Source of the DNA: Phyllosticta citribraziliensis | Lineage: Eukaryota | Length of the DNA: 64,000 bases | Assembly: GCF_038025025.1 (NCBI RefSeq) | Contig: NW_027117347.1 | Location: forward strand, 1,302,001-1,366,000 | Reading direction: 5' to 3' | Shown here: one piece after another, positions 1 to 64,000 of the stretch | How the letters are laid out: every line of letters begins with the position of its first letter | Position numbering within the stretch: the first letter of the stretch is position 1 | Translations under genes and position numbers: made by a program | Notes under the pieces: generated by a model | The model's database searches: none | Seen by the model: the letters and a program-made list of their open reading frames with translations, nothing else | Told to the model about the DNA's origin: nothing

Positions 1-2067
1 AAAGAATCTCAGATTCTTGTCCATCGTGCTTGGCCTTGTAGATACGCTGCAGGATTTCAAGGCCCGCTGTGCGGAGGTGATGAGATGGTGATCCGAGACT
101 TTCGATGACGGAATTCGTGAGCGTGTCCAGGTCGTCCCCGTCAACATTGAAGCTTTTCTCATTGGACCTGAGGTACTTGAGAGCGGAATCAGCAAAGATT
201 GGGTAGTGCATCAAGACATTTGACGACCGAGCCAGAGCCCCCCAGAGCTCGTTGCTCTGTTGCTCTTGGCCTTGGTGTTCTGCGACATATTTGAACCCTG
301 CACCCACGCCAAAAAGCTGTTGGGCAGGCAGCTTGGGAGAAATTTGTCCCAGAGATGCCAGGAGCAACTGGTAAAGCTCATCGTATACGGCCCTTTCCGT
401 CTTTTCCTCTACTGACGTGGTCCGTATGACGTCCAAGAGTCCATTTGGCCGAGCCGCATCTTGTTCTAATGGTTCTTGCGATGTTTGAGAGAGATTCCTG
501 AAGGAGGCGATTATGCTTTCTTGCCATGCTGTAGGGCACGCGAGGGAGGAATTATAAAAGCAGCCTCGACCAGCGAGGCGAGGAATCAGTACGGCCAGTT
601 GGTCACCACACTCATTCCATCTCGAAAGGATAAACCTGCGTGATGTCAGCTACGGCCATAGATCTTAGCAAATGTAATTTACCTTTTGAAATGGGGCAAC
701 AATAAACTTTGGAACCTTTCTGTCCCCAAATCGGCAAAGAAATTGCAAAACACAAGGAAATACTCCTGCCACGGTCCACTGGTGATTTTGTCGAGGATGC
801 GTAAGTGCGGGATTGCCACGTCCATGGGAGAACATTGCAGGATAACTGCCAGAGCAATCAAGGCCTCAGACGCTAGCCCGGACCCTTGTGACAAGACTTG
901 TGACTCGACACGAGCAATGATTTGCGCCATGGCCTTCAAGACCGCGTCCCAGTCTTGGATCCGGGTTCCTTTTCTCACACCGACCACAATGAGGAGGATA
1001 CGAGCGGCGTTTTGCAATCCCGTGTGGCCTAGTTCTGGGGTGGATTGTTGTATGGTCTCGAGAATAACCTCCAGGATAGGACTGAACGTATGAGAATTGG
1101 TGTGGTGAATGACTGCTGTCAAAACTCCTTGCAAAACGTCCATGGCAGGGCTGTCGTCGGGAACCAAAGAATCACTCTTAGCGTTTTCGGGGGCGATCGC
1201 TTGGGACATCAACTCTTTGACAACGGCTGGACCGCTGGAATGCAAGCCATTTTGTACACCCTTTATGGACTCGACGAAGAGGGACATGAGACCCTTCTGG
1301 TACTGGTAGGTATCCTCACGTTGTGCCACCTCTTCAAGATCTCGGATTGCATGGGTGACAAATATCCTCAATGGTTCGATATCCCTATGATACGAGGCAC
1401 CCGCCTTCCTGACTAGAAAGCTCATTGACTCGGCGGCGAATCTTGTGACGAAATGCTTCTGGTGTTTTTTGCCCAGCATGGGCGCCATGAGGTCGTATAG
1501 CGGCCGCAGGTCTGACACGAGAAGCCGAGAAAGGTATTTGAACAGCCATGCCATGCACGTAAAGCTCCATTCAATGGCCTCGATCGCCTGGTGCTTCGAC
1601 GCGATGCGACACAACAGCTGGACTGCCTTTCCAAAGTGCCTCTCGAATCTGGCTCCCAAGTCGTGTGCGAAATGCGAAACCAGACTCAGCAGCGGCTCCA
1701 GAGACAGCTCATCCTCCTTCTCGATGTATGCGAAGAGCAGGTCCATTATGCGGTCCTCATGGTGGAGGATTTGCGGCAAGCTCTCGCAGAATGGAGAGAG
1801 CTCGCGAGAGAAGTTTTGGAAGGATTGCGAGAGGTTGAGGTCCTTCCATTCTTCGAACGAGTTTTTCAAGTAGGAGGTCGAGGCGGAGAGGTCTTCCTCG
1901 TCGAAATGGCGGCGGGTCGTTCTTCGGACGGGATCGATGGAGAGTTTCGCGATGCGTTGGGAGAAGGATTCGTAGTAGTGCTGGCGCGAGGATTCGGTGC
2001 CGCCCTTTTTCCTCTGCTTGAAGGCTTTGGGTGCCTTTTTGTCTTTTCCTCGCGACATGGCGGCCAT
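1..2067 (-). CDS. UTP20: U3 snoRNP / SSU processome HEAT-repeat protein Utp20, 5' part; runs off the window start
   Basis: ORF 679..2067 begins with Utp20-type N-terminal motifs (YESFSQRIAKLSIDP, W-x-DLNLS, SLPQILHH, EWSFTCMAWLFKYLSRLL). A GTAAAT...CAG intron at 636..682 with a GCTGAC branch site leads into a further exon that extends toward base 1. Confidence 0.9.
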
Positions 2068-2292
2068 GGTGTTTGTCGGAGAGGCGAATGTTTAAAAAAA
2101 AGTTCAAGGAAAGAGTCGGCCGCCGCTGCACAACGCCCGACGCGAAATCCTGGCTGTACCCTAGCGCTTGTCCTCTTTCGGCGCAAGGTCGGAGATCATG
2201 ACCACAGAGCTCCCAAGGCTGCTCAACCACCGCGACTCTACAACGCACTGGACAGGGCGCATCACTTCTTTTTGGTTTTCAGAGGCTAGCAG

Positions 2293-4066
2293 ATGGCCTC
2301 CAAAATGTGAGTTGGAAATGTTTCCGTGGTTCAGACCTCGTCGCCATATTTTTTGATTTTTCCACGATTCAAGCCCCAGTCTCCTGCCACTCCTCACTGT
2401 CCGCTTTTCTGATTTCAATCCTAGTGTTGTTGTGGGTGGTGTCAATGGCCAGTTCCCAGACGTCTTCAAGAAAATCGCAGGTCTCCACGCCAAAAACAGC
2501 TTTGCATTCGCGATCGTGGCTGGAGATCTCTTTTCAGACCCTCAATCCTTGACCGAGGAAGACGAGAAAAACATTGAAGATTTGATCAGCGGCAAGACTG
2601 AGGTCACGTTGCCGACTTACTTCACGCTCGGATCCAAGGCACTACCAAATAAGGTCGCAGAAAAACTGGACGCGTCTGCAGGAGAACTGTGCCCGAACCT
2701 CTACTTCCTCGGCAAGCGCAGCACTTTGAAAACCTCGGAAGGGATCCGTATTGTTGCTCTTGGAGGGAGGCTGGACCAAAACCTCGACAAGGCGACTTCC
2801 GACGACAAGTACACCCCCTCTTACAGCGAGCAAGACGCTCGAGTACTGCGGGGTGCCAGCACTGCCGATATCCTCATCACAGCCCAATGGCCCGCGGAGA
2901 TTCGCACAGGATCCAAAGTGGAATCCCAGCCTGATGGAGAGCAGCTTGAGCAAGCGTGCATATCAGACTTGGCCTCCAACCTCAAGCCACGCTACCACTT
3001 TTCCACTTCCGGCAACATCTTTTATGAGAGGGAGCCTTTCTTTCATGTTCCCACAGAGGACGCGCCGGACGGCTACAAGATTACGCGCTTCATCAGCCTG
3101 GCAAATTACGGCAACGCGAACAAGCAGAAATGGATATATGCGTTCAGCCTCGACCCTAACGCCGCACCACCAATCAGCATTCCTCCGGGAACCACGGCAT
3201 CGCCGCTTTCTTTTGCAAGCAAGAAAAGATCGTTGCCGAACCAAGAGACATCATATCGCTTCTCAACCAACGACGAAGGCGGAAGCCACCGTCGAAAGGG
3301 AAACAAGCGGCAACGGACGAAGCCCCTGGCACAAGGCGAATGCTTCTTCTGCCTCTCCAACGCCAACATCGCCACGCATCTAATCACGTCTATAGGCGAC
3401 GACGCCTACCTCACCACGGCCAAGGGCCCACTGAGTACAGCCTCGACATTCTCGCCGCACCTCAAATTCCCCAGCCACATGCTCATCATCCCTCTGAACC
3501 ACACGCCGACGCTCGCATCCATCGGCGAGCCCGAAAGCCGCAAGAGCGCCTACGACGAAATGCAGCGCTACCGCCGCGCCCTGCAGACCATGGTCAGCCG
3601 CCTCAGCAGCGGCAAGCTCGGCGCCGTGACGTGGGAAGTCAGCCGCGCAAGCGGCATCCACACGCACTGGCAATTCCTGCCCGTCCCCGTCGACCTGATC
3701 GCGCGCGGGCTCGTCGACGCCGCGTTCAAGGTGCAGGCGCAGAACGAGCAGTACCCCAAGTTCGAGAAGAAGGACGTCGGCGACGGGTTCGAGGAGGGCA
3801 ACGACTTCTTCCGTTTGCTCATTTGGAGCCCTCCTGGGGAGGGAGAGGACGAAGGGAGCGAAGGCAAGGAGACGAGTCTGATTTTGCCGCTGGATCCCAG
3901 TTTTCGGTTTGACCTGCAGTTTGGACGGCGGGTTCTGGCGAAGCTGCTCGGCCTGGAGAGTCGCGTCGATTGGCGCGATTGCGGGCAGAGCCATGAGGAT
4001 GAGGTTGGCGATGCAGAGGCTTTCAAGGCGGCGTTTAAGCCGTTTGACTTTTCCCTGGAGGAGTAG
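2293..4066 (+). CDS. CwfJ-domain protein, CWF19-like 1 / Drn1 family (pseudo-metallophosphoesterase N-terminus + CwfJ C-terminus)
   Basis: ATG at 2293 and intron 2307..2424 (GTGAGT...CTAG) give MASKIVVVGGVNG. Motifs include LKPRYHF, FYEREPF, TRFISLA, CFFCLSN, H-x-LIIPL-x-H, HTHWQ, DLQFGRRVLA and FK-x-FDF. Confidence 0.88.
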
Positions 4067-5722
4067 TTGGGGGGGTGCAACGATCTTGTGCTCAACACAT
4101 ACATACACAAAAAATAGCAGTCCCTCCAGCCATGTTGAGCATACAACCAACCCACCAAAACGAAACCGCAACCCCAAAACCGCATGACTCAACACCACCA
4201 CGGCAACCCTCAAACGCCCTCAAACCACTGAACACGCCCAAGCGCCCTCCTCCCCATCTATCTATCCCCACACTCCTTACCACCCCGCCCCCTAGTCCCA
4301 CACCCACCCACCCAATGCTCCTTCATTGAGCCATCATCTCCGCATCCCCCACCACCAAGCAGCAACCCAAATAACGATCACCACCGCTCGAGCCGCCGCC
4401 TATTCGTCAAACAACGCCGTCGGAGATTCGCTGCGTGCCTGGAAAACCAAGATGCGGAGGAGCGACATGGGGCAGTGGTTGAGGTGGACGACGAGGGTAA
4501 GGTGGGCCGGCGAAGGGCCGATTGCTGTAGCATAATTGTGAGAGAGAGTGTGTGCGTGAGGTGGTTGTTGTGTGTATGGAGAAAGTTGGCGGAAGGAAGG
4601 GTGGAGTGGTTCAAGATCATTGGTATGGATGTATAGGAGGAGGCGGAAGAGATAGTGGAGATGGTTGAGATGACAGGAACATGGGCTCTGCGCTTGGATA
4701 TATACCTACATATGATGATTTGGCAAGGAGGGAAGGGGAGTAAAAGGGAAGGATTTAAAAGAGCCACACGCGATAGTCTACCTGTGTATCCAGCTCCAAC
4801 AAGCCCGCTGTGCTCTACTCCTGATGTCAAGGCATGCTTAGTCTACAAAACAGCGCAGGCATGGAATGCCGCCAACAAGAACACCAACACGACAGAGCCA
4901 GCACCTGAAACCTCCAAAGACTCAATCAGGGAATGCATCTTGACTTCCGCAGGTAGATACACTACGCTAGGCTACGTTCCGGCACGCCACGCCCAAGAGC
5001 ACGCCGACGTCCACGTGCATGCTTCTCCGCATCACCGACCGCGCACGCAGTCGCATTTGAGGATCTCGTCCAGATAAAAGGAGTCCGTCTCTGCCTCCAG
5101 GCCATTCAATCCCACCCAGACAGCGTCAACGTCAGTCATGACAAGCGTACCATGCAGGAAAGCCCAACCAACAGCCACACCGCTCCGATGCTTGCTTCGT
5201 ACCGACAGAACGCGTCGGGCGCGCAAGTCGATTGACCGGCCAAGCCAGTCAAGCCACCAGAGACAGCTCATCGTCGAGCGCGAATTGGGAAGAGCGCGCA
5301 ATAAATGTGTGTTCGATGGACAAAAAGGAGGAAAAGAAAAAGGGGGGCGCAAGACGCCCAAACACCGCCTCGATTCTATATGCAGAGAGAAGAGGAGGAA
5401 GAAGGAAGCAAAACGCACAAAGAGGAGGCGGCGGAACGGTGAAAGAGAAAAGAGGCCGATGGAGCGTGTAAGTCGTGAAAAGGATTGGTTTTGGGCCAAT
5501 GCAAAAGTGGCTGAATCAGTCGGCTACAGCTGGGCCAACTTTTCTCGCTTGCTTGCTCGACTGCGAAGGGAGCACAAAGCAAGACGCAGGGTGAATGTAG
5601 CAGTGAAAGCCGTTTTGGCCAGAATCGTTCGGATGAAGAGCAGGAGGAGCATTTAGCTTCTACCCTCCCATTCTCTCCAATGACGGTACAAGTACGGTAA
5701 ATCAGGATGCCCGAGGGTGTCG

Positions 5723-7462
5723 TCACGAAGTGAGGTCTACGATGAATTCCCAATTGCCTGCAATATTGACAGTCAGCGTTCCATTCGCATCAGCAACCAG
5801 ATCATGGACAATGCTTACCAGCCTTCAAGTTTTCGGCCGTGTCGTTGAGGAGAATAATCCTTCGCCGTTTGCAATATGACGTCTTGTCCATCATCTCCAC
5901 CTTGAGCCCTGCCAGCTGGTCGACTGGCTTTTCAAACATCTCGGACAAGTTCTCCACGGCCATCTCGAGATCCTTCTGGTTGTCCTCGAAAATCGCGGTC
6001 AAGTTGTTGCGCGCGAGATAGTAGGCAAAAGCGTAGGTCCACTTAAGGGTCTGGCGGCACTGCTGCAGCACCTGCGAAGCCTGCTCCAAGAATTGGACCT
6101 CGATCCAGGACATGCCAGATGATGTTTGAAGCTGCGTCATCTTGCGCTCCGTCTTGAGGTAAATGTCCTTGTCGAGTTTGGCAGATTGCTCGTGGTTGGC
6201 GTAGCGGTTGTAGTAGTGCAGGTAGCGCTCAAGAGACTGCCGTGACTTTGCTTGGGCGTCGCGCGCTTCCGAGCCGCTCTTCTCCTCGTAGCGGTTGCAG
6301 TTGTACCAGCTGGTGCCATGCTCTGACCAAACACCCATGCACATCCAGCAGAACTCGTGGCGACACTTGCGGCACGTCATGTGGTTGCAGCCGCCATTCT
6401 TTTCTATAGTCGAGTGGCACCGGGGACACTCCTTGGTATTGGCAGAAATCCAGTTGGCCGTCTCCGAGTCATCTTCACACTTCTTGAGCCACTTCTTGAC
6501 AAGCGGGCAAGGTGCTGGCTGGTGGTCGTTGAGCGAGCAGCCGAAGCAGAACAGGTGGCTACAGTTGCAAACGACGGTGGGGACAATCCGGTGCAAGTCT
6601 CGTTGCTTGACGTGGCATTCGACGGCGAATTCGCAGTTCGGGGCTGGGCACCATTTGAGAATCTCCTTGTCGTCTACATATGTGCGCGTGAGGAGGACTT
6701 GGTACCTGTGGGTTGTTTGTCAGTGTATGCTTGGCAGGCATGGATGGACGAAAGTACCTGTCTTGGAGCTCTTCCGTTACCAGCAAGTCAAGAGACTTGG
6801 AGTCTACTATGCGGTTGCAGTCCTGACCTGGGCACTTTATGCGCGCCGCCTCGCCCTCGTCTTTTATCTTGGTGGTGAGATACTGGCGATAGCAGTCTAT
6901 GCAGAACCTGTGGCCACACTTCATGGCGAAAGTCTCCATGCTCGGATCATCGTCGACGTAGCACGACTCGCACATGAAGCCTTGCGGAGCCTTCTCGATT
7001 CTGCAACGCGTGGCGACCTCGTCTCCAAGCCCTGCCTCCTCCAGCAGCTCTTCCTGTTTGTCCATGTACTGCTCGATGACCCTCTCCTTGTTCCATCGCA
7101 TGTGCCGCAACAATATGGCCGTTGCTTCGGGCGGTTGTCCGAGGATCTGTGACACCTCGTCTATGGTCTTTTGCTGGTATTTCTGAATGTCGAGCGGGCT
7201 GAAGACTTTGAAGTCGACTTCATGCGAGTTCTTGGTCGGCTTGATGTCCTTGTCTTGGGTGTCGAAGGGGATGTCGGCATCTTCAATATCCATGTCCGAG
7301 TCTACCACCCACGTTGTGTTAGTTTGCTCCGGGTACTCGCCAGCCGTCGGGGAATAAAGAAAGCCTACCGTCCTCGTCGAGGCTCACGTCGCTGTCGTCA
7401 TTTTCCATAAAATCATCTTCGCTCGACTGCAAGCTGTTGAAGCCCTCCTCGTCGGAATCCAT
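5723..7462 (-). CDS. Ariadne-family RBR (RING1-IBR-RING2) E3 ubiquitin ligase (ARI1/HEL1-like)
   Basis: Acidic N-terminus MDSDEE, RING1 (CESC...CGHRFCIDCY...CP), IBR, RING2 (TKECPRCHSTIEKNGGCNHMTC) and Ariadne domain (RYLHYYNRY, TLKWTYAFAYY). Introns at 7302..7368, 6706..6757 and 5758..5818. Confidence 0.93.
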
Positions 7463-8091
7463 CGAGGGCGAGGCCGTGGTCAGAGGCGTGGCGGGGAGGG
7501 TTTGCTTGGCCAGGCGTGCGGCAGCGGCAGTCTCTGGCTTCTTGTTTGGACAGTCTGCCGCGTCGGTGTCGGTAGCCTTGCGCTTCTTGGAGAAGGAAGA
7601 CGTGGTGAGAGACAGGAGCCAACACCGCCGAGGTGACGGGTTGGCGCTCGGGGGGGTCAGGCGGGAAGAGGAAGAGAGGCGGAGGAGCGTGCAGCGGCTG
7701 TGGAGGTGCAAGGCGCGGAGGACGTAGGGGACGTGGGATGGTGGTGTGCAGCGAGGTGAGCGGATGGCTGGCGGGTTGTGCGTGCAGTCAGGTGGTGTCG
7801 TAGTTTTGGGCGCACCCAGGCAGGAGTTGGTCAGTCAGGCAGTAGGTCATCGCCGCTCCCTCGGGCGGAGGCGGCGCGGCCAACGCCCGGGCCGTCCAGT
7901 CTGCCACCCACCCGGACGGACTTCACTGCAGCTACATCACGGTCCCCGTGCACGCAAACCTTCAATTGACCTTTTTTTTGCATCTTTTTCGCCACCACAC
8001 CACGCTCCCGCCCACACGAGACCCGGAGCGGTGCTGCCGGCTCTCGCACGCGTCGAGCGGTGGGTCGCAGTCTATCTAATCTTGCCTACAG

Positions 8092-10417
8092 CTACTCGTC
8101 GTCGTCATCTTCGTCGTCGTCTTCCTCATCCTCGTCCTCGCTCTCGTCATCCGACTGCGCCAAGAAATCGATAAACTGCTGCGTCTTGCTTCGGACCTTT
8201 TTCATGGCCTCGCCGGCGCTCGACTTGTCGTCGGCCCACCACTGCTCAAACGCCTCGTCCTCAATCACGTCCATCTCGTACAGCTTCATCGACGCACAAA
8301 GCAGAATGCTGTCGCCCTCGTTGCGGTGCGACAGCTCGGCTTGCATCAGCAGCAAGAAGTCCACCTGGTCGACCTTGCTCGACGCATTCTTGTCGAACAT
8401 TGTCCTCTGCAGCAGCGTCTGGTGCGGACTTAGCACCTGGTCCGTGGCTTGCTTCACGCTAACGCTGCCACTCTGGATAACGTCCGAAATGCGTCTCAGC
8501 ATGGCGGTAACAACGGCGCGCCGCACTTGATGCTCAGATGCGTTTGTGCTCATCCGCAGCGATGCAAGCTCCAACTGTATGTTGGCCGTGTCATCCCCTT
8601 TGCGGAACGAATCCAGCAAACTCTCTGCCGCTTCGTGATCAAAGTTAGATGCATGGTGGCTCGACGCGTCCGAAGCAACAGACAAGAAGCTTCCTGATGC
8701 CGATCGGTCGTGGTGACCCATGCCTTCGTCCGTGAAGTCGGACTCTGAGTCGAGCGTCGAGATTGACTCGTCCGACAATGAAAGATGGGCAAGGCTGTAG
8801 ACTTGTACTTGTTAGCACCGACAAAGAAGCCCACCGCGGAGACTTACTTGACCGCTTTGGCACAAGGCCCTCGACAACCTCATCCTCCTCGTCATCATCC
8901 TCGTCAACAAACTCGACACCAATGCCGTCCTGACCGACGACCTTGGGATCCGAAGGCGCTCTTTCGACCTGTTCGCCTTCGTTTCGTTTTCTCTTTGCTG
9001 TGGTGAGTCTACTCGCGCTGTCCACCACCATCTCATTTGAGATGCGCACGCCGAACGAGACGAGAGCACCCGGCTCGACCCTGCAGCCCCTTCCCACATG
9101 CGCCTTGTCCGCAATGATGGCCTTTTTGATGACCGCATTGTCCTCAATGACGGCGCCGTCCCAGACGTAGGCCCCATCGATCGTAACGTTGTCCCCTATC
9201 TGGCATCCGCGGCCAATAACGCTGTTTGAAATGTGGCTGCCCTCTCCAATGCACGTGTCCATGCCTATCACAGTGCCGCGGTTGATGACGCTTGATCTGG
9301 ACAATATGACTCCTTGCTCCTTGTACACATTTCCTTTGTGGTAGCGGTACGTCTGGTCGGCCATGAGGTTGCTATCGGGACACAAGGGGTAGGCCCATCT
9401 CGAAATGACGTCTTGGGTCACGGCGTCGTAGGCCTGGAGGTTGCGCACGCGAGAAGCGTAGTGGTTGTCGACGATGTGGGTGTGGATGGTCTTGCCGTTG
9501 AGCTCGTAGTCTTTGAGCACGCTGTGCAAGAAACCGCGGCGGGGCGCTTGAAAATCGAAGTTATCGCTCCACAAGGCCAGCACATCGGGCGTGCAAATGT
9601 CAATCCCGCAATCAATCAAGTCGCTGCGGATCTCGATTTCGGCATTCTCTGCGATCAAGTCCGCCGCAATGTTGACGTGGTGCCGCTCCGAGTACTCGCG
9701 CGAGTGAATCTGCTCAAAGTGCAGGCAGCGGTCCTTGATTGGGTCGATGATGAAGACGGGGCTGGCTTCTTGCGCCTTGGTGCGGTGCTTCTCGCCCGCT
9801 TCCCGCAGCACCATGGTCATGATGGCGTTCTTGTCCTTCTCGCGCCGCGCCTTGTGTGCAGCCAAAGCGTCTTTGAGCGCCAGGTTGCTCACGACGTCGC
9901 CGTAGACTACCAAGAAGTCGCCGACCAGGAATCCGCGGTGGTCGAGGTCGCGCATCGCGTCTCCGACCGTGTGCGAGGTCGATCGGATGAGCTCCACCTT
10001 GGAGAACGGCGACGACGGCGCGTACCATTTCGATTCACTGCATAGCTTTCAGTCTAAGCCTGTTTCCTGGCGACAACCAGACAACGTACTGTATGTATTC
10101 CTCCAACAAGTCTGTATGCGCGCCGCAGTAGACAAAGACCTCTTCGACACCGGCGTTTGCGAGAAATTCAAACGTGTATTCGATGAGCGGCGTGTTCGCC
10201 AGCGTAAGAAGACACTAATGCGACACGCTTGTCAGAATGCCGTGCGCAGCAGAACGGCAGTGGCATTGGAGCAACATACCCTAGGCTTCTCGAGAGTTAG
10301 AGGGTAGAATTTTGGCTCGTAGCTGTCCGCCAGCACTACGGCCTGAAACGGCTCCTCGACTGTATCATCGCCACCGGATCGAGGCTTCTCGCTACCCTTT
10401 TTCGGTCTGGGAGCCAT
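8092..10417 (-). CDS. GCD6: Translation initiation factor eIF2B epsilon subunit
   Basis: QAVVLADSY...PLTLEKPR|CLL-x-LANTPLIEYTFEFLA across an intron (10215..10279), nucleotidyltransferase-like domain, hexapeptide beta-helix (VIGRGCQIGDNVTI) and a C-terminal W2 domain with acidic tail. Further introns lie near 10040-10088 and 8796-8848. Confidence 0.93.
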
Positions 10418-11390
10418 GGTTGGCGAGGCAGAGAGGTCGTCGCTCGCGGTGCGAATAATGTGAAGGTTGATGGCCGGGGTGGTGCCAACCGGCGGGGTCA
10501 GTGCGGCGGCGGGCATGACGAAAACAACAGTCGGTACCTTGCTGTGACTCCCAGGTCCACGCTGCTTCCTCGCTTCTCACCGTCTTCCTTGGCTCGTGGT
10601 GTCCGTGGCCGTTTTTGGATCTCGAGACATGAAAAGCTTCAGAGGTCACCTAGGGCGAGATTTATACTCGTCCCTGGCTATATTTGCATGCATGCTGACA
10701 TGTGATTTCTGATTTGACTGGTGGGATCCGTAGACAAATTCACACTTTGTTGAGGGCAGATCTGACACTGGTGCGAGAGACCACCACTATGAGCAACGCC
10801 ATTCATCAGATTCTAGTATATTTCACATTGTCCGAGAGACTAGAAGAGAAGGTCAGACTACCATACACCCCTTGCCGTCCTCTATCCCCCATGTCCTCCT
10901 TATGCATTGGACAGCCGCCTTCGCAACGTACACATTTTTGCCAGCTTCGGTACGTGCAAAGAGCAGCAGGCGGCATTAATAGCCAAAACCCTCCAGTGTG
11001 TGCACCAGCCACCACTGGGACGGCAACGAGACCTCGTTCGAGACTTCGAGAGGTCCTGCTCTTCAACTTGCCAAGCTCAGCTGGCCGCTCCTGGCGGCTC
11101 GGCACGAGATGGAGAGTTCATTTGTCAAATCGACGTTCTCCGAATCTCTTGATTCCATCACCACGACAGCTAAGGATGTGCGCGGCATTTTTGCACGTCT
11201 TGGATCCAGTTCGCTTTCACTTAATCTATGACTCTTGGATTGGCCGCACGGACGGCTTGAAAGATCTTGCCAGTCAGGATTCGAAGCAGGCCTGCAATTG
11301 GCCGAGACTCCACTAATGATGCGGAGAAACCCAAGATGTGGTCATTTAGCCTCTATGCACTGAGAAGAGCGCTTGAGATTGACCTTGGTA

Positions 11391-13698
11391 TCATCGAGGC
11401 CTTTGCATTGCGTTCATTGCCTGCGCCTGCATTTGTGGGTTGTACATTTGCTGTCGCTTGTTCGGGTTGTTCATTTCGTCTCCACCGGTGATTTCCGAAA
11501 TTTGACGCCGATGTTGTTGGCCGCCCTGTTGGCGCGCTCCCATGGGCATTTGAGGCGAAGTGTTGTACTGCATCCCCGCAGGCATCTGGGTCGGCACTCC
11601 GAAAGCAGTCGGGTGATGGGCGTGGACCGTGCTCATGTATTCCTCGGTGACGCTGCTTCCGACCGGTGAGACTCCAGGCATCTGGCTAGGGGAGTTCCAG
11701 TTGCTTCCAGTCGTGGGTGATTTGGAAGGGGAATCTTCGTCCTTGAGCGATGGCCGTCCCGAGCTATGCTGCAGCGCTGTCGGTGCTTGAACTGCCGGCG
11801 GAACCATGGCATCCATGCCGGCTGAGGGTTTCTTCAAATGGGCCAGATGCTTCTCAAGCATTAGAAGCAAGCCTTCTTTAGTAAACGGCTTGGGCAAGAC
11901 GTCGTTCATTCCTGTGTCAAGTCAGCGAGGCGTTTAGGCCAAGCCTCAAAATGAACATACCGTGTTGGAAGTACATGGAAATATCGTCGCTCCTGATGTT
12001 CGATGTCATGGCGATAATGGGGGTGGAGTCAAATTGGCGTATGAGATGGCATGCCGAGACACCGTCGAGGTTTGGCATGATGATGTCCATGAGAACCAGG
12101 TCATACTTTGAGCCTTGGTTCATCTTGTTAACAGCTTCCAATCCATCGAGCTAGTAATGATATCAGCAAACGCCCATCTCATCCACCAAGAGAGATCTTA
12201 CCGCGCTGTCAATCGCGCAATTGAACGCGTAGAGAAACTTGCTGCCAATTCTGCGACACGTCTGGTCATCTTCAACGAGCAGGATTTGGGGCTGCCTAAT
12301 CCACCCAGGGTCCACCTGCGCGCTCTTCTTCCGCTGCTCGGGAGCGCGATATCTCGATTCGGCGGTCGATTCCACGGGCTTTGATGGCAACGGATACGGA
12401 ATGTTGTGGATATGTTCGCTGTACATTGGGTCGATGCCATTGTTCTGGCCAACTGGGTAGACGAGGTTGTCAATGTCGCCGATGCGCATAGAAGTGGAAG
12501 AGCTGGCAGAATGGGGAGCTGCACCACGACTGGCTGGGCGCGTACCGTTGCGACTGAAGTCCGGGGGAGGAGTTGTCAGCGTGCCGTTCATACGCATGGC
12601 CAATTCGTTCATGTGCTCCAGGTTGCGCGGGTTGAGCATGACGTCGGCGTTGGTCTCACTGAGGAGCTTCGAGGCGTGCTGGAGTGGTGATGCTGGCGCG
12701 TCGTCATCTATGGCAGGGACTTGCTGGTTTGAAGGGTCCATGTTCCCGTTGTGCGTCCCACCGGCTCCATCAGGGAAGGGGTTCGAGGTGACCAAGCGGC
12801 TGTCCCGTCGTCTCTGGGCATCGACATTTTGCAAGTACTGCATCACACTCTGCATAATGTGCTCGTGGTTTACAATGGTCTTTTGCATGCCGACTAGTTC
12901 CTGGAGCAGCATCGAGTGGTGTATGCTCAGTTCGTTGTAGCGCTCCTGTAGCTGTTGAAGTTGCTGTTGCGTGGCGACGAGTTGCGTGTTGAACATGTCC
13001 ATCTGCTGCGTCGGGATGACGAGGTCTTCGGCAGTGTTGTTGGGTTTTCGAGGCGCTGGGGCTTTCCTCCGAATGTTGTCGAGGGCTTCTTTGTTGTTCA
13101 TTTTGAAATCAGGATGTTTGAATTCCCATGCCTATCCCACTAATCAGGTCGACTGTGACTGAGAGGGTTAAGTCTCGGGGCAATCAACTTACGCCTGCGC
13201 CGTACGGAGATTGCCCGTTTTCTTCATTGTTGTGCCGGACTTTGTGGAAGTCGTACTTGTTCAGTTGACGGACAAAACTAGCAAAGTTGCTGTGCTTGAA
13301 ATGCTTTGGGAGTATATGCTTTGTGAATTTTTCGTTCTGGATATGGTCAGTGGGACAGGTCCAGGGCGCGCAGTCGCAAGGCGCTCACCTCGAGCACAAC
13401 GAAGCTGTCGCCTTCGTTGCCCCATCTGACGACGCTTTCATCCTGGGGGCTCTCCAACATCCTGTAACCGAGGTCAATGGCTGGCCCGAGTGGACAGTGT
13501 ATTCCGGAAGGCATGCGTACTTGTAGAGCTTGCGAACCTGTTGCCGAACATCAGTAGACGAAGGCAGTGGTGTGCCGGGAGATCACTCACGAAGTCGCTC
13601 GAGTTGCTGGAGCCTCCTCCAGCGCCGCCCCCTCCACCACCACCGCCTGCGCCGGCACCATGGTGACTATTGCCGCCCTGCTGATTGCTCGAGTCCAT
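11391..13698 (-). CDS. SKN7: Stress response regulator Skn7/SrrA/Prr1 (HSF-type DNA-binding domain, coiled coil, receiver domain)
   Basis: Spliced HSF domain ([46 protein letters not shown]), a Gln-rich coiled coil and a receiver domain ([30 protein letters not shown]). Multiple short introns. Confidence 0.93.
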
Positions 13699-14566
13699 GT
13701 CGCGCAGACTCAGCAAGGTGGAAGCTGCAGTGGCGCGCCGGAGCGCGGGAGCGGGAGTTGGAGCAACAATTCACAGCAGACGGGCGTGATCCAGCGCCGG
13801 GTAGCGGCGGGAGATATGGAGATTGACAGGCGCCAAAAGAGGAAACGGAGGCGGAAGAAGGCGAATTAAGAACGACTTGCGCCGGTGCCTGTCAGATGGG
13901 ATGAGCGGGCGTCGAGGGAGAGCAGGGCCCCGTCGACGCACAGGGACAGAGGAAGGGAGACGACAGGACGACGCTATTTGCGAGCTAGCTAGGCGATGGG
14001 CTACCGCAGTGGACGTCGGCGGCTGAACGCGGTGTCGAACGGGGGCTGCGAGGGGAGATGGAGGGAGCAAGCACCGAGCGCGGTGCAGGAGAGGACAGGC
14101 CAGGACAGGACAGGACCTGCGATAGGGGACGGACGTCTGGTGGGCGGCGACGACGGTGACGGGAGAGCCGTGGTGGGCGTGAGTGGGTGGTGAAAAGGGC
14201 AGGATTCTTGCGGTCGGGGATTCTGGTCTTTGTCCACCGTTCGCACGGGTCCTTCGAGGGCACCTCAGCGGCAACCCACCTCGCCCACCCACTCGTCGAA
14301 TCCTGATCAACTAGGCGCAGAATGGAAGACAGATCGACTTGAGGCACGTCAGAAAGAAGCCCCGGCCCCCAGCGTGCCGGGCAGCTGGCCTTGGACTGCT
14401 GGTACCGCTCAAGCGCCACCAGTCATGTTCTCGGCAGGCTTACCGCAAAGCAAGACGCCTGTTTAGCCTCCCGCGCGCCCAACCGAACCCTCTGCTGTCT
14501 GTCTCTGTCTGTGATCCCTTGGCCAGCACACCTCTGCTCGTCCGACACACACTCTCTCTCTTCACC

Positions 14567-15272
14567 ATGCTCCGTCTCCTGGCCGCCTCTGCTGCCCCCG
14601 CCGCTCGCCTTGGCCCTCGCCGCTTTCACGCCTCGGCCCGCTTGCCCGTCCCCAAGATCGGGGACTCCTTGCCCGATGTCCCGTTGTTCGAGGGCTCTCC
14701 CGCAAACAAGGTGAATCTTGCCCAGGAGCTGACAGACAAGGGCGTCATCGTCGGCGTTCCTGCGGCGTACAGTAAGTCATTTGCCCTGCCGCTCGCCTAC
14801 GTGGACTCGTCAGCTCACCTACAGGTCCTGCGTGCTCGGCCTCTCACATCCCGGGCTACATCAATTCCCCCAAGCTCAAGAATGCTGGCTCCGTCGTCGT
14901 CGTCTCCGTCAATGACCCCTTTGTGTATACACCACCCCCTCCCGTCTACTTCTCTCCTTGTAGGCTGACTCCATCGGCAGCATGAAGGCCTGGGGAAGTG
15001 GTTTGGACCCGGACGGTAAAAGCGGTATCCGCTTCCTCGCCGACACCCATGGTGACTTCACAAACGCCCTCGACTTGGCCTTTGACAGCAAGAAAATCTT
15101 TGGAAACGACCGCAGCAAGCGCTACGCCCTTGTCGTGGAGAACGGAAAGGTCAAGGCCGTCCACGTCGAACCTGACAATACCGGCGTGAACGGTAAGTTG
15201 CGTGTGCCGTCTCCCGGACGAGTAGTTACTAATTCGCATGTAGTCTCGGCTGCTGAGAAGGTCCTTGGTTGA
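14567..15272 (+). CDS. PRX5/AHP1-type peroxiredoxin (Redoxin) with predicted mitochondrial presequence
   Basis: Arg/Ala-rich leader MLRLLAASAAPAARLGPRRFH; VPAAYS|PACSASHIPGY (peroxidatic Cys) across intron 14772..14824; VNDPFVMKAW, IRFLAD, RSKRYALVVE. Confidence 0.9.
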
Positions 15273-16965
15273 CGTTCCCTCGCTACCACTGTTGAGCTGC
15301 CACCGATGCTGCGTGCAAAATTCCGTGGCCACAACCACAGTTTCCGTGGGCTGGCAGGCGTCTAAATGGCTTCCACGCCCTTCTCCGGTGTATTGAATAT
15401 TACTCGTCTGCTCTTCTTCCCTTCCCGGAAGTTGAACGGTCGTTGAACTTGCGTGCTTCGAGTCTGGCAATGTGATTAGAATCTCGACATCATTGACGTT
15501 TATAGGCCTCTGTTCCGCTCGCACCTGCATGCATGAAACCTCCCGATGGCGTTGACCACGCTGTCTATTTGATAGGTGGTTGTCCAATGTGATTGGCGAG
15601 CCCGTTGGCTCCGCGGTGTTGATATCCAATTTTAGAAGTACTTGCTATTGCTTGAAGTCCATGAGTGACGCAACAAGCAGAAGTGTTGGGATGGTTGTAC
15701 CGGAGAGGACTGTAGAGGGAGGAGAGGAGGGAGAGCGAGAGGGAAAGGGAAATGGTGGAAGAGAATTCACTAAGCGCAGACAGGCACACCTACGTTTCCT
15801 AATCGAGCAATCGCCCTCCGACTTCGAATGTGAGCGCAAACCAAAGGTCGGTCGTCCGGCGATATCTTAGCCCGACAATAACCATCGATGGTAGACTCCA
15901 AGGGAGGGCCACATTGTCGCTTTCCTTGTGTCCTGTTTTTGTTGTGCGTCTCACAGCCTTTTTCCGCCAACCCAAGTTCTTTACTCGCTGCATGTCAACC
16001 GACTTGCTCGCAAAAGCAACGAACCAGGCGTCCGGTTTTGGCAAACGGGAAACCACTGCAAGCAGCTTGTGAATGATGTCATCGTGCCCGGGGCTCCCTG
16101 GTAAGAGCTTGGAAAGGTACCTGAGTTGTGTCGACACACCACCTCCAACCCTTGTTACTGCACGCAGCTCATTTAGAATGCATGATAGCCGCAGTGACAC
16201 CTGATGCACGCGAGCGAGAATTGAAAAAGAGATTGGGGAAAAACTGAAGAAGGGGTGACGAATTCCTGCGCCTTCATGACTTGCGCCGACGTAGAGTTAA
16301 TTTTCGTAAAACCGATGTTTGGGCGACAAGGACGCGGAGAGGCTCAATTTCTTGGAAAAGAAGTTACGCGACTCGAATTTCGAACACTCGCAAACTTGCC
16401 CGCTCATTTGTACTCAGGGTGCCAGCTTTCCATCACCAGGGGAGCACATTTCGAGTTGAGCAAAGTAATCAGAGTCTCATGGAGATGCTGGACATGGTAA
16501 AGTAGCAGTAGTCTGAGATATCTCTAGATGGAAACAGGCCACTGCAGGATGTAGACGTGGAGTCCCCTGTAGTCCCAACAGTTGAACTCTTCCCGCTTGC
16601 CCCCTTCAAAGAGCCGCGATGCCCAACGGTACCTAGATGTCTTGCGGGATCACAAAGCGAGGGAAGTTTGATGGATACAAGTCTGACGCGCTGAAGTTGT
16701 AAGGCAGGCAGTGTTTGGCGGATGCACCTCCGCAGGTGAGGAAGAGAAGGGAAGCCGTCTGGCGGGCCGATGCGTGGAGCCTAAGGTACCTAGGTAATTG
16801 CCGACTCGCTCGGGCCACACGCCTAACGACGCGTCTTCCCGCGTCGCGTCTTCTGGCTTGCTCCATCATCCCCACAACATTGCTTGGACAACCACCATTG
16901 ACCGTCTTGACCCCAATTTTGTGCCACCCATCTTGAGCTTTCTGCCCCCAGGGCAAAGTCTCATC

Positions 16966-19900
16966 ATGAAGAGGTCTACACGGTCTTCTTCAAGCCAAAA
17001 GGAGAGCAGCCCACAGCTGCCTCCTGGCAAGAAACGCAAGATCTTGGGTTCTGCGAATCTGCCAAATGTGACGGGTGAGAGTCCTCACGGAGGTGATATC
17101 AACCTCTTATCGATAAGCTCATTCAGAAAGTCACTGACCTCACTTACTATTCTAGCTCAACCATCTCTCCAAGTCCTTCCAACCCCGCCTGACAGTCGCT
17201 CTGAATCTGCCGAGAACCAGACAATCGAGAATGCCACCGGAAGGCCCCAACGCGCTGCCAAACTCCGTTGCCAAAGCCAGTTCAAGTTCCTCGGCGACCA
17301 AATCGACGGCGAGTCAGACAATGAGTCCTCCATAAGCGAACCATACGAAGAGGACCCCGAGGTCGACTATGTCGAAGACGAAGCCTCTGGCGAGGAGGTT
17401 GAGAGTGAGCATTCAGAGGATGAAGAAGCTGAAGAGGACAACGAGGAAGAATCTGAAGTAGAAGAGCTCGCCATTGCAGAGCCTTCCAAGGCCCGTCCTC
17501 GTACGACACGTCCCCCGAACGACTCCAAGAGAGGCCTTGATCCAAACCTGCCTCCGCTCTCCGACATTCAGGACATTTTCACGGACCTGACGCAGAAAGC
17601 TCTGGACAATGGCCTGGACAAAGCGCTCCAAGTTCTTGCTGGTACGAAACTGCGCATAGCAACCATGTGTTCTGGCACCGAGAGTCCGTTGCTTGCACTA
17701 CAGCTTGCCTCAACCGCTCTCGAAAAGCTGGGCCAGAAGCCTCTGCAGCTCGAGCACGTCTTCTCAGCCGAGATTGTACCCCGCAAGCAGGCGTACATCG
17801 AGCGAAACTTCAAACCGCCCATCATCTTCCGTGATGTCCGCGAGTTCAGTCGAGATGATGCCATGGAGACAGGAGCAACGAACGTCTACGGTGCCAAAGT
17901 GCCTATTCCGGGAGATGTTGACCTCTTGGTTGCTGGGTCGTCTTGCGTCGACTTTTCCATGTTGAACACGAAAAAAGGCAAAAAAGGCAAAATCCCCAAA
18001 GGAGAGTCGCAGGAAACGCTGAAAGCAATCCTGGACTACGTGAGCAAGTGGAAACCCACGCTTCTCATAATCGAAAATGTTTCCGGCGCTCCATGGAAGG
18101 AGTTGAAAGCCTATGCCGAAGGTTATGGCTACCAGGCGGATTTTGTCAAAGTCGACACTAAAGATTTCTACCTCCCCCAGACCCGAATGAGAGGATACAT
18201 GTTTTGGATTCGCCAGGATCGCTCGAACAACAATAGCAAGGCCCTCAACCAGTGGTCCGAGCTGATGAAGAAAAGCTTCAGGCGTCGGGCCAGCGCTCCC
18301 GCAAGTGCATTTCTCCTTCCTGGCGATGACCCTAGGGTGCATCAGTTCAACTCTGAGCTGTCTCGCATCTATCAGAATTGGGTCAGGTCACGCATCGTCG
18401 AATGGAATGCGTGCCGAAGGCGCCACGAAAACGTCCGGAGTGAGGAACAGCTCGGAGAAAAGAAGCCAATCACGGAGTGGGTCAAAGGAGGTACCTGCGT
18501 GACATATGACCATGCCCACAAATTGTGGTTGCTCAAGATGCCCGAGAGAGTCTGGGACTCTATTGACATCAGATTCTTGCGAGCTGCCATCAAAGGATTC
18601 GACCCCAACTTCAAGACGATGATCATGGAGCTGTCGCAGAATGTTGACAGAGGTGGCGAGACGGCGTTTGGCATTTGTTCCTGCATTACCCCCTCTGGAA
18701 TTTTCTACCTCACCGACCGCGCTGCTCCGATGACCCCGCACGAGACTTTGGCACTCCAGGGCATTCCTCTTGACAAAATCTCTCTCACGGTCGAAAGCAT
18801 GACCGAAGTCCAGGACTTGGCTGGGAACGCGATGAGCAGTACTGTAGTTGGAGCTGCTCAGCTTGCTGCTCTCATTGTCGCATGGCCTTCGTTGAAGCGC
18901 ACCGGCAAGAGGTGTGCTCAACTATCTGCAACCAAATCCAAAGTACGATCCTCATTTGTCGGTCAAGAGCTTCTGAAGGTCTCTCACAACGACCTAGACT
19001 ACCGACCTCTGGCTCCAGACTTTGATGTCAGCAAACTTTGTGTCGAAGCGATCCAGAGCCGTCGAGGATGTTATTGTGAAGGAACTTGGGAGACTGCGCG
19101 CACCAGCATTTCGGTTTGCATTGAATGCGGACATCGTGCATGCTCTGCTTGCAAAGGCAAGCCGGTACACAACTACCGCTTGGACGATTCCATTTCTTTG
19201 ACGCCCCAGAAGTTCTCTGCCGAATGGAAGCGACACCTCCCAATTGCCCTGCAACTCATTGATCTGCCTGAAATCCAGCATCTAGAGGCATCCATGCTCC
19301 ACTACGTCTCCGGGCATTCTCTCGGCGACTTGGACAAGCAGCTTTTGGGCGACTACTGCGATGCTGTCGAAAGTATTCGGAATGAGAAGCTCACGTTCCG
19401 CCATCTCAAGCGCACTTCATACGTTCCATGGGTTGCCCGGTATGCTTCATCAAAGGCAGTTGCAGAGTTGGAGATTGGCACCACTGCAGAGTGGAAGCTC
19501 TACGTCACGCCATCCAATCTCCTTGTATCCAATGGCACAACTCGAAAATTTCTGGAACGGCCTGTCGCTCGTGCCAAACTCTCATCCGATCGTTGGACCG
19601 CAGATTGGGAGTGGCTTTTGCCGTCACTGCAAACATATGCGATTCAAATCAAAGGCAGTGAGGAGAAGAAACTCGCTTGGCGGGCTGAGTATGGTTTGAT
19701 CGAGCACCAAAACGAAACCCTCCCCAGCTCCCTCGAGATTGGACCCGCGACTGCTCAAACCGGTGATGTCTCCGGCACGTATCGACATCTTCCCAAGTGT
19801 GGCACTGCTTGCTCTTCTTTATACCGTCGAGATGGTGCTACGTCTCTATACCTCTTCTTGGATCCTACACGTGTTGGTCCTATCAACGAGGATCGTTTCG

Positions 19901-22900
19901 TATTCTCTTCCAACCCGGAAAGATTGGATTATGGAGAGCCAAGAGAGACAATTGCAGTCTTGGCTTCAACCTTTCGCCCGTGGGACCCAGAAAGCTTTGC
20001 GACGACTGTGACCCCAGCCGTGTGGATGAAGGACACGGCAATGTCCATGGCTCCGGTCGACGTGAAGCGAGTCATCAGAAGATTGTATCCCTGTTCCGAC
20101 GAGCAAAGCATTGCCTCGAAGTGCTCGGACGTCTTGGCTATCCTCAACGTCGAATGTCATCACCATGGCATGCAAACAGGCGTTTACCGAGCCGTTGATG
20201 GCGATATGGGAGACTTCTTCTCCAAGTTCAGCTGGATGCTGGAGAACGGCGCAGAGCTTTCTCATCTGACTTCTTGGATGCCACTGAGCAACAACTTGGA
20301 CGGCGCATGCACACAATGCTCTCCACAACCTCCCCCGCTGCGATGGAGACCTGAGGCAGGGAGTAACAGGGGTGGCAACAACAAGGTTCAACTTGTCTCT
20401 CATCAAGACCCCCATCTCAGCGCACAATTTGAGCGAGGCCTGAAGACGCGCCCATCGATTTTGGAGGCGGAAGTCAATGTCGATCCCATATCCGGCGCTT
20501 GCAGCATTCTGATTGGGGTGAATCCTATTTCTTTGGCTCATAGAGCTTGGGGCCTCTTGAAAAAAGACCGCGCCACACTCAGTTGGAATTTGGATTCCAG
20601 TTGGACGCCCTATGGAGTTGGCGACTTTCCTGCATTTTCTTTGAAGAACAACAAGAAAGACATTGAGCACGCACAACCAGCAGGTTTCAGGCTCCAGTTG
20701 AAACCATCTCAGCTGCGCTCGCTCACTTGGATGCGTTCTCAAGAAAAGGGCATCGCATTCACCTTGGAAGAGGTCGAGGAAGAAGTGATTGCCCCTTTGC
20801 ATTGGAAAATCGAAGGCAGAGCACAAGCCGACATCACAGTCAAGGGCGGTGTTGTTGCAGACCAAGTGTCCTTCGGCAAGACCGTCACGTCCTTGGCCTT
20901 GATCCACCAAGGCTTTTTGGAGACACAAGCCCCGCCCGACGATGACGGCTCGGGACTTATCCACCTGAAAGCTACCTTGGTGGTGGTTCCGGCCCAATTG
21001 CCAGACCAATGGTTTTCTCAAATTCAGAAGTGTCTTGACAACTCTTTCTACGGCAAAAAAAACGTTTTGGTCATCAAGTCCCTCAAGGATCTGCAATCAA
21101 CGCAGATCAAAGACTTTCAGGCCGCAAAGGTTGTCATCGTCTCGTTTGCCCTCTTCGAGAACGACTCGTACATGAAACAATTTGAAAACATCACTGCCAT
21201 GCCCGTCTGTCCCACAAAGGAAGGACGTGCTTTCATGGAGTGGTTCAAGTACGCAATGGATAGAATTCCGGGAATGAATTCAATGCTCAAGAAGCTCGGC
21301 AAGCGGGCCTTTCAGAGCTACCTCAAAGAAGAGGCTACGAGGACTGAGGCCCATGAAGACTTCCACGGAATCGCGCCGTCGAAGCGCACAAAAGGAGCAA
21401 AATACAAAGGATTTGAGGCAGCTGAACAGGAAAATCGCGCCGGAAAGGCGGAGAGTGCGAGCAAAAAACACAAAACTCCGGCCTGTTCCGGAGACTGGGA
21501 TCAGTCTCAATTTCCAGTGCTGCACCAGTTCCGGTTCAACCGCTTGATTGTCGACGAGTTCACTTATCCAATGGAGATGAAGAGAACAAGTCGGAAGAAC
21601 CAAATTCTTCTCCACACCCACTTGACAACATTGAGCGCCGACAAGCGGTGGATCTTGTCCGGTACTCCGCCTCTCTCCGACTTTGCTGATGTCAAGCGCA
21701 TCGCGTCATACCTCAGCGTCAATTTGGGTATTGATTGTGATGCACCCGGAGTGATCTCGCAGGAAAACGCCAAAGCCCTCCGGAAAGAACAGACCGATTT
21801 CGAAATATTTCTGTCTTTCCGAATCAAGAGATCCGCAGCTTGGCATGTGCGCCGCCATGCGCTCGCTCAAGAGTTTCTGAATCGATTTGCTCGGCAGAAC
21901 GTGGCTGAGCTAGGTCACATCAAATGCTCGATTTCTCTGCATCCTGTCCGGCTGAGGCCGCATCACATGGCCGCGTATCAAGAACTTTGTGCCCAGCTTG
22001 AAACCACAGACAGCGACGTCAAGAGTGCCTCGCCTGACAAGAATGACGGAGGCCATCGCTTTGAGCAGATCAGACAGTCTTTGCAGGGCCAAGATTTTAC
22101 AGAAGTGGCCTTGATGACACGCGCAGCTAGCGACCGTGTGGACTCTGTCGAAAGCACCACGGCGTGCTTGGGTGTCATTGCGACACGCCATGCTGAAATG
22201 AGGGCCTGGGATGTCAAAATGAAGAAACTTGTCGGGGTCGCAAAGAAGCTGCTGCGCCGGTTCCCAGGCCAGGCGAAAGAATTTAACAACTGGGCAGCCA
22301 AGTACCTGGTCGATAGTCCGATCGTCTGCGACAAGGATTCCCACTCGTTCATTCGCAAGGCCATCATCGAACAGAAAGACCCCGCAGGTGTCGTGGATGA
22401 AAGTGTCACGCTGAAGAAATTCGTTCGAAAGACCCTGACTGCCGAGGAGCGCAGATATGTGGATGCACGAAGGTCACTTCGATCGTCAAGAGCTGTCGGA
22501 AGGATTGTCGAGTCTGCCCGCCAGGAAGTCAACGTGAAGTGCAAGAGCTGCGACACAGACCCTCCCCACGAAGTTGCCGCGCAGGACTCGGCAGTCATCA
22601 TTGGCTGCGGCCACCTTGTGTGTCAGCAGTGCCTTGAGTTGGTGCTGTCTACGAGAAAGTGCCAGGTTGATGGTTGCGACATGGACGTTGATTTTTCGGG
22701 TGTTCTGCATGGCGACCACCTTTGCTCGCTCGAGGACCTCCCGTCAGAGGAGACGAGTTTCGGTGCCAAGTTGGACGAGATCGTCGACCTTATCGAAGAC
22801 CGCTCGAAGATCAAAGATGACGAGCAGGTCATAATTTTCGTCCAATCGCAAGACATAGTTGCCATCATGGGCCACGCGTTGGAGAGTCGCCATGTTCCGT

Positions 22901-23439
22901 TTCACGCCATCAGTCGCGCTGAGGAAAGGTCATCAAAACAGATCCAGGAGTTTGTCAACTACCGCCGTTACATCAGCGGCAGGCTCAACCCTAAGTTCAA
23001 AAGGGTGCTTATCCTCAATCAGACCGACGAGAGTGCTGCGGGAACCGACCTATTCAACGCAAACCACGTTATCTTCGTGTCTCCTCTGTTAGAGACCACC
23101 CCTGGAGCCTATCAAGCGAAGATGGACCAGGCAATCGGTCGCGCGCGGCGCCTTGGTCAGAAGAAGCAGGTTCACGTCCATCGCTTCTTCGCTATGCACA
23201 CCATTGACGTGGAATTGATGGAGCAGAAGGAGCGCCGGTACGATGGACTTGTGGAAGGGCCCGAGATGCCACTGCTTTGGGAGCCCGAAAACACCACGGA
23301 AAAGGAGCATTGCCGTGTCGTCAGTCTAAACGATGGCAAAATGGCGCTGCTGCCAGAATCGTGGGTGATCAACGAGCAGAAGGCAAGGGACGCGGGATTC
23401 GATCTTGGCGTTCCCGCCGAAGCGGCTGAAGAGGCGTGA
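16966..23439 (+). CDS. DMT5: DNMT5-family cytosine-5 DNA methyltransferase fused to a SNF2 ATPase with RING finger
   Basis: MTase motifs: ATMCSGTESP (I), FSAEI (II), DLLVAGSSCVDFS (IV), IENV (VI), LPQTRMRGY (VIII), DLAGNAM (X). SNF2 motifs: GGVVADQVSFGKT, RLIVDEF, LSGTP, QAIGRARRLGQKKQV. RING-like C..C...CGHLVCQQC...C. A possible in-frame 81-nt intron lies at 17075..17155. Confidence 0.92.
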   Translation: MKRSTRSSSSQKESSPQLPPGKKRKILGSANLPNVTGESPHGGDINLLSISSFRKSLTSLTILAQPSLQVLPTPPDSRSESAENQTIENATGRPQRAAKLRCQSQFKFLGDQIDGESDNESSISEPYEEDPEVDYVEDEASGEEVESEHSEDEEAEEDNEEESEVEELAIAEPSKARPRTTRPPNDSKRGLDPNLPPLSDIQDIFTDLTQKALDNGLDKALQVLAGTKLRIATMCSGTESPLLALQLASTALEKLGQKPLQLEHVFSAEIVPRKQAYIERNFKPPIIFRDVREFSRDDAMETGATNVYGAKVPIPGDVDLLVAGSSCVDFSMLNTKKGKKGKIPKGESQETLKAILDYVSKWKPTLLIIENVSGAPWKELKAYAEGYGYQADFVKVDTKDFYLPQTRMRGYMFWIRQDRSNNNSKALNQWSELMKKSFRRRASAPASAFLLPGDDPRVHQFNSELSRIYQNWVRSRIVEWNACRRRHENVRSEEQLGEKKPITEWVKGGTCVTYDHAHKLWLLKMPERVWDSIDIRFLRAAIKGFDPNFKTMIMELSQNVDRGGETAFGICSCITPSGIFYLTDRAAPMTPHETLALQGIPLDKISLTVESMTEVQDLAGNAMSSTVVGAAQLAALIVAWPSLKRTGKRCAQLSATKSKVRSSFVGQELLKVSHNDLDYRPLAPDFDVSKLCVEAIQSRRGCYCEGTWETARTSISVCIECGHRACSACKGKPVHNYRLDDSISLTPQKFSAEWKRHLPIALQLIDLPEIQHLEASMLHYVSGHSLGDLDKQLLGDYCDAVESIRNEKLTFRHLKRTSYVPWVARYASSKAVAELEIGTTAEWKLYVTPSNLLVSNGTTRKFLERPVARAKLSSDRWTADWEWLLPSLQTYAIQIKGSEEKKLAWRAEYGLIEHQNETLPSSLEIGPATAQTGDVSGTYRHLPKCGTACSSLYRRDGATSLYLFLDPTRVGPINEDRFVFSSNPERLDYGEPRETIAVLASTFRPWDPESFATTVTPAVWMKDTAMSMAPVDVKRVIRRLYPCSDEQSIASKCSDVLAILNVECHHHGMQTGVYRAVDGDMGDFFSKFSWMLENGAELSHLTSWMPLSNNLDGACTQCSPQPPPLRWRPEAGSNRGGNNKVQLVSHQDPHLSAQFERGLKTRPSILEAEVNVDPISGACSILIGVNPISLAHRAWGLLKKDRATLSWNLDSSWTPYGVGDFPAFSLKNNKKDIEHAQPAGFRLQLKPSQLRSLTWMRSQEKGIAFTLEEVEEEVIAPLHWKIEGRAQADITVKGGVVADQVSFGKTVTSLALIHQGFLETQAPPDDDGSGLIHLKATLVVVPAQLPDQWFSQIQKCLDNSFYGKKNVLVIKSLKDLQSTQIKDFQAAKVVIVSFALFENDSYMKQFENITAMPVCPTKEGRAFMEWFKYAMDRIPGMNSMLKKLGKRAFQSYLKEEATRTEAHEDFHGIAPSKRTKGAKYKGFEAAEQENRAGKAESASKKHKTPACSGDWDQSQFPVLHQFRFNRLIVDEFTYPMEMKRTSRKNQILLHTHLTTLSADKRWILSGTPPLSDFADVKRIASYLSVNLGIDCDAPGVISQENAKALRKEQTDFEIFLSFRIKRSAAWHVRRHALAQEFLNRFARQNVAELGHIKCSISLHPVRLRPHHMAAYQELCAQLETTDSDVKSASPDKNDGGHRFEQIRQSLQGQDFTEVALMTRAASDRVDSVESTTACLGVIATRHAEMRAWDVKMKKLVGVAKKLLRRFPGQAKEFNNWAAKYLVDSPIVCDKDSHSFIRKAIIEQKDPAGVVDESVTLKKFVRKTLTAEERRYVDARRSLRSSRAVGRIVESARQEVNVKCKSCDTDPPHEVAAQDSAVIIGCGHLVCQQCLELVLSTRKCQVDGCDMDVDFSGVLHGDHLCSLEDLPSEETSFGAKLDEIVDLIEDRSKIKDDEQVIIFVQSQDIVAIMGHALESRHVPFHAISRAEERSSKQIQEFVNYRRYISGRLNPKFKRVLILNQTDESAAGTDLFNANHVIFVSPLLETTPGAYQAKMDQAIGRARRLGQKKQVHVHRFFAMHTIDVELMEQKERRYDGLVEGPEMPLLWEPENTTEKEHCRVVSLNDGKMALLPESWVINEQKARDAGFDLGVPAEAAEEA

Positions 23440-25454
23440 AGAGGAGGATTCTATTCGTCGGCGAAGTTTCGCGAAACGCAGGATAAGGAAGAGTGCAGGA
23501 GCTTCTCAGTTGGTCGTGGGCAAAGATTGTTTGCGCTGTTGTTGGCACACCAACAGGGGGTGGCTGTCTTTGGGGATCAAGGGGGAACCTTGCACCATTA
23601 AGGTTTTGGTCTAGCCCCAAGATGGCATCTGTGCGTCCTTTTGTGTTTCGGGTGCCGTCGACGAGCACGAAAAAGGTAGAGTGTTGTTTTGATCTTCCTA
23701 GTTTTGGTTTCGGCGGTTTTCTTTTGGGAGTCTTGCAGCTTGGACATGGTGTTTACTATGGACAAGATGGCGGCTCTTGAAAGCTTGGTGGTGGGGCTGG
23801 TCTAGCGACTCTGCACCTCTGCACTTCGTCTTTTCTTTTGTTTTCTGTACGCGATACCCCTTGATAGTTAGACAAACTCCAATAATTCTTGATTTTCCCA
23901 GCCGCCGCCCTGCGCGCGACACCAGTGTCGTCAACGCCACAATCGCCGTCTCTCCATTCGCCCCTCCAACGTCGTCGTCCTCGCAACGCAAGCCTCAGCC
24001 TTACACCGCGCCGCAGCCACATACCTAGACGACTTTATCTAAACCGCAAATTCCTGGGGCCAATCTAGCCTGCCACCTTGCCACTGACGACACTATTTGG
24101 GGGTTCCCTCGTTGCGCCAGGCTTATCTTGGAGGGCTGTCGTTGCGCCTCTCCTCCACATCAAACACTGCGCTCTTCCTCTTTGCGCCCTACCAAACTGC
24201 GTTTCCCGGGCATAGAATCGCGCTGCTCCTCGCCCCAGTTAGCAGTCGTCGGGCTGGCTGCTGCTATCCATCTGGCGAAAACACGGGCGCGTCAGCGCGC
24301 CGTCAACACAAGTCACGCGCCGTCTCACGTCCTCTGTGCTGATCAATTTGCAACGGAGCGACTGTTTGTTGACCTTGGGCCTCCATATACGCTTCGCTCC
24401 CTCTCTTTTGCGTCGCGTGTTGGTCTCTCCGATGCGGCCTCCTTCTCGTCCATCATATCCATCGATTTCCTGGCGCTCATACCGATCTGGGTTCTTTGAT
24501 ACCGATCCCGAAAATTCTGCGTCCTCGGCCAAACTACCATCGCAACTGTTGCGTCCGGATCTAAACGCTGCTGTCCAAAGCGCCTGTACGGACTTGGCGA
24601 CGAAAGCCTGAGAAGAGGAGTGCAGAGTCGAGTCAACTGGCTGACTTGGAAATATTCGACGAGGTGAGTAGAGAATTTGCGCGGAATGATTTGAGCAGTA
24701 CGCTCGCTTTTCGTGTTACTTTGCAAGATTGGCATTTCGTACTGTGTTTTGCCTTCTTTCCAGCACAATGGTCCTCGACGGGTGTATGCAGCGTATGGCA
24801 AACAGAAAATGTTGCTCGCGTTCAAACGCCGCGCGGGCCATTTCCTCGATGTGGACGCGATCCCTCGCGACTGTTTTACACGACCTCGCCATCAACTACT
24901 TCAAATCCACGACTACCCCTTACCCTAGTCTCTGGATCATGCGTCCCGGTTCGTCTGCAGGGGCTGCGAACGCCTCGCTTACCCCGGCAGAACGCTGAAG
25001 AAACTTGCGGTCAAGCAGCCTTACCACGTACAACTCTTTGATCCACTTTCGCGTGTCGATTTACTCATGTACCTTGTCATGCGATACCCCACTGGACCTG
25101 GTTGAATCGACTTTGTCTGTGCGCTTTTCTTTTGTTTACCGTCAAGTCCGCTGCGATTGGAAAGTTGGCTGACTCTTGTCAATGTATAGGCCTGAGGTTG
25201 TGTAAGATCTGGAAGCATCTCGTGCACTGGTGTCTGAGACTGTATTGGCATATTTTGTACGTTGACATTCACTTTGAGGGTGCCCTTAATACATTCCCGC
25301 CACAGGACCAGGTTGGATCGTACTACATAATCGTTAAGGACCATTCTGTTCCGTCGAACATTCACCATTGTGGGACCAGGAACCGCAGCAGGACCATTTA
25401 CACACCTCCAACTATTGAAATAATCCTCTGGATCCGAAGTTACTCAACCCGAGT

Positions 25455-27560
25455 ATGGAAGATGGCAGAAAAGAAAGCACAGTACCCAGCAGCCCAGGTA
25501 ATGTCCAATCGCGGCTCCGGACCGTAACGACGGCATCAGGGAAAACCACAATTTCCTTCCCACACGACTCCAAAACCTCCAACGGCCCATCAGCGACGTC
25601 CAATCTATCACGGGAAACTCATCTCACAAAATCGACGACATCGCAGTCATTTCATCCTCCAGCACCGACGACGGGTCGCTCGCGACGCGGTAGCAAGGCA
25701 TCGAGGAAATCCGTTGACAAGTTCTCCATCAAGCACAAGATTTCTGTCCGGTTACGCCCGCGCTCGGCTGTTTCAGGTGGTCCCTCCAGGAAGTTTTCGG
25801 GGCCTGCGGCGGGCTTGTTGCCTCCTCGAAGCATCTCTCCGCATCAGCATTTGAAGCCTGGGTTTCTGTCGAGGCCGGTGACGCCCATAGATTCTTCGTC
25901 GGTACTGGAACCGCCTAGTTCAAGCCTATTCTTCCACTCCATCCCGAGAACACCGGACCAGGAGAAGGAACCTCAAGCAGCGACTGCACAACCACAGGAA
26001 CAGCAGCAGTCTCCTCCCAAACAACCCACGCCGCGCTCTTCGTCAAACCCCGAGAGTAGCTCATCTTCCGAATCCAACTCTTCCTCCACCCCACCACGTC
26101 GTTCCAAAAGCGCCGAAAACGTCTCTGCCCCTTTTACTGCGCCTCCAGGACCTCGCCTCATACCCCGGACTCAATCCTCGCCCACCAAACCGGATGGATC
26201 TGCCACCGTCTCCTCGGACGCTGAAGAGGCATGGCGCATACTTCGCCGCAAGGAATTCACCCTGCGCATCCAGGAAGAAGTGCTCAAAGTCGGTCGACGA
26301 CGCCTGCAACAGGAACGCGAAGAGCTGGAGAAGGAGCGCCGAGGGTTCAGGGAAGAAAGACGACGATGGTGGCGCGAAAGAGTTGGGTTGGAGGGGAGAG
26401 TCAGGATTGGGGGAAAGAGCAGGGACCGAGATGACGCTGCGGGCGAGACGGACAGGACGTTGTGGAGCGAGACAGAGTCATCAGACGCAGGCGGCATGGA
26501 CGAAGAAGAGCTTGGAGCACGAAGCAGTGGTGAGGACGAGGATGGAGCAACGGAAAGGCCGGAGTCGTTGCGTTCACGGTCTGAGTCCGACACGACGTAC
26601 TCGTCGACGGCTTCGACTGAGTCAGCGTCGGGTTCGACGAGTTGGTCGCGGCGTCGGCCAAGTTCTTCAACGGACAGCAAAGAAGACATCGACAGGGCCA
26701 GAAACGAAAGTACAGCCACCAGATTGACCCAGCCCTCCTCCTCTTCGCCGAGCTGCTGCGTCTGCGCCGCATCGGCGTCCGAATCAGCACGACAACCGCC
26801 TCCGGATCAACTGCACACCTACGCCACTTACACGCTGGCCTGGACATCACTCGCGCACAGCAGCGCAGCCATCCCCTTCCCGACACCGACGCTGCTCCCC
26901 GACGGTCTTGTACTCTCCCATTCCACCGCCAGCACCACCAATCCCTCCACAATCTGGCCTCAAGAAACAGTCATCAAGCAAAATGCGGCCAGCTTCGTCC
27001 TCGCGGGCCACAACATCTCGTCCACCCTCACCTCCCTTCCCGACGTCTCCTCGCCCCCACCACAATCCTACATCCCCGCGCCGGCGCTACACGCTCTGAG
27101 CAATAAGCAGCTGACTACGCTGGTGTCGGCGCTTCGCCGCGAGCTGCGGCGGTGGCACGAGGATAGCCTTGCGCGGCGCGTCGGATCTGAACTCGACCAG
27201 CGCGGCTGCGCGGAGTGCCGCGCCAGCAGCAAGCGCGACAGACAGAAAGCCAGTGGCAGCGCGGCAGGCGCGGCAGAAAAGACCAGGAACGACGCGCTCG
27301 TCGCGGATGAGCGTGTGCGTGCTGTCTTCCGCGCTTTCACGGAGCTAAGGGACGAGGTGTTGGCGGAAGTTCGGGCGAGGGAGGAGGATGCTGTTCGGAT
27401 GAAAGGGGGAGAGACGGCGAATGGGATGAAAGGGAGCCGTGATGGGGCGGCGAGCCGTGGAGATGGCAAAGAGGGGGATTGGTGCCAGGGGATGGGTAGA
27501 ACCAAGAGCCATGGATGTGGCGGAGCTGCTGGAGGCATCAGGTCCGAAGATTTCATCTAA
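25455..27560 (+). CDS. Hypothetical Ser/Pro-rich protein with coiled coil and a C-terminal degenerate J-like (NFKBIL1 C-terminus-like) domain
   Basis: 701-aa single-exon ORF with a charged coiled coil (RRRLQQEREELEKERRGFREERRR) and C-terminal Y...AW..L...IPFP ... LRRELRRWHED ... RVRAVF. Confidence 0.65.
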   Translation: MEDGRKESTVPSSPGNVQSRLRTVTTASGKTTISFPHDSKTSNGPSATSNLSRETHLTKSTTSQSFHPPAPTTGRSRRGSKASRKSVDKFSIKHKISVRLRPRSAVSGGPSRKFSGPAAGLLPPRSISPHQHLKPGFLSRPVTPIDSSSVLEPPSSSLFFHSIPRTPDQEKEPQAATAQPQEQQQSPPKQPTPRSSSNPESSSSSESNSSSTPPRRSKSAENVSAPFTAPPGPRLIPRTQSSPTKPDGSATVSSDAEEAWRILRRKEFTLRIQEEVLKVGRRRLQQEREELEKERRGFREERRRWWRERVGLEGRVRIGGKSRDRDDAAGETDRTLWSETESSDAGGMDEEELGARSSGEDEDGATERPESLRSRSESDTTYSSTASTESASGSTSWSRRRPSSSTDSKEDIDRARNESTATRLTQPSSSSPSCCVCAASASESARQPPPDQLHTYATYTLAWTSLAHSSAAIPFPTPTLLPDGLVLSHSTASTTNPSTIWPQETVIKQNAASFVLAGHNISSTLTSLPDVSSPPPQSYIPAPALHALSNKQLTTLVSALRRELRRWHEDSLARRVGSELDQRGCAECRASSKRDRQKASGSAAGAAEKTRNDALVADERVRAVFRAFTELRDEVLAEVRAREEDAVRMKGGETANGMKGSRDGAASRGDGKEGDWCQGMGRTKSHGCGGAAGGIRSEDFI

Positions 27561-28073
27561 CTTAGAGGGCGCATCGCATGCACTGTTGGATCATGTGGAG
27601 TTGGATGGACGATTGTATCTTTTAATAAGCATCTGACTCTTGATGGGGGGATGTGGTTATATGGCAATTCACTCGCTCCCAGAATGTGAGATATCCCCCG
27701 ACAGTCGTTGAGGCCTGATGTGTGGCTGTGGTTCCGAGATTTGCTAGTGACAGCATTCAGGCACAGCCATTGCCAGGCGGACAGAAGGATAGAATATTCC
27801 TCAACAAAGCATGAAATTCAAGAACCTTGGATTCCGGAGCATCGATCCACATATCATTGTTGTCGAATATGACCCAGCTCTTCTTGCTGAACCTCGGAAC
27901 GCGTGGTCGAAAGCGCAATAGCAGAAGGCAAGATGAGGCCAAAATGATGTGTTGGAAACAAAAGATATCTTTCCCCAACATAGTGTGGTATATTACTGTT
28001 TGGATATCTCGCCGTGCTTCCACAAATCAACAAACCTTTTCTGTCTCTTCTCCATCACCAGGCGGAATCTGAA

Positions 28074-29170
28074 ATGCCTCTTTCTCCGGTAGTAATCACG
28101 GTAGTCAACCTCATGGCTGAAGAAGACGGCCTTCCACCCGAAGACGACCTTCCTCCCGAAGACGACCTTCCTCCCGAAGACGACCTTCCTCCCGAAGACG
28201 ATCTTTCGACCGAAGACGACCTTTCGACCGAAGACGACCTTCCTCCCGTGCCCATGGTGGTACCACCTGTGGGACTCGGCTGTATAAACTGCCGATCGTT
28301 CACATCCACAAATTTCCAAAGGCGATGCTTCTCCGACACCTTGGTGAAGTGTCAGGGGCGCAGCTTCTACGTGCACCGCCTCGTTTTGATCTACTGGTCG
28401 TACTACTTCGAGTTGCTTTTTTCGCGCCGCGCAGGAGACGACGTACGCCCACTTATGTCACCTCTCGAGACTAGAATTCAACTGATTGCAGTGACTAGTT
28501 TTCTACGATCCACGTCGACCAGTGTGGGGATCCTCTCATCTTCCGAGCCCTTCTCCTCTGGTTCTACGAGGAAGAGTTCGACGAAACCAAAATATATCCA
28601 GCAGGCTTGAGAATTGGACCGGAGAACGACTTAGAGGTCCTCCCTCCCGGCAACGACGCCGAGCGGCAGCTACGCGGATGCTTCCTCATGTGGGCTGCAG
28701 CCGAAATGTTCGGCGCCGAAGGGCTCAAGGAAGCCATATGGAAACGTATCCAAGACAAGGGCTTCTTCTGGGACAAACCAGGATCCCAGGGCTCAATATC
28801 AATGGAACGCGCCTTCGATATACTCCGGGATCTCTTCCTCTTCACTGGCACCGGAATCTGCGGCATACGCTCCCGCTACCTGGCTATGCGGTGGGCGTCG
28901 GACCACTATGTCGCGCTCTGGTGCACCCCCTTCTTCGATCGCGCCCTCGAGATTCCCGGCTGGTTCGTCGAGTTCCGCCAGTTCAAGACTGATTCGAAGC
29001 TTTGGACGCGCAAGTGCCCTTCCTGCAATGATCCTTGGACTAAAGAAATGGCTGATGACATGGTTTATGTTTGCCCGCATTGTCGGGCCCGTCATACCGT
29101 TGATGAGTGGGCTCATGGGATTGGGGATGCGCCTCATCCTATGACAATGCCTGCGGCAACGCCTCGTTGA
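28074..29170 (+). CDS. BTB/POZ-domain protein with N-terminal acidic repeat and C-terminal CxxC..CxxC zinc ribbon (paralogue 1)
   Basis: FSDTLVKCQGRSFYVHRLVLIYWSYYFELLF (BTB start). A phase-0 intron at 28443..28498 joins it to FSTIHVDQCGDPLIFRALLLWFY, and the C-terminus reads RKCPSC...VCPHCRARHTVDEW. The start could instead be the ATG at 28113. Confidence 0.8.
28122..28247 (+). repeat. Coding minisatellite, 7 x 18 bp (GAAGACGACCTTCCTCCC consensus), encoding EDDLPP/EDDLST
   Basis: Read directly: EDGLPP, 3x EDDLPP, 2x EDDLST, EDDLPP. Confidence 0.95.
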
Positions 29171-29544
29171 AGCATCATCCGTATGGGAGCCGCACATATG
29201 GTTTGTGGTCCTTGGTCTGGCTTGGTGGAAAGGTGATTCAGGGGCCTTTGCCACTCGTCATGTATGTAGGTTTGGTTAAATTTCTGGGATTTTCCCAATG
29301 ATACCCAAATCAATAACCGCTTGCTTTTCGGGTTACTTCTGTACGTCAATACTTTATGATGCGATTCAGAAGCAGCGCGTATCATTTTATAAGAGCTGAG
29401 CGTCCACACAACAGCTTTGCAGCCTCTGGATCAAGGAAAGAATGTTCAAATTCCTTTCTTTCACTGGAACCTCGTCAGTTTGTGATCCAGGCGGCTGGGC
29501 TTTCAAAGCAACAAACTGTAGCCGTTTTGGTTGCTTACCTCGTG

Positions 29545-32500
29545 CTAGGATTTCTGATGGCTCACTGCCCGATTTCCACGTTCGCCTATGGACCATGCAT
29601 GTCTGCCCGACACAGGCTCACCAAGCCAAGGTTCCGTGTCATGTGAAGGGCAGCGTTCTTCTGAAAGCTGAAAGAGCGTTTGTGCGAAGGACATAGACAA
29701 ATCTCCGTAGTTGACTGCGAGCCATAGGTACGCGCGCTCCGGTATGCGTGCGTCGAGAAAGGGAATCGCGGATACGACGGCGGTAAATCCGCATGCGTAG
29801 AGAATTAGTGCAAGTGCCGCAACAACTTGTCTCCATCCTTTGTATGGCCTCTCTACATCCTCTTGTCGGCATTCGCGGAGACTGCCGACACGCTCTGAGG
29901 TTGTCTCCTGTAGCCCGATGTGGTGACAACTGTACCGGACGATTCCACAGCGGAACTCCTTCCCAGAAGTCCAGTTTTGACCCCAGCTTTTGACCTGTTC
30001 CAAATTCTTGTTGGCATCTAGCAACATTCGAGATTTAGGGCCATAGACTTTCGCTAAATTTTGCACCACCAGCTCCTGAAGCTTCTCAGCTGTTCCGAAC
30101 TGCATCTTGTTCCCCAAGTCCGCAACTATACATGCCAAATACAGCACCAGTACGTCCCTGTTGAGCGGCTGAAAGTATTTATGGAATAGTGTTTCGAGGG
30201 TTTTCTCAGCGTCTTGGATGCGGTTCTCGCACATTTGCCATCGAAAAAGTTCAAATCTGGTGCTCATGACGAGCACTGGTCGATAACACGGACGTTCCAG
30301 GCTCCCGAGCGCCTCGATGGCCCAGTCGAAAAGATTTGCTACGTCTTGGCTTGATTCCCCTTGGCGAGACAAAGCTATCGCTAGGCGTAAGGTGGCCGTC
30401 GCCGTTTCCATAGTGCGTAGGCTAGGGAGACGCTGCTCGTCAATCTCCAAGACGGAACGCAAAATTTTAATCGCCTTGGTGGGATTACCCGTAGCGCAGT
30501 AAAGGTGACTCAATTGTAAAGCTGATCCGTATGATACTTCATTGGGCCGAATAAATGAAGAGGTCCATTTTTCGTGCGAAGACTCGAGCAGTGATCGTGC
30601 TTCATTCAAGAGACCGGTTTTCAGATAAAGCGATCCAAGGAAGCAACGGTCTATGAAAGACATATCATCAGGCGTTTCTTTGAGGATCTTTTCGAAGATC
30701 GCTTTGGCAGCATCGATATTCCCCATGGATATGTATGTTGCGCTAAGCAAGGAGCGTATCGTCTTGGTCCTGGTGTTTGACTCGCTCAAAGTGGTTTGGG
30801 CGAAATCCAGAGCTGGGACGAGCAACCTCTCGGCCTGGCCATACTTCCGTTCTCCCCGATATATCATGGCTAGACAGCATGTGGCTGCGAGACGTTCACG
30901 AGAATACGAGTTTTCGCCGTTCGCTTTGCATTCTTTGATAGCTCGCTGGTATGCTTTGGCTGCCTCTTTCAGGTTGGTCCTATTATTGTGGATTTGCCCC
31001 ATTCTAATGTGAGCTCGGATAGTGCTTTGTCCTGAATTCTGAGCACGGATTGTCTTGTATGTCTGGCATGCTTTTTGGTAGACTTCATTCCGTTTCTCGG
31101 CCATGGTAAGCTTTCCGTAAGATTCATGAAGAACTTCGTAGCACTGGAGTACTTTGTCAAAATCTTGTTTGCCCTCGTATTTCTTGGCAGCCATCGTTAT
31201 CATCGGAGTTGCGAGCCCAAAATCCTGGTATCCGGCAAGAAAGCGTCCGAGCGATAGAAGATATTTCCTTGGTGATCGAGGACTTTTCGAATAATACTCA
31301 GCGACAGGCAGAGCGTGTCGACGAATCCTCAGCTTCTGTGCAAGGTCTTCGCACTGGTCGTGCATATAGATGATTGTCGCAGCGATTCGGTATATATCTG
31401 GTTCCTCCTGGTTGCTTATTAAGCTTTTGCACCACGCGTGCACTACAGGATGCATAGAAAAGCTCGATTCGTCCTCTGAGCGGACAATGAGAGAAAGGTC
31501 CAAAAGAACTTTCATGGCGCGTTGGAACACTAGTGGATTCATTCGGAGTTCTTTTAGCGAGGAAGGATATTTGGAGCCAAGAGAGCTTTTTGATGAAGGC
31601 TTGAAGGCAAAGAGTTGGGACCATATGTCGTTTCGATCGAGGACAGCCCAGACTTTCAACAAGTCCTCGACAACATGGTCCTTCCCTTTCGCTCGTTCGA
31701 CGGAAATTTGCCATGTGGTCAGAAGTGTCCGTCCTTTGTAATCTTGCCGCGGCTCGTGTTCGTTGACCAACTCCGGCCACGAAGAGTTGTAGAGATCCAG
31801 GTAATCGTTCACAGACATGCCTAGTTGACCAATGTATGAGCCGGCGAGGGCGAGAGCAAGGGGCAAGCCTTCTAGCCTATTGATGAGTGGCCTCCAGTAG
31901 TTGGAATCTGAAACAAAAATCAGCTTTGACAAGATAATGCGGTTCCGTAATACCGTACCCCGTGGAGTCGGCGACCTTGCGTTAGCGTTCAAAATTGCAC
32001 AGGCTTCTTGGTCCGTGACAGAATCAACTTGTAGATCTTCGAAGCGTTGTCCCACGGACCGAAACCGACTTGTAATGAGAATGGAGCCATGCTCAGCTCT
32101 CGGAAGATATTCGTCCAGATCGTATGACTTCGAGTCCTTCGGATTGGACTGGTCATAGTCGACATTGTCGATAATGATGAGCCAATGCTTGTTGCCTGGC
32201 ATGGAAAGCCAATGTTGTATCGCGTCAATCTCTTTATCTTGTTCGTTACCAATACTCTCCCCCATTGGACTTGACGAATAATCAGGCATTCTGCGCAACA
32301 TGCGAGAAAACGAGTCTTTGAGATTCGATTTGGTCGAGCCGTCGAGCCAGAATACTGCGCTGTATCTGGAGTGGAAGTCTCGAGCGAACTTGACGGCCAG
32401 TTGTGTCTTGCCAATGCCACCAAGACCGTGGAGAAGGAAGACTTTGCGGCCGTCCCTCATAGGGTTCAGGAACTCCTCGAGCTTTTTCAGTTGAGACTCA

Positions 32501-33781
32501 CGCCCAATGAACCTGTCTGTCGTAGGTATATTTTCGAGACTAAACGCAACCTTGAATAGGTCGCCGGTATCTAACGGCATACATCAGACTTTGATTCGGC
32601 CCAAGGCAAAAGCCCACGCTCCGGTCGAGGGTAGCTCAGGGGCAAGTTACATTCTTTTCGTGCTCGCATGAGGCCAGGAGTTGCCTTGACCATTGCCCGG
32701 ATTTGAATCTCTACTTCTTGGAAACTTTGGTGATCTCGGCTCTCAAATTTGTTGATGTTGAAATGATTGCGGTTCAGCACAATTTTCTCCACTCCGTCCA
32801 GACGTCCTGACGATGGGCTCACCACGTAAGGCTGTAATGGTATTAGCAAAAGTATTTCCAGACTTTGATCGAAAGAACCACCTACCAACCTGTCCTTTTC
32901 TCCGCCTGTAAGTGCTCCAATATTACTGGGCACTGTTTCGGTAAAACAAGACACTAAGGGGGGATTGGGCTCGTTACGGACCGCATCGAATTCGGTCATG
33001 ATGCCCTCGAGCAGTTGATCATCGGCGCCTAAAGTTTGCAGCACAGAGGTGTCGACCTCATCTTCGTATTTCGCAACTGCCGCTGCGACCAATCTGCTTG
33101 TGAAGTCGCTTGTCGTTCCCCTGAAGGGAGTGCTGAAGAATGCTATGCCCATCGTTGACTCAAAGACTTTCCGGCGGTCGTCTTTCAGATGAGACGATAA
33201 AGATAGAGCCTGCAATTCTTAGTACCAATCGCTTGGAATTTCGTGTTGTACACTCACACGCATCAAGACTACTCCACCAAAGCAATGCGCAATGAAAATG
33301 ATAGGCCGATCGGAACATTCCTAGGTATTGATCAGTCATCATGGCTGCTTACACGCAAGGGCTTTGGAATTTTACTTGTCTTTTGAACTGTAAAGCACGC
33401 AGAAGACTGCTTGCAATATCCAGCACTCTTGCGCTAACCATTTCACTTCCAAACCACGCACTTGGATACCCGTATCTCATGATGCGAGCATTTGGCACTA
33501 TGGCAGGAAGCATTTCATGGTTTTGAAGCCAGTTGATCTTCGTCCCATCTTCGGTTTTCTGGACCCACGTGTCGTCCGGGTGTGCGCCGATCCCATGTAT
33601 CGCAATAATACTGGCAAGTATAAGTCGTTTCCTCACTATCAACAAGGCTGGGGCACTGACTCAAACTTTGGGTCTTCAGGTTCGTAGAAAGGACGCAGTC
33701 CAGTATCCCTTTCCTGTACCGGTCGAACCTAGACAGACCTATCAGCACTTGAATTGAACGTTATTGGACGCTTCTTACCAT
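29545..33781 (-). CDS. Fungal NLR-like STAND protein: SesB-like alpha/beta-hydrolase + NB-ARC + TPR repeats
   Basis: Spliced N-terminus M|VRPV...PKFD|IIAIHGIGAHPDDTW...RIMRYGY...RPIIFIAHCFGG...GIAFFSTPFRG...NHFNINKF. Intron 32571..32650 joins it in frame to the NB-ARC domain (FIGRE, GLGGIGKT, LIIIDNVD, ILITSR, GLPLAL, MHPVVH), followed by helical TPR-like repeats. The 3' end is taken from the ORF track and is less certain. Confidence 0.85.
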
Positions 33782-34301
33782 CTTGAACACTCGCTATGCG
33801 CTCAACACTTCGCTGGAACTGATTGCGACATGAGAAGCCTGATCTTAAAGGAGGGGTGGGGTGAGGAGGGGCCGGCAAAATATATCGTCGTCAGCTGGAT
33901 TGAACCCTGGCTGCGCCTTGCCGTACTCCCCTGTCTGATGATATGTGCAGAATCATCAGGCTGGCCCCCAAAGCTGCTTCCGTATGCCACGCCAAATGAT
34001 GCAGTGGAACGTTGGGCTGCTTAGGCCAATATCGTGCTCCGCCACAGTAGCAAGTACGCAAGTGCGTCACTCAGATAAGAAGCGTGGCAATACCCAGCCA
34101 CGCAGGTATGGAATAAGAGCCTGTAACGTGCAAGGGAAACACCTGCAGAGCATTGCATATGGCAGTGTGCTATTCGCGGAAGTAACGCAGGCCCATATTT
34201 TTCCGTAGCCAATCCCAAGCGCAACTGTGAGGATAAAGAGCTTGGCTCCCTGCGGCCGGCAACGTAGCTCTTGTCAGTCCACGAAAAGAACAGCCTTTCA
34301 A

Positions 34302-35843
34302 TCAAAGCTTCGCGACGGGAGGCTTCTTCTGGCTCTTCAAAGCTTCAATGACCTCTTTCGCACCCCTGATTCCAGATCTGACAGCACCCTCCATGTAACC
34401 GCGCCAGAGGTCCGCCGTCTCCGTGCCCACAAAATGAACATTGTCGAAGGGCTTCGTAAGCACCTTCCCCACCGAAGTCAGGATCCCAGGACCCATGATT
34501 GCGCATGGTGCACCCTGAAAGTACTGGTCCTTTGACCACTGCATTTCGATTGTGTTGATCGGGTCCGGCACCTTGCCCACAGCTTTCCCAAAAGCGTACT
34601 TGAACTCCTCAAGTACCTCCTTGCGGCGAGCAGCCATGGGAAGCGTCGACCACTCAAGCCCGGGCTTACCGACGACAAAGCAGCTGATGGACCACTGCTC
34701 ATCTTGCTCAACGCAAGTGTCGAAAGCAAAGGTAATAGGACCGCCGCGGTCAGAGACAAAGCTTCCAGAGAGACCGGCGTCGCGCCACCAGGGCGAAGAG
34801 AAAACGAGGACATATTTGGTGTAATAACACATTGTTGTGTTTTCGCTGAGGTCCTTCTTGGCTGGTGGGAGCGGTGGATTGAACTCGATCATGGGATAGA
34901 GGCATGTGGATATTGATACCACGACTTTCTTGCAGCGAAAAGCTAGCCCAGTCGTGGTCTTGACTTCGCAGTCGTCACCCTTGTGCTGGTGAATAGACTT
35001 GACGGGCGTTGAGAGGCGCACGGAATTAGGAGTGAGCTTTCCAGCGATTCCTTTGGCAAACGATTGTGTTCCTGTGTTGGGTCAGCTCGTACGTTCATGT
35101 ACAACATGCAGCGCAAAATACCTTCGCGAATCCTAATGTACTGCGCTCCGTCCTTTTCGTCGGACAGCAGTTGTGAGAGCCCAGTGCCGGCCTTGCAATA
35201 CTTGACGAAGAAGAGAGCGCTAACATCGTCAGCACTTGCTCCCCAAAGGGCTTGCGAGAGTATCTGAGCCTGAGTCTCAACATATACATTCGGCCCAGAT
35301 ATTTCTTTGCAAAATTCGGCAACCGTGGCGCGGTCAAGTTTGCGGGCCTTTTCAGCAGCGCTGGGACTTTCGAGGTCTTCTTCGACAAGCTCCTGAACTT
35401 TGGCGAACACATTCGCCAGCAAAGCTGCATCTTCTTCGCTAGCCTGCGAAATAGAGTCAGCCAATAGATGTTTAATTCCTCACACAGATGGAGGATTCAA
35501 ATCCACGTACAGGTGGAAGGTCTCCGTGAGCGACCAATTCAACTTGGCCATCCTTCAATAACATGACGTCTTTCCCTTCAGCCCTCTGCATAACTGCAGT
35601 GAGCTTCAGCTCCTTCAAGAGAGCAAACATGTTGCTCTGACTAGTGTCATTGATCCAGGCGGCGCCCAGATCGTTGAAGCCACTGTTGGTATCAGCAGAC
35701 CTCACTGTCCGAGTCTTTCCACCGACGCGATCGATTGCTTCAAGTACGATGCAAGACAGTCCGGCCTCTTGAACGAGGCGCGCAGTCTGAAGACCACTGA
35801 GACCAGCACCAACGATGACGACATCGACAGAGGTAGATTGCAT
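34302..35843 (-). CDS. Flavin-containing monoamine oxidase (MAO-N-like) with C-terminal PTS1 (-AKL)
   Basis: VVIVGAGLSGL, LEAIDRVGGKT, DLGAAWIND, HFVGTETA..WRGYMEGAVRSGIRGA. Introns at 35443..35510 and 35072..35121. Ends KKPPVAKL*. Confidence 0.92.
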
Positions 35844-36692
35844 GGTGGCTGAAAAGTCTTTGAGAAAGTAGACAGATTGGAATGTAGTAATGATGATGTT
35901 GGAAATTGTTAGACGATGGATTAGAACGAGATACTCGGATTTATATATTCGAGACTGAGGGGCGAACAGGACAAAAAGGGAAGCAATGAGGCGGGATGTT
36001 GAGCTGTGATGTCAGCTGTGAGATTTTTCGGTGGGCTTCAAATTGGTTTGTTCATCGTCCCATACACCAAATCTCTTGCGTCTTGCCTCTTTTGGGGAAA
36101 TAGTCGCGTCGGGACGGCTTGTAGACGCCAACTCCGCTACAACTCCACCAACGAGCGTGCCTCGGCCTCGGCGTCAATCCTCTCAGTGGAGTTCCTTCTC
36201 TTTTGTCTTGGCAGATATGCCTACTCTTTCCGCTGGAACAGATATGTCGAGATCCAGCGCCGTCTTTCGATGAAAATTCATGCAAAGGCCCGCTGTAGCG
36301 TGCAAGACCGCCGATTCGAGCGGTTGAGCAGGGAGCTTGCTGTTCCGGCCAAGAGTGCTGTAGGTGTGCTGTAGGTGGGAGATCGCAGGCTGCAGAGTGG
36401 AACGATGAAATCTCAAGAGCAATGGGGCTTCACTAAGCATTCGATCAACAGTGACCCTTCAAAGCGAAGAAGGAGAAGTTGTTTTAGAGTTGGGCGGTTG
36501 TGGTGGTGGAAAGCTTGGCAGCTCCGCCGTGGCTCCGCGGGCGGTAAGACGCGCACCTGGTGTTGCCTGCCGAGCTGGAGCTCTCATCAACACCGACATC
36601 ATCACCCAAGCCGCTTCAACCTTCCGTCATCAGCCTTTCGCCCGTCCTTCTCCCTCCCAACCGACCGTTTCCCTTTACGCCTTTCAATCGCC

Positions 36693-37714
36693 ATGGATTC
36701 CCTCGTGCAACAGTACTCCCGCCCGGCACACCAGAACGAGGGCTACTCGCAAACGGAACAACAGGAGCTTGTCGAAGTCACGCCGCCTCTGTCTCTCAAG
36801 TTTGCTCTTCCGCCAGTCGCCGCGGTAAGCGATTTCAGCCGTGGAGTACTCCGAATTCGGTCAAGCTGACTAGTTCGTTGGCAGCCTGCAGCATGGCTGC
36901 GCTCGATGACCGACGACTACTCGAACCCAAGCTGCCCCATCAAGCTTGCCCACGGTACCACGACATTAGCATTCAGGTTCAAGGGTGGCATCATCGTTGC
37001 GACGGATTCCAGAGCCACGGCCGGCAACTGGATTGCTAGTCAGACGGTCAAGAAGGTTATCGAGATCAACAGCTGCTTGCTGGGCACGATGGCTGGTGGC
37101 GCCGCTGTAAGCTAGACCTCAGAGGCTGGAACAAGTGGATGGAGAGGTGGCTGACATTGCATAGGACTGTCAATACTGGCTGGCATATCTCGGCATGCAA
37201 TGCCGTCTTCACGAGCTCAGGCACAAGCGCCGCATCTCCGTCGCCGCTGCATCCAAGATTCTCGCAAACCTGGTGTACTCTTACAAGGGCATGGGTCTCA
37301 GCATGGTGAGTCTCTTCGAACGACGCGAAAGGGCTTTGCGATGCTAACTATCTAAAGGGTACCATGTGTGCCGGCGTGACACCCCAGGAAGGCCCTGCCC
37401 TCTACTACATCGACAGCGACGGAACACGCCTCGCTGGCAACCTTTTCTGTGTCGGCTCCGGTCAGACCTTTGCCTACGGTGTCCTGGATGCAGAGTACAA
37501 CTACGACTTGTCGGACGAAGATGCGCTGGAGCTTGGTCGACGGAGCATTCTCGCCGCTACTCACAGGGATGCGTACTCGGGTGGATACATCAACCTCTAC
37601 CACGTCAAGGAGGATGGCTGGGTCAAGCACGGCTTCAACGACACCAACCCCATCTTCTGGAAGACCAAGCTGGAGAAGGGCGAGTTCTCGAACGTGACGG
37701 CAGACTTGGAGTAG
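36693..37714 (+). CDS. PRE2: 20S proteasome subunit beta-5 (chymotrypsin-like)
   Basis: Propeptide followed by the HG|TTTLAF autocleavage site, [24 protein letters not shown] and HRDAYSGG. Introns near 36825-36883, 37107-37164 and 37306-37357. Confidence 0.96.
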
Positions 37715-38432
37715 AAGGAACTTGGCAAGCTAAGGAGTGGTTCTGGGATGGGGGCGCATGAGGACATGGTCTCAGGCGAACAGCTCTTGTGGCTTCTGGA
37801 AATTCAAGACAACAAGAAGACCTTCGGATATGCTCTACCAAGAATCTGAAGATACATGGCAGCTTTCATGCCATGTGTGCGACGCCTTCGAAATTGTAGC
37901 TGTGCTAGGTGGTCGAGCTTACATGTAGGCCTGCCACAACCATCGCAGCAAGATCGACGCACCGAACAACATGTGCGCCAAGCTCCCCGGTATTGGCGCG
38001 TAGGGCTTCTTGAATATCTTCCAGAGTTCTTTGGAATTTCTGCGTGGTAAGACATGATTTATTTGACGGCCTTCTGGGTCAGACCACAGCCTTGGTGATA
38101 GGCCCGGAATGTTTGCAATAAAGTGAGTAATGTGCAACTGTTATCAATATTTCTCGTGTCCCAAACACCCAAAATGAAATGTCCCCAATTTATCCAGGCT
38201 CAGCAATCTGTATTTCGAGTTATATACAGTTCAGCTCACCTGCGACGTACGCAAGCCTCGGTTTGGGAGGACGATCTTAGTCAGCGGGCGCTACTCAGGT
38301 CTGAAGGCCGCAACACCAGCCAGCCACTCATCACCTGGTTCCACCGTACGGTTCTCCAACAACAATCCTCATACGCGGACGCAAGATTCTCCTCGTCAGC
38401 ATGCTGTAAGGTGATGATTTGCCAGCAACAAA

Positions 38433-40255
38433 ATGTCTGCTGCAACTGGCCATGCAAGCATACCGGATCCCAAGCCGATTCGACGCTCATTCACGGCTCC
38501 CGTCGCTCGCCCGAGTAACTCTGCGACAAGATTTTCCGACCCCATCCCCGCGGCGGACGGAGTAGAAACTCTATTTTGCCATGGGTTCGCCAGGATAGTC
38601 CTCTTCACGGCCGTCACGTCACCGTCCAGACCTGCATCGAGTGCGAGCAACATCTCGAGCCTGCGCGACCAGGACGCCCCGGGAACCGTGTCGTGGGGCT
38701 CGCCCACGGAACGAACAGTCGCAGCTGGTAGGTCGCATGAATTGCACGTTGGCGCCTGCATACTCACGCATCTCTAGGACCTGTGCGCATCTATCGTGTC
38801 CCTGGGTCCGTGGCTTTTCTACACTCGGGATCCCTTTTACACCCTATCCTCCCCAAGTCGCAATGCTGGTGCGTTGACGGCGTCTCCAAGTTTGCGCTGC
38901 GCAAGCCAGCACCGAATTCGTACTTCCGCATCGAGCTGCCCAGCGACGGAGATGAGAATCTGGCAAAGATTGAAGAATTGAAGACGGTGCTGGACAAGAT
39001 TCTGCGGTATGAGAAGACGCCATGCCCGTTCACCAGAGGCTTTCATGTGGAAATCCCCGACGCTCCAGAGGCACCGCGTCGTAAGAAGAGGCCGGTCACA
39101 CCAGGTAGACCAAAGAAATGGAAGCTGGATGGCATTTGGCGCCCCGAAGAGCCCGGACGGCCGTTGAGCCAAGGAACAGAAATGTCCTCTGCTTCGGATC
39201 GCAGCCCGATTTCGGTATTCTCTGTGGAAGATAGACGCGCCAGTGTTTGTTCGACCGCATCCGAGGCAAGCTCGGTGGCAGAAGACGAGAGTCTGTCAGA
39301 TCAGAAGCCGATTGGGAAGATTAGGTCGCAAAAGGAGGGAAGCACGCTTGATGCGACTACAAACACTAGATCATTCACGGCGCCAGCGAATCTCCCGTTG
39401 CCTCCTAGCGAAGTACCCAGTCTGCCAGCGGATTCAACCTCTAATCTGAGCTCGGAGGTTACAAGCATCGCATCGACGGCGGAGTCTTTCTACGCGACTC
39501 CCAACGATTCTACCACGAGGGCGTTGGACTCCCGTCCCTCATCGTTGTATTTTGATGCGGCATCGACACGAAACGAGCTCAAGTCGTATCGCGGAGAGTC
39601 CTTGGACGATGCAAGGGCAGGGGCGGAGAGAAGTGAGAACATTCGGCCAGCCCATCACAGGCGCGAGCTCTCTGAGCTCACCATTACACCCGACACACAC
39701 GCCGATGAAGAGCATCCCCAGGCCGTCACTCCTACAGAGGACCACACAACATGTACTGCTGGATTGGAGCGGTCAGTCTCGGTTGCGTCCATTCCGAGCT
39801 TGAGCGACTCCTCAGATCTAGATTCGGCAATCGACATGTCTGCCGCAGAAATCTCACCGCCGCCCGAGAGGATCCATCTCCGGCGGCTGACGGGCACCAC
39901 GAATCCCGGCCGGCGAGCGTTGTCTCCCATGCCGCCTGCGTCCAATCTATTTCAACCGCAAAGAGACAAGCAGTCTGCCAAACACCTGACGAGCACACTG
40001 GTGCAAAAGACGATGGGTCTGCTCATCGGACCACCTGCGCAGCTCGTCGCGCTAATGTTGCGGATTGCGGAGAAGATTACCAAGGGCTTCACGCCGGACA
40101 CCTGGAACCTGCACAGGGGCAAGACGATCCCCGGGGCGTGGCAGCTCAGCGACGACGAGGGCGACATGCAGGACGACTGGGAGGACGACCACCACGAGTA
40201 CGGTATCCCGCTGAGGAACCTTGCAGAGTCACAGGCCGCAAGTGACGTGGACTAA
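38433..40255 (+). CDS. Inheritance-of-peroxisomes protein 1 (Inp1)-domain protein
   Basis: VETLF-x-H..ARIV-x-F...TERTVAA|GPVRIYRVPGSVAFLHSGSLLHPILPKSQCWCVDGVSKFALR...YEKTPCPF matches, from recall, the filamentous-fungal Inp1 family. Intron at 38728..38778. Confidence 0.75.
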
Positions 40256-41072
40256 TGCTGACTGTCGTTGCTAACTCGGTGCAGGCGCTGAGTTTAGAGT
40301 TTCCGCGCGCGCGCTTGACGTTCGATGATGCTGTACACGGGCATTCCTTTTCTTCTGCTTTTCTCCGGCGGTGGCGGCACGTTTTGTCGTTTCTCTCTTT
40401 GATACCACTGGCGGACAGGCACTGGGCGTTTGGATTGGTATGGTCTGGAAGGTAATTTGCATTGAGGCTGGGGAGGCACGTTGCCCGGTGGTCCTGTGTT
40501 TTGGCATCAAGCGGTCGGCCGGTCGGTCTGTTGGTACGATACGGTACCTGGCGTTCGTTCGTTCGTTCGTTCCTCGCGCGCACACGCAAAGGGCAAAGGC
40601 AAAGCGGGCATAATGAGCTTTGAGTTTGGGCGTCGGCGGCGCAGGTGGCGGGGTGAGCATCAATTTTCTCATTTTCTCTCATGCCTGATTCGTTGTTCAT
40701 CTAAATTTTCTACTCCGATTCGACGCGGGCTCTTTAATCCTCAAGGTTTTCTCTCTCCATTGACCTGGTCAGGCTGCTTTGCATCAGGGCATATTGAACC
40801 CAACCACACGCCCAGTATCTCTGGCCTGCAGCTGTCATAGGGCTGGAGCATAATGATTGATGCCATCCACCCATCTCAGGCTCACGCATCCCGCTTCAGT
40901 TCATCACAGACACACACATTTGCCAGATCCGGCGTGGTGCTTGCAGCGCGTGCTGGTGGCGCGCTGTAGCGCGATAACTACTGCCGGCACGTCTAGCTCC
41001 ATCCATACCCGGTCTTGGAACGCCAGCCAGCCATTCCAGCAAACCACGCGCCTGGAACGCAGCCGAACGCTG

Positions 41073-41099
41073 CCCCCCCCCCCCCCCCCCCCCCCCCCC
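41073..41099. repeat. C27 homopolymer (G27 on the minus strand)
   Basis: 27 consecutive C in an intergenic region. Confidence 0.95.
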
Positions 41100-43936
41100 T
41101 CTGTGCTAGAGCTGAGCTGAGCTGGTGGGTGGCATGAGCCAAATTGACAATGCGCTGCAAATTCACGCAACGGGCAGGTGTTGGCCCTCGTGTCTCTTTG
41201 GGATCTCTTTTGAGGGGCGGGCATGCCAGGTGGTTGCGCGTTGGGCCTTGCGTGTTTGGTTGGGCGCGTCGTGCGTGCGTGCGTGACTTTGGTCGTAGGA
41301 TGTATCCATTCAGCCTCGCGCGTCAGTCCGCGGCGGGGTGGTGGTGGCGGCGGCTGCGAAGCAAGAGACAGAGTGTCGCAAGCGGAGAGCAGAGGGACAA
41401 ACAAGGGTACACCAGGCGGAAGAAGAGGAGGAGGTGGAGGGAGAGAGAGGAGGGCACACAGCGTCGTCGGCCGCGGATGGTCATGGCAATGGGGCAATTG
41501 GTTCGTTGGACCGGAGAAGCTCGACGCCTCTTGTTGCTTTTCAGCCTTTTGGCTCCGTCGCACCGGGTTTGTCGACGCGCTGTACCTGGACACGGGCAGC
41601 GGCGGCAGCCAGGCAGCAACGATTGACAAAGTCAAGACCGGACCCATTACTCGGCTAGTCTGCACTCGTTGTCGACTACATCCTCACGGAGCGCATCACC
41701 TGGCCTCGCATCTCGTCGCGATCTGGTGCGTGGATCCACTCGCGGCCTCTTCTACCCGACTGCTTCGCAATGAGATGCTTGACGCCAGGTCGGATCCGAA
41801 CGAAGGAAAGCTAGGTACGAAGGAAGTGGAATGGAGCGACGTGCCCGACGCCAACCTGCAGCACGTGGGCATCAATTCGACTGGACCGGAGGACTTCCTT
41901 ACTCCTGCGCAACACACGTGCGGCGCGCCACAGTTGATCCAATCGCGGCTCTCCAGCCTCTTTGTTCCCGCGTACTACCTACGGCTGTGTTATTTGACGA
42001 GCCCAGTAACGTACCGGCAGTCATCGATCAACATCGACATTGCCCAGCCTTGTCTACGGCATGGCGACCCAGCTGTATGTACAGTACACAGCACCCAACG
42101 ACGATCACAACTCGAACGCAACAAATGGCGCGTACCTATCCACCCACCCACCCACCTGTCCGTCGCCTCATTTCCGGCGGCCGCATCGCATCACGCTAGG
42201 TAGCCGACAGTTCAGCAGCAGAGGCAGAAAACGACGCATCCGCTGCATCGGCCGTCGCGCCGTCTGGCAGCAATAATGAGCAAAGGTAGCAAAGCAGGTG
42301 GTAGGGTGGTGGCCTAACGTCGTCGACAAGTGTAAGAGATCGACGCGCTACTGCAAACCTTTGGAGCGGGTGCTCAGGGCATCCCCGCGACGCCGCCCCG
42401 CCGCCGTCCCCGGTCCCCGCGAAGGAGGAGCGCGTCGGGACGCCGTGCAGCCCCGCGCATCCCTGCCTCTTGTCGTTCTCTATTGTCTGTCGCTCTGCGT
42501 GCCGGACGCGACTCCATGTGCCTAGCTGGTGGTCGGCAGACGGCACTACTGGGCGGGCGCTGCCCGTTTGCAGCGATACCCGACGATGCATGGAAGAGCA
42601 GACGAACAGAGTGCATGCCGTCGAGGTGGAGAGCCGACGGTGGAGGGTGACGATGGGGAAGGCTGCCGATGGGCTGGCTGCCCGCGGCGGCGCGCAACAC
42701 CACCGGTGGATTTGGAGGCGTCTGGCTTGTTTGGTTGGCTTGACGAGGTGAGTGCTCAGATGGCTGGCGTCGCTTTTTTCCCTTTCCCTCCTGTCCTGCT
42801 GCTGGGTGGTGTCGTGCAGGTGCAGCGCAGATGCTCTAGAAGGTGAGACTTTTGGTCGGAGCCGCCTTCGATGCAGGTGTGAGGTGCACATGGCATCAAT
42901 TGGAGAGAGTAGCGCTGAGTAAGGCTTGGGGGATGATTGATGATGCTGCGGATGATGCTGATAAGGCCTCGTGAGGAGGCCGAGTCGGTGAGGGAGGTGA
43001 GTCGCGGCAAGTCGTTGGCATCCTGGACGTCATGTTGCAAGCAACCTGAGGTGTTTCCGGTCTGGTTTTCTATTCTGGCGTGCGTTTGACGGCTGCAGGC
43101 ATTTTCGCTGCCGGCCGCGGCGACGTGGGCTACTGCTGGCTCTGGCTCTGGCACCGGCACGCTCCCGCAACCCTCATCCTCTGGAGGCTTGAGGTGGTCC
43201 TTCGACCTCCTGCAAAGGTGCTGACTGAACGTCAAGCCCAATTCGACCAATTCGACCGATTCGGCTCAAGCTCTGCCCAAGGTTCTCACTCTCACATTGA
43301 TATGCTCACCCCGGTGGCTGGAGTCGCGCCGACGGAGGGCATCGACGGCTGCCATCGTCTTCCCTACCTCGACTCCCACCATGACCTCACCCCAAGCCCA
43401 GCCCATGCTGCCGCTCGTCTGACACACGACCAAAGCCACAGCCTTCCCTTCCATGCCATGCCATGCGATGCGCCCACCCCCCGTCTTCCGTTTCCCGCCA
43501 AAAAAGTTTCGAGTAGGCCCTTTGTCTGTCATCTGTGATCCCGCTCTGTAGCGCAGGGCTCTGGTTGGTGTCGACCACAAGAAAACGGCGTGGCGGGTCC
43601 TGTATATAGTTGTTCGCTGGCCATTTTTATTCCTCCCGTCCACCTTCCTGCCACTCTGAACTTTCTTCTGCTCGTCGACGACTCTTGACGCTCCTGCTGC
43701 TGACTCTTCCTCCCGTCTTGTCGTCTTGCCCAGACTGAGCTGTCCTGTCCACTCAGGTCAGCCAACCGTGGCTGTTTCTCGTCCTCACCTCGACCTCGAC
43801 CTCGACCTCGACGCCAATCCAGTCACCGACCTCCAGTCACCCCCCTCGCCATCGACCGTTTTCCTCGCACGCTCCTCTCCCACGCCCAGGCAGACACGAA
43901 AGATTCAGGACCCACAAGTCAGTTTATATTCTAAAA

Positions 43937-46369
43937 ATGGCAGCTCCACCCGCTGCCCTCTTCCCGCCCATGCAGATGCCGCCTCTGCCCATCCGCTCGC
44001 CCAGTCCACCTCCGCACTTCCCCATCCCTGGCCCGCACGACTCGCTGCGCCGCCTGCCCAAACCGCTGCCAGACTTTGACTTTGACTGGGCGGTGCCGTC
44101 CACGCGCTGCTCGCCGCCGGGCCCGCGTCCACGGCGGCCGTTTTCCTGGACCGCCGACGACGACGACGAGACTATAAGGTTCCACGCACGACAGAACTCG
44201 AGCGGCAGCGTAGCTTCGACGCCCACCGCGCCCAGCCCTTCACATTCGCGCTGGCCCTCGTCTGCTGGCTCCATCGTTTCCTCCTCAGGTTCCAGGCCTT
44301 CTTACGAGCATGATCGTCCTGCTGCTCCGCCTCCTGATTGGCTGAGTGGTGCGGATTCTTCTCCGCCGTCTCGTCGGAAACCTTACTTCTCTACCCACCA
44401 TCCGCGCAGTCCAGACATGCTGGGCACCACGGCGCCGTATCCCGAGCCTCCCATTGGGGCGGCCCAAAATAGCTTCAGAACTCCTCAAGTTGTCGTCCAA
44501 GATGCCCCGCGGGGCACTGGCGGTGCAAAGGCTGAACGAGCCAATCGAACAAGGGTTGAAAAAGATGGCATCAGCGACATCATCTGCGAAATCGACGCCG
44601 CACTCGATAGAATTGGAGGAGCAAGGGCAGCTGCATTGAAGAGTACAAGCCCCCTTCCGAGCCCCGGGACGCCTGTCCGCAGTGAATTTGGCGGCCGGTT
44701 CAAGGTTCGGCAAGAGAGCCCGCTGCGTCATGGGCGGAGCGTGACGATGCCCGAGAACCTAGGGGGCGTTCAGGGGGAAGAGGGAAATCCAGGGGGTGGA
44801 GGGGGTTCCCTTGCAACAGCAACGACGAGATTCAACAACCGCGAACCGCACAGCCCGACCACGTCGTCGCCGCTCAAAGGCAAACCGAAGCGTGGCGCGC
44901 CCCTCGTTGGCCCGCCGCCCGTCTCCTCGCGCGCGCGATACCGTCCCGTTTCTGACGTCGTCGTCGCCCAGGCGAGCTCCGTCGCCGCGCCCAAAACGAC
45001 GTTTCCTGCGCCAGGACTGCCCGCCAACAACAGCGTCAACCATGGCGGCAAGCCGACGGCCAACACGTCCATCATCCGCACGGCCATGGCGCCCGATCCG
45101 TCCACTGCGCTGCACAGCAACCCGCCCTGCAACAAGCGCTGTACCATGCCGCCCGGCGCCCTGCTGTCGAGCGGGACGACCCGCAGCGTCAGTTCTGGGA
45201 CGACGCTCGTGTCCAACCACTCGTCGCTCGAGCAGAGTGGTGCTGGAAACGGACGCTCTTTCTCCTCGCCGCTCGGCAATATCGCTGCCGCCGCGTCGTC
45301 GACGCCGGCGCTCTACTGCTCCCCTGACACGCCGCCCGTCCCGCCCGTCCACCGCAACGCCGTGTCGGATCCCGTGTCGCTGACGGACGGCTCCGCCTCA
45401 TACCCAAACCAGCAACATCCGCCACGCCCCCGTGCCCTCTCAACCTCATCAACGCCCTCGCCCTCAGCATCACCCTCGCCCTCACCCTATGCCACAGCAG
45501 CATCAACATCGCGCTCGACCTCCGGCCCCTCCAGCCACACCAACAGCACGGAGCTCTTCTCGTCGCCGCAATCCTCGCCGTCCTCGCGCTCCCGCTCGCC
45601 CTCGGCGGCGTCGTCGCGCTCCAGCTCCTCGTCGCAGCGCGGCCGCCAGCTGCGCCGCAAGTTCTCGCCGCGCCGCGCCAGCCTGCGCGAGCTGCGCGAC
45701 AAGCACAGTGACGCGTGCCTCAAGCGCGCCTTCGAGTGGGGCGTCCAGCGGTACCTCGAGGGCACCATTTTCTGGGACGGCAAGGAGGCGGATCTGTTTT
45801 TGGGGCCGGAGGGCGAGGGCGCTGAGGCTCCGAGTGTCGAAGGAGAGGGAGGAGGAGGAGGTGATGTGGAGGAGAGGGGGCGGGGCGGCAGGCCGCTGCT
45901 GCGTCCGCTTGATGGCGTCGGTGGTGGTGGTGGTGCTGGTGCGGAGCAGTGGAGCGACTGCCGCGAGTGGACGCATCCTCACGTGCGGACTCAACCTCAA
46001 CCTCAATCTTACGCCCAACATCTCGCCCCCGCCTACAACGCCAGCTACAACAACAGCAGCGACGACGTCGGCGACGTGTGGCACGACGCCGCCTCCATGG
46101 ATGTAGGCGTGGGCGTCGCGCTCGGCGACCCTTACGTCGATCACGGCGCCAGTGTTGCTTATGGGTATGAGCAGGGCTATGATGCTGGGTATGGGGGTGG
46201 GGGGTATGGCCATGATAGCGGGAATGGGGCGTATGGCCACGACAGCGGGACCGGCGGGTACGCAGCTGCACCTACCCATGCGAAGGAGAAGGAGAGCGGC
46301 ATGTCGTCGTTTGGAAGTGGCGGGGCGAGGGGGTGGGCGGAGGAGGTGCTGGGGGCGGCGATTGGATAG
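43937..46369 (+). CDS. Hypothetical low-complexity Pro/Ser-rich protein with Gly/Tyr-rich tail
   Basis: 810-aa uninterrupted ORF with a good start context (AAAATGG), preceded by a CT-rich 5' region. One ordered-looking segment: RRASLRELRDKHSDACLKRAFEWGVQRYLEG. Confidence 0.65.
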   Translation: MAAPPAALFPPMQMPPLPIRSPSPPPHFPIPGPHDSLRRLPKPLPDFDFDWAVPSTRCSPPGPRPRRPFSWTADDDDETIRFHARQNSSGSVASTPTAPSPSHSRWPSSAGSIVSSSGSRPSYEHDRPAAPPPDWLSGADSSPPSRRKPYFSTHHPRSPDMLGTTAPYPEPPIGAAQNSFRTPQVVVQDAPRGTGGAKAERANRTRVEKDGISDIICEIDAALDRIGGARAAALKSTSPLPSPGTPVRSEFGGRFKVRQESPLRHGRSVTMPENLGGVQGEEGNPGGGGGSLATATTRFNNREPHSPTTSSPLKGKPKRGAPLVGPPPVSSRARYRPVSDVVVAQASSVAAPKTTFPAPGLPANNSVNHGGKPTANTSIIRTAMAPDPSTALHSNPPCNKRCTMPPGALLSSGTTRSVSSGTTLVSNHSSLEQSGAGNGRSFSSPLGNIAAAASSTPALYCSPDTPPVPPVHRNAVSDPVSLTDGSASYPNQQHPPRPRALSTSSTPSPSASPSPSPYATAASTSRSTSGPSSHTNSTELFSSPQSSPSSRSRSPSAASSRSSSSSQRGRQLRRKFSPRRASLRELRDKHSDACLKRAFEWGVQRYLEGTIFWDGKEADLFLGPEGEGAEAPSVEGEGGGGGDVEERGRGGRPLLRPLDGVGGGGGAGAEQWSDCREWTHPHVRTQPQPQSYAQHLAPAYNASYNNSSDDVGDVWHDAASMDVGVGVALGDPYVDHGASVAYGYEQGYDAGYGGGGYGHDSGNGAYGHDSGTGGYAAAPTHAKEKESGMSSFGSGGARGWAEEVLGAAIG

Positions 46370-46838
46370 TTTCAGCAATGACACTTCGCTGTCACTTTTG
46401 TCGGTGGCGGTGGAGCAGTTTGTTGACTTGGCTATGGTGTGGTGGTTATGTCAGGTTGGAAAGGGTCGAGTTGGCGCGGTGGATTCTGGCGGCGGGTAGT
46501 AGTGGTCGTAGTGGTGGTGTTGACCCCCCTCATTCTCTTTCAACAACGGCTCTATTTTGTACGATTGGTAATGCATGACTGACGACTCGCCTTGAGATCT
46601 TCTCGATTGTGAGCGGGCTAGACAAACGTGAGTTCGTGCTTTGAACCCAGGCACGGGAAAAGAACTTGATTGGCCATGGCGCGTTATTTATGCTTCATGC
46701 CCTGCCTCGCCGCGATGCTGCTTCTCCAGCGCTCCGCTCCTTCCGGCGTCAAGTCCTCGACAGTCGACACTCCTCACTCGCTTTCTCTTTCGTTAGCTGG
46801 TCATCAACAAAGAAGGAAATCGCGGCTCCTGCATTTCC

Positions 46839-47866
46839 ATGATGGCCAGTGGGAATGGATCCCACGAGCCGGGGGGATTGACTGGATATCCGAAAACCCG
46901 ATTCAAAGACAAGAAGTTCTCCGACCTCACCGTCTGTTGCCAGGGAGAGGAGTTCTTCGTCCACAAAGTCATCATGGCTGGGAACTCCCCGTTTTTCGAT
47001 AAAGCGTGTGATCCTGATTCTCCGTGGGTGGTCTGTCTATCTTACAGTATCCACTCCTAGGGCGTGATGATGTCATGCGTGAAGCTAACGGTGGTGATTT
47101 ATATATTCAGGAAGCCAAAACCGGAAGGATCCGCCTTGACGAAGATCGTCCCGACCTTGTCTTTTGGATGCTCGTGTACTGCTACAACTCGAGCGAGAAG
47201 TCCCCTCTCAAGTTAGATTTCTACAACATGTCGCGCTCCGGCGACACCGAGGCGGAATTGCGAGCACAAGTGACACTCTACGCCATGGCAGACAAATACC
47301 AGATCTTCGGCCTCAAGCAACTGATGATCCGCTGTTTTGAAAAGGTGCTCGATGGCAAGGGAGGCCCCTTCCGGCCCATCTCGCCCGCGGGAGTCGGAAG
47401 GGTTGCGAGCGACGTCTTTGAGATGACCCGCGACACGGAGACGGTCCTGCAAAACGTCATTCTCTTCTATGTCACCGACAGACTCCACCGGCTCATGGTA
47501 AGCAATCGCTTCATTGCTGAAATCGACCGCATCGACAGCATCGACGGCGTCGACAGTTTCTGGAAGGCGTTGGCTGCTATCAATGCACGACAAGGCAGCC
47601 GGCCTCGCAAATGCCCCACTTGTGGAAAAGAGGATGTTGCGGAACTGTACTCCAGAGAGCATGACATGAAGTGGCCTCACAAGCTCTTCCAGTGCGGCGC
47701 TTGTAGGGCGGGCCACGGGCTTGACGAATGGAATGAGGGGAACGGACAGCTTTTCAAGGAGTTGGCGCCGGACACAGACGTTTGGGAGGACGGGAACGGC
47801 AATACTGATGGCAATCCCTCCAAGAAAAGAAAACGAAGCAGCGCCGCAAGGTGTGCTAAAAAGTAA
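46839..47866 (+). CDS. BTB/POZ-domain protein with C-terminal zinc ribbon and NLS-like tail (paralogue 2)
   Basis: KFSDLTVCCQGEEFFVHKVIMAGNSPFFDKAC, then a phase-0 intron ~47031..47110, then EAKTGRIRLDED.P..V..ML.YCY, LYAMADKY, RKCPTC...FQCGACRAGHGLDEW and PSKKRKR. Confidence 0.88.
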
Positions 47867-48907
47867 CAACACTCACGGGACAGAGCCGCTGAGCTCAACG
47901 GACGCTCCCGGGCCCAGTTGCGATGCCGAACAGCTTCTCCGTTGGTGTCGCTGAGCTCGTGAGCGACAGCTCCCTGGCCGCAGTCGTTAAGTCCGACAAC
48001 AGCCGCCTGGATGCAACTGCCGTGCTGGAAGCGGCTTTTCTTTGGGTTTACACTGTGGCGCTGACTGTTACCTTGACTCTGAGATTTGGATCTGGAATGG
48101 CGTTGGTTCTGCTTGGAAGTGTGATCACGCGGATTGATTTCTGGCGTTGGGATGGGCTTCAGGGTTGGGTGTGCTTCGACTTTCACTTGGCAGCGTTGCA
48201 AGTCGACGCCCGATCAAAGAGATGTTTACGAGTTTCGTTAAAATGAGATAGAAGTAAATGCGATAAGGCTTTGTTTCGACGAACGCCAGCCGTTCATGTG
48301 AGCAAGACACTCAGCCCTGGCGCTCATCCAACTTTGACAATTGAAATGCAAGCTCCCCTCAAGCAAAGCTTTTCCAACGCGAAATAAGGCAGTTCTGTTT
48401 TAGTGGTACCAGAGACCGCATTCAAGGTTTCAAACGGCGGTGTTGAGTCGAAACTTAGCTCTGTAGACCCTATGATACATCTCGGGGAGGCGGTTGGAAG
48501 GTTCATCCTTGCTTGGAGCAACCGAGTTGAACGAAACGGCGGGCCAGTTGACGGGAATTGGGGAATGGTCTTGAGAGGCTACCAGCATCAGTCCTACGGA
48601 AGTTATCATTAGGAATCTGGCAGAAGGAGATGGAAAAACGACCGAGCTTTTAGAGCAGAGAGACCAAACGTTTGCTTAACCAAGCCACCTACGGAAAGAT
48701 TGGTTGTTTCTCGCTTACTACCTAGCTTGCAGGCCGTTGTTTTGGGAATCCTATAATACCATCAAAACCTTGTTGACTTGGACATGGAGCTTCCTGGTAG
48801 TGGATTTCCTTGGGTGTTTGCTCGCGGTATTTATGTTAATTCTAGTCCCTGCTTTTCAAGAGCAAATATCCCCTTCATTCTTCGCAATCCATCAGCAGCA
48901 GGAAGAG

Positions 48908-49911
48908 ATGGCTTTGGTGTTGCCCACTTTGGGGGCGCAATATACCAATTCAGACGACGGGACCTTTTCACTGGCTGAGTTTCTAAAGAGCGATTTCTAG
49001 ATCGACAATAGAAGCTCTAATCTCATCATTACTTACCAAGACAGAAAATTTCACGTTTACAGCGTCTTACTATGTATAAGATCTGCCTTCTTTAGTAAAG
49101 AATGTAATCTAGGACTATCTTTTAAAGTTAGTTAAAGCATCCTCTACTCTTTAAAGATATAAGACTAAAGCTGACTTGCATTTACTTAGAAAGTCTTTAA
49201 GCAAGGAAAACAGGTTATCTTATTTAATAAAGAGGACCTACTTGCTATTTAGCTCATACTGTCCCCCTGCTATAGGTATAGTAAATAGGGACCTAGTAAA
49301 ACTTTAGCCACTACTAAATCTATATTTTTAAGCCTTAAAGAAAGGCTTTATTATATAGTCCTTCTATTTATAATTATAGATAAATATCTTTTCCTTTAGC
49401 TTAAGAGGATAGTAGTTCTAATCTTTAAATAACTATTAGAAGATTTGCTTTATAAAGTCTAGGCTAAGGAAGCAATCTATATTAATATCCCTATCTACTA
49501 AGAATTTCTCCCTATACTTAGGAAAACCATCGCCTATATTATAGAGTTTTCTAGTTAAGATAATTAGCTATACTATTTAGTTCTATATAGGGTTTTACAG
49601 TATATTAATAAACTTATACGCTAGATAAGCTTTATAGAGGAGCTTAATAGGATCTAAGACTTCTAGAAAGACCTAGTATAATTCTAGTATACTAATTCTA
49701 GACTTTAACTATATACGTGTCCTTCTTATAATAAAATTATTTAGATAGATTTAACTAGTTATCTAGTATTATAGAAACCTTTTAAATGCCCTTATTATAG
49801 TATAAGCTATAAGATTAAGTAGTAGAATTATAGATACCTAATATAATTAGATAGTTAGGGATATACTCCTAAGAATAATAAAGCTATAGTACTACCTACC
49901 TATAAAGAATA
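48908..49911 (+). pseudogene. RIP-inactivated BTB/zinc-ribbon gene (paralogue 3)
   Basis: Intact start MALVLPT...KSDF*, then SNLIITYQDRKFHVYSVLLCIRSAFFSKEC; intron ~49126..49189; then EDLLAI*LIL, LFIIIDKYLF, FIEELNRI*DF*K, TCPSY...FKCPYY. It is colinear with paralogue 2, shows no frameshift, and its stops are TAG/TAA. The 3' end is approximate. Confidence 0.85.
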
Positions 49912-51181
49912 GAGGGTAATTTTAGATTATATATATCCTATAAGTTTAAAGCTTAAAAATTCTATAGTTTAGTTACTCTATAGTCTTTTAGTTATTATTA
50001 TTATACTATAATCACGTCTTAGGTTTCCTATTATAGCCTAGGTTTATATAGACTAGGTAATTAGTAGTATAGGTAGATTAGATAGATATAATAAAACTAC
50101 CCTAAAGCTATAGGCTATATACGCGCCCTAGCTACTTCCTATAGTATAACTAGCTAGTTACTAATACCTCTAATACTATATAAATTTATATAGTATTATT
50201 TATAATATTAACTACTATACCTTATATTATAAAGGTATAGGTATATATATATACCTATACCTTACCTACTATTTTAACTTAGTAATAATAATCTATAGTA
50301 TTAAGTTTTAACTATCTCTCTCTCTATTTATACCTCTATTTATAGGTTATCTAGGCCTAGTAGCTATTTATCTTTACTATTATTACTATTACTATTATCC
50401 CTAGCTACTATATTACTCCTACTATTACTCCTATTATTACTCTCCTTATTATTAGTCTAAGGATAGGTAGGGAAAACCTCTTTATATAATATATCTATTA
50501 TTATAATAGGTATACACGCGCCTATATAAGTACTAGGGCCAGTATAGATAAACCTAGTATTATATAGTTATAGGAAGTATGAGCCTCACCTTAAGTAGTA
50601 GCCTACTATAGCTTAGGCTAAAACCTATAGGCTAGTACTAGCTACTATAGCCTAGTACTAGCTACTATAGCCCTAGGCAGATACTATATAATAGCCTATT
50701 AATACCTTACCTTTATAACTTACCTAATAATAACTAAGGACCCTTATATAAAGGATAAGAGGTAGAATAGTATAAAGGAAGGACTAGGAAATATATAAGT
50801 AGTAAGTATCTTTTATATTTTATTCTTTTAACTTATTAGATTTAATTAAGATATATATATATTCTCTAGTAGTTTACCTTTAGCCCTTACCTATATAATA
50901 AGAAATCTATAAGTTATAATAGATATAAAAGATTATTCTAAGTTTTAGCTCTATCCTACTTCTTTACCTATAAAGGTATTATAATATTTAACCTAAGTAA
51001 TATTATATATAGCTATAGTCTTATATAAGACTACTTATTACTTTTCCCTAGTAAACCTAAGTCATCTTTATTAGGCGCATTAGTATTATCTAAGGACTAA
51101 GGAGTATTAAGTATATATTAACTATAGAAGTCTTTAGTTAAGGCTATAGAGTAGTATATAAATATCTAGAAGGTATCCTAT

Positions 51182-51354
51182 TATTATAAGTTCGGTTAGG
51201 ACGTCTTTTTTTAAGTAAGGATTGTATTATTATTATCTCTATCTTAGCCCTAGGGCCCTACTTATTCTTATCTACTTACTTATACTACTAAGCCTGCTAG
51301 CTAGTACCTGCCTTGCTTACCTAAGGCGTCCCTAACTATCCGCGGACTATAATA
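51182..51354. repeat. Left LTR (3' LTR relative to gag-pol)
   Basis: Aligns without gaps to 62791..62963 with 11 differences, all transitions. The termini TATTATA...TATAATA are the RIP products of TGTCGCA...TGCGACA. Confidence 0.93.
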
Positions 51355-51501
51355 GTAGTAGCTAAAAATAAAGGAGTCGTTCTTAACTTAGAATTTACTA
51401 TCCTCCTCTACCTATTAAGAAACGTCCCCTTTTTAGGACAAGAAAGGAAAGAAAAGGAAGTAAAGAAAGAAAGAAAGAAATAAGTCTATACTAAGATGTA
51501 T

Positions 51502-54405
51502 TTAGTTACTAGCCTCTCTATCCTTATCTATATTAGACTAGTCCTTACTGCCCGTCCCGTCATCATTATAAGGCGGGGCTAATAGTAGGATAAGCAGGTT
51601 CTTCTATATATTAGTACTATAACCGCTTTTATCTTCTCCTAATACAGGCACGTAACGCATAATGGTGCCCGTATCTATATAGAAATTAGGGTGTATATAT
51701 CTACTAGGAATACGGCTTATAAACTAGTTAGTAAACCCTATATCGGCGCCTAGGAATTACTCTACTAGGCCATCTACATCTTATAGCATGTATAGCATGA
51801 GTAGCTATAAAGCGAGCAGTCTAGCGATCTATAGGTGTTTTAGGGGGTCATTATTAATATACTAGATTAGGCAGCTTAATCCTATATAGAAAGTAAGGTT
51901 GTTAACTACTATATTAGAGATAAACTTATTAGGGATGATTCCTCTAATAATAAGGTATATAGCTTAATAAGGTTCTATTATAAGGAGTATAGCTGTCAGG
52001 TCAGTATAGTAGTAGAGACAGCCTACTTTACCTAGGTTAGGATATTAATAGATCGCGTAGTTTACTAAGTATCCTAGGGAAGCGGCTTTAATAGTATTAG
52101 TAATATTACTATAGTTAGCAGGATCGTTATTAGGGATTAAAGGGTCTTTTATACTAGTACTAGAACTAATATTATTATTATTATTATTAGGTTTACCTAG
52201 AAGTGGCTTGTCCTAAGTTGTAAGTAGGGCGTCATCAGCGTCTACTATAAATATAGCATGATTAGGGTAGTCTAGGTAAACCTATAGTATAAGCTTATCT
52301 AGGCCTTTAGGTTTCTTATCCTATAATAACGTCTCCCTATTAGGAGGGGGCATACCTTAAAGCATCTCTATAAGCTCTACTTTATTATTATTAATAGGAT
52401 AGTTATATTAGTACCGACCCGCTCCTACTCTAGAAGTGTAAAACTTAGTGCCTATAGACTACTTATTTCTGCTTTTTATAAGGGTAGTAGTAAATATATA
52501 GATCTCTACTAGTAGCATGTTGCCTCTTATTGCGCGGTCTATTACGATAGTATAGTGGCCCTGCCCGTTCTATATTTCTTACTTATAAAGGTGCTGCTTT
52601 ATACCCTTAGGGACTGGGATGTCCTTATATATAGAGAAAAGCAGTCTATTATAACTATAGATAGTAAGGCCTCCTATTGCCTAGAGGTGCATCTTATTAA
52701 TATTAGGGTTACTAGGCTCCTTCCTACTAATATACTTATTATAGCCTTCCCTACTAATAAGTCTATACTGCTTTATAAGTATTATATACTAGATTTCACC
52801 GTCCTCATCTTAGTAGTATAAGGCCTGTCTATTAGGGTAATAATATAGGTTCAGTCCTCTATCTTTATAGTAAAATAGCTAGATTTAGTAGAGGTTGCGG
52901 AACTTAAGATCTGTTATTACTTAGTAAGCTAAGTAGTAGAGGGCCCCTATTATTATAGAGGACAGGCTTATACTAGGTAGGGGAAGGTACTAATCTTTAA
53001 TAAATATGCCTAAAATATAGTTAATAATAGGAAAGTTACTAGTATCTATAAGGAATATAGTGTCCTAGTCCTATTTACACTCTATAAAAGTCTTAGGGTT
53101 ATAGAATAGACGGTATATACTTTCCTTTAGGAACGACTAGTCACCTATTTTACCTTAGGGACTAACTACTACTAGTTTATCTAGTATAATATTAGGCGCG
53201 CCCCTTAGTTTCTTTAATTATATAGTAATATTTAGTGTGCTAGCGGCCTTCCCTATTTTCTTTATCTTCTATAGCATGGCTAGTCCCTTAGGGTCCGCCC
53301 TTTCTTTTCTCTACCTTAGTATTAAGGTATCTAGGAATTCCTTTCCTAAATCTACATCATTATTAGGAACTTAGGGCACGCGTTAAATTATAGCTATAAT
53401 AATTTTATTAGCATTATAGGAAGTATTAGTAAGTTAGTAGGTTTACTTTCTAATAGTAGAATTCTAGGCCTATAGGTCTATATTAGTAACGTCTACCGTT
53501 TTATAGCTTACCTTAACCTATAGAGTTACTCTAATCGCACCAAAATTAGGAGGCGTCTGTATTAGGTAAGAAGCTAGTATTCTTATACTAAGAAGGCTTA
53601 TAGCTAGGTTAGGGGTAAGACTAGGTTAAGGTATAGTTTCTAGTAAGAAGGTAGGCTTCTACTATCTCTTATCCTTAGTATCCTCCTCTAATTCCTTAGT
53701 AGTAAAGCGCTTGCGCTTATTACTATAATTAGTGTTATACTTCCTTATATATATATCTAGTATACTGCTATCTTTATTATCTTAGTAGAAGCTATAGGTC
53801 TGGCATTTTAAGCCTCTAGCCCCTAACACGCCGTGTCCTTATATAGTTATAGATGGTGCATTTATTATTAGTATATCTACTATTAGCGTCGCGGTGCTGT
53901 TATATAGGATAGTATTAAAGAAGTCTGCTATCTCTTTATTATTAGTAACTTAGTTTAGCGCGTCCTATTATAAACACTTACTAGTATTAGGAGAAAAGCA
54001 GTTATTCTACACTTCTAGTCTAGGGATGGCGTCATTTTACTTAAGGGTAGACGCGCTATTACTAGTAGTAGGGGTGTTATTTAGTATTACATTTACTAGG
54101 ACCGCGCCCGTATTAGGTGCTATATTATTAGGTACTATATTATATAAAAGGTCCTGCCGTTCTTATAGGCTAGTAATAGCTATTAGGGTAGCACTAGTAA
54201 GTCTATTCCTATTATAGTCTAAAGGCCAACTATATTAGTCTCTTAGGCGGCTTATACGTTCACGTTATAGGTAAGGTTATATAGTAAGGTTAGTATAGGG
54301 TTATAAGTTAATATTCTATAGACCCTAATATTAATTAGGCACTTATACTATAGCTAGTACTAGTCGCCCTACTAACGCACGGTCCTCTTCTTGCTTAGTA
54401 ATGCT
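51502..54405 (-). pseudogene. Extra ~970-codon ORF of unknown function downstream of pol inside the LTR element
   Basis: Three segments translated by eye (~53600-54405, ~52200-52500, ~51502-52170) all give protein-like text in one frame that differs from the pol frame, with TAA/TAG stops typical of RIP. Confidence 0.65.
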
Positions 54406-54455
54406 TAAGTATATAAAATATTTTTAGTAGTAATATTCTTATAGGCCTCCCTTTA

Positions 54456-57400
54456 CTAGGAGGTACTTAGGCGCGCCTTACTAGCTCCTTCTATAAGATA
54501 GGTGCTAACTTAGTACTCTTCTTTAGTAGCTTAGGGTTTCTTCTCCTTATTCTTTATACCTAGTAGACGACCTTACTGCTTTAGCACTATAGGGATAACC
54601 ATTTCTAGTAGCGCATATAGTAGTTTATCATATAATAGCCTGCCCTATAGTAGTTTATTACGCGCCTTAGTAGGTAGCAGCTTAACTATATTATCATTTT
54701 CCTCTAGGTCCTTAGGCACTATAGTAGTGTATTAAGGCGGTCCTGGTTTCTATTAGGGCCTATACTAGTCTAGCTTTACTATTATCTCCTTATTTATCCT
54801 TATATTACATTCTTTAATAAGATCTATTGCCCCCTCTAAGTCGTCTAAGTTATACTATACTTAATGCTATAGCCCCTAGCCTTTCTAGTTAACTAAGTAT
54901 TATAGTTTCCTAGTCCTATAATGTTTATATCTATCTACTAAGCGTAAGATTTTATACTTAGGCGCTGGCTTATTAGTGTTAATAATAGGTCCTAGCTCTA
55001 ATATAGTATTATACTTAAAAGGGTCGGGGCTGTCCTTTTCCTTTTCTAATTAGGAGATGTTAATAACTAGATAAATCCTTAAACTACTAGGGATAGCCAG
55101 TTTATAGGCCTATATACTAACTACTTATATTACTTTATAAGGTCCTATATGTGTGTTCTAGAGTTTCTATAGTAGGTTACTATATACCTTATAACTATAG
55201 TATAACTATAGATACACCTTGTCCCCTAGTTTAAATTAGACTAGATAGTACTTGCCGTCGTATTACTCCTTTTATACTACTACTATAAAAGCGAGGGCTT
55301 CTTAGGCTTTAGCATAGTAGTCTAAATAGAGGGTTTTTAAGTCTATATCCTTAGTAGATTCTACCTAGTTATACCCATCGTCCTATAGGTTAAATTTATA
55401 TAAGATTTTATAGGGGGTACATCCTATTAAGGTGTTTTAAGAAGAATTTATAGTCCCCTAGATATAAGGGAGAGCGTCTACCTAACTCTAATTAGGGTTA
55501 GCTATAATAAAGAAGTATAGGGTGATCTCTACTATCTAGTTAGTATACTTACTTTATCTATCTATCTAGGGATAGTAAGTAGTAGTAGTATTTAGATCGA
55601 TTTTTATTATTTTAAAAATGCTACTTATAAATCGCCCTAGCTAATAGGAGTCCCGGTCTATAATTATAATAGAAGGTAGACCCTATCTATATCTATAGAG
55701 TTCTTTAAACTATAAACCTCTCTAATTACCTATAGTCTAGGTCTCTTAACTAGGGATTAGCAAGATTGCTTTAGAAAATTTATAGGTTATAGTTAGAAGT
55801 ATATTAAAACCCCCTTTACTATATATAGGCAGCTTAGTAATAAAATTAATATATATAGTAAAGAAGGGGACCTTTACTACTATAATAGAGACTATTAACC
55901 TATTAGGTTTATATTAAGGTGTTTAGTTAATATAACAGTTAGGATAGTAATTAATATACACCTATATCTACTAGTATAGGTGCCTTATATAGTAGTAAGT
56001 ATAAATATAATCTATATATTAGTCTATACCTTAATAGAAACGCTAATTATATACTTATTTAAATACTACTTACTTATAGCTTTAGGAAATATATAGCTGT
56101 TCTTACTAGTCTCCTAAGTAGTCTATAAAGTAGATTAGCCCTTTCTATAGAAAGAAGTATAGACTAGAGACTAGTCCTTTATAGGGGTCCTTATTTTCTT
56201 CTATATCCCTAAGAGGAACGGGCTCTATAGTAGTAATAGGGGCTGGCGTTGCTATAGGTATAGGGTTTATACTAGCAGGTTACTCTATAGTTATTATAGG
56301 GTTTACTAGCCTATAGTTATATTCCTACTACTACTTAAGGGCCTGCTCTAAAATATAGAGCACCTTTACCTATTATATATTAGTACTATACGCTATATAG
56401 AGCTCTTACTTAAATCTATTAGAGAGCTCTACTAATACTATATAGAAGTAAGTAGTAGCGTCGCTACCTTCTAAGGTATACTAAACTAGGTCCTTATTAT
56501 TAGGGAATTCTATAGTATTAAGGGTATTATCTATATCTATAGTCGCCTTAGATAGTAATTAGCTTAGTATATTAGGGATGATATAGTTCCTCCCTAGCTA
56601 GTACTATACCTTTAATAGATACTAGCTTAGGTATTAGCTTATATATATTAGACGTAGGTTTAGCTGCTCTATAGATTAGGAGTTTCTAAAGTATAGCTGT
56701 TATATAATAGTAGTAACTACTAAATAGTTAGTAAATACCTAAGTATCCTTAGAGGCCTATATTAGTATTTATAATTTCTTAACCGCCTAAACGACTCCTA
56801 TTATCTTAAGCTTAGTAGTCTAGTATCTCATCTTAGCTCCTAAAAGGCGCTAGAATAGAAAGGCTATTAGCTTAATAGACTACTTTAGAAAGTCCTTAGC
56901 CTTCTTAAGCTAATTTATAGTAGGGTTTTCACCCTCTACGTTCTCTATATTTATAGTAGGAGTCTAGTCTTCTATAACTAGTTTAAGATTACCTTTTATA
57001 TAGTAGGCTATTATGCTAAAACCTAACTCTTTACTAGCATCTATATTAATAAAGAGGGGTCTCTTAGGCACGTAGTAAAAACGCCATTATATTTTATAAA
57101 GGGTCGTTTATATAGCCTTAAATAATGCTACTAGTACTAGGGAGTCTAGTAGTGCCTATACCACTATATATTAGCAGCGCGCTTATTTATCTTTAGGAGC
57201 GCTTTATAATAGCACGGTCTTTATAGCTTCTAGTAGTTCTACTAGTTATATATAGTAGGGATAGTTATCTTATAGCTAGCTAGTAAGCCCTATAAAGGTT
57301 TCTAGTTCTTAGAGGGTCCTTAGGAATTTAAGGTCTTTTAGAGCTTAGATCTTAGCTTCTAATATTATAATACTAAATCTAGATACCTACTATTCTAATA

Positions 57401-59110
57401 GCATAATAGATAGGTATCCTAACTAGGACTTCTTAGTACTTAGGCTTATATTTATACTATTAAGGATAGTAAATACCTTTTTAAGGTAATCTAGGTATTT
57501 TTCTAATATTTTAGAGAAAATAGTAATATTATTAATATATATTTATATAAAAGCGTAGCAGTCCTAAAAAAGAGTATTATACTACTATTATATATACTAT
57601 ATAGAGTTATAGTATCCTATTAGGGCCACGTTTAACTATTTAGCACTCTAGTAGATAAGTATAATCAGCTTATATTAGTTGTTAGGATGGATCTGCTACT
57701 AATAGAAGAAAGAGATAGCATCTACTACTAAGATATAAAGATAGCCCTAGATATTAGAGATAATATTAGCAGCTAGAGAGAGTAGCTATAAGTCCTTCTT
57801 ACTAATAGTATTAAGGGCTTATATATCTATAACTACTTATCCTTTCTACTCTAGGGTCCTATTCTCTCTAGGGACTAGCTTCTATACTATAAATATAGAG
57901 AAGCTAAGATAAGTATCTCTATATACCTATTCTACTTTTCCTTATTTATATATAGGGTTAAGCGTGGCGTCTTAGAATTTATAGTCCCTTTAGGATGTAG
58001 GGTATAGTCTTTAATATTTAAAATATTTATACTAGCCTAGGACTAATAGTATCCTTATCTAATCCTTTTTAGGAACCTTAATAAATCCCTTTTAATTATA
58101 GAAAAGATCTTAAAACTAATCTACTAGTTTCTAGTATAGTAACTAGACCTTAGGGGTCCTAAATATAGTAATGCTATTATTAAGCTTGGCCTCCTTTATA
58201 ATAGGGATAGTAGGGTTTAAACTAGCTAGGCTATATTCTATATCTATAAGGCGGTACGCCCTATTAAATTCTATAGTAATAATGCTACCTAGCCGTGTAT
58301 TCTAGGAGATTATAAGAGGCCGATCTAAGTTATTTCTAGTAATAATCTAGTTTATATCTATACTAGTAACTATAGTATAAAGGGTACCCCCCTTTTATAG
58401 GAAGGGTATAGGATGTGCGGTTTTATTAGGATAGAACTTATATACTTAGTAAGGGAGGTCTAGTTCTAGAATTTTAATAAGCAGCTTTATCTAGAACTAT
58501 AGGGGTATCGTCGTATTCCTTATAGTATATATATATTAGTAGATAGGAGTAGAAAACAGCTTAGTTATTATACTAGTATTTAGTCCCTTAGGCCCTATAT
58601 ATAGCTATACTACTTAGTTCTAACTAATATTAATAATTACCCCTTTAAGATGTAGGAGGTTATTCCCTATAAGTAGGGGGATATTTAACTTATTAGTTAT
58701 CTAAGTATAGTAGGGAAGAAAGCTAAGAGCCTATCCTATCTTAGTTTATCTAGATAAGTAAAGGGGAAGTATTATATAGTTAGCGCATTTTATCTTATAT
58801 CCTACTCTAGTAATAATTATAGGTTTCTTAAGTATTATTACCCTAATATTAGGGAGCTTTTCCTTTAAAAACATTCTATTTACTATTAAGGATAAGGCGC
58901 CTATATTAAGATATCTAATATCTACTATTTCTATAGGAGTCAGCCTAAAACTAATCTCTATTAATTAATATTTAGGAAATAGAGGCAGATCATCCCCTAT
59001 ACTAAGTCCTATAAAGGCTATAGACGACTCTAAGATTAGTACCTTTAGTTCTATATTAGATATAGCCTTATCCTTTATCTTCCTATATTTACTATTAACT
59101 ATATTAAACC
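54456..59110 (-). pseudogene. RIP-damaged pol (protease, RT, RNase H, integrase, chromodomain); ends approximate
   Basis: Protease YLNIGA (=LDTGA, ~58900); RT VVDAISFFY**, LNVALIGYYNS and YINNI (=YIDDI, 57525..57539); RNase H IDASKELGFS (~57020-57050); integrase TTYYP*IDR*SKYTN*IVE (=HPQTDGQSERTNQ, ~55530-55580); chromodomain YKILRLVD...YLVN*KG*G (~54810-54956). Protease, RT and chromodomain were checked to share one frame. Confidence 0.9.
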
Positions 59111-62100
59111 CTAATATAGTAAGGTAGACTGTTTAGTAATAGCATCTCTAACTAAGTATAAGAGCGCCTTACCTATAGCGCTATATTACCTATACTATAA
59201 GGCTAAGAGGAAAGATTAACGCCTACTAGAGGGCTATAACTACTAGAGTAAGGACATACTAAGAGGAGACGACGTATTACTTAGTTCTATTATCCTAATA
59301 GCTTTTAGGTACTAGTTATCTACTAACTAGATAGTGCTCTATTTAGGTCCTAAATTCTTAAGCGGCCTAATACTTACTTAGTTTAAACTATATTTAAAAC
59401 CATTATCCCTTAGGTACTAGTATAACTTGTATTTAGAAGGGAAGCTTATCTAGTAGCTATTATATACTTTTTAGGGATTAAGTACTATTATATTACTACT
59501 AGGAGTATAGTTAAAAGCGTCGTCCTAGATAAGTATATATTTATACTAGGAGTAGTAGTTGGCTCCTATTATAATTATAGGCTTACTATTATTTAACTAT
59601 AGCTTCTCCTTATTAGTTATAGGGGTCTCTATACTAGTATCCTTATTACTTTTAGTATCTTTACTTTCCTTATTACTATCCTCGCGCTTACTTTTAGAGC
59701 CATTCTAGGTGTAGTATTATATATATATAGTAGGTTTATAGTTATAGTTATAGTTATAGTCGCAACAATCCTTAGGCTTTAAGTAGGACCTAGAACTAGA
59801 CCCTTTTAGGTTAGGAGTAGGGAGTATACCCTACTTAGAGTAGGTTACCTATTTTATATTACTTAGTCCCTTAGCACTTATATTATACTAGGACGCTAAG
59901 TGCGCTCTATTAGATTAATTAAAAGGCTAGCTAGTAGTCTATATTAAAGTGCATCTCTAATTCTAGCCCTTAGGGAAGAATGCCTTACTAGTAGTAGTTA
60001 TATTAAAATATTAGGATAGGTATTCCTAAGTCTACTAGTAACTCTTAATATTCTTAATAAATACTTAGACTGTAGTGTTCGCTATAGGTTTAGGGATCTA
60101 CTACTAGAAGTAAGGGTTAATACGTGTATAGGTATTAGCTAACTAATTATATATAGTAGGGAAACTAGCAGCTCATCCTAGATATATATAGGTAATAATA
60201 AAGTCCCTTATACTTTTAGTATAGACCTCTAGGAGCCTAAAGTGTACTCTATTTAGTACTTTAATAGCTTTATATTATGTCATGCTAAAGTCTTTATATA
60301 GTAGTAAAGTCTAATTATTAATACTATATTTAGTACGCGTAAAAGCTCGGTCTTCCTCTATAAGTTAGGAGGCATACTATATATTTAATAATCCTTTTAG
60401 GCACTTCTATAGGTTGGTATAGATTAGATCTACTCTATAGGTAGCACAAGCTATTAAGGCGCTATTAATAAACTACTCTATAGCGCAGTATAAGACCTTC
60501 CCTTATTTAGTTATACTACCTCTATAGCTGACATCTTCTTCTAATAGATTAGGGTTAAAGTAACTAATATTATCTAGGTAGAAATGCTAGGTTATTCTTC
60601 TAGTATATAGTCCTAATACCTAGTTATACTCCTTATCGTCACCTATACCCTATAGGGGAATAAACTAAAAGGTAGTAGACTATTTATCCTCTTCTCTATC
60701 CCTAGGGGGAGGGGAGCTTAATAGGAGTGGCTCTTCTATTTTATACTAGGTGTACCTTTTCTAGTATCTCTATCCCTAGTTTTTACTAGAGAAATAGTTT
60801 CCCTCCTATAACTATAGTAGTCTTAGTACTACTTAGCCTCTACCTTAGGGCGCGCTCATTTTAAGTATAGATAGGTATATGCTAAGCTTCTTAAGTTACT
60901 TATTAACCCCCTTATTTATTATAGTAAGGTTTGTTATCTATGCTTTCTATTATTTAGAGAATATATCTTAGAGCATGTCTAGCTTTACTCCTAAAGATTC
61001 TAGGGTTATAGTAGGCTACTAGATCTCCTTAGTCTGGTCTATAGCGCTATACCGGTCGCGTGTATATAGTAGTGTCATATCACGTAGGGGCAGCTAGTTA
61101 TAGTATATACACCTTAGGGGAGGATTCTAGTTTCCTAGTAGCTATTAGTAGGAGAAAGGAAGACCGCCGTGTAGGTATTAGCTAAAACCTAGACCCGTGC
61201 CACTTTAAAAAACATTAGGTGGTTAACTAAAGGGTTAGTAAGAGCGGCCTTAAGGAAGCCTATAGCTAGGTAGGAAGGGAGGTTATCTAAACTAGCCTTT
61301 ATAAGTATAGCTAGTACCTTTACTAAAATTTAGTAGGATATAGTAGTCTTTAAAATTGTCGTCTATAGAAGAATAAGGACTCTATAGATTACGTTCTAGT
61401 TTATTATTTATAGGCGGGCTACTAGTATAGGTGACCGGCTGCTTTCCTTTAGAAGGTTTTAGTTAGGAAGTATAAGGGGGCGTTGCCTGCTTATCTTAGG
61501 GCTAGTACGGCCTTATACTTATATATATCTATAACTAGAGTTATTAATGGGTGCGTATAGAAGTAGAGTAATATAAAGAAGATGAGCGTCCTTAAGTTAG
61601 CGCGGGCGTTAGTAAAACGGGTTGTTAAGGCTCTATAGATAGTGTAGGTTATAGATAAATTGATATATAGTGTAGAGATTTTAATTAAGGTTATCTATAA
61701 AGTGAGGTGATGGGCGTTCGTGCCTAAGAAGAGGGTAGATCTACTAAGTAGATAATTAGTTGGCCCTTTCCCTATCTAGGCGTAGTATAGCCCCTAGTAG
61801 GAGGAGTGGGTCCTAATAGTTCCTAGATTAACCCTAGTATAACTTTTAGGGTAATTATAGCGGGTCCTAAAGGCGACTAGGGCGCTGTCTTAGCTTATAG
61901 CTAGGGAGGCGCTTTAAGGACCGTACCTAGAGCTAATACCTCTAGTATAGTAGGACGTCCTAGTATAGTTAGAGAAAGGCGCTAGAATAGATTATATAGG
62001 GACTAGGATACCCTTAAGCCTATACTTATATTATGTTAGCCTAGCTCCTTACGCGGCGTAGTTAGGACTAGGTTTAGCAGTAAACCTACTATATTAGTAG

Positions 62101-62700
62101 ATATTAGCGTGCTTAGTATTATAGTCCTTATACCCTTAGCTAGAGCCTCTTCTATACGTTCCTATTCTGTAACTACCAGGCAATTCTCTAGGAATAATTT
62201 AGTATAGGCGGTATTAACTCATTCTAAGGCTTACTAGAAAGTGGCCTGGTTTATACCTCCTATAGAATCCTAACGCACTAGATAATCTAGGCGCCTTTAA
62301 GATGCCTTAGCTTAATAAGTAGACACTCCCACGCTGCCTAGGGGCTTAAATATTTCTATAAGGAGGTTAATATAAGTCCTTACTACTAGGGTGATCTGTT
62401 TAAGCTATTACTTATATTTACTATAATAAAGGAAGGCCTTAAGCTGCTAGGTAGATAGTATATCCTCTTCTAAAACTAATATAGTAAACTTATTATTTAG
62501 GGACCGTGTTGCGGACGGTTCCTTATACTAGTACTAAGCATTAAAGGGAGGGGTAAGCGTAGTAGAAGTAAGGGTCCTACTATAACGACGCTAGTACTAG
62601 GTTATATAAGAAGGGAGATCCTTACTAGGCGCTATATAGAAGTGTATTATTAGCTATTTTAAGGAGATCTTCCTAGGTTTTAGTAGAAGTAGACTTATAG
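59105..62700 (-). pseudogene. RIP-damaged gag with probable long Pro-rich N-terminal extension; start uncertain
   Basis: DNISYFNPNL...GKVLYCAIE*FIN (=DDIGYFDP-type gag motif, ~60470-60580) in a frame offset from pol. The upstream ~2 kb translates as low-complexity Pro/Ser-rich sequence. Confidence 0.6.
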
Positions 62701-62790
62701 TATTTACGCGTCAGCAGTGATAAAGGTCCTAGATACAGGGGGGATGCTATAGTAAAAGGAAGTGCTATAGCGCTTTTAGCTACTAAATAA

Positions 62791-62963
62791 TATTATAAGT
62801 TTAGTTAGGACGTCTTTTTTTAAGTAAGGATTATATTATTATTATCTCTATCTTAGCCCTAGGGCCCTACTTATTCTTATCTACTTACTTATACTGCTAA
62901 GCCTACTAGCTAGTACCTGCCTTACTTACCTAAGGCGTCCCTAACTATCCGCAGACTGCGACA
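62791..62963. repeat. Right LTR (5' LTR relative to gag-pol)
   Basis: Ends in unmutated TGCGACA followed by the TSD CCTAT. Confidence 0.93.
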
Positions 62964-62968
62964 CCTAT

Positions 62969-64000
62969 CTATAACCTACTTAAGGGATATTCTAAGTAGA
63001 AGACTATAAAGATAGTATAGCTAAGAATAAAGCTAATATATCTAGTACTACTAAAGGTATTAGTACTAGTTAATTAACTTAATAAGATTTATATAAAGGG
63101 ACTAAAGATTTATATAATACTAGATACTTATTAAATAATAATAAGAGAGGACCTACCCCTATTCTCCTATATAATTTTTACTTAGTCTTAGTAGTAGAGG
63201 TAAAAGAATATACCTAAGACCTAGGGTTAACTTATATAGTTTAAGCTCTAGTTATAGAGGCATTTATAAAGGTACTATACTTAGATATTAATTAATTTAA
63301 ATCTAAGATTATATCCTTAAATAAGTCTTAAGTATAGTAGTAACTAAACTATATATAAAGGTAGAACTAGGCTCTTAAGTAAATACTCTTAAACTATACT
63401 AATAGACTTAGAGAAGTTCTAAGGGAAGGATATATTAGGCCCTCTTTATTAGCTTAGTACCTAAGACCTATTACCCTCTCTTAAGATCCTTCTACCTATA
63501 TAAGAGAAACTACTACTAAAACCTCTACTTTATCTTTAAGTAGTAAGAAATACTAAAGTAGTAAGGTTCCTAATCCTCCTCTTCTTACTAATAGAAAAGA
63601 CCCCTTATATAAATACTAGACCCTCCTTATATAAAATAAAATTAAATAAAACTATAATTACTTTACTAAAGATATAGTAGAGGAGACTAAATAGAATATT
63701 ATAGGTTATATTATTTCCTATATTAGTAGAGAAGTCTTATATTACCTAACTCCTTTCCTTACTTCTTATATAAAGGCTAATAAAGTTACTTTAAATAAGG
63801 ATATCTTTAAATTCCTAGATAACCTCCTCTAAAGTCTATATAAATATAAGGATATAAAGAAGTAGTTATACTCTCTTATATACTATATCCCTATAGACCT
63901 TTAGAAGTTTTAATTAAACTTTATATAATTAGCCTTAAATATAGATCTTCCCTAAGAATAGTAGAAAGAGGACTTTTATAATATAATAGATCCTCTTCTT
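62969..64000 (+). mobile_element. RIP-damaged host LTR retrotransposon (gag region), interrupted by the chromovirus and continuing beyond the window
   Basis: From 63563: KVPNPPLLTNRKDPLYKY*...NKIK*NYNYF...YIISYISREVLYYLTP, the RIP product of the fungal gag motif K.PDPP.LTDGKDP..E.W...K...N.DHF...Y..SR..GEA..HL.P. Its 5' part is presumably ~50500..51181. Confidence 0.7.

Follow-up and report, generated by a model that had tools for sequence, protein, structure and literature searches.

An inverted copy of the putative primer-binding site in the polypurine-tract position of a RIP-degraded fungal chromovirus

Retroviruses and LTR retrotransposons are regarded as uniform in starting the plus strand at an RNase H-resistant polypurine tract, and to our knowledge the recognised variation in priming lies on the minus-strand side (full and half tRNAs, self-priming and bipartite sites). 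An element in a 64,000-base stretch of DNA from Phyllosticta citribraziliensis, the whole of which is called the window below, raises the question of how the plus strand would be started when the place of the polypurine tract is occupied by an inverted copy of the putative primer-binding site (PBS). An earlier account made from the letters alone (the sequence-only reading) had placed a 12-mer 1 nt inside the left LTR and its exact reverse complement 5 nt inside the right LTR. We confirmed both in the window, where TAGTAGCTAAAA has a single copy per strand, at 51356-51367 (+) and 62774-62785 (-).

A RIP-degraded chromovirus on the minus strand

Positions 51182-62963 of the window form one 11,782-bp insertion bounded by direct LTRs. 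A repeat search of the window in its native letters found the LTR pair over 170 nt at 95% identity, and in a purine/pyrimidine alphabet the pair covers 173 nt (51182-51354 and 62791-62963) and is 100% identical. The two copies differ at 11 of the 173 positions, by a transition in all 11. The element region also has strong RIP indices (TpA/ApT 1.94; (CpA+TpG)/(ApC+GpT) 0.26), and because of these indices and the transition-only LTR differences we attribute the decay of the element to RIP. The LTR starts with TG on the sense strand (TGTCGC in the right copy; the left copy is more heavily mutated by RIP at its TG end) and has subterminal inverted repeats. The features of the insertion, with its coding content, are as follows.

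51177 to 51181, no strand: target-site duplication CCTAT, left copy, with the same 5-mer at the right flank
51182 to 51354, minus strand: 3' LTR of the minus-sense element, 173 nt, direct repeat with 62791-62963
51520 to 54198, minus strand: extra ORF-like stretch downstream of pol, 893 codons with RIP stops read as X
54795 to 59051, minus strand: pol, from protease to chromodomain, RIP-degraded, in a single frame, located by tblastn with P0006
59052 to 61016, minus strand: presumed gag with the N-terminal polyprotein region, its extent projected by collinearity from P0006 residues 1-655
61400 to 62300, minus strand: region that looks coding by its stop density, ahead of the presumed gag start
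62791 to 62963, minus strand: 5' LTR of the minus-sense element, 173 nt, direct repeat with 51182-51354
62964 to 62968, no strand: target-site duplication CCTAT, right copy, with the same 5-mer at the left flank

Contigs from public runs preserve the empty site, linking 51176 directly to 62964 with five letters that fit either flank; there are two such contigs in X1, two in X3 and one in X5, that is, in three of the four public runs examined. The intact LTR ends and clean 5-bp duplication indicate that the insertion arrived by integration in its present form, and in its LTRs and target-site duplication the element is a member of the Ty3/gypsy chromoviruses.

The sequence-only reading had put gag-pol on the minus strand, and the coding evidence agrees, with gag-pol at about 61000-54795. 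Residues 656-2041 of P0006, the nearest intact homologue of the window's pol (E 2.3e-123), align by tblastn collinearly with 59051 to 54795 in one minus frame. P0006 has Pfam domains for RT, RNase H, integrase, SH3 and chromo (PF00078, PF17917/17919, PF17921, PF24626 and PF00385), homologues of the window's pol carry RT, RNase H, integrase and chromo domains, and the window's own RIP-damaged translation has SH3_Tf2-1 (PF24626) as its sole significant Pfam match. As read from these homologues, the pol order is that of a chromovirus: RT, RNase H, integrase and a C-terminal chromodomain. P0006 residues 1-655 gave no tblastn alignment to the window, so that gag has no direct match. We conclude that the element is a RIP-killed Ty3/gypsy chromovirus with its sense on the minus strand.

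Two further stretches of the element look coding. The one downstream of pol, which ends about 165 nt from the left LTR, has 4-8 stops per 100 codons versus 9-27 in the other two minus frames; HMMER found no homologue of it among 1.84 billion representatives, and it has no Pfam match. In the other, ahead of the presumed gag, the stop density of one minus frame is 5-7 per 100 codons versus 6-22 in the remaining two, again with no Pfam match.

The two inner LTR junctions

The junction features, in the same coordinates, are these.

51355, minus strand: G, 1-nt spacer separating the inverted PBS copy from the 3' LTR, read from the sequence
51356 to 51370, minus strand: inverted PBS copy in the place of the polypurine tract, 12 nt exact (51356-51367) and 3 transition-equivalent
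62771 to 62785, minus strand: putative PBS, TAGTAGCTAAAAGCG on the sense strand, assigned by position, with 62774-62785 exactly complementary to 51356-51367
62786 to 62790, minus strand: spacer between the PBS and the 5' LTR, AATAA, 5 nt, read from the sequence

The right-hand site, 12 nt long or 15 with its transition-equivalent positions, is in the PBS position, 5 nt after the 5' LTR; our reading of it as a PBS comes from this position and from its TGG-like start. TAG is the expected RIP product of TGG. The suggestion of the sequence-only reading that TAG arose here in this way gains support from the strong RIP indices of the region, and with TAG read as TGG the first 7 nt of the site are identical to the PBS start of two relatives, L033 and L051. 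ARAGORN found no tRNA in the window or in 30 loci of relatives.

At the other junction, where a polypurine tract would abut the 3' LTR, the sense strand has 5 purines in its last 15 nt and no such tract, and in this respect the element departs from the Ty3/gypsy chromoviruses. Purine runs are present on the plus strand instead, at about 51435-51480 and 62736-62745. Both observations had been made in the sequence-only reading and held on recounting. RIP makes transitions only and cannot change a purine to a pyrimidine, which means that the pyrimidine-rich left junction of the sense strand was not made by RIP. The junction holds the PBS complement instead, oriented like a tRNA 3' end.

Counting transitions as agreement (GCG against ATA) lengthens the inverted match from 12 to 15 nt, and neither local alignment nor RNA duplex energy reveals inverted similarity beyond 15 nt. 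In the present, RIP-altered sequence the two 12-mers pair with -13.5 kcal/mol. Past the 12-mers, the next 60, 100 and 150 nt align locally with scores typical of random RIP segments, and the 90 nt beyond the 15-mers have an ordinary duplex energy, with 99 of 400 and 115 of 400 random segments pairing as well. A 130-nt duplex that includes the 12-mer ranks 4th against 200 controls, which were unscreened for overlap with the complement of the query, so that the rank carries little weight. Hairpins at the junctions, formed by the LTR subterminal motif and the 12-mer, are no better than shuffles (z +0.4 to +1.0). The pairing of the transcript ends suggested in the sequence-only reading would, in the present sequence, involve only the 12-mer itself; the ends show no further 5'-3' complementarity, and the sense strand of the LTR offers no convincing self-primer. 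By eye, we also had the impression of a longer gapped inverted repeat (a purine run, AGTAAA and the 12-mer), which stricter alignments led us to reject.

We estimated how often such a pair would arise by convergence from the 15-kb AT-rich block itself, where we counted 525 inverted 12-mer pairs, a rate of 2.3e-6 per position pair. At this empirical rate for RIP-biased DNA, the chance of a pair in two 20-nt junction zones is about 9e-4. The 9-mer core of the site, TAGTAGCTA, is a common RIP-type word with 4 + 4 copies in the block, an abundance that the empirical 12-mer count already takes in. Convergence in AT-rich RIP DNA, which the sequence-only reading had named as the outcome that would count against it, is accordingly unlikely (about 1e-3).

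Both sites were read letter by letter in one copy only, a dead one. Contigs from public runs show that copies of the family in two labelled organisms span both junction regions: an X2 contig aligns on both sides of 51368, with a 2-nt gap called there, while X1 record 8 spans 62518-62801 and X3 record 24 spans 62753-62948.

For controls we scanned metagenomes with alignment A1, which gave 80 loci, 35 of them with some direct-repeat pair. We kept the 15 in which both repeats lie away from contig ends and are at least 85% identical; the other 20 repeat-bearing loci, mostly collapsed-LTR contigs, were left out. A metagenome scan with P0006 alone found no relatives, nor did a scan of viral contigs with P0001 and P0006. 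All 15 controls have 8-14 purines in the 15 nt before the 3' LTR (11-14 in the 10 with TG-starting LTRs), the longest inverted match between their 30-nt junction zones is 3-7 nt, and a mirrored PBS is found in none of these 15 relatives with readable LTR pairs. Their elements measure 4.0-10.0 kb versus 11.8 kb here. A search for inverted repeats flanking a TG..CA unit in all 80 loci returned 147 hits; the 40 that were listed were noise-like, with no PBS-type pair among them. The sequence-only reading would have given up its case if intact relatives showed a normal polypurine tract; the controls are indeed purine-rich before the 3' LTR, yet they are distant (pol 26-36% identical to P0006), and the finding does not reach as far as the window's own family.

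Possible roles of the mirrored site

Our main reading, held tentatively at a probability of roughly 0.35, is that the left site is a working part of the element that substitutes for the polypurine tract. Minus-strand DNA, once made, would carry the PBS sequence directly beside U3. The tRNA that primed the minus strand could then anneal at the left site and prime the plus strand through U3-R-U5, and the position of this primer would set the LTR boundary 1 nt away. In the genomic RNA, the two sites may pair over 12 bp (up to 15 before RIP), joining the ends as Ty1 CYC5 and CYC3 do. We infer from the sequence, rather than observe, that plus-strand priming at the left site and pairing of the RNA ends could both take place. 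That the element stands for a whole family free of polypurine tracts, in which both strands start from a single tRNA, or from a tRNA-like fragment of the element's RNA, at two mirror-image sites that also circularise the genomic RNA, seems to us unlikely.

Some of the observations point away from a substitute for the polypurine tract. The unequal spacers (5 nt and 1 nt) would have integrase trim different lengths at the two ends. A mirrored PBS is missing from all 15 relatives, each of which has a purine-rich stretch ahead of its 3' LTR, and the core 9-mer is common in the block (8 copies).

The purine-rich stretch before the 3' LTR of relatives, together with the reading of both sites in one copy only, would also fit a non-functional accident, in which an ancestral rearrangement or template switch swapped the polypurine tract for an inverted PBS copy; the result would be a dead-end variant, any spread of which came from duplication and not from retrotransposition. 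The unusual length of the element and the unexplained extra sequence on both sides of gag-pol fit such a history as well. We nevertheless find it rather doubtful: the LTR ends and 5-bp duplication show integration in the present form, copies in two labelled organisms span the same junction regions, and, by reasoning only, we found no simple error of reverse transcription that would leave the LTRs direct and place an inverted PBS here. Somewhat less probable, and in our view unlikely, is a role in cyclisation or dimerisation only, with the 3' copy pairing with the PBS region, in cis or between packaged RNAs, to help strand transfer, and with the plus strand started by some unrecognised primer. 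This role would call for a match such as the 12 exact nucleotides by which the 5' leader of the sense RNA complements its 3' UTR, a duplex that still reaches -13.5 kcal/mol in the RIP-altered sequence, and Ty1 reverse transcription is described as requiring long-range pairing between a site adjacent to the PBS and one near the 3' end (PMC3592414). Such pairing would, on the other hand, hide the PBS from the tRNA, and it leaves both the missing polypurine tract and the 1-nt distance to the U3 boundary unexplained; nor does the complementarity continue past the 15-mer, where about a quarter of the random segments (the 99 and 115 of 400 above) pair as well.

Far less probable is self-priming of the Tf1 type, in which the PBS would pair with the transcript of the element's own LTR and the mirrored copy would be a by-product of the inverted ends of the LTR. 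Self-priming is described as common in fungal Tf1/sushi chromoviruses (PMC6317226, PMC2864245), the LTR has its subterminal inverted repeats, and in the purine/pyrimidine alphabet LTR positions 146-160 agree with the 15-mer's complement at 14 of 15 positions. Only 7 of these 15 positions are exact, however, and for a minus-sense element the match falls on the antisense strand of the LTR; the sense strand reaches at best 12 of 15 in the same alphabet, and the longest run there is 6. The background expectation for a 14-nt run is about 0.02-0.07, the pattern recurs in a flanking repeat, and the junction hairpins fare no better than their shuffles. About as improbable, and very unlikely in our judgement, is pure chance in RIP-biased, TA-rich DNA. 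The 8 occurrences of the core in the 15-kb block and the origin of the pair in a deliberate look for oddities are in its favour; it has to contend with the estimate of about 9e-4 for two junction zones, with the agreement of 3 further positions via transitions and with the 15 control elements, which reach at most 7 nt.

If an inverted PBS replacing the polypurine tract proved to be family-wide, it would be a first hint of variation on the plus-strand side. The scheme, if true, is simple and testable, with one primer for both strands. In RIP-affected fungal genomes, annotation tools that require a polypurine tract would get such elements or their orientation wrong. The parts that we consulted of the literature on LTR-element priming hold no description of a tRNA-primed plus strand.

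Comparison with known elements

The element resembles fungal Ty3/gypsy chromoviruses (Metaviridae; Tf1/sushi-type) in its direct LTRs with TG..CA-type ends, its 5-bp target duplication, its pol order of RT, RNase H, integrase and chromodomain, and its PBS just inside the 5' LTR. It differs from them in the inverted PBS copy where the polypurine tract belongs, in its length of 11.8 kb and in the homologue-less ORF-like stretch after pol. In size it is close to RLG_Rolly of Leptosphaeria maculans. As listed in Table 4 of PMC3105345, RLG_Rolly is a Ty3/gypsy family of 11,875 bp (11,782 bp here) in RIP-affected AT-rich isochores. Its LTR is 235 bp rather than 173 bp, a comparison by listed description only (PMC3105345).

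Complementary sites near the PBS and the 3' end are found here (12 nt exact, 15 with transitions) as they are in Ty1, which is copia-type, whereas the window's element is Ty3/gypsy. Ty1 retains its polypurine tract. The likeness to CYC5 and CYC3 (PMC3592414) is that a 5' site at the PBS directly complements one near the 3' end, and the difference is that the 5' partner in Ty1 adjoins the PBS, while here it is the PBS itself.

The bipartite or second PBS of Ty3 and Drosophila Gypsy is likewise a case of a 3'-proximal, tRNA-related site that can link RNA ends, in those elements by being complementary to another part of the tRNA, which then bridges the ends, according to the sections consulted (PMC5371799, PMC1635307). 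The 3' site here is instead the reverse complement of the PBS and would bind the tRNA only on minus-strand DNA; its polarity is opposite to that of the PBS, unlike that of the 3' site in a tRNA bridge of that kind. In Tf1 self-priming, too, the PBS has its complement in the element's own RNA, as described at the transcript start inside the LTR (PMC2864245, PMC6317226, PMC5445492). In the window's element the complementary stretch sits just ahead of the 3' LTR, and no convincing PBS complement is present on the LTR sense strand (best 12/15).

The Skipper chromoviruses of Dictyostelium share a non-canonical inner LTR junction and a suspicion of non-canonical priming, as far as the consulted text describes them (PMC5006619). 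In Skipper a polypyrimidine stretch replaces the PBS, whereas the element described here has a canonical-looking PBS and is odd on its polypurine-tract side.

A single chromovirus insertion in a RIP-mutated block

The last 15 kb of the window (~49000-64000) are AT-rich (GC 0.26-0.40 vs 0.48-0.69 in the rest) and bear strong RIP signatures: within the element TpA/ApT is 1.94 and (CpA+TpG)/(ApC+GpT) is 0.26, compared with 0.52 and 1.27 in positions 1-48000. The switch from GC-equilibrated gene-like DNA to this block, which reaches the window end, is abrupt (48500-49000) and looks like an isochore-type boundary.

A repeat search of 49000-64000 reported a sole direct repeat (51179-51348 / 62788-62957, 95% identity). 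Using a purine/pyrimidine alphabet, which is blind to RIP transitions, we delimited the LTR pair at 51182-51354 and 62791-62963 (173 nt, 0 mismatches); all 11 native differences are transitions. CCTAT stands on both sides of the unit (51177-51181 and 62964-62968). Logan contigs from four public sequencing runs were mapped on 51000-63200, and those from X1 (2), X3 (2), and X5 (1) include empty sites joining 51176 straight to 62964. These contigs omit 11,787 bases, with 5 letters assignable to either side, and the flanking repeat is therefore present elsewhere without the element. Together with the CCTAT duplication, they identify the 11,782-bp unit as a single integration event with a 5-bp target duplication.

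The insertion-target repeat (51000-51181, 62964-63200) is high-copy, with a summed contig depth of ~59-110 in X1-X3, the element interior having 0-12. Diverged further copies of internal parts, differing mostly by C>T and G>A, stem from two differently labelled organisms. X5 contigs, which carry the second organism label, diverge from the window at 59718-59766, where related elements may differ structurally; their loose ends measure 210-255 nt, and there is a 5-nt gap at 59731. The stretch 59736-59766 contains short purine/pyrimidine palindromes. In purine/pyrimidine space, the two ends of the LTR form inverted repeats of 8 nt. The LTR further has subterminal inverted repeats (GTTAGGACG near the start, CGTCCCTAAC near the end) and, at its centre, a palindrome around CTAGCTAG. 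In X2, the LTR of another copy starts TATTACAAG, less mutated than in the window.

Stops occur throughout all six frames of the element, and its translations were searched with stops read as X. The only Pfam match was the integrase SH3 domain PF24626, in a minus frame, and word-indexed protein searches returned gypsy-type polyproteins. The top homologue, P0006 (2,124 aa, E 2.3e-123, 90% of query covered), has RT, RNase H, integrase, SH3, and chromo domains. The element is thus a long Ty3/gypsy chromovirus with minus-strand sense, the right LTR being the 5' LTR and the left the 3' LTR. We found no second LTR-like repeat within the unit, so nothing points to a nested element. Its coding features are as follows:

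~62300-61400: additional coding-like stretch
near 61000, minus strand: probable polyprotein start, extrapolated from the P0006 alignment
59051 to 54795, minus strand: P0006 residues 656-2041 in a single frame (tblastn)
54198 to 51520, minus strand, second minus frame: ORF-like stretch of 893 codons 3' of pol, 4-8 stops per 100 codons

Over 54198-51520, the two remaining minus frames hold 9-27 stops per 100 codons. The 893-codon stretch lies 3' of the chromodomain and shares its strand with pol. A search of 1.84 billion protein representatives found no homologue of it, Pfam gave no match, and it is possibly an accessory gene of the retrotransposon family.

Mirrored sites at the LTR junctions

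The sequence-only reading had placed a PBS-like 12-mer in inverted orientation just inside both LTRs, and both its coordinates and its description are correct. Across the whole window, TAGTAGCTAAAA has one plus-strand copy (51356-51367, 1 nt inside the left LTR) and one minus-strand copy (62774-62785, 5 nt inside the right LTR). After the 5' LTR the sense strand reads TTATT, then TAGTAGCTAAAAGCG. RIP is expected to turn TGG into TAG; if TAG is read as TGG, the first seven bases are those that start the PBS (TGGTAGC...) in L033 and L051, two metagenome loci of distant relatives. A tRNA-Met type PBS quoted in PMC5445492 starts with the same seven bases. Judged by position and this TGG-like start, the right site looks like a PBS.

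Before the 3' LTR, the sense strand carries the complement of the right site, then one C, and 5 of the last 15 nt are purines. This bears out the earlier observation that the edge is pyrimidine-rich and has no clear polypurine tract (PPT); no purine tract can have been lost to RIP here, because RIP yields transitions only. A purine-only microsatellite-like run on the plus strand (51435-51480, AAAG/AAGG units) is a pyrimidine run on the sense strand, in the 3' UTR.

Searches for close relatives turned up no DNA. A profile of four homologues yielded 80 metagenome loci whose pol shares 26-36% identity with P0006, 35 of them with some direct-repeat pair. Junctions were compared in the 15 with both repeats inside the contig at at least 85% identity; the 20 left out were mostly collapsed-LTR contigs. 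In these 15 relatives, 8-14 of the 15 nt that precede the 3' LTR are purines (11-14 in the 10 with TG-starting LTRs), and inverted matches shared by the two 30-nt junction zones reach at most 3-7 nt. In this comparison, which covers distant relatives, the element is an outlier in both PPT and inverted match. Six related chromoviruses among the metagenome loci (L011, L014, L024, L026, L029, L039) have a strong G-rich PPT and no TGG-type PBS after the 5' LTR, TATAATCTTGATCTC being common to four and GTATATTGATACTTC to two; they are likely self-priming Tf1/sushi-type elements.

Readings of the inverted pair

For the one dead copy read, the data establish where the two sites lie and their polarity, that a purine tract is missing, that the unit arrived by a single integration, and which strand is sense. 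RNA with the PBS complement just before U3 would give minus-strand DNA with the PBS sequence just after the U3 complement. A tRNA annealing there, at the left site, would have its 3' end towards U3, and its extension would produce plus-strand strong-stop DNA beginning 1 nt from the LTR boundary. Starting this DNA at the LTR boundary is the normal role of the PPT primer, so a tRNA-primed plus strand would explain the exact mirror copy, its location, and the missing PPT in one step. The two sites could also pair in RNA and close a circle. That the left site does both, priming the plus strand via tRNA and pairing in RNA, is our tentative reading, with a probability of about 0.35. The inverted site may instead be a non-functional rearrangement, which we consider rather unlikely, or the two sites may serve cyclisation only, which is less probable still. 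The 12-mer duplex by itself has -13.5 kcal/mol, and three further positions agree if transitions are counted. Past this 15-mer, the next 60-150 nt score as random segments do in local alignments, and the most stable RNA duplex that the following 90 nt can form (-30.1 kcal/mol) was equalled by 99/400 and 115/400 random segments.

Coincidence in AT-rich DNA is the least probable explanation. The block contains 525 inverted 12-mer pairs (2.3e-6 per position pair), a rate at which two 20-nt zones are expected to share ~9e-4 matches, and which already takes in the abundance of the 9-mer TAGTAGCTA (8 copies in the block). This RIP-type word, the core of the 12-mer, is common because the flanking repeat at 50340-50680 holds several copies and their complement, among them an inverted pair of the 9-mer (50358 and 50402, 35 nt apart) and a tandem duplication of CTAGTACTAGCTACTATAGCC. 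Tf1-type self-priming is scarcely more credible. LTR plus-strand positions 146-160 match the complement of the 15-mer at 14/15 in purine/pyrimidine space, a weak lead to a self-primer, but only 7/15 positions are exact and the match is on the element's antisense strand, the best on the sense strand being 12/15 with a run of 6. The background expectation is ~0.02-0.07, the pattern recurs in the flanking repeat, and the hairpins that the match would form at the junctions are no more stable than shuffled sequences (z +0.4 to +1.0).

Comparison with known systems

Ty1 is described as requiring pairing of a PBS-adjacent region with sequence near the RNA 3' end (PMC3592414). In Ty3 and Drosophila Gypsy, a second site near the 3' end is reported to bind the tRNA through complementarity to a different part of it, so that the tRNA bridges the ends (PMC5371799; PMC1635307). 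Other departures at the PBS include Tf1-type elements, where the primer is the start of the element's own transcript (PMC6317226, PMC2864245), Skipper, where a polypyrimidine stretch replaces the PBS (PMC5006619), and fungal GalEa copia elements, with a palindrome at the PBS position (PMC5445492). A limited search of open-access text found no description of an inverted PBS copy in place of the PPT. In size, RIP context, and superfamily, and by description rather than sequence, the element resembles RLG_Rolly of Leptosphaeria maculans, listed at 11,875 bp with a 235 bp LTR (PMC3105345 Table 4).

What the first reader, a model, noticed from the sequence alone, without database searches (positions are those of the whole stretch)
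51502..54405. Chromovirus carries a ~970-codon extra ORF in the env position
Seen: about 3.1 kb lies between the end of pol (~54456) and the 3' LTR. Three sampled segments translate in one minus-strand frame from ~54405 (SITKQEEDRAL...) to 51502. They include a basic patch (NKRKRF), a low-complexity N-terminal half and a more globular-looking C-terminal half (VYLDYPNHAIFIVDADD...YPNLGKVGCL...FISRIPSRYIHPNFYIDTG). Known: typical fungal Gypsy elements encode only gag and pol; larger Gypsy elements are reported in Dothideomycetes (from memory, Rolly of Leptosphaeria maculans), so a relative may already be described. Inference: this is an accessory or cargo gene that travelled with the element, possibly an anti-silencing, chromatin-targeting or captured host function. 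I do not recognise any domain in it.
Basis: partly seen in the sequence, partly recalled or inferred. Interest (0 to 1): 0.8.

Follow-up and report, generated by a model that had tools for sequence, protein, structure and literature searches.

The report
Dead extra gene in fungal retrotransposon
A mutation-riddled 11.8-kb Gypsy-type retrotransposon in a Phyllosticta fungus carries, after its polymerase gene, the decayed remains of a third gene of about 950 codons that resembles nothing known.

Summary
The region is not an open reading frame. The minus-strand frame from 54405 to 51502 holds 59 stop codons. It is nevertheless a real coding relic. That frame has far fewer stops than shuffled sequence, all of them TAA or TAG (the kind RIP makes), and its codon usage matches the RIP-damaged pol gene (+128 bits; best of 300 shuffles -0.2).

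It lies inside one complete 11,782-bp LTR retrotransposon (51182-62963), with 173-nt LTRs and a 5-bp target duplication (CCTAT). Contigs from public runs show the empty site, other diverged copies over the region, and another copy's junction between LTR and the extra region.

The host is Phyllosticta: a flanking gene is 98% identical to a P. citribraziliensis protein. So this is not Rolly of Leptosphaeria.

No Pfam, PDB or protein-library match was found for the extra frame. The equally damaged pol finds intact relatives at E 1e-165. Those relatives share only about 50% of pol, so a fast-evolving gene could be missed.

Best reading: a sense-strand additional ORF between pol and the 3' LTR, of unknown family, killed by RIP. 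This is a known kind of feature, here in an undescribed fungal form.

The parts
51177..51181 (.). Target-site duplication, low side (CCTAT on the + strand)
   Evidence: Identical 5-mer at 62964-62968. The read laying joint 51176->62964 has 5 letters fitting both sides.
51182..51354 (-). 3' LTR, 173 nt
   Evidence: 162 of 173 positions identical to 62791-62963, and all 11 differences are transitions. Alignment and direct reading.
51424..51479 (-). CT-rich tract (51436-51479) followed by AAAAAGGGGA (51424-51433). This is the only polypurine-tract-like run, and it lies about 70 nt upstream of the LTR.
   Evidence: Read directly. Read laying skipped 51434-51490 as a repeat. A role as PPT is inference; no purine run touches the LTR.
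51502..54405 (-). Relic of the additional ORF ('ORF3'), in the -1 frame relative to pol: 968 codons with 59 in-frame stops (30 TAA, 29 TAG, 0 TGA)
   Evidence: Stop depletion against shuffles. A codon model trained on the RIP-damaged pol scores +16.7 to +38.3 bits in all five 600-nt windows and +128.1 in total, against a shuffle maximum of -0.2. No Pfam, PDB or protein-library match.
54666..59051 (-). pol (protease, RT, RNase H, integrase, chromodomain), RIP-degraded. The low end is extrapolated from the relative's stop codon.
   Evidence: tblastn places P0193 aa 1000-2437 on 59051-54810, E 8e-123. Pfam: SH3_Tf2-1 at 55040-55223 (36 bits, above cut-off), RT_RNaseH at 56702-56873 and RVT_1 at 57419-57578 (both below cut-off). 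Chromodomain text at about 54790-54941, aligned to relatives that carry PF00385.
60044..60583 (-). gag core, in a different frame from pol in this copy
   Evidence: tblastn places P0193 aa 451-631 here, E 5e-8. 45% RIP-compatible identity against a 16% null.
62779..62785 (-). Possible start of the primer-binding site (TAGTAGC, which RIP could make from TGGTAGC), 5 nt inside the 5' LTR
Evidence: Read directly.
62791..62963 (-). 5' LTR, 173 nt, starting TGTCGC
   Evidence: Its outer edge coincides with the empty-site joint.
62964..62968 (.). Target-site duplication, high side (CCTAT)
   Evidence: The loose ends after 51181 in runs X1 and X2 read CTATAACCTA..., which is the sequence that follows 62968.

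Best explanation
Positions 51502-54405 (minus strand) are the RIP-killed remnant of a third, sense-strand gene of a Ty3/Gypsy chromovirus family in a Phyllosticta genome. This is an 'additional ORF' (aORF) lying between pol and the 3' LTR.

Shown:
- The element is a single 11,782-bp insertion with 173-nt LTRs and a 5-bp target duplication.
- gag-pol occupies about 61933-54666.
- The 3.3 kb that follows carries, in one frame and in the same orientation, the codon usage and stop pattern of a RIP-mutated coding sequence.
- Other diverged copies contain this region.

Inferred:
- Before RIP it encoded a soluble protein of about 900-970 residues with no relative in current libraries, carried by the family as an accessory gene.
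- It would have been transcribed within the full-length element RNA. It would have been translated either from a spliced or subgenomic RNA or by a -1 shift or re-initiation at the end of pol, because it sits in the -1 frame.
- It would have acted in the element's own cycle (for example particle or nucleic-acid handling, nuclear entry, or countering host silencing), not as an envelope protein.

In this copy it is a pseudogene without function.
For: Coding relic:
- 59 stops against 100.6 +/- 9.2 in shuffles; the lowest of six frames was never below 70 in 500 shuffles.
- All 59 stops are TAA or TAG and none is TGA, as in pol (122 of 122).
- In pol, such stops lie opposite R (31), Q (25) and W (15) of the intact relative P0193, which shows that RIP made them.
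- The pol-trained codon model is positive in 5 of 5 windows for this frame only. The total is +128.1 bits, or +113.2 with stop codons ignored. The maxima of 300 shuffles are -0.2 and 8.1.

Part of the element:
- Target duplication CCTAT on both sides; LTRs 162/173 identical with 11 of 11 differences transitions.
- Contigs from runs X1 and X3 join 51170-51178 to 62964-62985, which is the empty site.
- Contigs at 80% likeness or more cover every bin from 51505 to 54510 in all 3 runs, with mostly C>T and G>A differences.
- One 882-nt contig of another copy runs from gag-side sequence through an LTR into 51345-51692.
- None of the 10 listed joints skips the region.
- No LTR-like or inverted terminal repeats bound it.

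Separate gene rather than a pol extension: the intact relatives P0193 and P0001 end 48 and 18 residues after the last aligned chromodomain residue.

Not gag or pol-like: no similarity to 192 fetched proteins (best E 0.84) or to the rest of the window. RIP-aware alignment scores fall within the null.
Against: - It is not open, and no start codon, splice site or promoter can be named.
- Only one copy could be read. I could not show that other copies keep the frame, or that any copy is intact.
- No homologue was found anywhere, so protein coding rests on statistics alone.
- The codon model also gives single positive windows (+17.4 and +26.1) in RIP-damaged flanks of unknown nature.
- The runs laid are three small contig sets from one sample. 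No listed contig piece bridges the pol/ORF3 boundary near 54405.
- The frame change relative to pol could be an indel in this copy.
- No polypurine tract touches the 3' LTR.
Confidence: 0.6

Rival explanations
1. The segment is a long C-terminal continuation of pol, making one giant gag-pol-X polyprotein. The -1 frame change near 54400 would then be an indel private to this decayed copy.
For: The pol frame keeps a weak coding signal for about 200-300 nt beyond the chromodomain, down to about 54450. The new frame takes over within the same 200 nt, with no clear gap. gag and pol are also in different frames here, although P0193 is a single ORF, so frame breaks do occur in this copy.
Against: The two nearest intact relatives stop 18 and 48 residues after the chromodomain alignment. 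P0002 and P0194 have tails of only about 100-150 residues.
Confidence: 0.12
2. The segment is a transduced host gene, or a piece of another mobile element, that an ancestor of the family picked up and that then spread with the family.
For: It has the same orientation as the element and no sign of introns, as expected for sequence that passed through RNA. Gene transduction by LTR retrotransposons is documented in plants (PMC7264820, abstract).
Against: There were 0 hits among 1,835,955,588 protein representatives at E <= 0.001. With the same degree of RIP damage, pol finds relatives at 1e-143 to 1e-165, and even plant elements at 1e-22. Phyllosticta proteins appeared in the sister protein collection searched. 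There is no similarity to transposase, RT or integrase proteins.
Confidence: 0.12
3. The segment never coded for protein. It would be a long 3' untranslated or regulatory region, and its frame bias would be a by-product of composition and RIP.
For: There is no homologue, no open frame and no start codon. Single positive codon-model windows occur in flanks of unknown nature.
Against: Dinucleotide-preserving shuffles never approach the observed stop deficit or codon score. The signal keeps one frame over 2.9 kb and survives removal of stop codons from the model. Base composition by codon position resembles that of pol.
Confidence: 0.1
4. The segment is a separate element that inserted into this one copy after integration.
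For: Nested insertions are common in RIP-affected AT-rich blocks. This element itself sits inside a very high-copy repeat.
Against: Contigs of other diverged copies cover it, and one shows the LTR-to-segment junction. No joint skips it. It has no terminal repeats or target duplication of its own. Its strand and codon usage match pol.
Confidence: 0.04

Closest known systems
Additional ORFs (aORFs) of LTR retrotransposons lying between pol and the 3' LTR, in sense orientation (reviewed for plants by Vicient & Casacuberta 2020, PMC7264820; abstract read)
   Same: Position between pol and the 3' LTR, sense orientation, carried by the family rather than by one copy, function mostly unknown.
   Different: The host is an ascomycete fungus. 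The relic is about 900-970 codons long. There is no sign of env-like hydrophobic segments. No sequence similarity to anything was found. It is preserved only as a RIP-damaged relic.
Fungal chromoviruses with an 'add. ORF' of unknown function, and elements longer than 13 kb (Novikova et al. 2010, PMC2864245; section 5 and the Figure 3 legend read, figure not seen)
   Same: Fungal Gypsy chromodomain elements of 4.4 to more than 13 kb, some drawn with an additional ORF of unknown function.
   Different: That survey did not include Phyllosticta or Botryosphaeriales. Its text gives no position, size or sequence for these ORFs, so homology could not be tested. The one supplement held as text had no mention of them.
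brtn, the additional gene of Boty-like (BcGypsy1) elements of Botrytis cinerea (Zhao et al. 2011, known here only as cited in PMC8365987; passages read)
   Same: An extra gene of unknown function carried by a fungal Gypsy element.
   Different: brtn is described as antisense. Here the signal is on the sense strand; four of the other five frames score negative in all five windows, and the plus frame antisense to these codons is weakly positive in two. No brtn sequence was available for comparison.
RLG_Rolly of Leptosphaeria maculans (Rouxel et al. 2011, PMC3105345, Table 4; Grandaubert et al. 2014, PMC4210507; passages read)
   Same: A RIP-degraded Ty3/Gypsy element of almost the same size (11,875 bp against 11,782 bp) in a Dothideomycete AT-rich block.
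   Different: The host genus differs. The LTRs are 173 nt against 235 nt. Rolly is reported as specific to L. maculans 'brassicae'. Rolly's sequence and gene content were not available, so relatedness is untested.
Intact relatives P0193 (2485 aa, on an 11,941-bp contig) and P0001 (1158 aa), unnamed ENA records
   Same: They are collinear with this element from the gag core to the chromodomain. Pol identity allowing for RIP is about 54%. In the P0193 contig, gag-pol takes 7.46 kb of 11.9 kb, which leaves room for the same architecture.
   Different: They belong to a different family (about half of pol residues differ). They are intact, not RIP-damaged. Their DNA downstream of pol could not be fetched, so it is unknown whether they carry the extra gene.

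Membership tests
Ty3/Gypsy chromovirus (Metaviridae) | Two LTRs flanked by a short target-site duplication | tested here: met
   173-nt LTRs, 162/173 identical; 5-bp duplication CCTAT; empty-site contigs.
Ty3/Gypsy chromovirus (Metaviridae) | pol with the order protease, RT, RNase H, integrase | tested here: met
   Collinear tblastn match to P0193 aa 1000-2437, E 8e-123. Pfam finds RVT_1, then RT_RNaseH, then SH3_Tf2-1 in that order, but only the last is above its cut-off.
Ty3/Gypsy chromovirus (Metaviridae) | Chromodomain at the C-terminus of integrase | tested here: met
   The alignment runs through the C-terminal chromodomain of P0001 and P0193, whose precomputed Pfam lists include PF00385. 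Pfam run directly on the RIP-damaged text did not detect it.
RLG_Rolly (Leptosphaeria maculans) | Resident in L. maculans 'brassicae' | tested here: not met
   The flanking NB-ARC/TPR gene is 98% identical to a Phyllosticta citribraziliensis protein and 51% identical to a P. citriasiana protein.
RLG_Rolly (Leptosphaeria maculans) | Size 11,875 bp with 235-bp LTRs (PMC3105345, Table 4) | tested here: not met
   The size is close (11,782 bp), but the LTRs are 173 nt.
RLG_Rolly (Leptosphaeria maculans) | Sequence similarity to the Rolly consensus | not testable with these tools
   No Rolly sequence or fungal TE library was available.
Sense aORF between pol and 3' LTR | Lies between pol and the 3' LTR on the sense strand | tested here: met
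   51502-54405, minus strand like pol, in the -1 frame.
Sense aORF between pol and 3' LTR | Present in most copies of the family, not in one | tested here: inconclusive
   Diverged contigs cover the region in all 3 runs, and none of the 10 listed joints skips it. However, the runs come from one sample and consist of short contigs. No genome was held for a census.
Sense aORF between pol and 3' LTR | An open reading frame | tested here: not met
   59 in-frame stops; longest open run 55 codons. Only a relic remains in this copy.
env-like protein (Athila, errantivirus type) | Signal peptide and transmembrane segments | tested here: inconclusive
   The highest 19-residue hydropathy is 1.82, below the 2.25 reached by the RIP-damaged pol, which has no membrane segments. 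RIP distorts hydropathy, so this is weak evidence against.
brtn-type antisense gene (Boty) | Antisense to gag-pol | tested here: not met
   All three plus-strand frames score negative in total: -65.6, -197.0 and -189.8 bits.

The most novel reading that the evidence does not exclude
The relic is the first sighting of an unknown protein family of about 950 residues. This family would be the conserved third gene of a lineage of ~12-kb fungal chromoviruses, including the intact relative whose 2485-aa gag-pol sits on an 11.9-kb contig. It would be a large sense-strand accessory gene that the element needs, for example to deal with host genome defence or to reach chromatin.
Probability: 0.3. Interest if true: 0.6.

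Novelty: new variant of a known kind. Interest (0 to 1): 0.35.

Why it matters
LTR retrotransposons are usually taken to need only gag and pol. Extra genes carried by whole families are rare, and almost none has a known function. In fungi they have been noted only in passing.

A sense-strand accessory gene as large as pol's catalytic core would be a useful case for asking what such genes do, provided an intact copy can be found.

The work also gives a practical point. RIP-degraded coding sequence can be recognised by a codon model trained on the element's own damaged pol, and by the TAA/TAG-only stop pattern. Pfam misses most domains at this level of damage, whereas whole-protein HMMER searches still find relatives.

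In this particular copy the gene is dead and has no present function.

Tried and rejected
Searches with the extra region that found nothing:
- Pfam on all six frames and on 72 overlapping tiles of the element: nothing in the extra region. The same scan put only 1 expected pol domain above its cut-off, so this negative carries little weight.
- Exhaustive HMMER search of 1.84 billion representatives with the extra frame, X at stops: 0 hits.
- PDB sequences: 0 hits at E <= 1.
- blastp and phmmer against 192 fetched proteins, and tblastx against the rest of the window: nothing significant.
- A RIP-aware alignment that scores each codon by its possible pre-RIP codons. It raised the pol scores strongly but left the extra frame within the shuffled null: 1107 against 1123 +/- 11, and 217.5 against 194.6 +/- 16.7 with a null maximum of 218.6. 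The scoring was not fully local.

Attempts to reach other copies or relatives:
- Whole genome: none is held, so the proposed census of copies and a de-RIP comparison could not be done.
- The listing of cluster members: database switched off.
- ESM Atlas: it does not accept a reading with stops as X.
- The search for related loci with P0001 and P0193 in metagenome contigs, and with P0001 in viral contigs: no relatives. The DNA downstream of the intact relatives' pol was therefore not seen.

Other:
- Sequencing runs: only three small DNA contig sets from one sample hold parts of the stretch, and no RNA holder is listed. Nothing can be said on expression.
- Pfam on the flanking repeat (48900-51181 and 62964-64000, six frames): nothing.
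- Earlier findings of this scan: none.
- Literature searches on Phyllosticta with 'transposable elements'/'repeat-induced point' or 'Gypsy', and on 'retrotransposon/ORF3/chromodomain/Ascomycota', found no description of this element.
- Identity with Rolly was considered and rejected.
- An env-like protein was considered and not supported.
Full report
**Setting.** The window has normal composition (GC 48-69%) up to about 49 kb. It then becomes an AT-rich block (GC 26-40%) that runs to its end. In that block TpA/ApT is 1.7-1.95 and (CpA+TpG)/(ApC+GpT) is 0.02-0.34. In the gene-bearing part the values are 0.52 and 1.27. This is the signature of repeat-induced point mutation (RIP). A flanking NB-ARC/TPR gene (29545-32580, minus strand) is 98% identical to a named Phyllosticta citribraziliensis protein and 51% identical to one of P. 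citriasiana. The window therefore comes from Phyllosticta (Botryosphaeriales), not from Leptosphaeria.

**The element.**
- A direct repeat pair lies 11,609 nt apart.
- Reading both ends and checking by script gives 173-nt LTRs at 51182-51354 and 62791-62963.
- The LTRs are 162/173 identical, and all 11 differences are transitions.
- They are flanked by the same 5-mer, CCTAT, at 51177-51181 and 62964-62968.
- The element is 11,782 bp long and lies on the minus strand.

Public contigs from three small runs of one sample contain joints from 51170-51178 to 62964-62985. One of these has 5 letters fitting both sides. Loose ends after 51181 read CTATAACCTA..., which is exactly the sequence after 62968. 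These are empty sites in other copies of the very high-copy repeat that the element landed in. The whole unit therefore inserted as one piece.

**gag-pol.** Pfam sees little in the RIP-damaged text. Among 72 tiles, only SH3_Tf2-1 (55040-55223, 36 bits) passes its cut-off. RT_RNaseH (20.9 bits) and RVT_1 (12.6 bits) fall below theirs. No protease, integrase core, chromodomain or gag is reported.

Whole-protein HMMER search does see through the damage. The pol text, with X at stops, finds 72 proteins at E <= 0.001, led by P0001 (1158 aa, E 2.4e-143). Plant Gypsy elements appear at about 1e-22. Among longer proteins it finds 17 at E <= 1e-10, led by P0193 (2485 aa, E 1.3e-165), an intact gag-pol on an 11,941-bp contig.

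tblastn places P0193 aa 1000-2437 on 59051-54810, and aa 451-631 (gag core) on 60583-60044 in another frame. Extrapolating from these, gag-pol spans about 61933-54666. P0193 and P0001 stop 48 and 18 residues after the aligned chromodomain.

Counting residues that C>T or G>A changes could explain, pol is about 54% identical to both relatives against a 16% null, and the gag core about 45%. These are relatives, not the same family. The in-frame stops in our pol lie mainly opposite R (31), Q (25) and W (15) of P0193, which is what RIP would produce.

**The finding itself.** Between about 54666 and 51354 lie 3.3 kb. No minus-strand frame of 80 codons or more is open there. It is, however, far from random.
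- The other five frames have 73-161 stops.
- Dinucleotide shuffles give 100.6 +/- 9.2 stops per frame, and the lowest of six frames was never below 70 in 500 shuffles.
- All 59 stops are TAA or TAG, as are all 122 in pol.
- A codon model trained on the sense frame of the damaged pol, against its five other frames, scores this frame +16.7, +38.3, +25.7, +30.4 and +22.8 bits in the five 600-nt windows.
- In the other frames the only positive window scores are +8.9 and +13.8, both in the plus frame that is antisense to the same codons.
- The total is +128.1 bits, or +113.2 if stop codons are left out of the model. The best of six frames in 300 shuffles reached -0.2 and 8.1 respectively.
- Base composition by codon position resembles that of pol.

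The frame is -1 relative to pol. The pol frame's signal fades near 54450, and the new frame is clear from about 54200, so the start is uncertain by about 250 nt.

One caveat applies. In the RIP-damaged flanks outside the element, single windows reach +17.4 and +26.1. These may be relics of other elements, but they show that a single window would not be convincing on its own.

**Does it belong to the element?**
- Contigs at 80% likeness or more cover every bin from 51505 to 54510 in all three runs.
- Their differences are mainly C>T and G>A: in X1, 181 and 238, against 62 T>C and 46 A>G. They are therefore other RIP-damaged copies.
- One 882-nt contig of another copy runs from 62591-62949 through an LTR into 51345-51692. 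So the LTR adjoins this segment elsewhere too.
- None of the 10 listed joints skips the segment.
- No terminal direct or inverted repeats bound it; only 20-31-nt chance matches were found.

A private nested insert is therefore unlikely. The runs come from one sample, and no listed piece bridges the boundary at 54405. 'Present in most copies' is not proven.

**What does it encode?** No match was found.
- Pfam, six frames and tiles.
- 1,835,955,588 protein representatives at E <= 0.001.
- PDB at E <= 1.
- The rest of the window by tblastx.
- RIP-aware alignment, which raised pol scores strongly but left the extra frame within its shuffled null.

The pol control shows that this level of RIP does not blind HMMER. 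The segment is therefore not a diverged RT, integrase or transposase, not a member of a widespread conserved family, and not a recently captured host gene.

The nearest relatives in the library share only about half of pol. Between P0193 and this copy, only 181 residues of gag are detectable, at 47 bits. A gene evolving as fast as gag would fall near or below the threshold of the large search. The negative therefore does not show that relatives lack the gene. In P0193's contig, gag-pol fills 7.46 kb of 11.9 kb, which leaves room for the same layout. I could not fetch that DNA.

Hydropathy gives no hint of membrane segments. The maximum is 1.82, against 2.25 in the damaged pol. An envelope protein is thus not supported, although RIP distorts this measure.

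**Comparison with what is known.** Additional ORFs between pol and the 3' LTR, sense or antisense, are a recognised feature of plant LTR retrotransposons (PMC7264820, abstract). For fungi, Novikova et al. 2010 report Gypsy elements of 4.4 to more than 13 kb and mark an 'add. ORF' of unknown function in a figure legend (PMC2864245, section 5). Boty-like elements of Botrytis carry the antisense gene brtn (cited in PMC8365987, passages). Muszewska et al. 2011 treated elements with many extra domains as nested 'complex transposons' (PMC3248453, passages).

Rolly of L. maculans has nearly the same size but 235-bp LTRs and a different host (PMC3105345, Table 4; PMC4210507, passages). My searches found no description of Phyllosticta retrotransposons. 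Supplements of the cited papers that were not held may contain more.

**Verdict.** It is a new variant of a known kind of feature. It is dead in this copy, and its function is unknown. It becomes interesting only if an intact homologue is found.

Noticed in passing
window 16966-23439 (+): A 2157-codon open frame combines a C-5 cytosine DNA methylase domain with SNF2 and Helicase_C domains. From memory, this architecture resembles the fungal DNMT5 type of methyltransferase. It lies about 26 kb from the RIP-affected block.
   Followed up: partly
window 50503-51181 and 62964-64000: The retrotransposon sits inside a repeat of very high copy number. Summed contig depth there is 200-1250, against about 1-10 over the element. 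Pfam finds nothing in six frames. The codon model gives +26.1 bits in one frame at 63564-64000.
   Followed up: partly
window 59051-62790 (-): The gag core (60044-60583) is in a different frame from pol, whereas the intact relative P0193 is a single 2485-aa gag-pol ORF. The first ~450 and the middle ~370 residues of P0193 find no counterpart here. 60949-62148 shows no clear coding frame.
   Followed up: partly
window 51355-51479 (-): No purine-rich run touches the 3' LTR. The nearest candidates are GGTAGAGGAGGATAG (about 45 nt upstream) and AAAAAGGGGA (about 70 nt upstream), the latter preceded by a 44-nt CT-rich tract. Another copy shows nearly the same layout, with only small indels at 51368 and 51422.
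   Followed up: no
window 52516-52821 (+): A 101-codon stop-free stretch lies on the opposite strand, in the frame that is codon-aligned antisense to the relic. That plus frame scores +13.8 bits in its window. It is most simply read as a by-product of the sense frame, but an antisense gene like brtn is not strictly excluded.
   Followed up: partly
window 29545-32580 (-) and 8645-9955 (-): An NB-ARC/TPR (NLR-like) gene is 98% identical to a Phyllosticta citribraziliensis protein. A second ORF carries eIF2B-epsilon-like hexapeptide domains.
   Followed up: no
window 54458-54489: A GC-rich 21-nt palindrome (AGGAGGTACTTAGGCGCGCCT / AGGCGCGCCTTACTAGCTCCT) lies exactly where the pol-frame signal ends and the extra frame begins. 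It is unusually GC-rich for this RIP-affected block.
   Followed up: no
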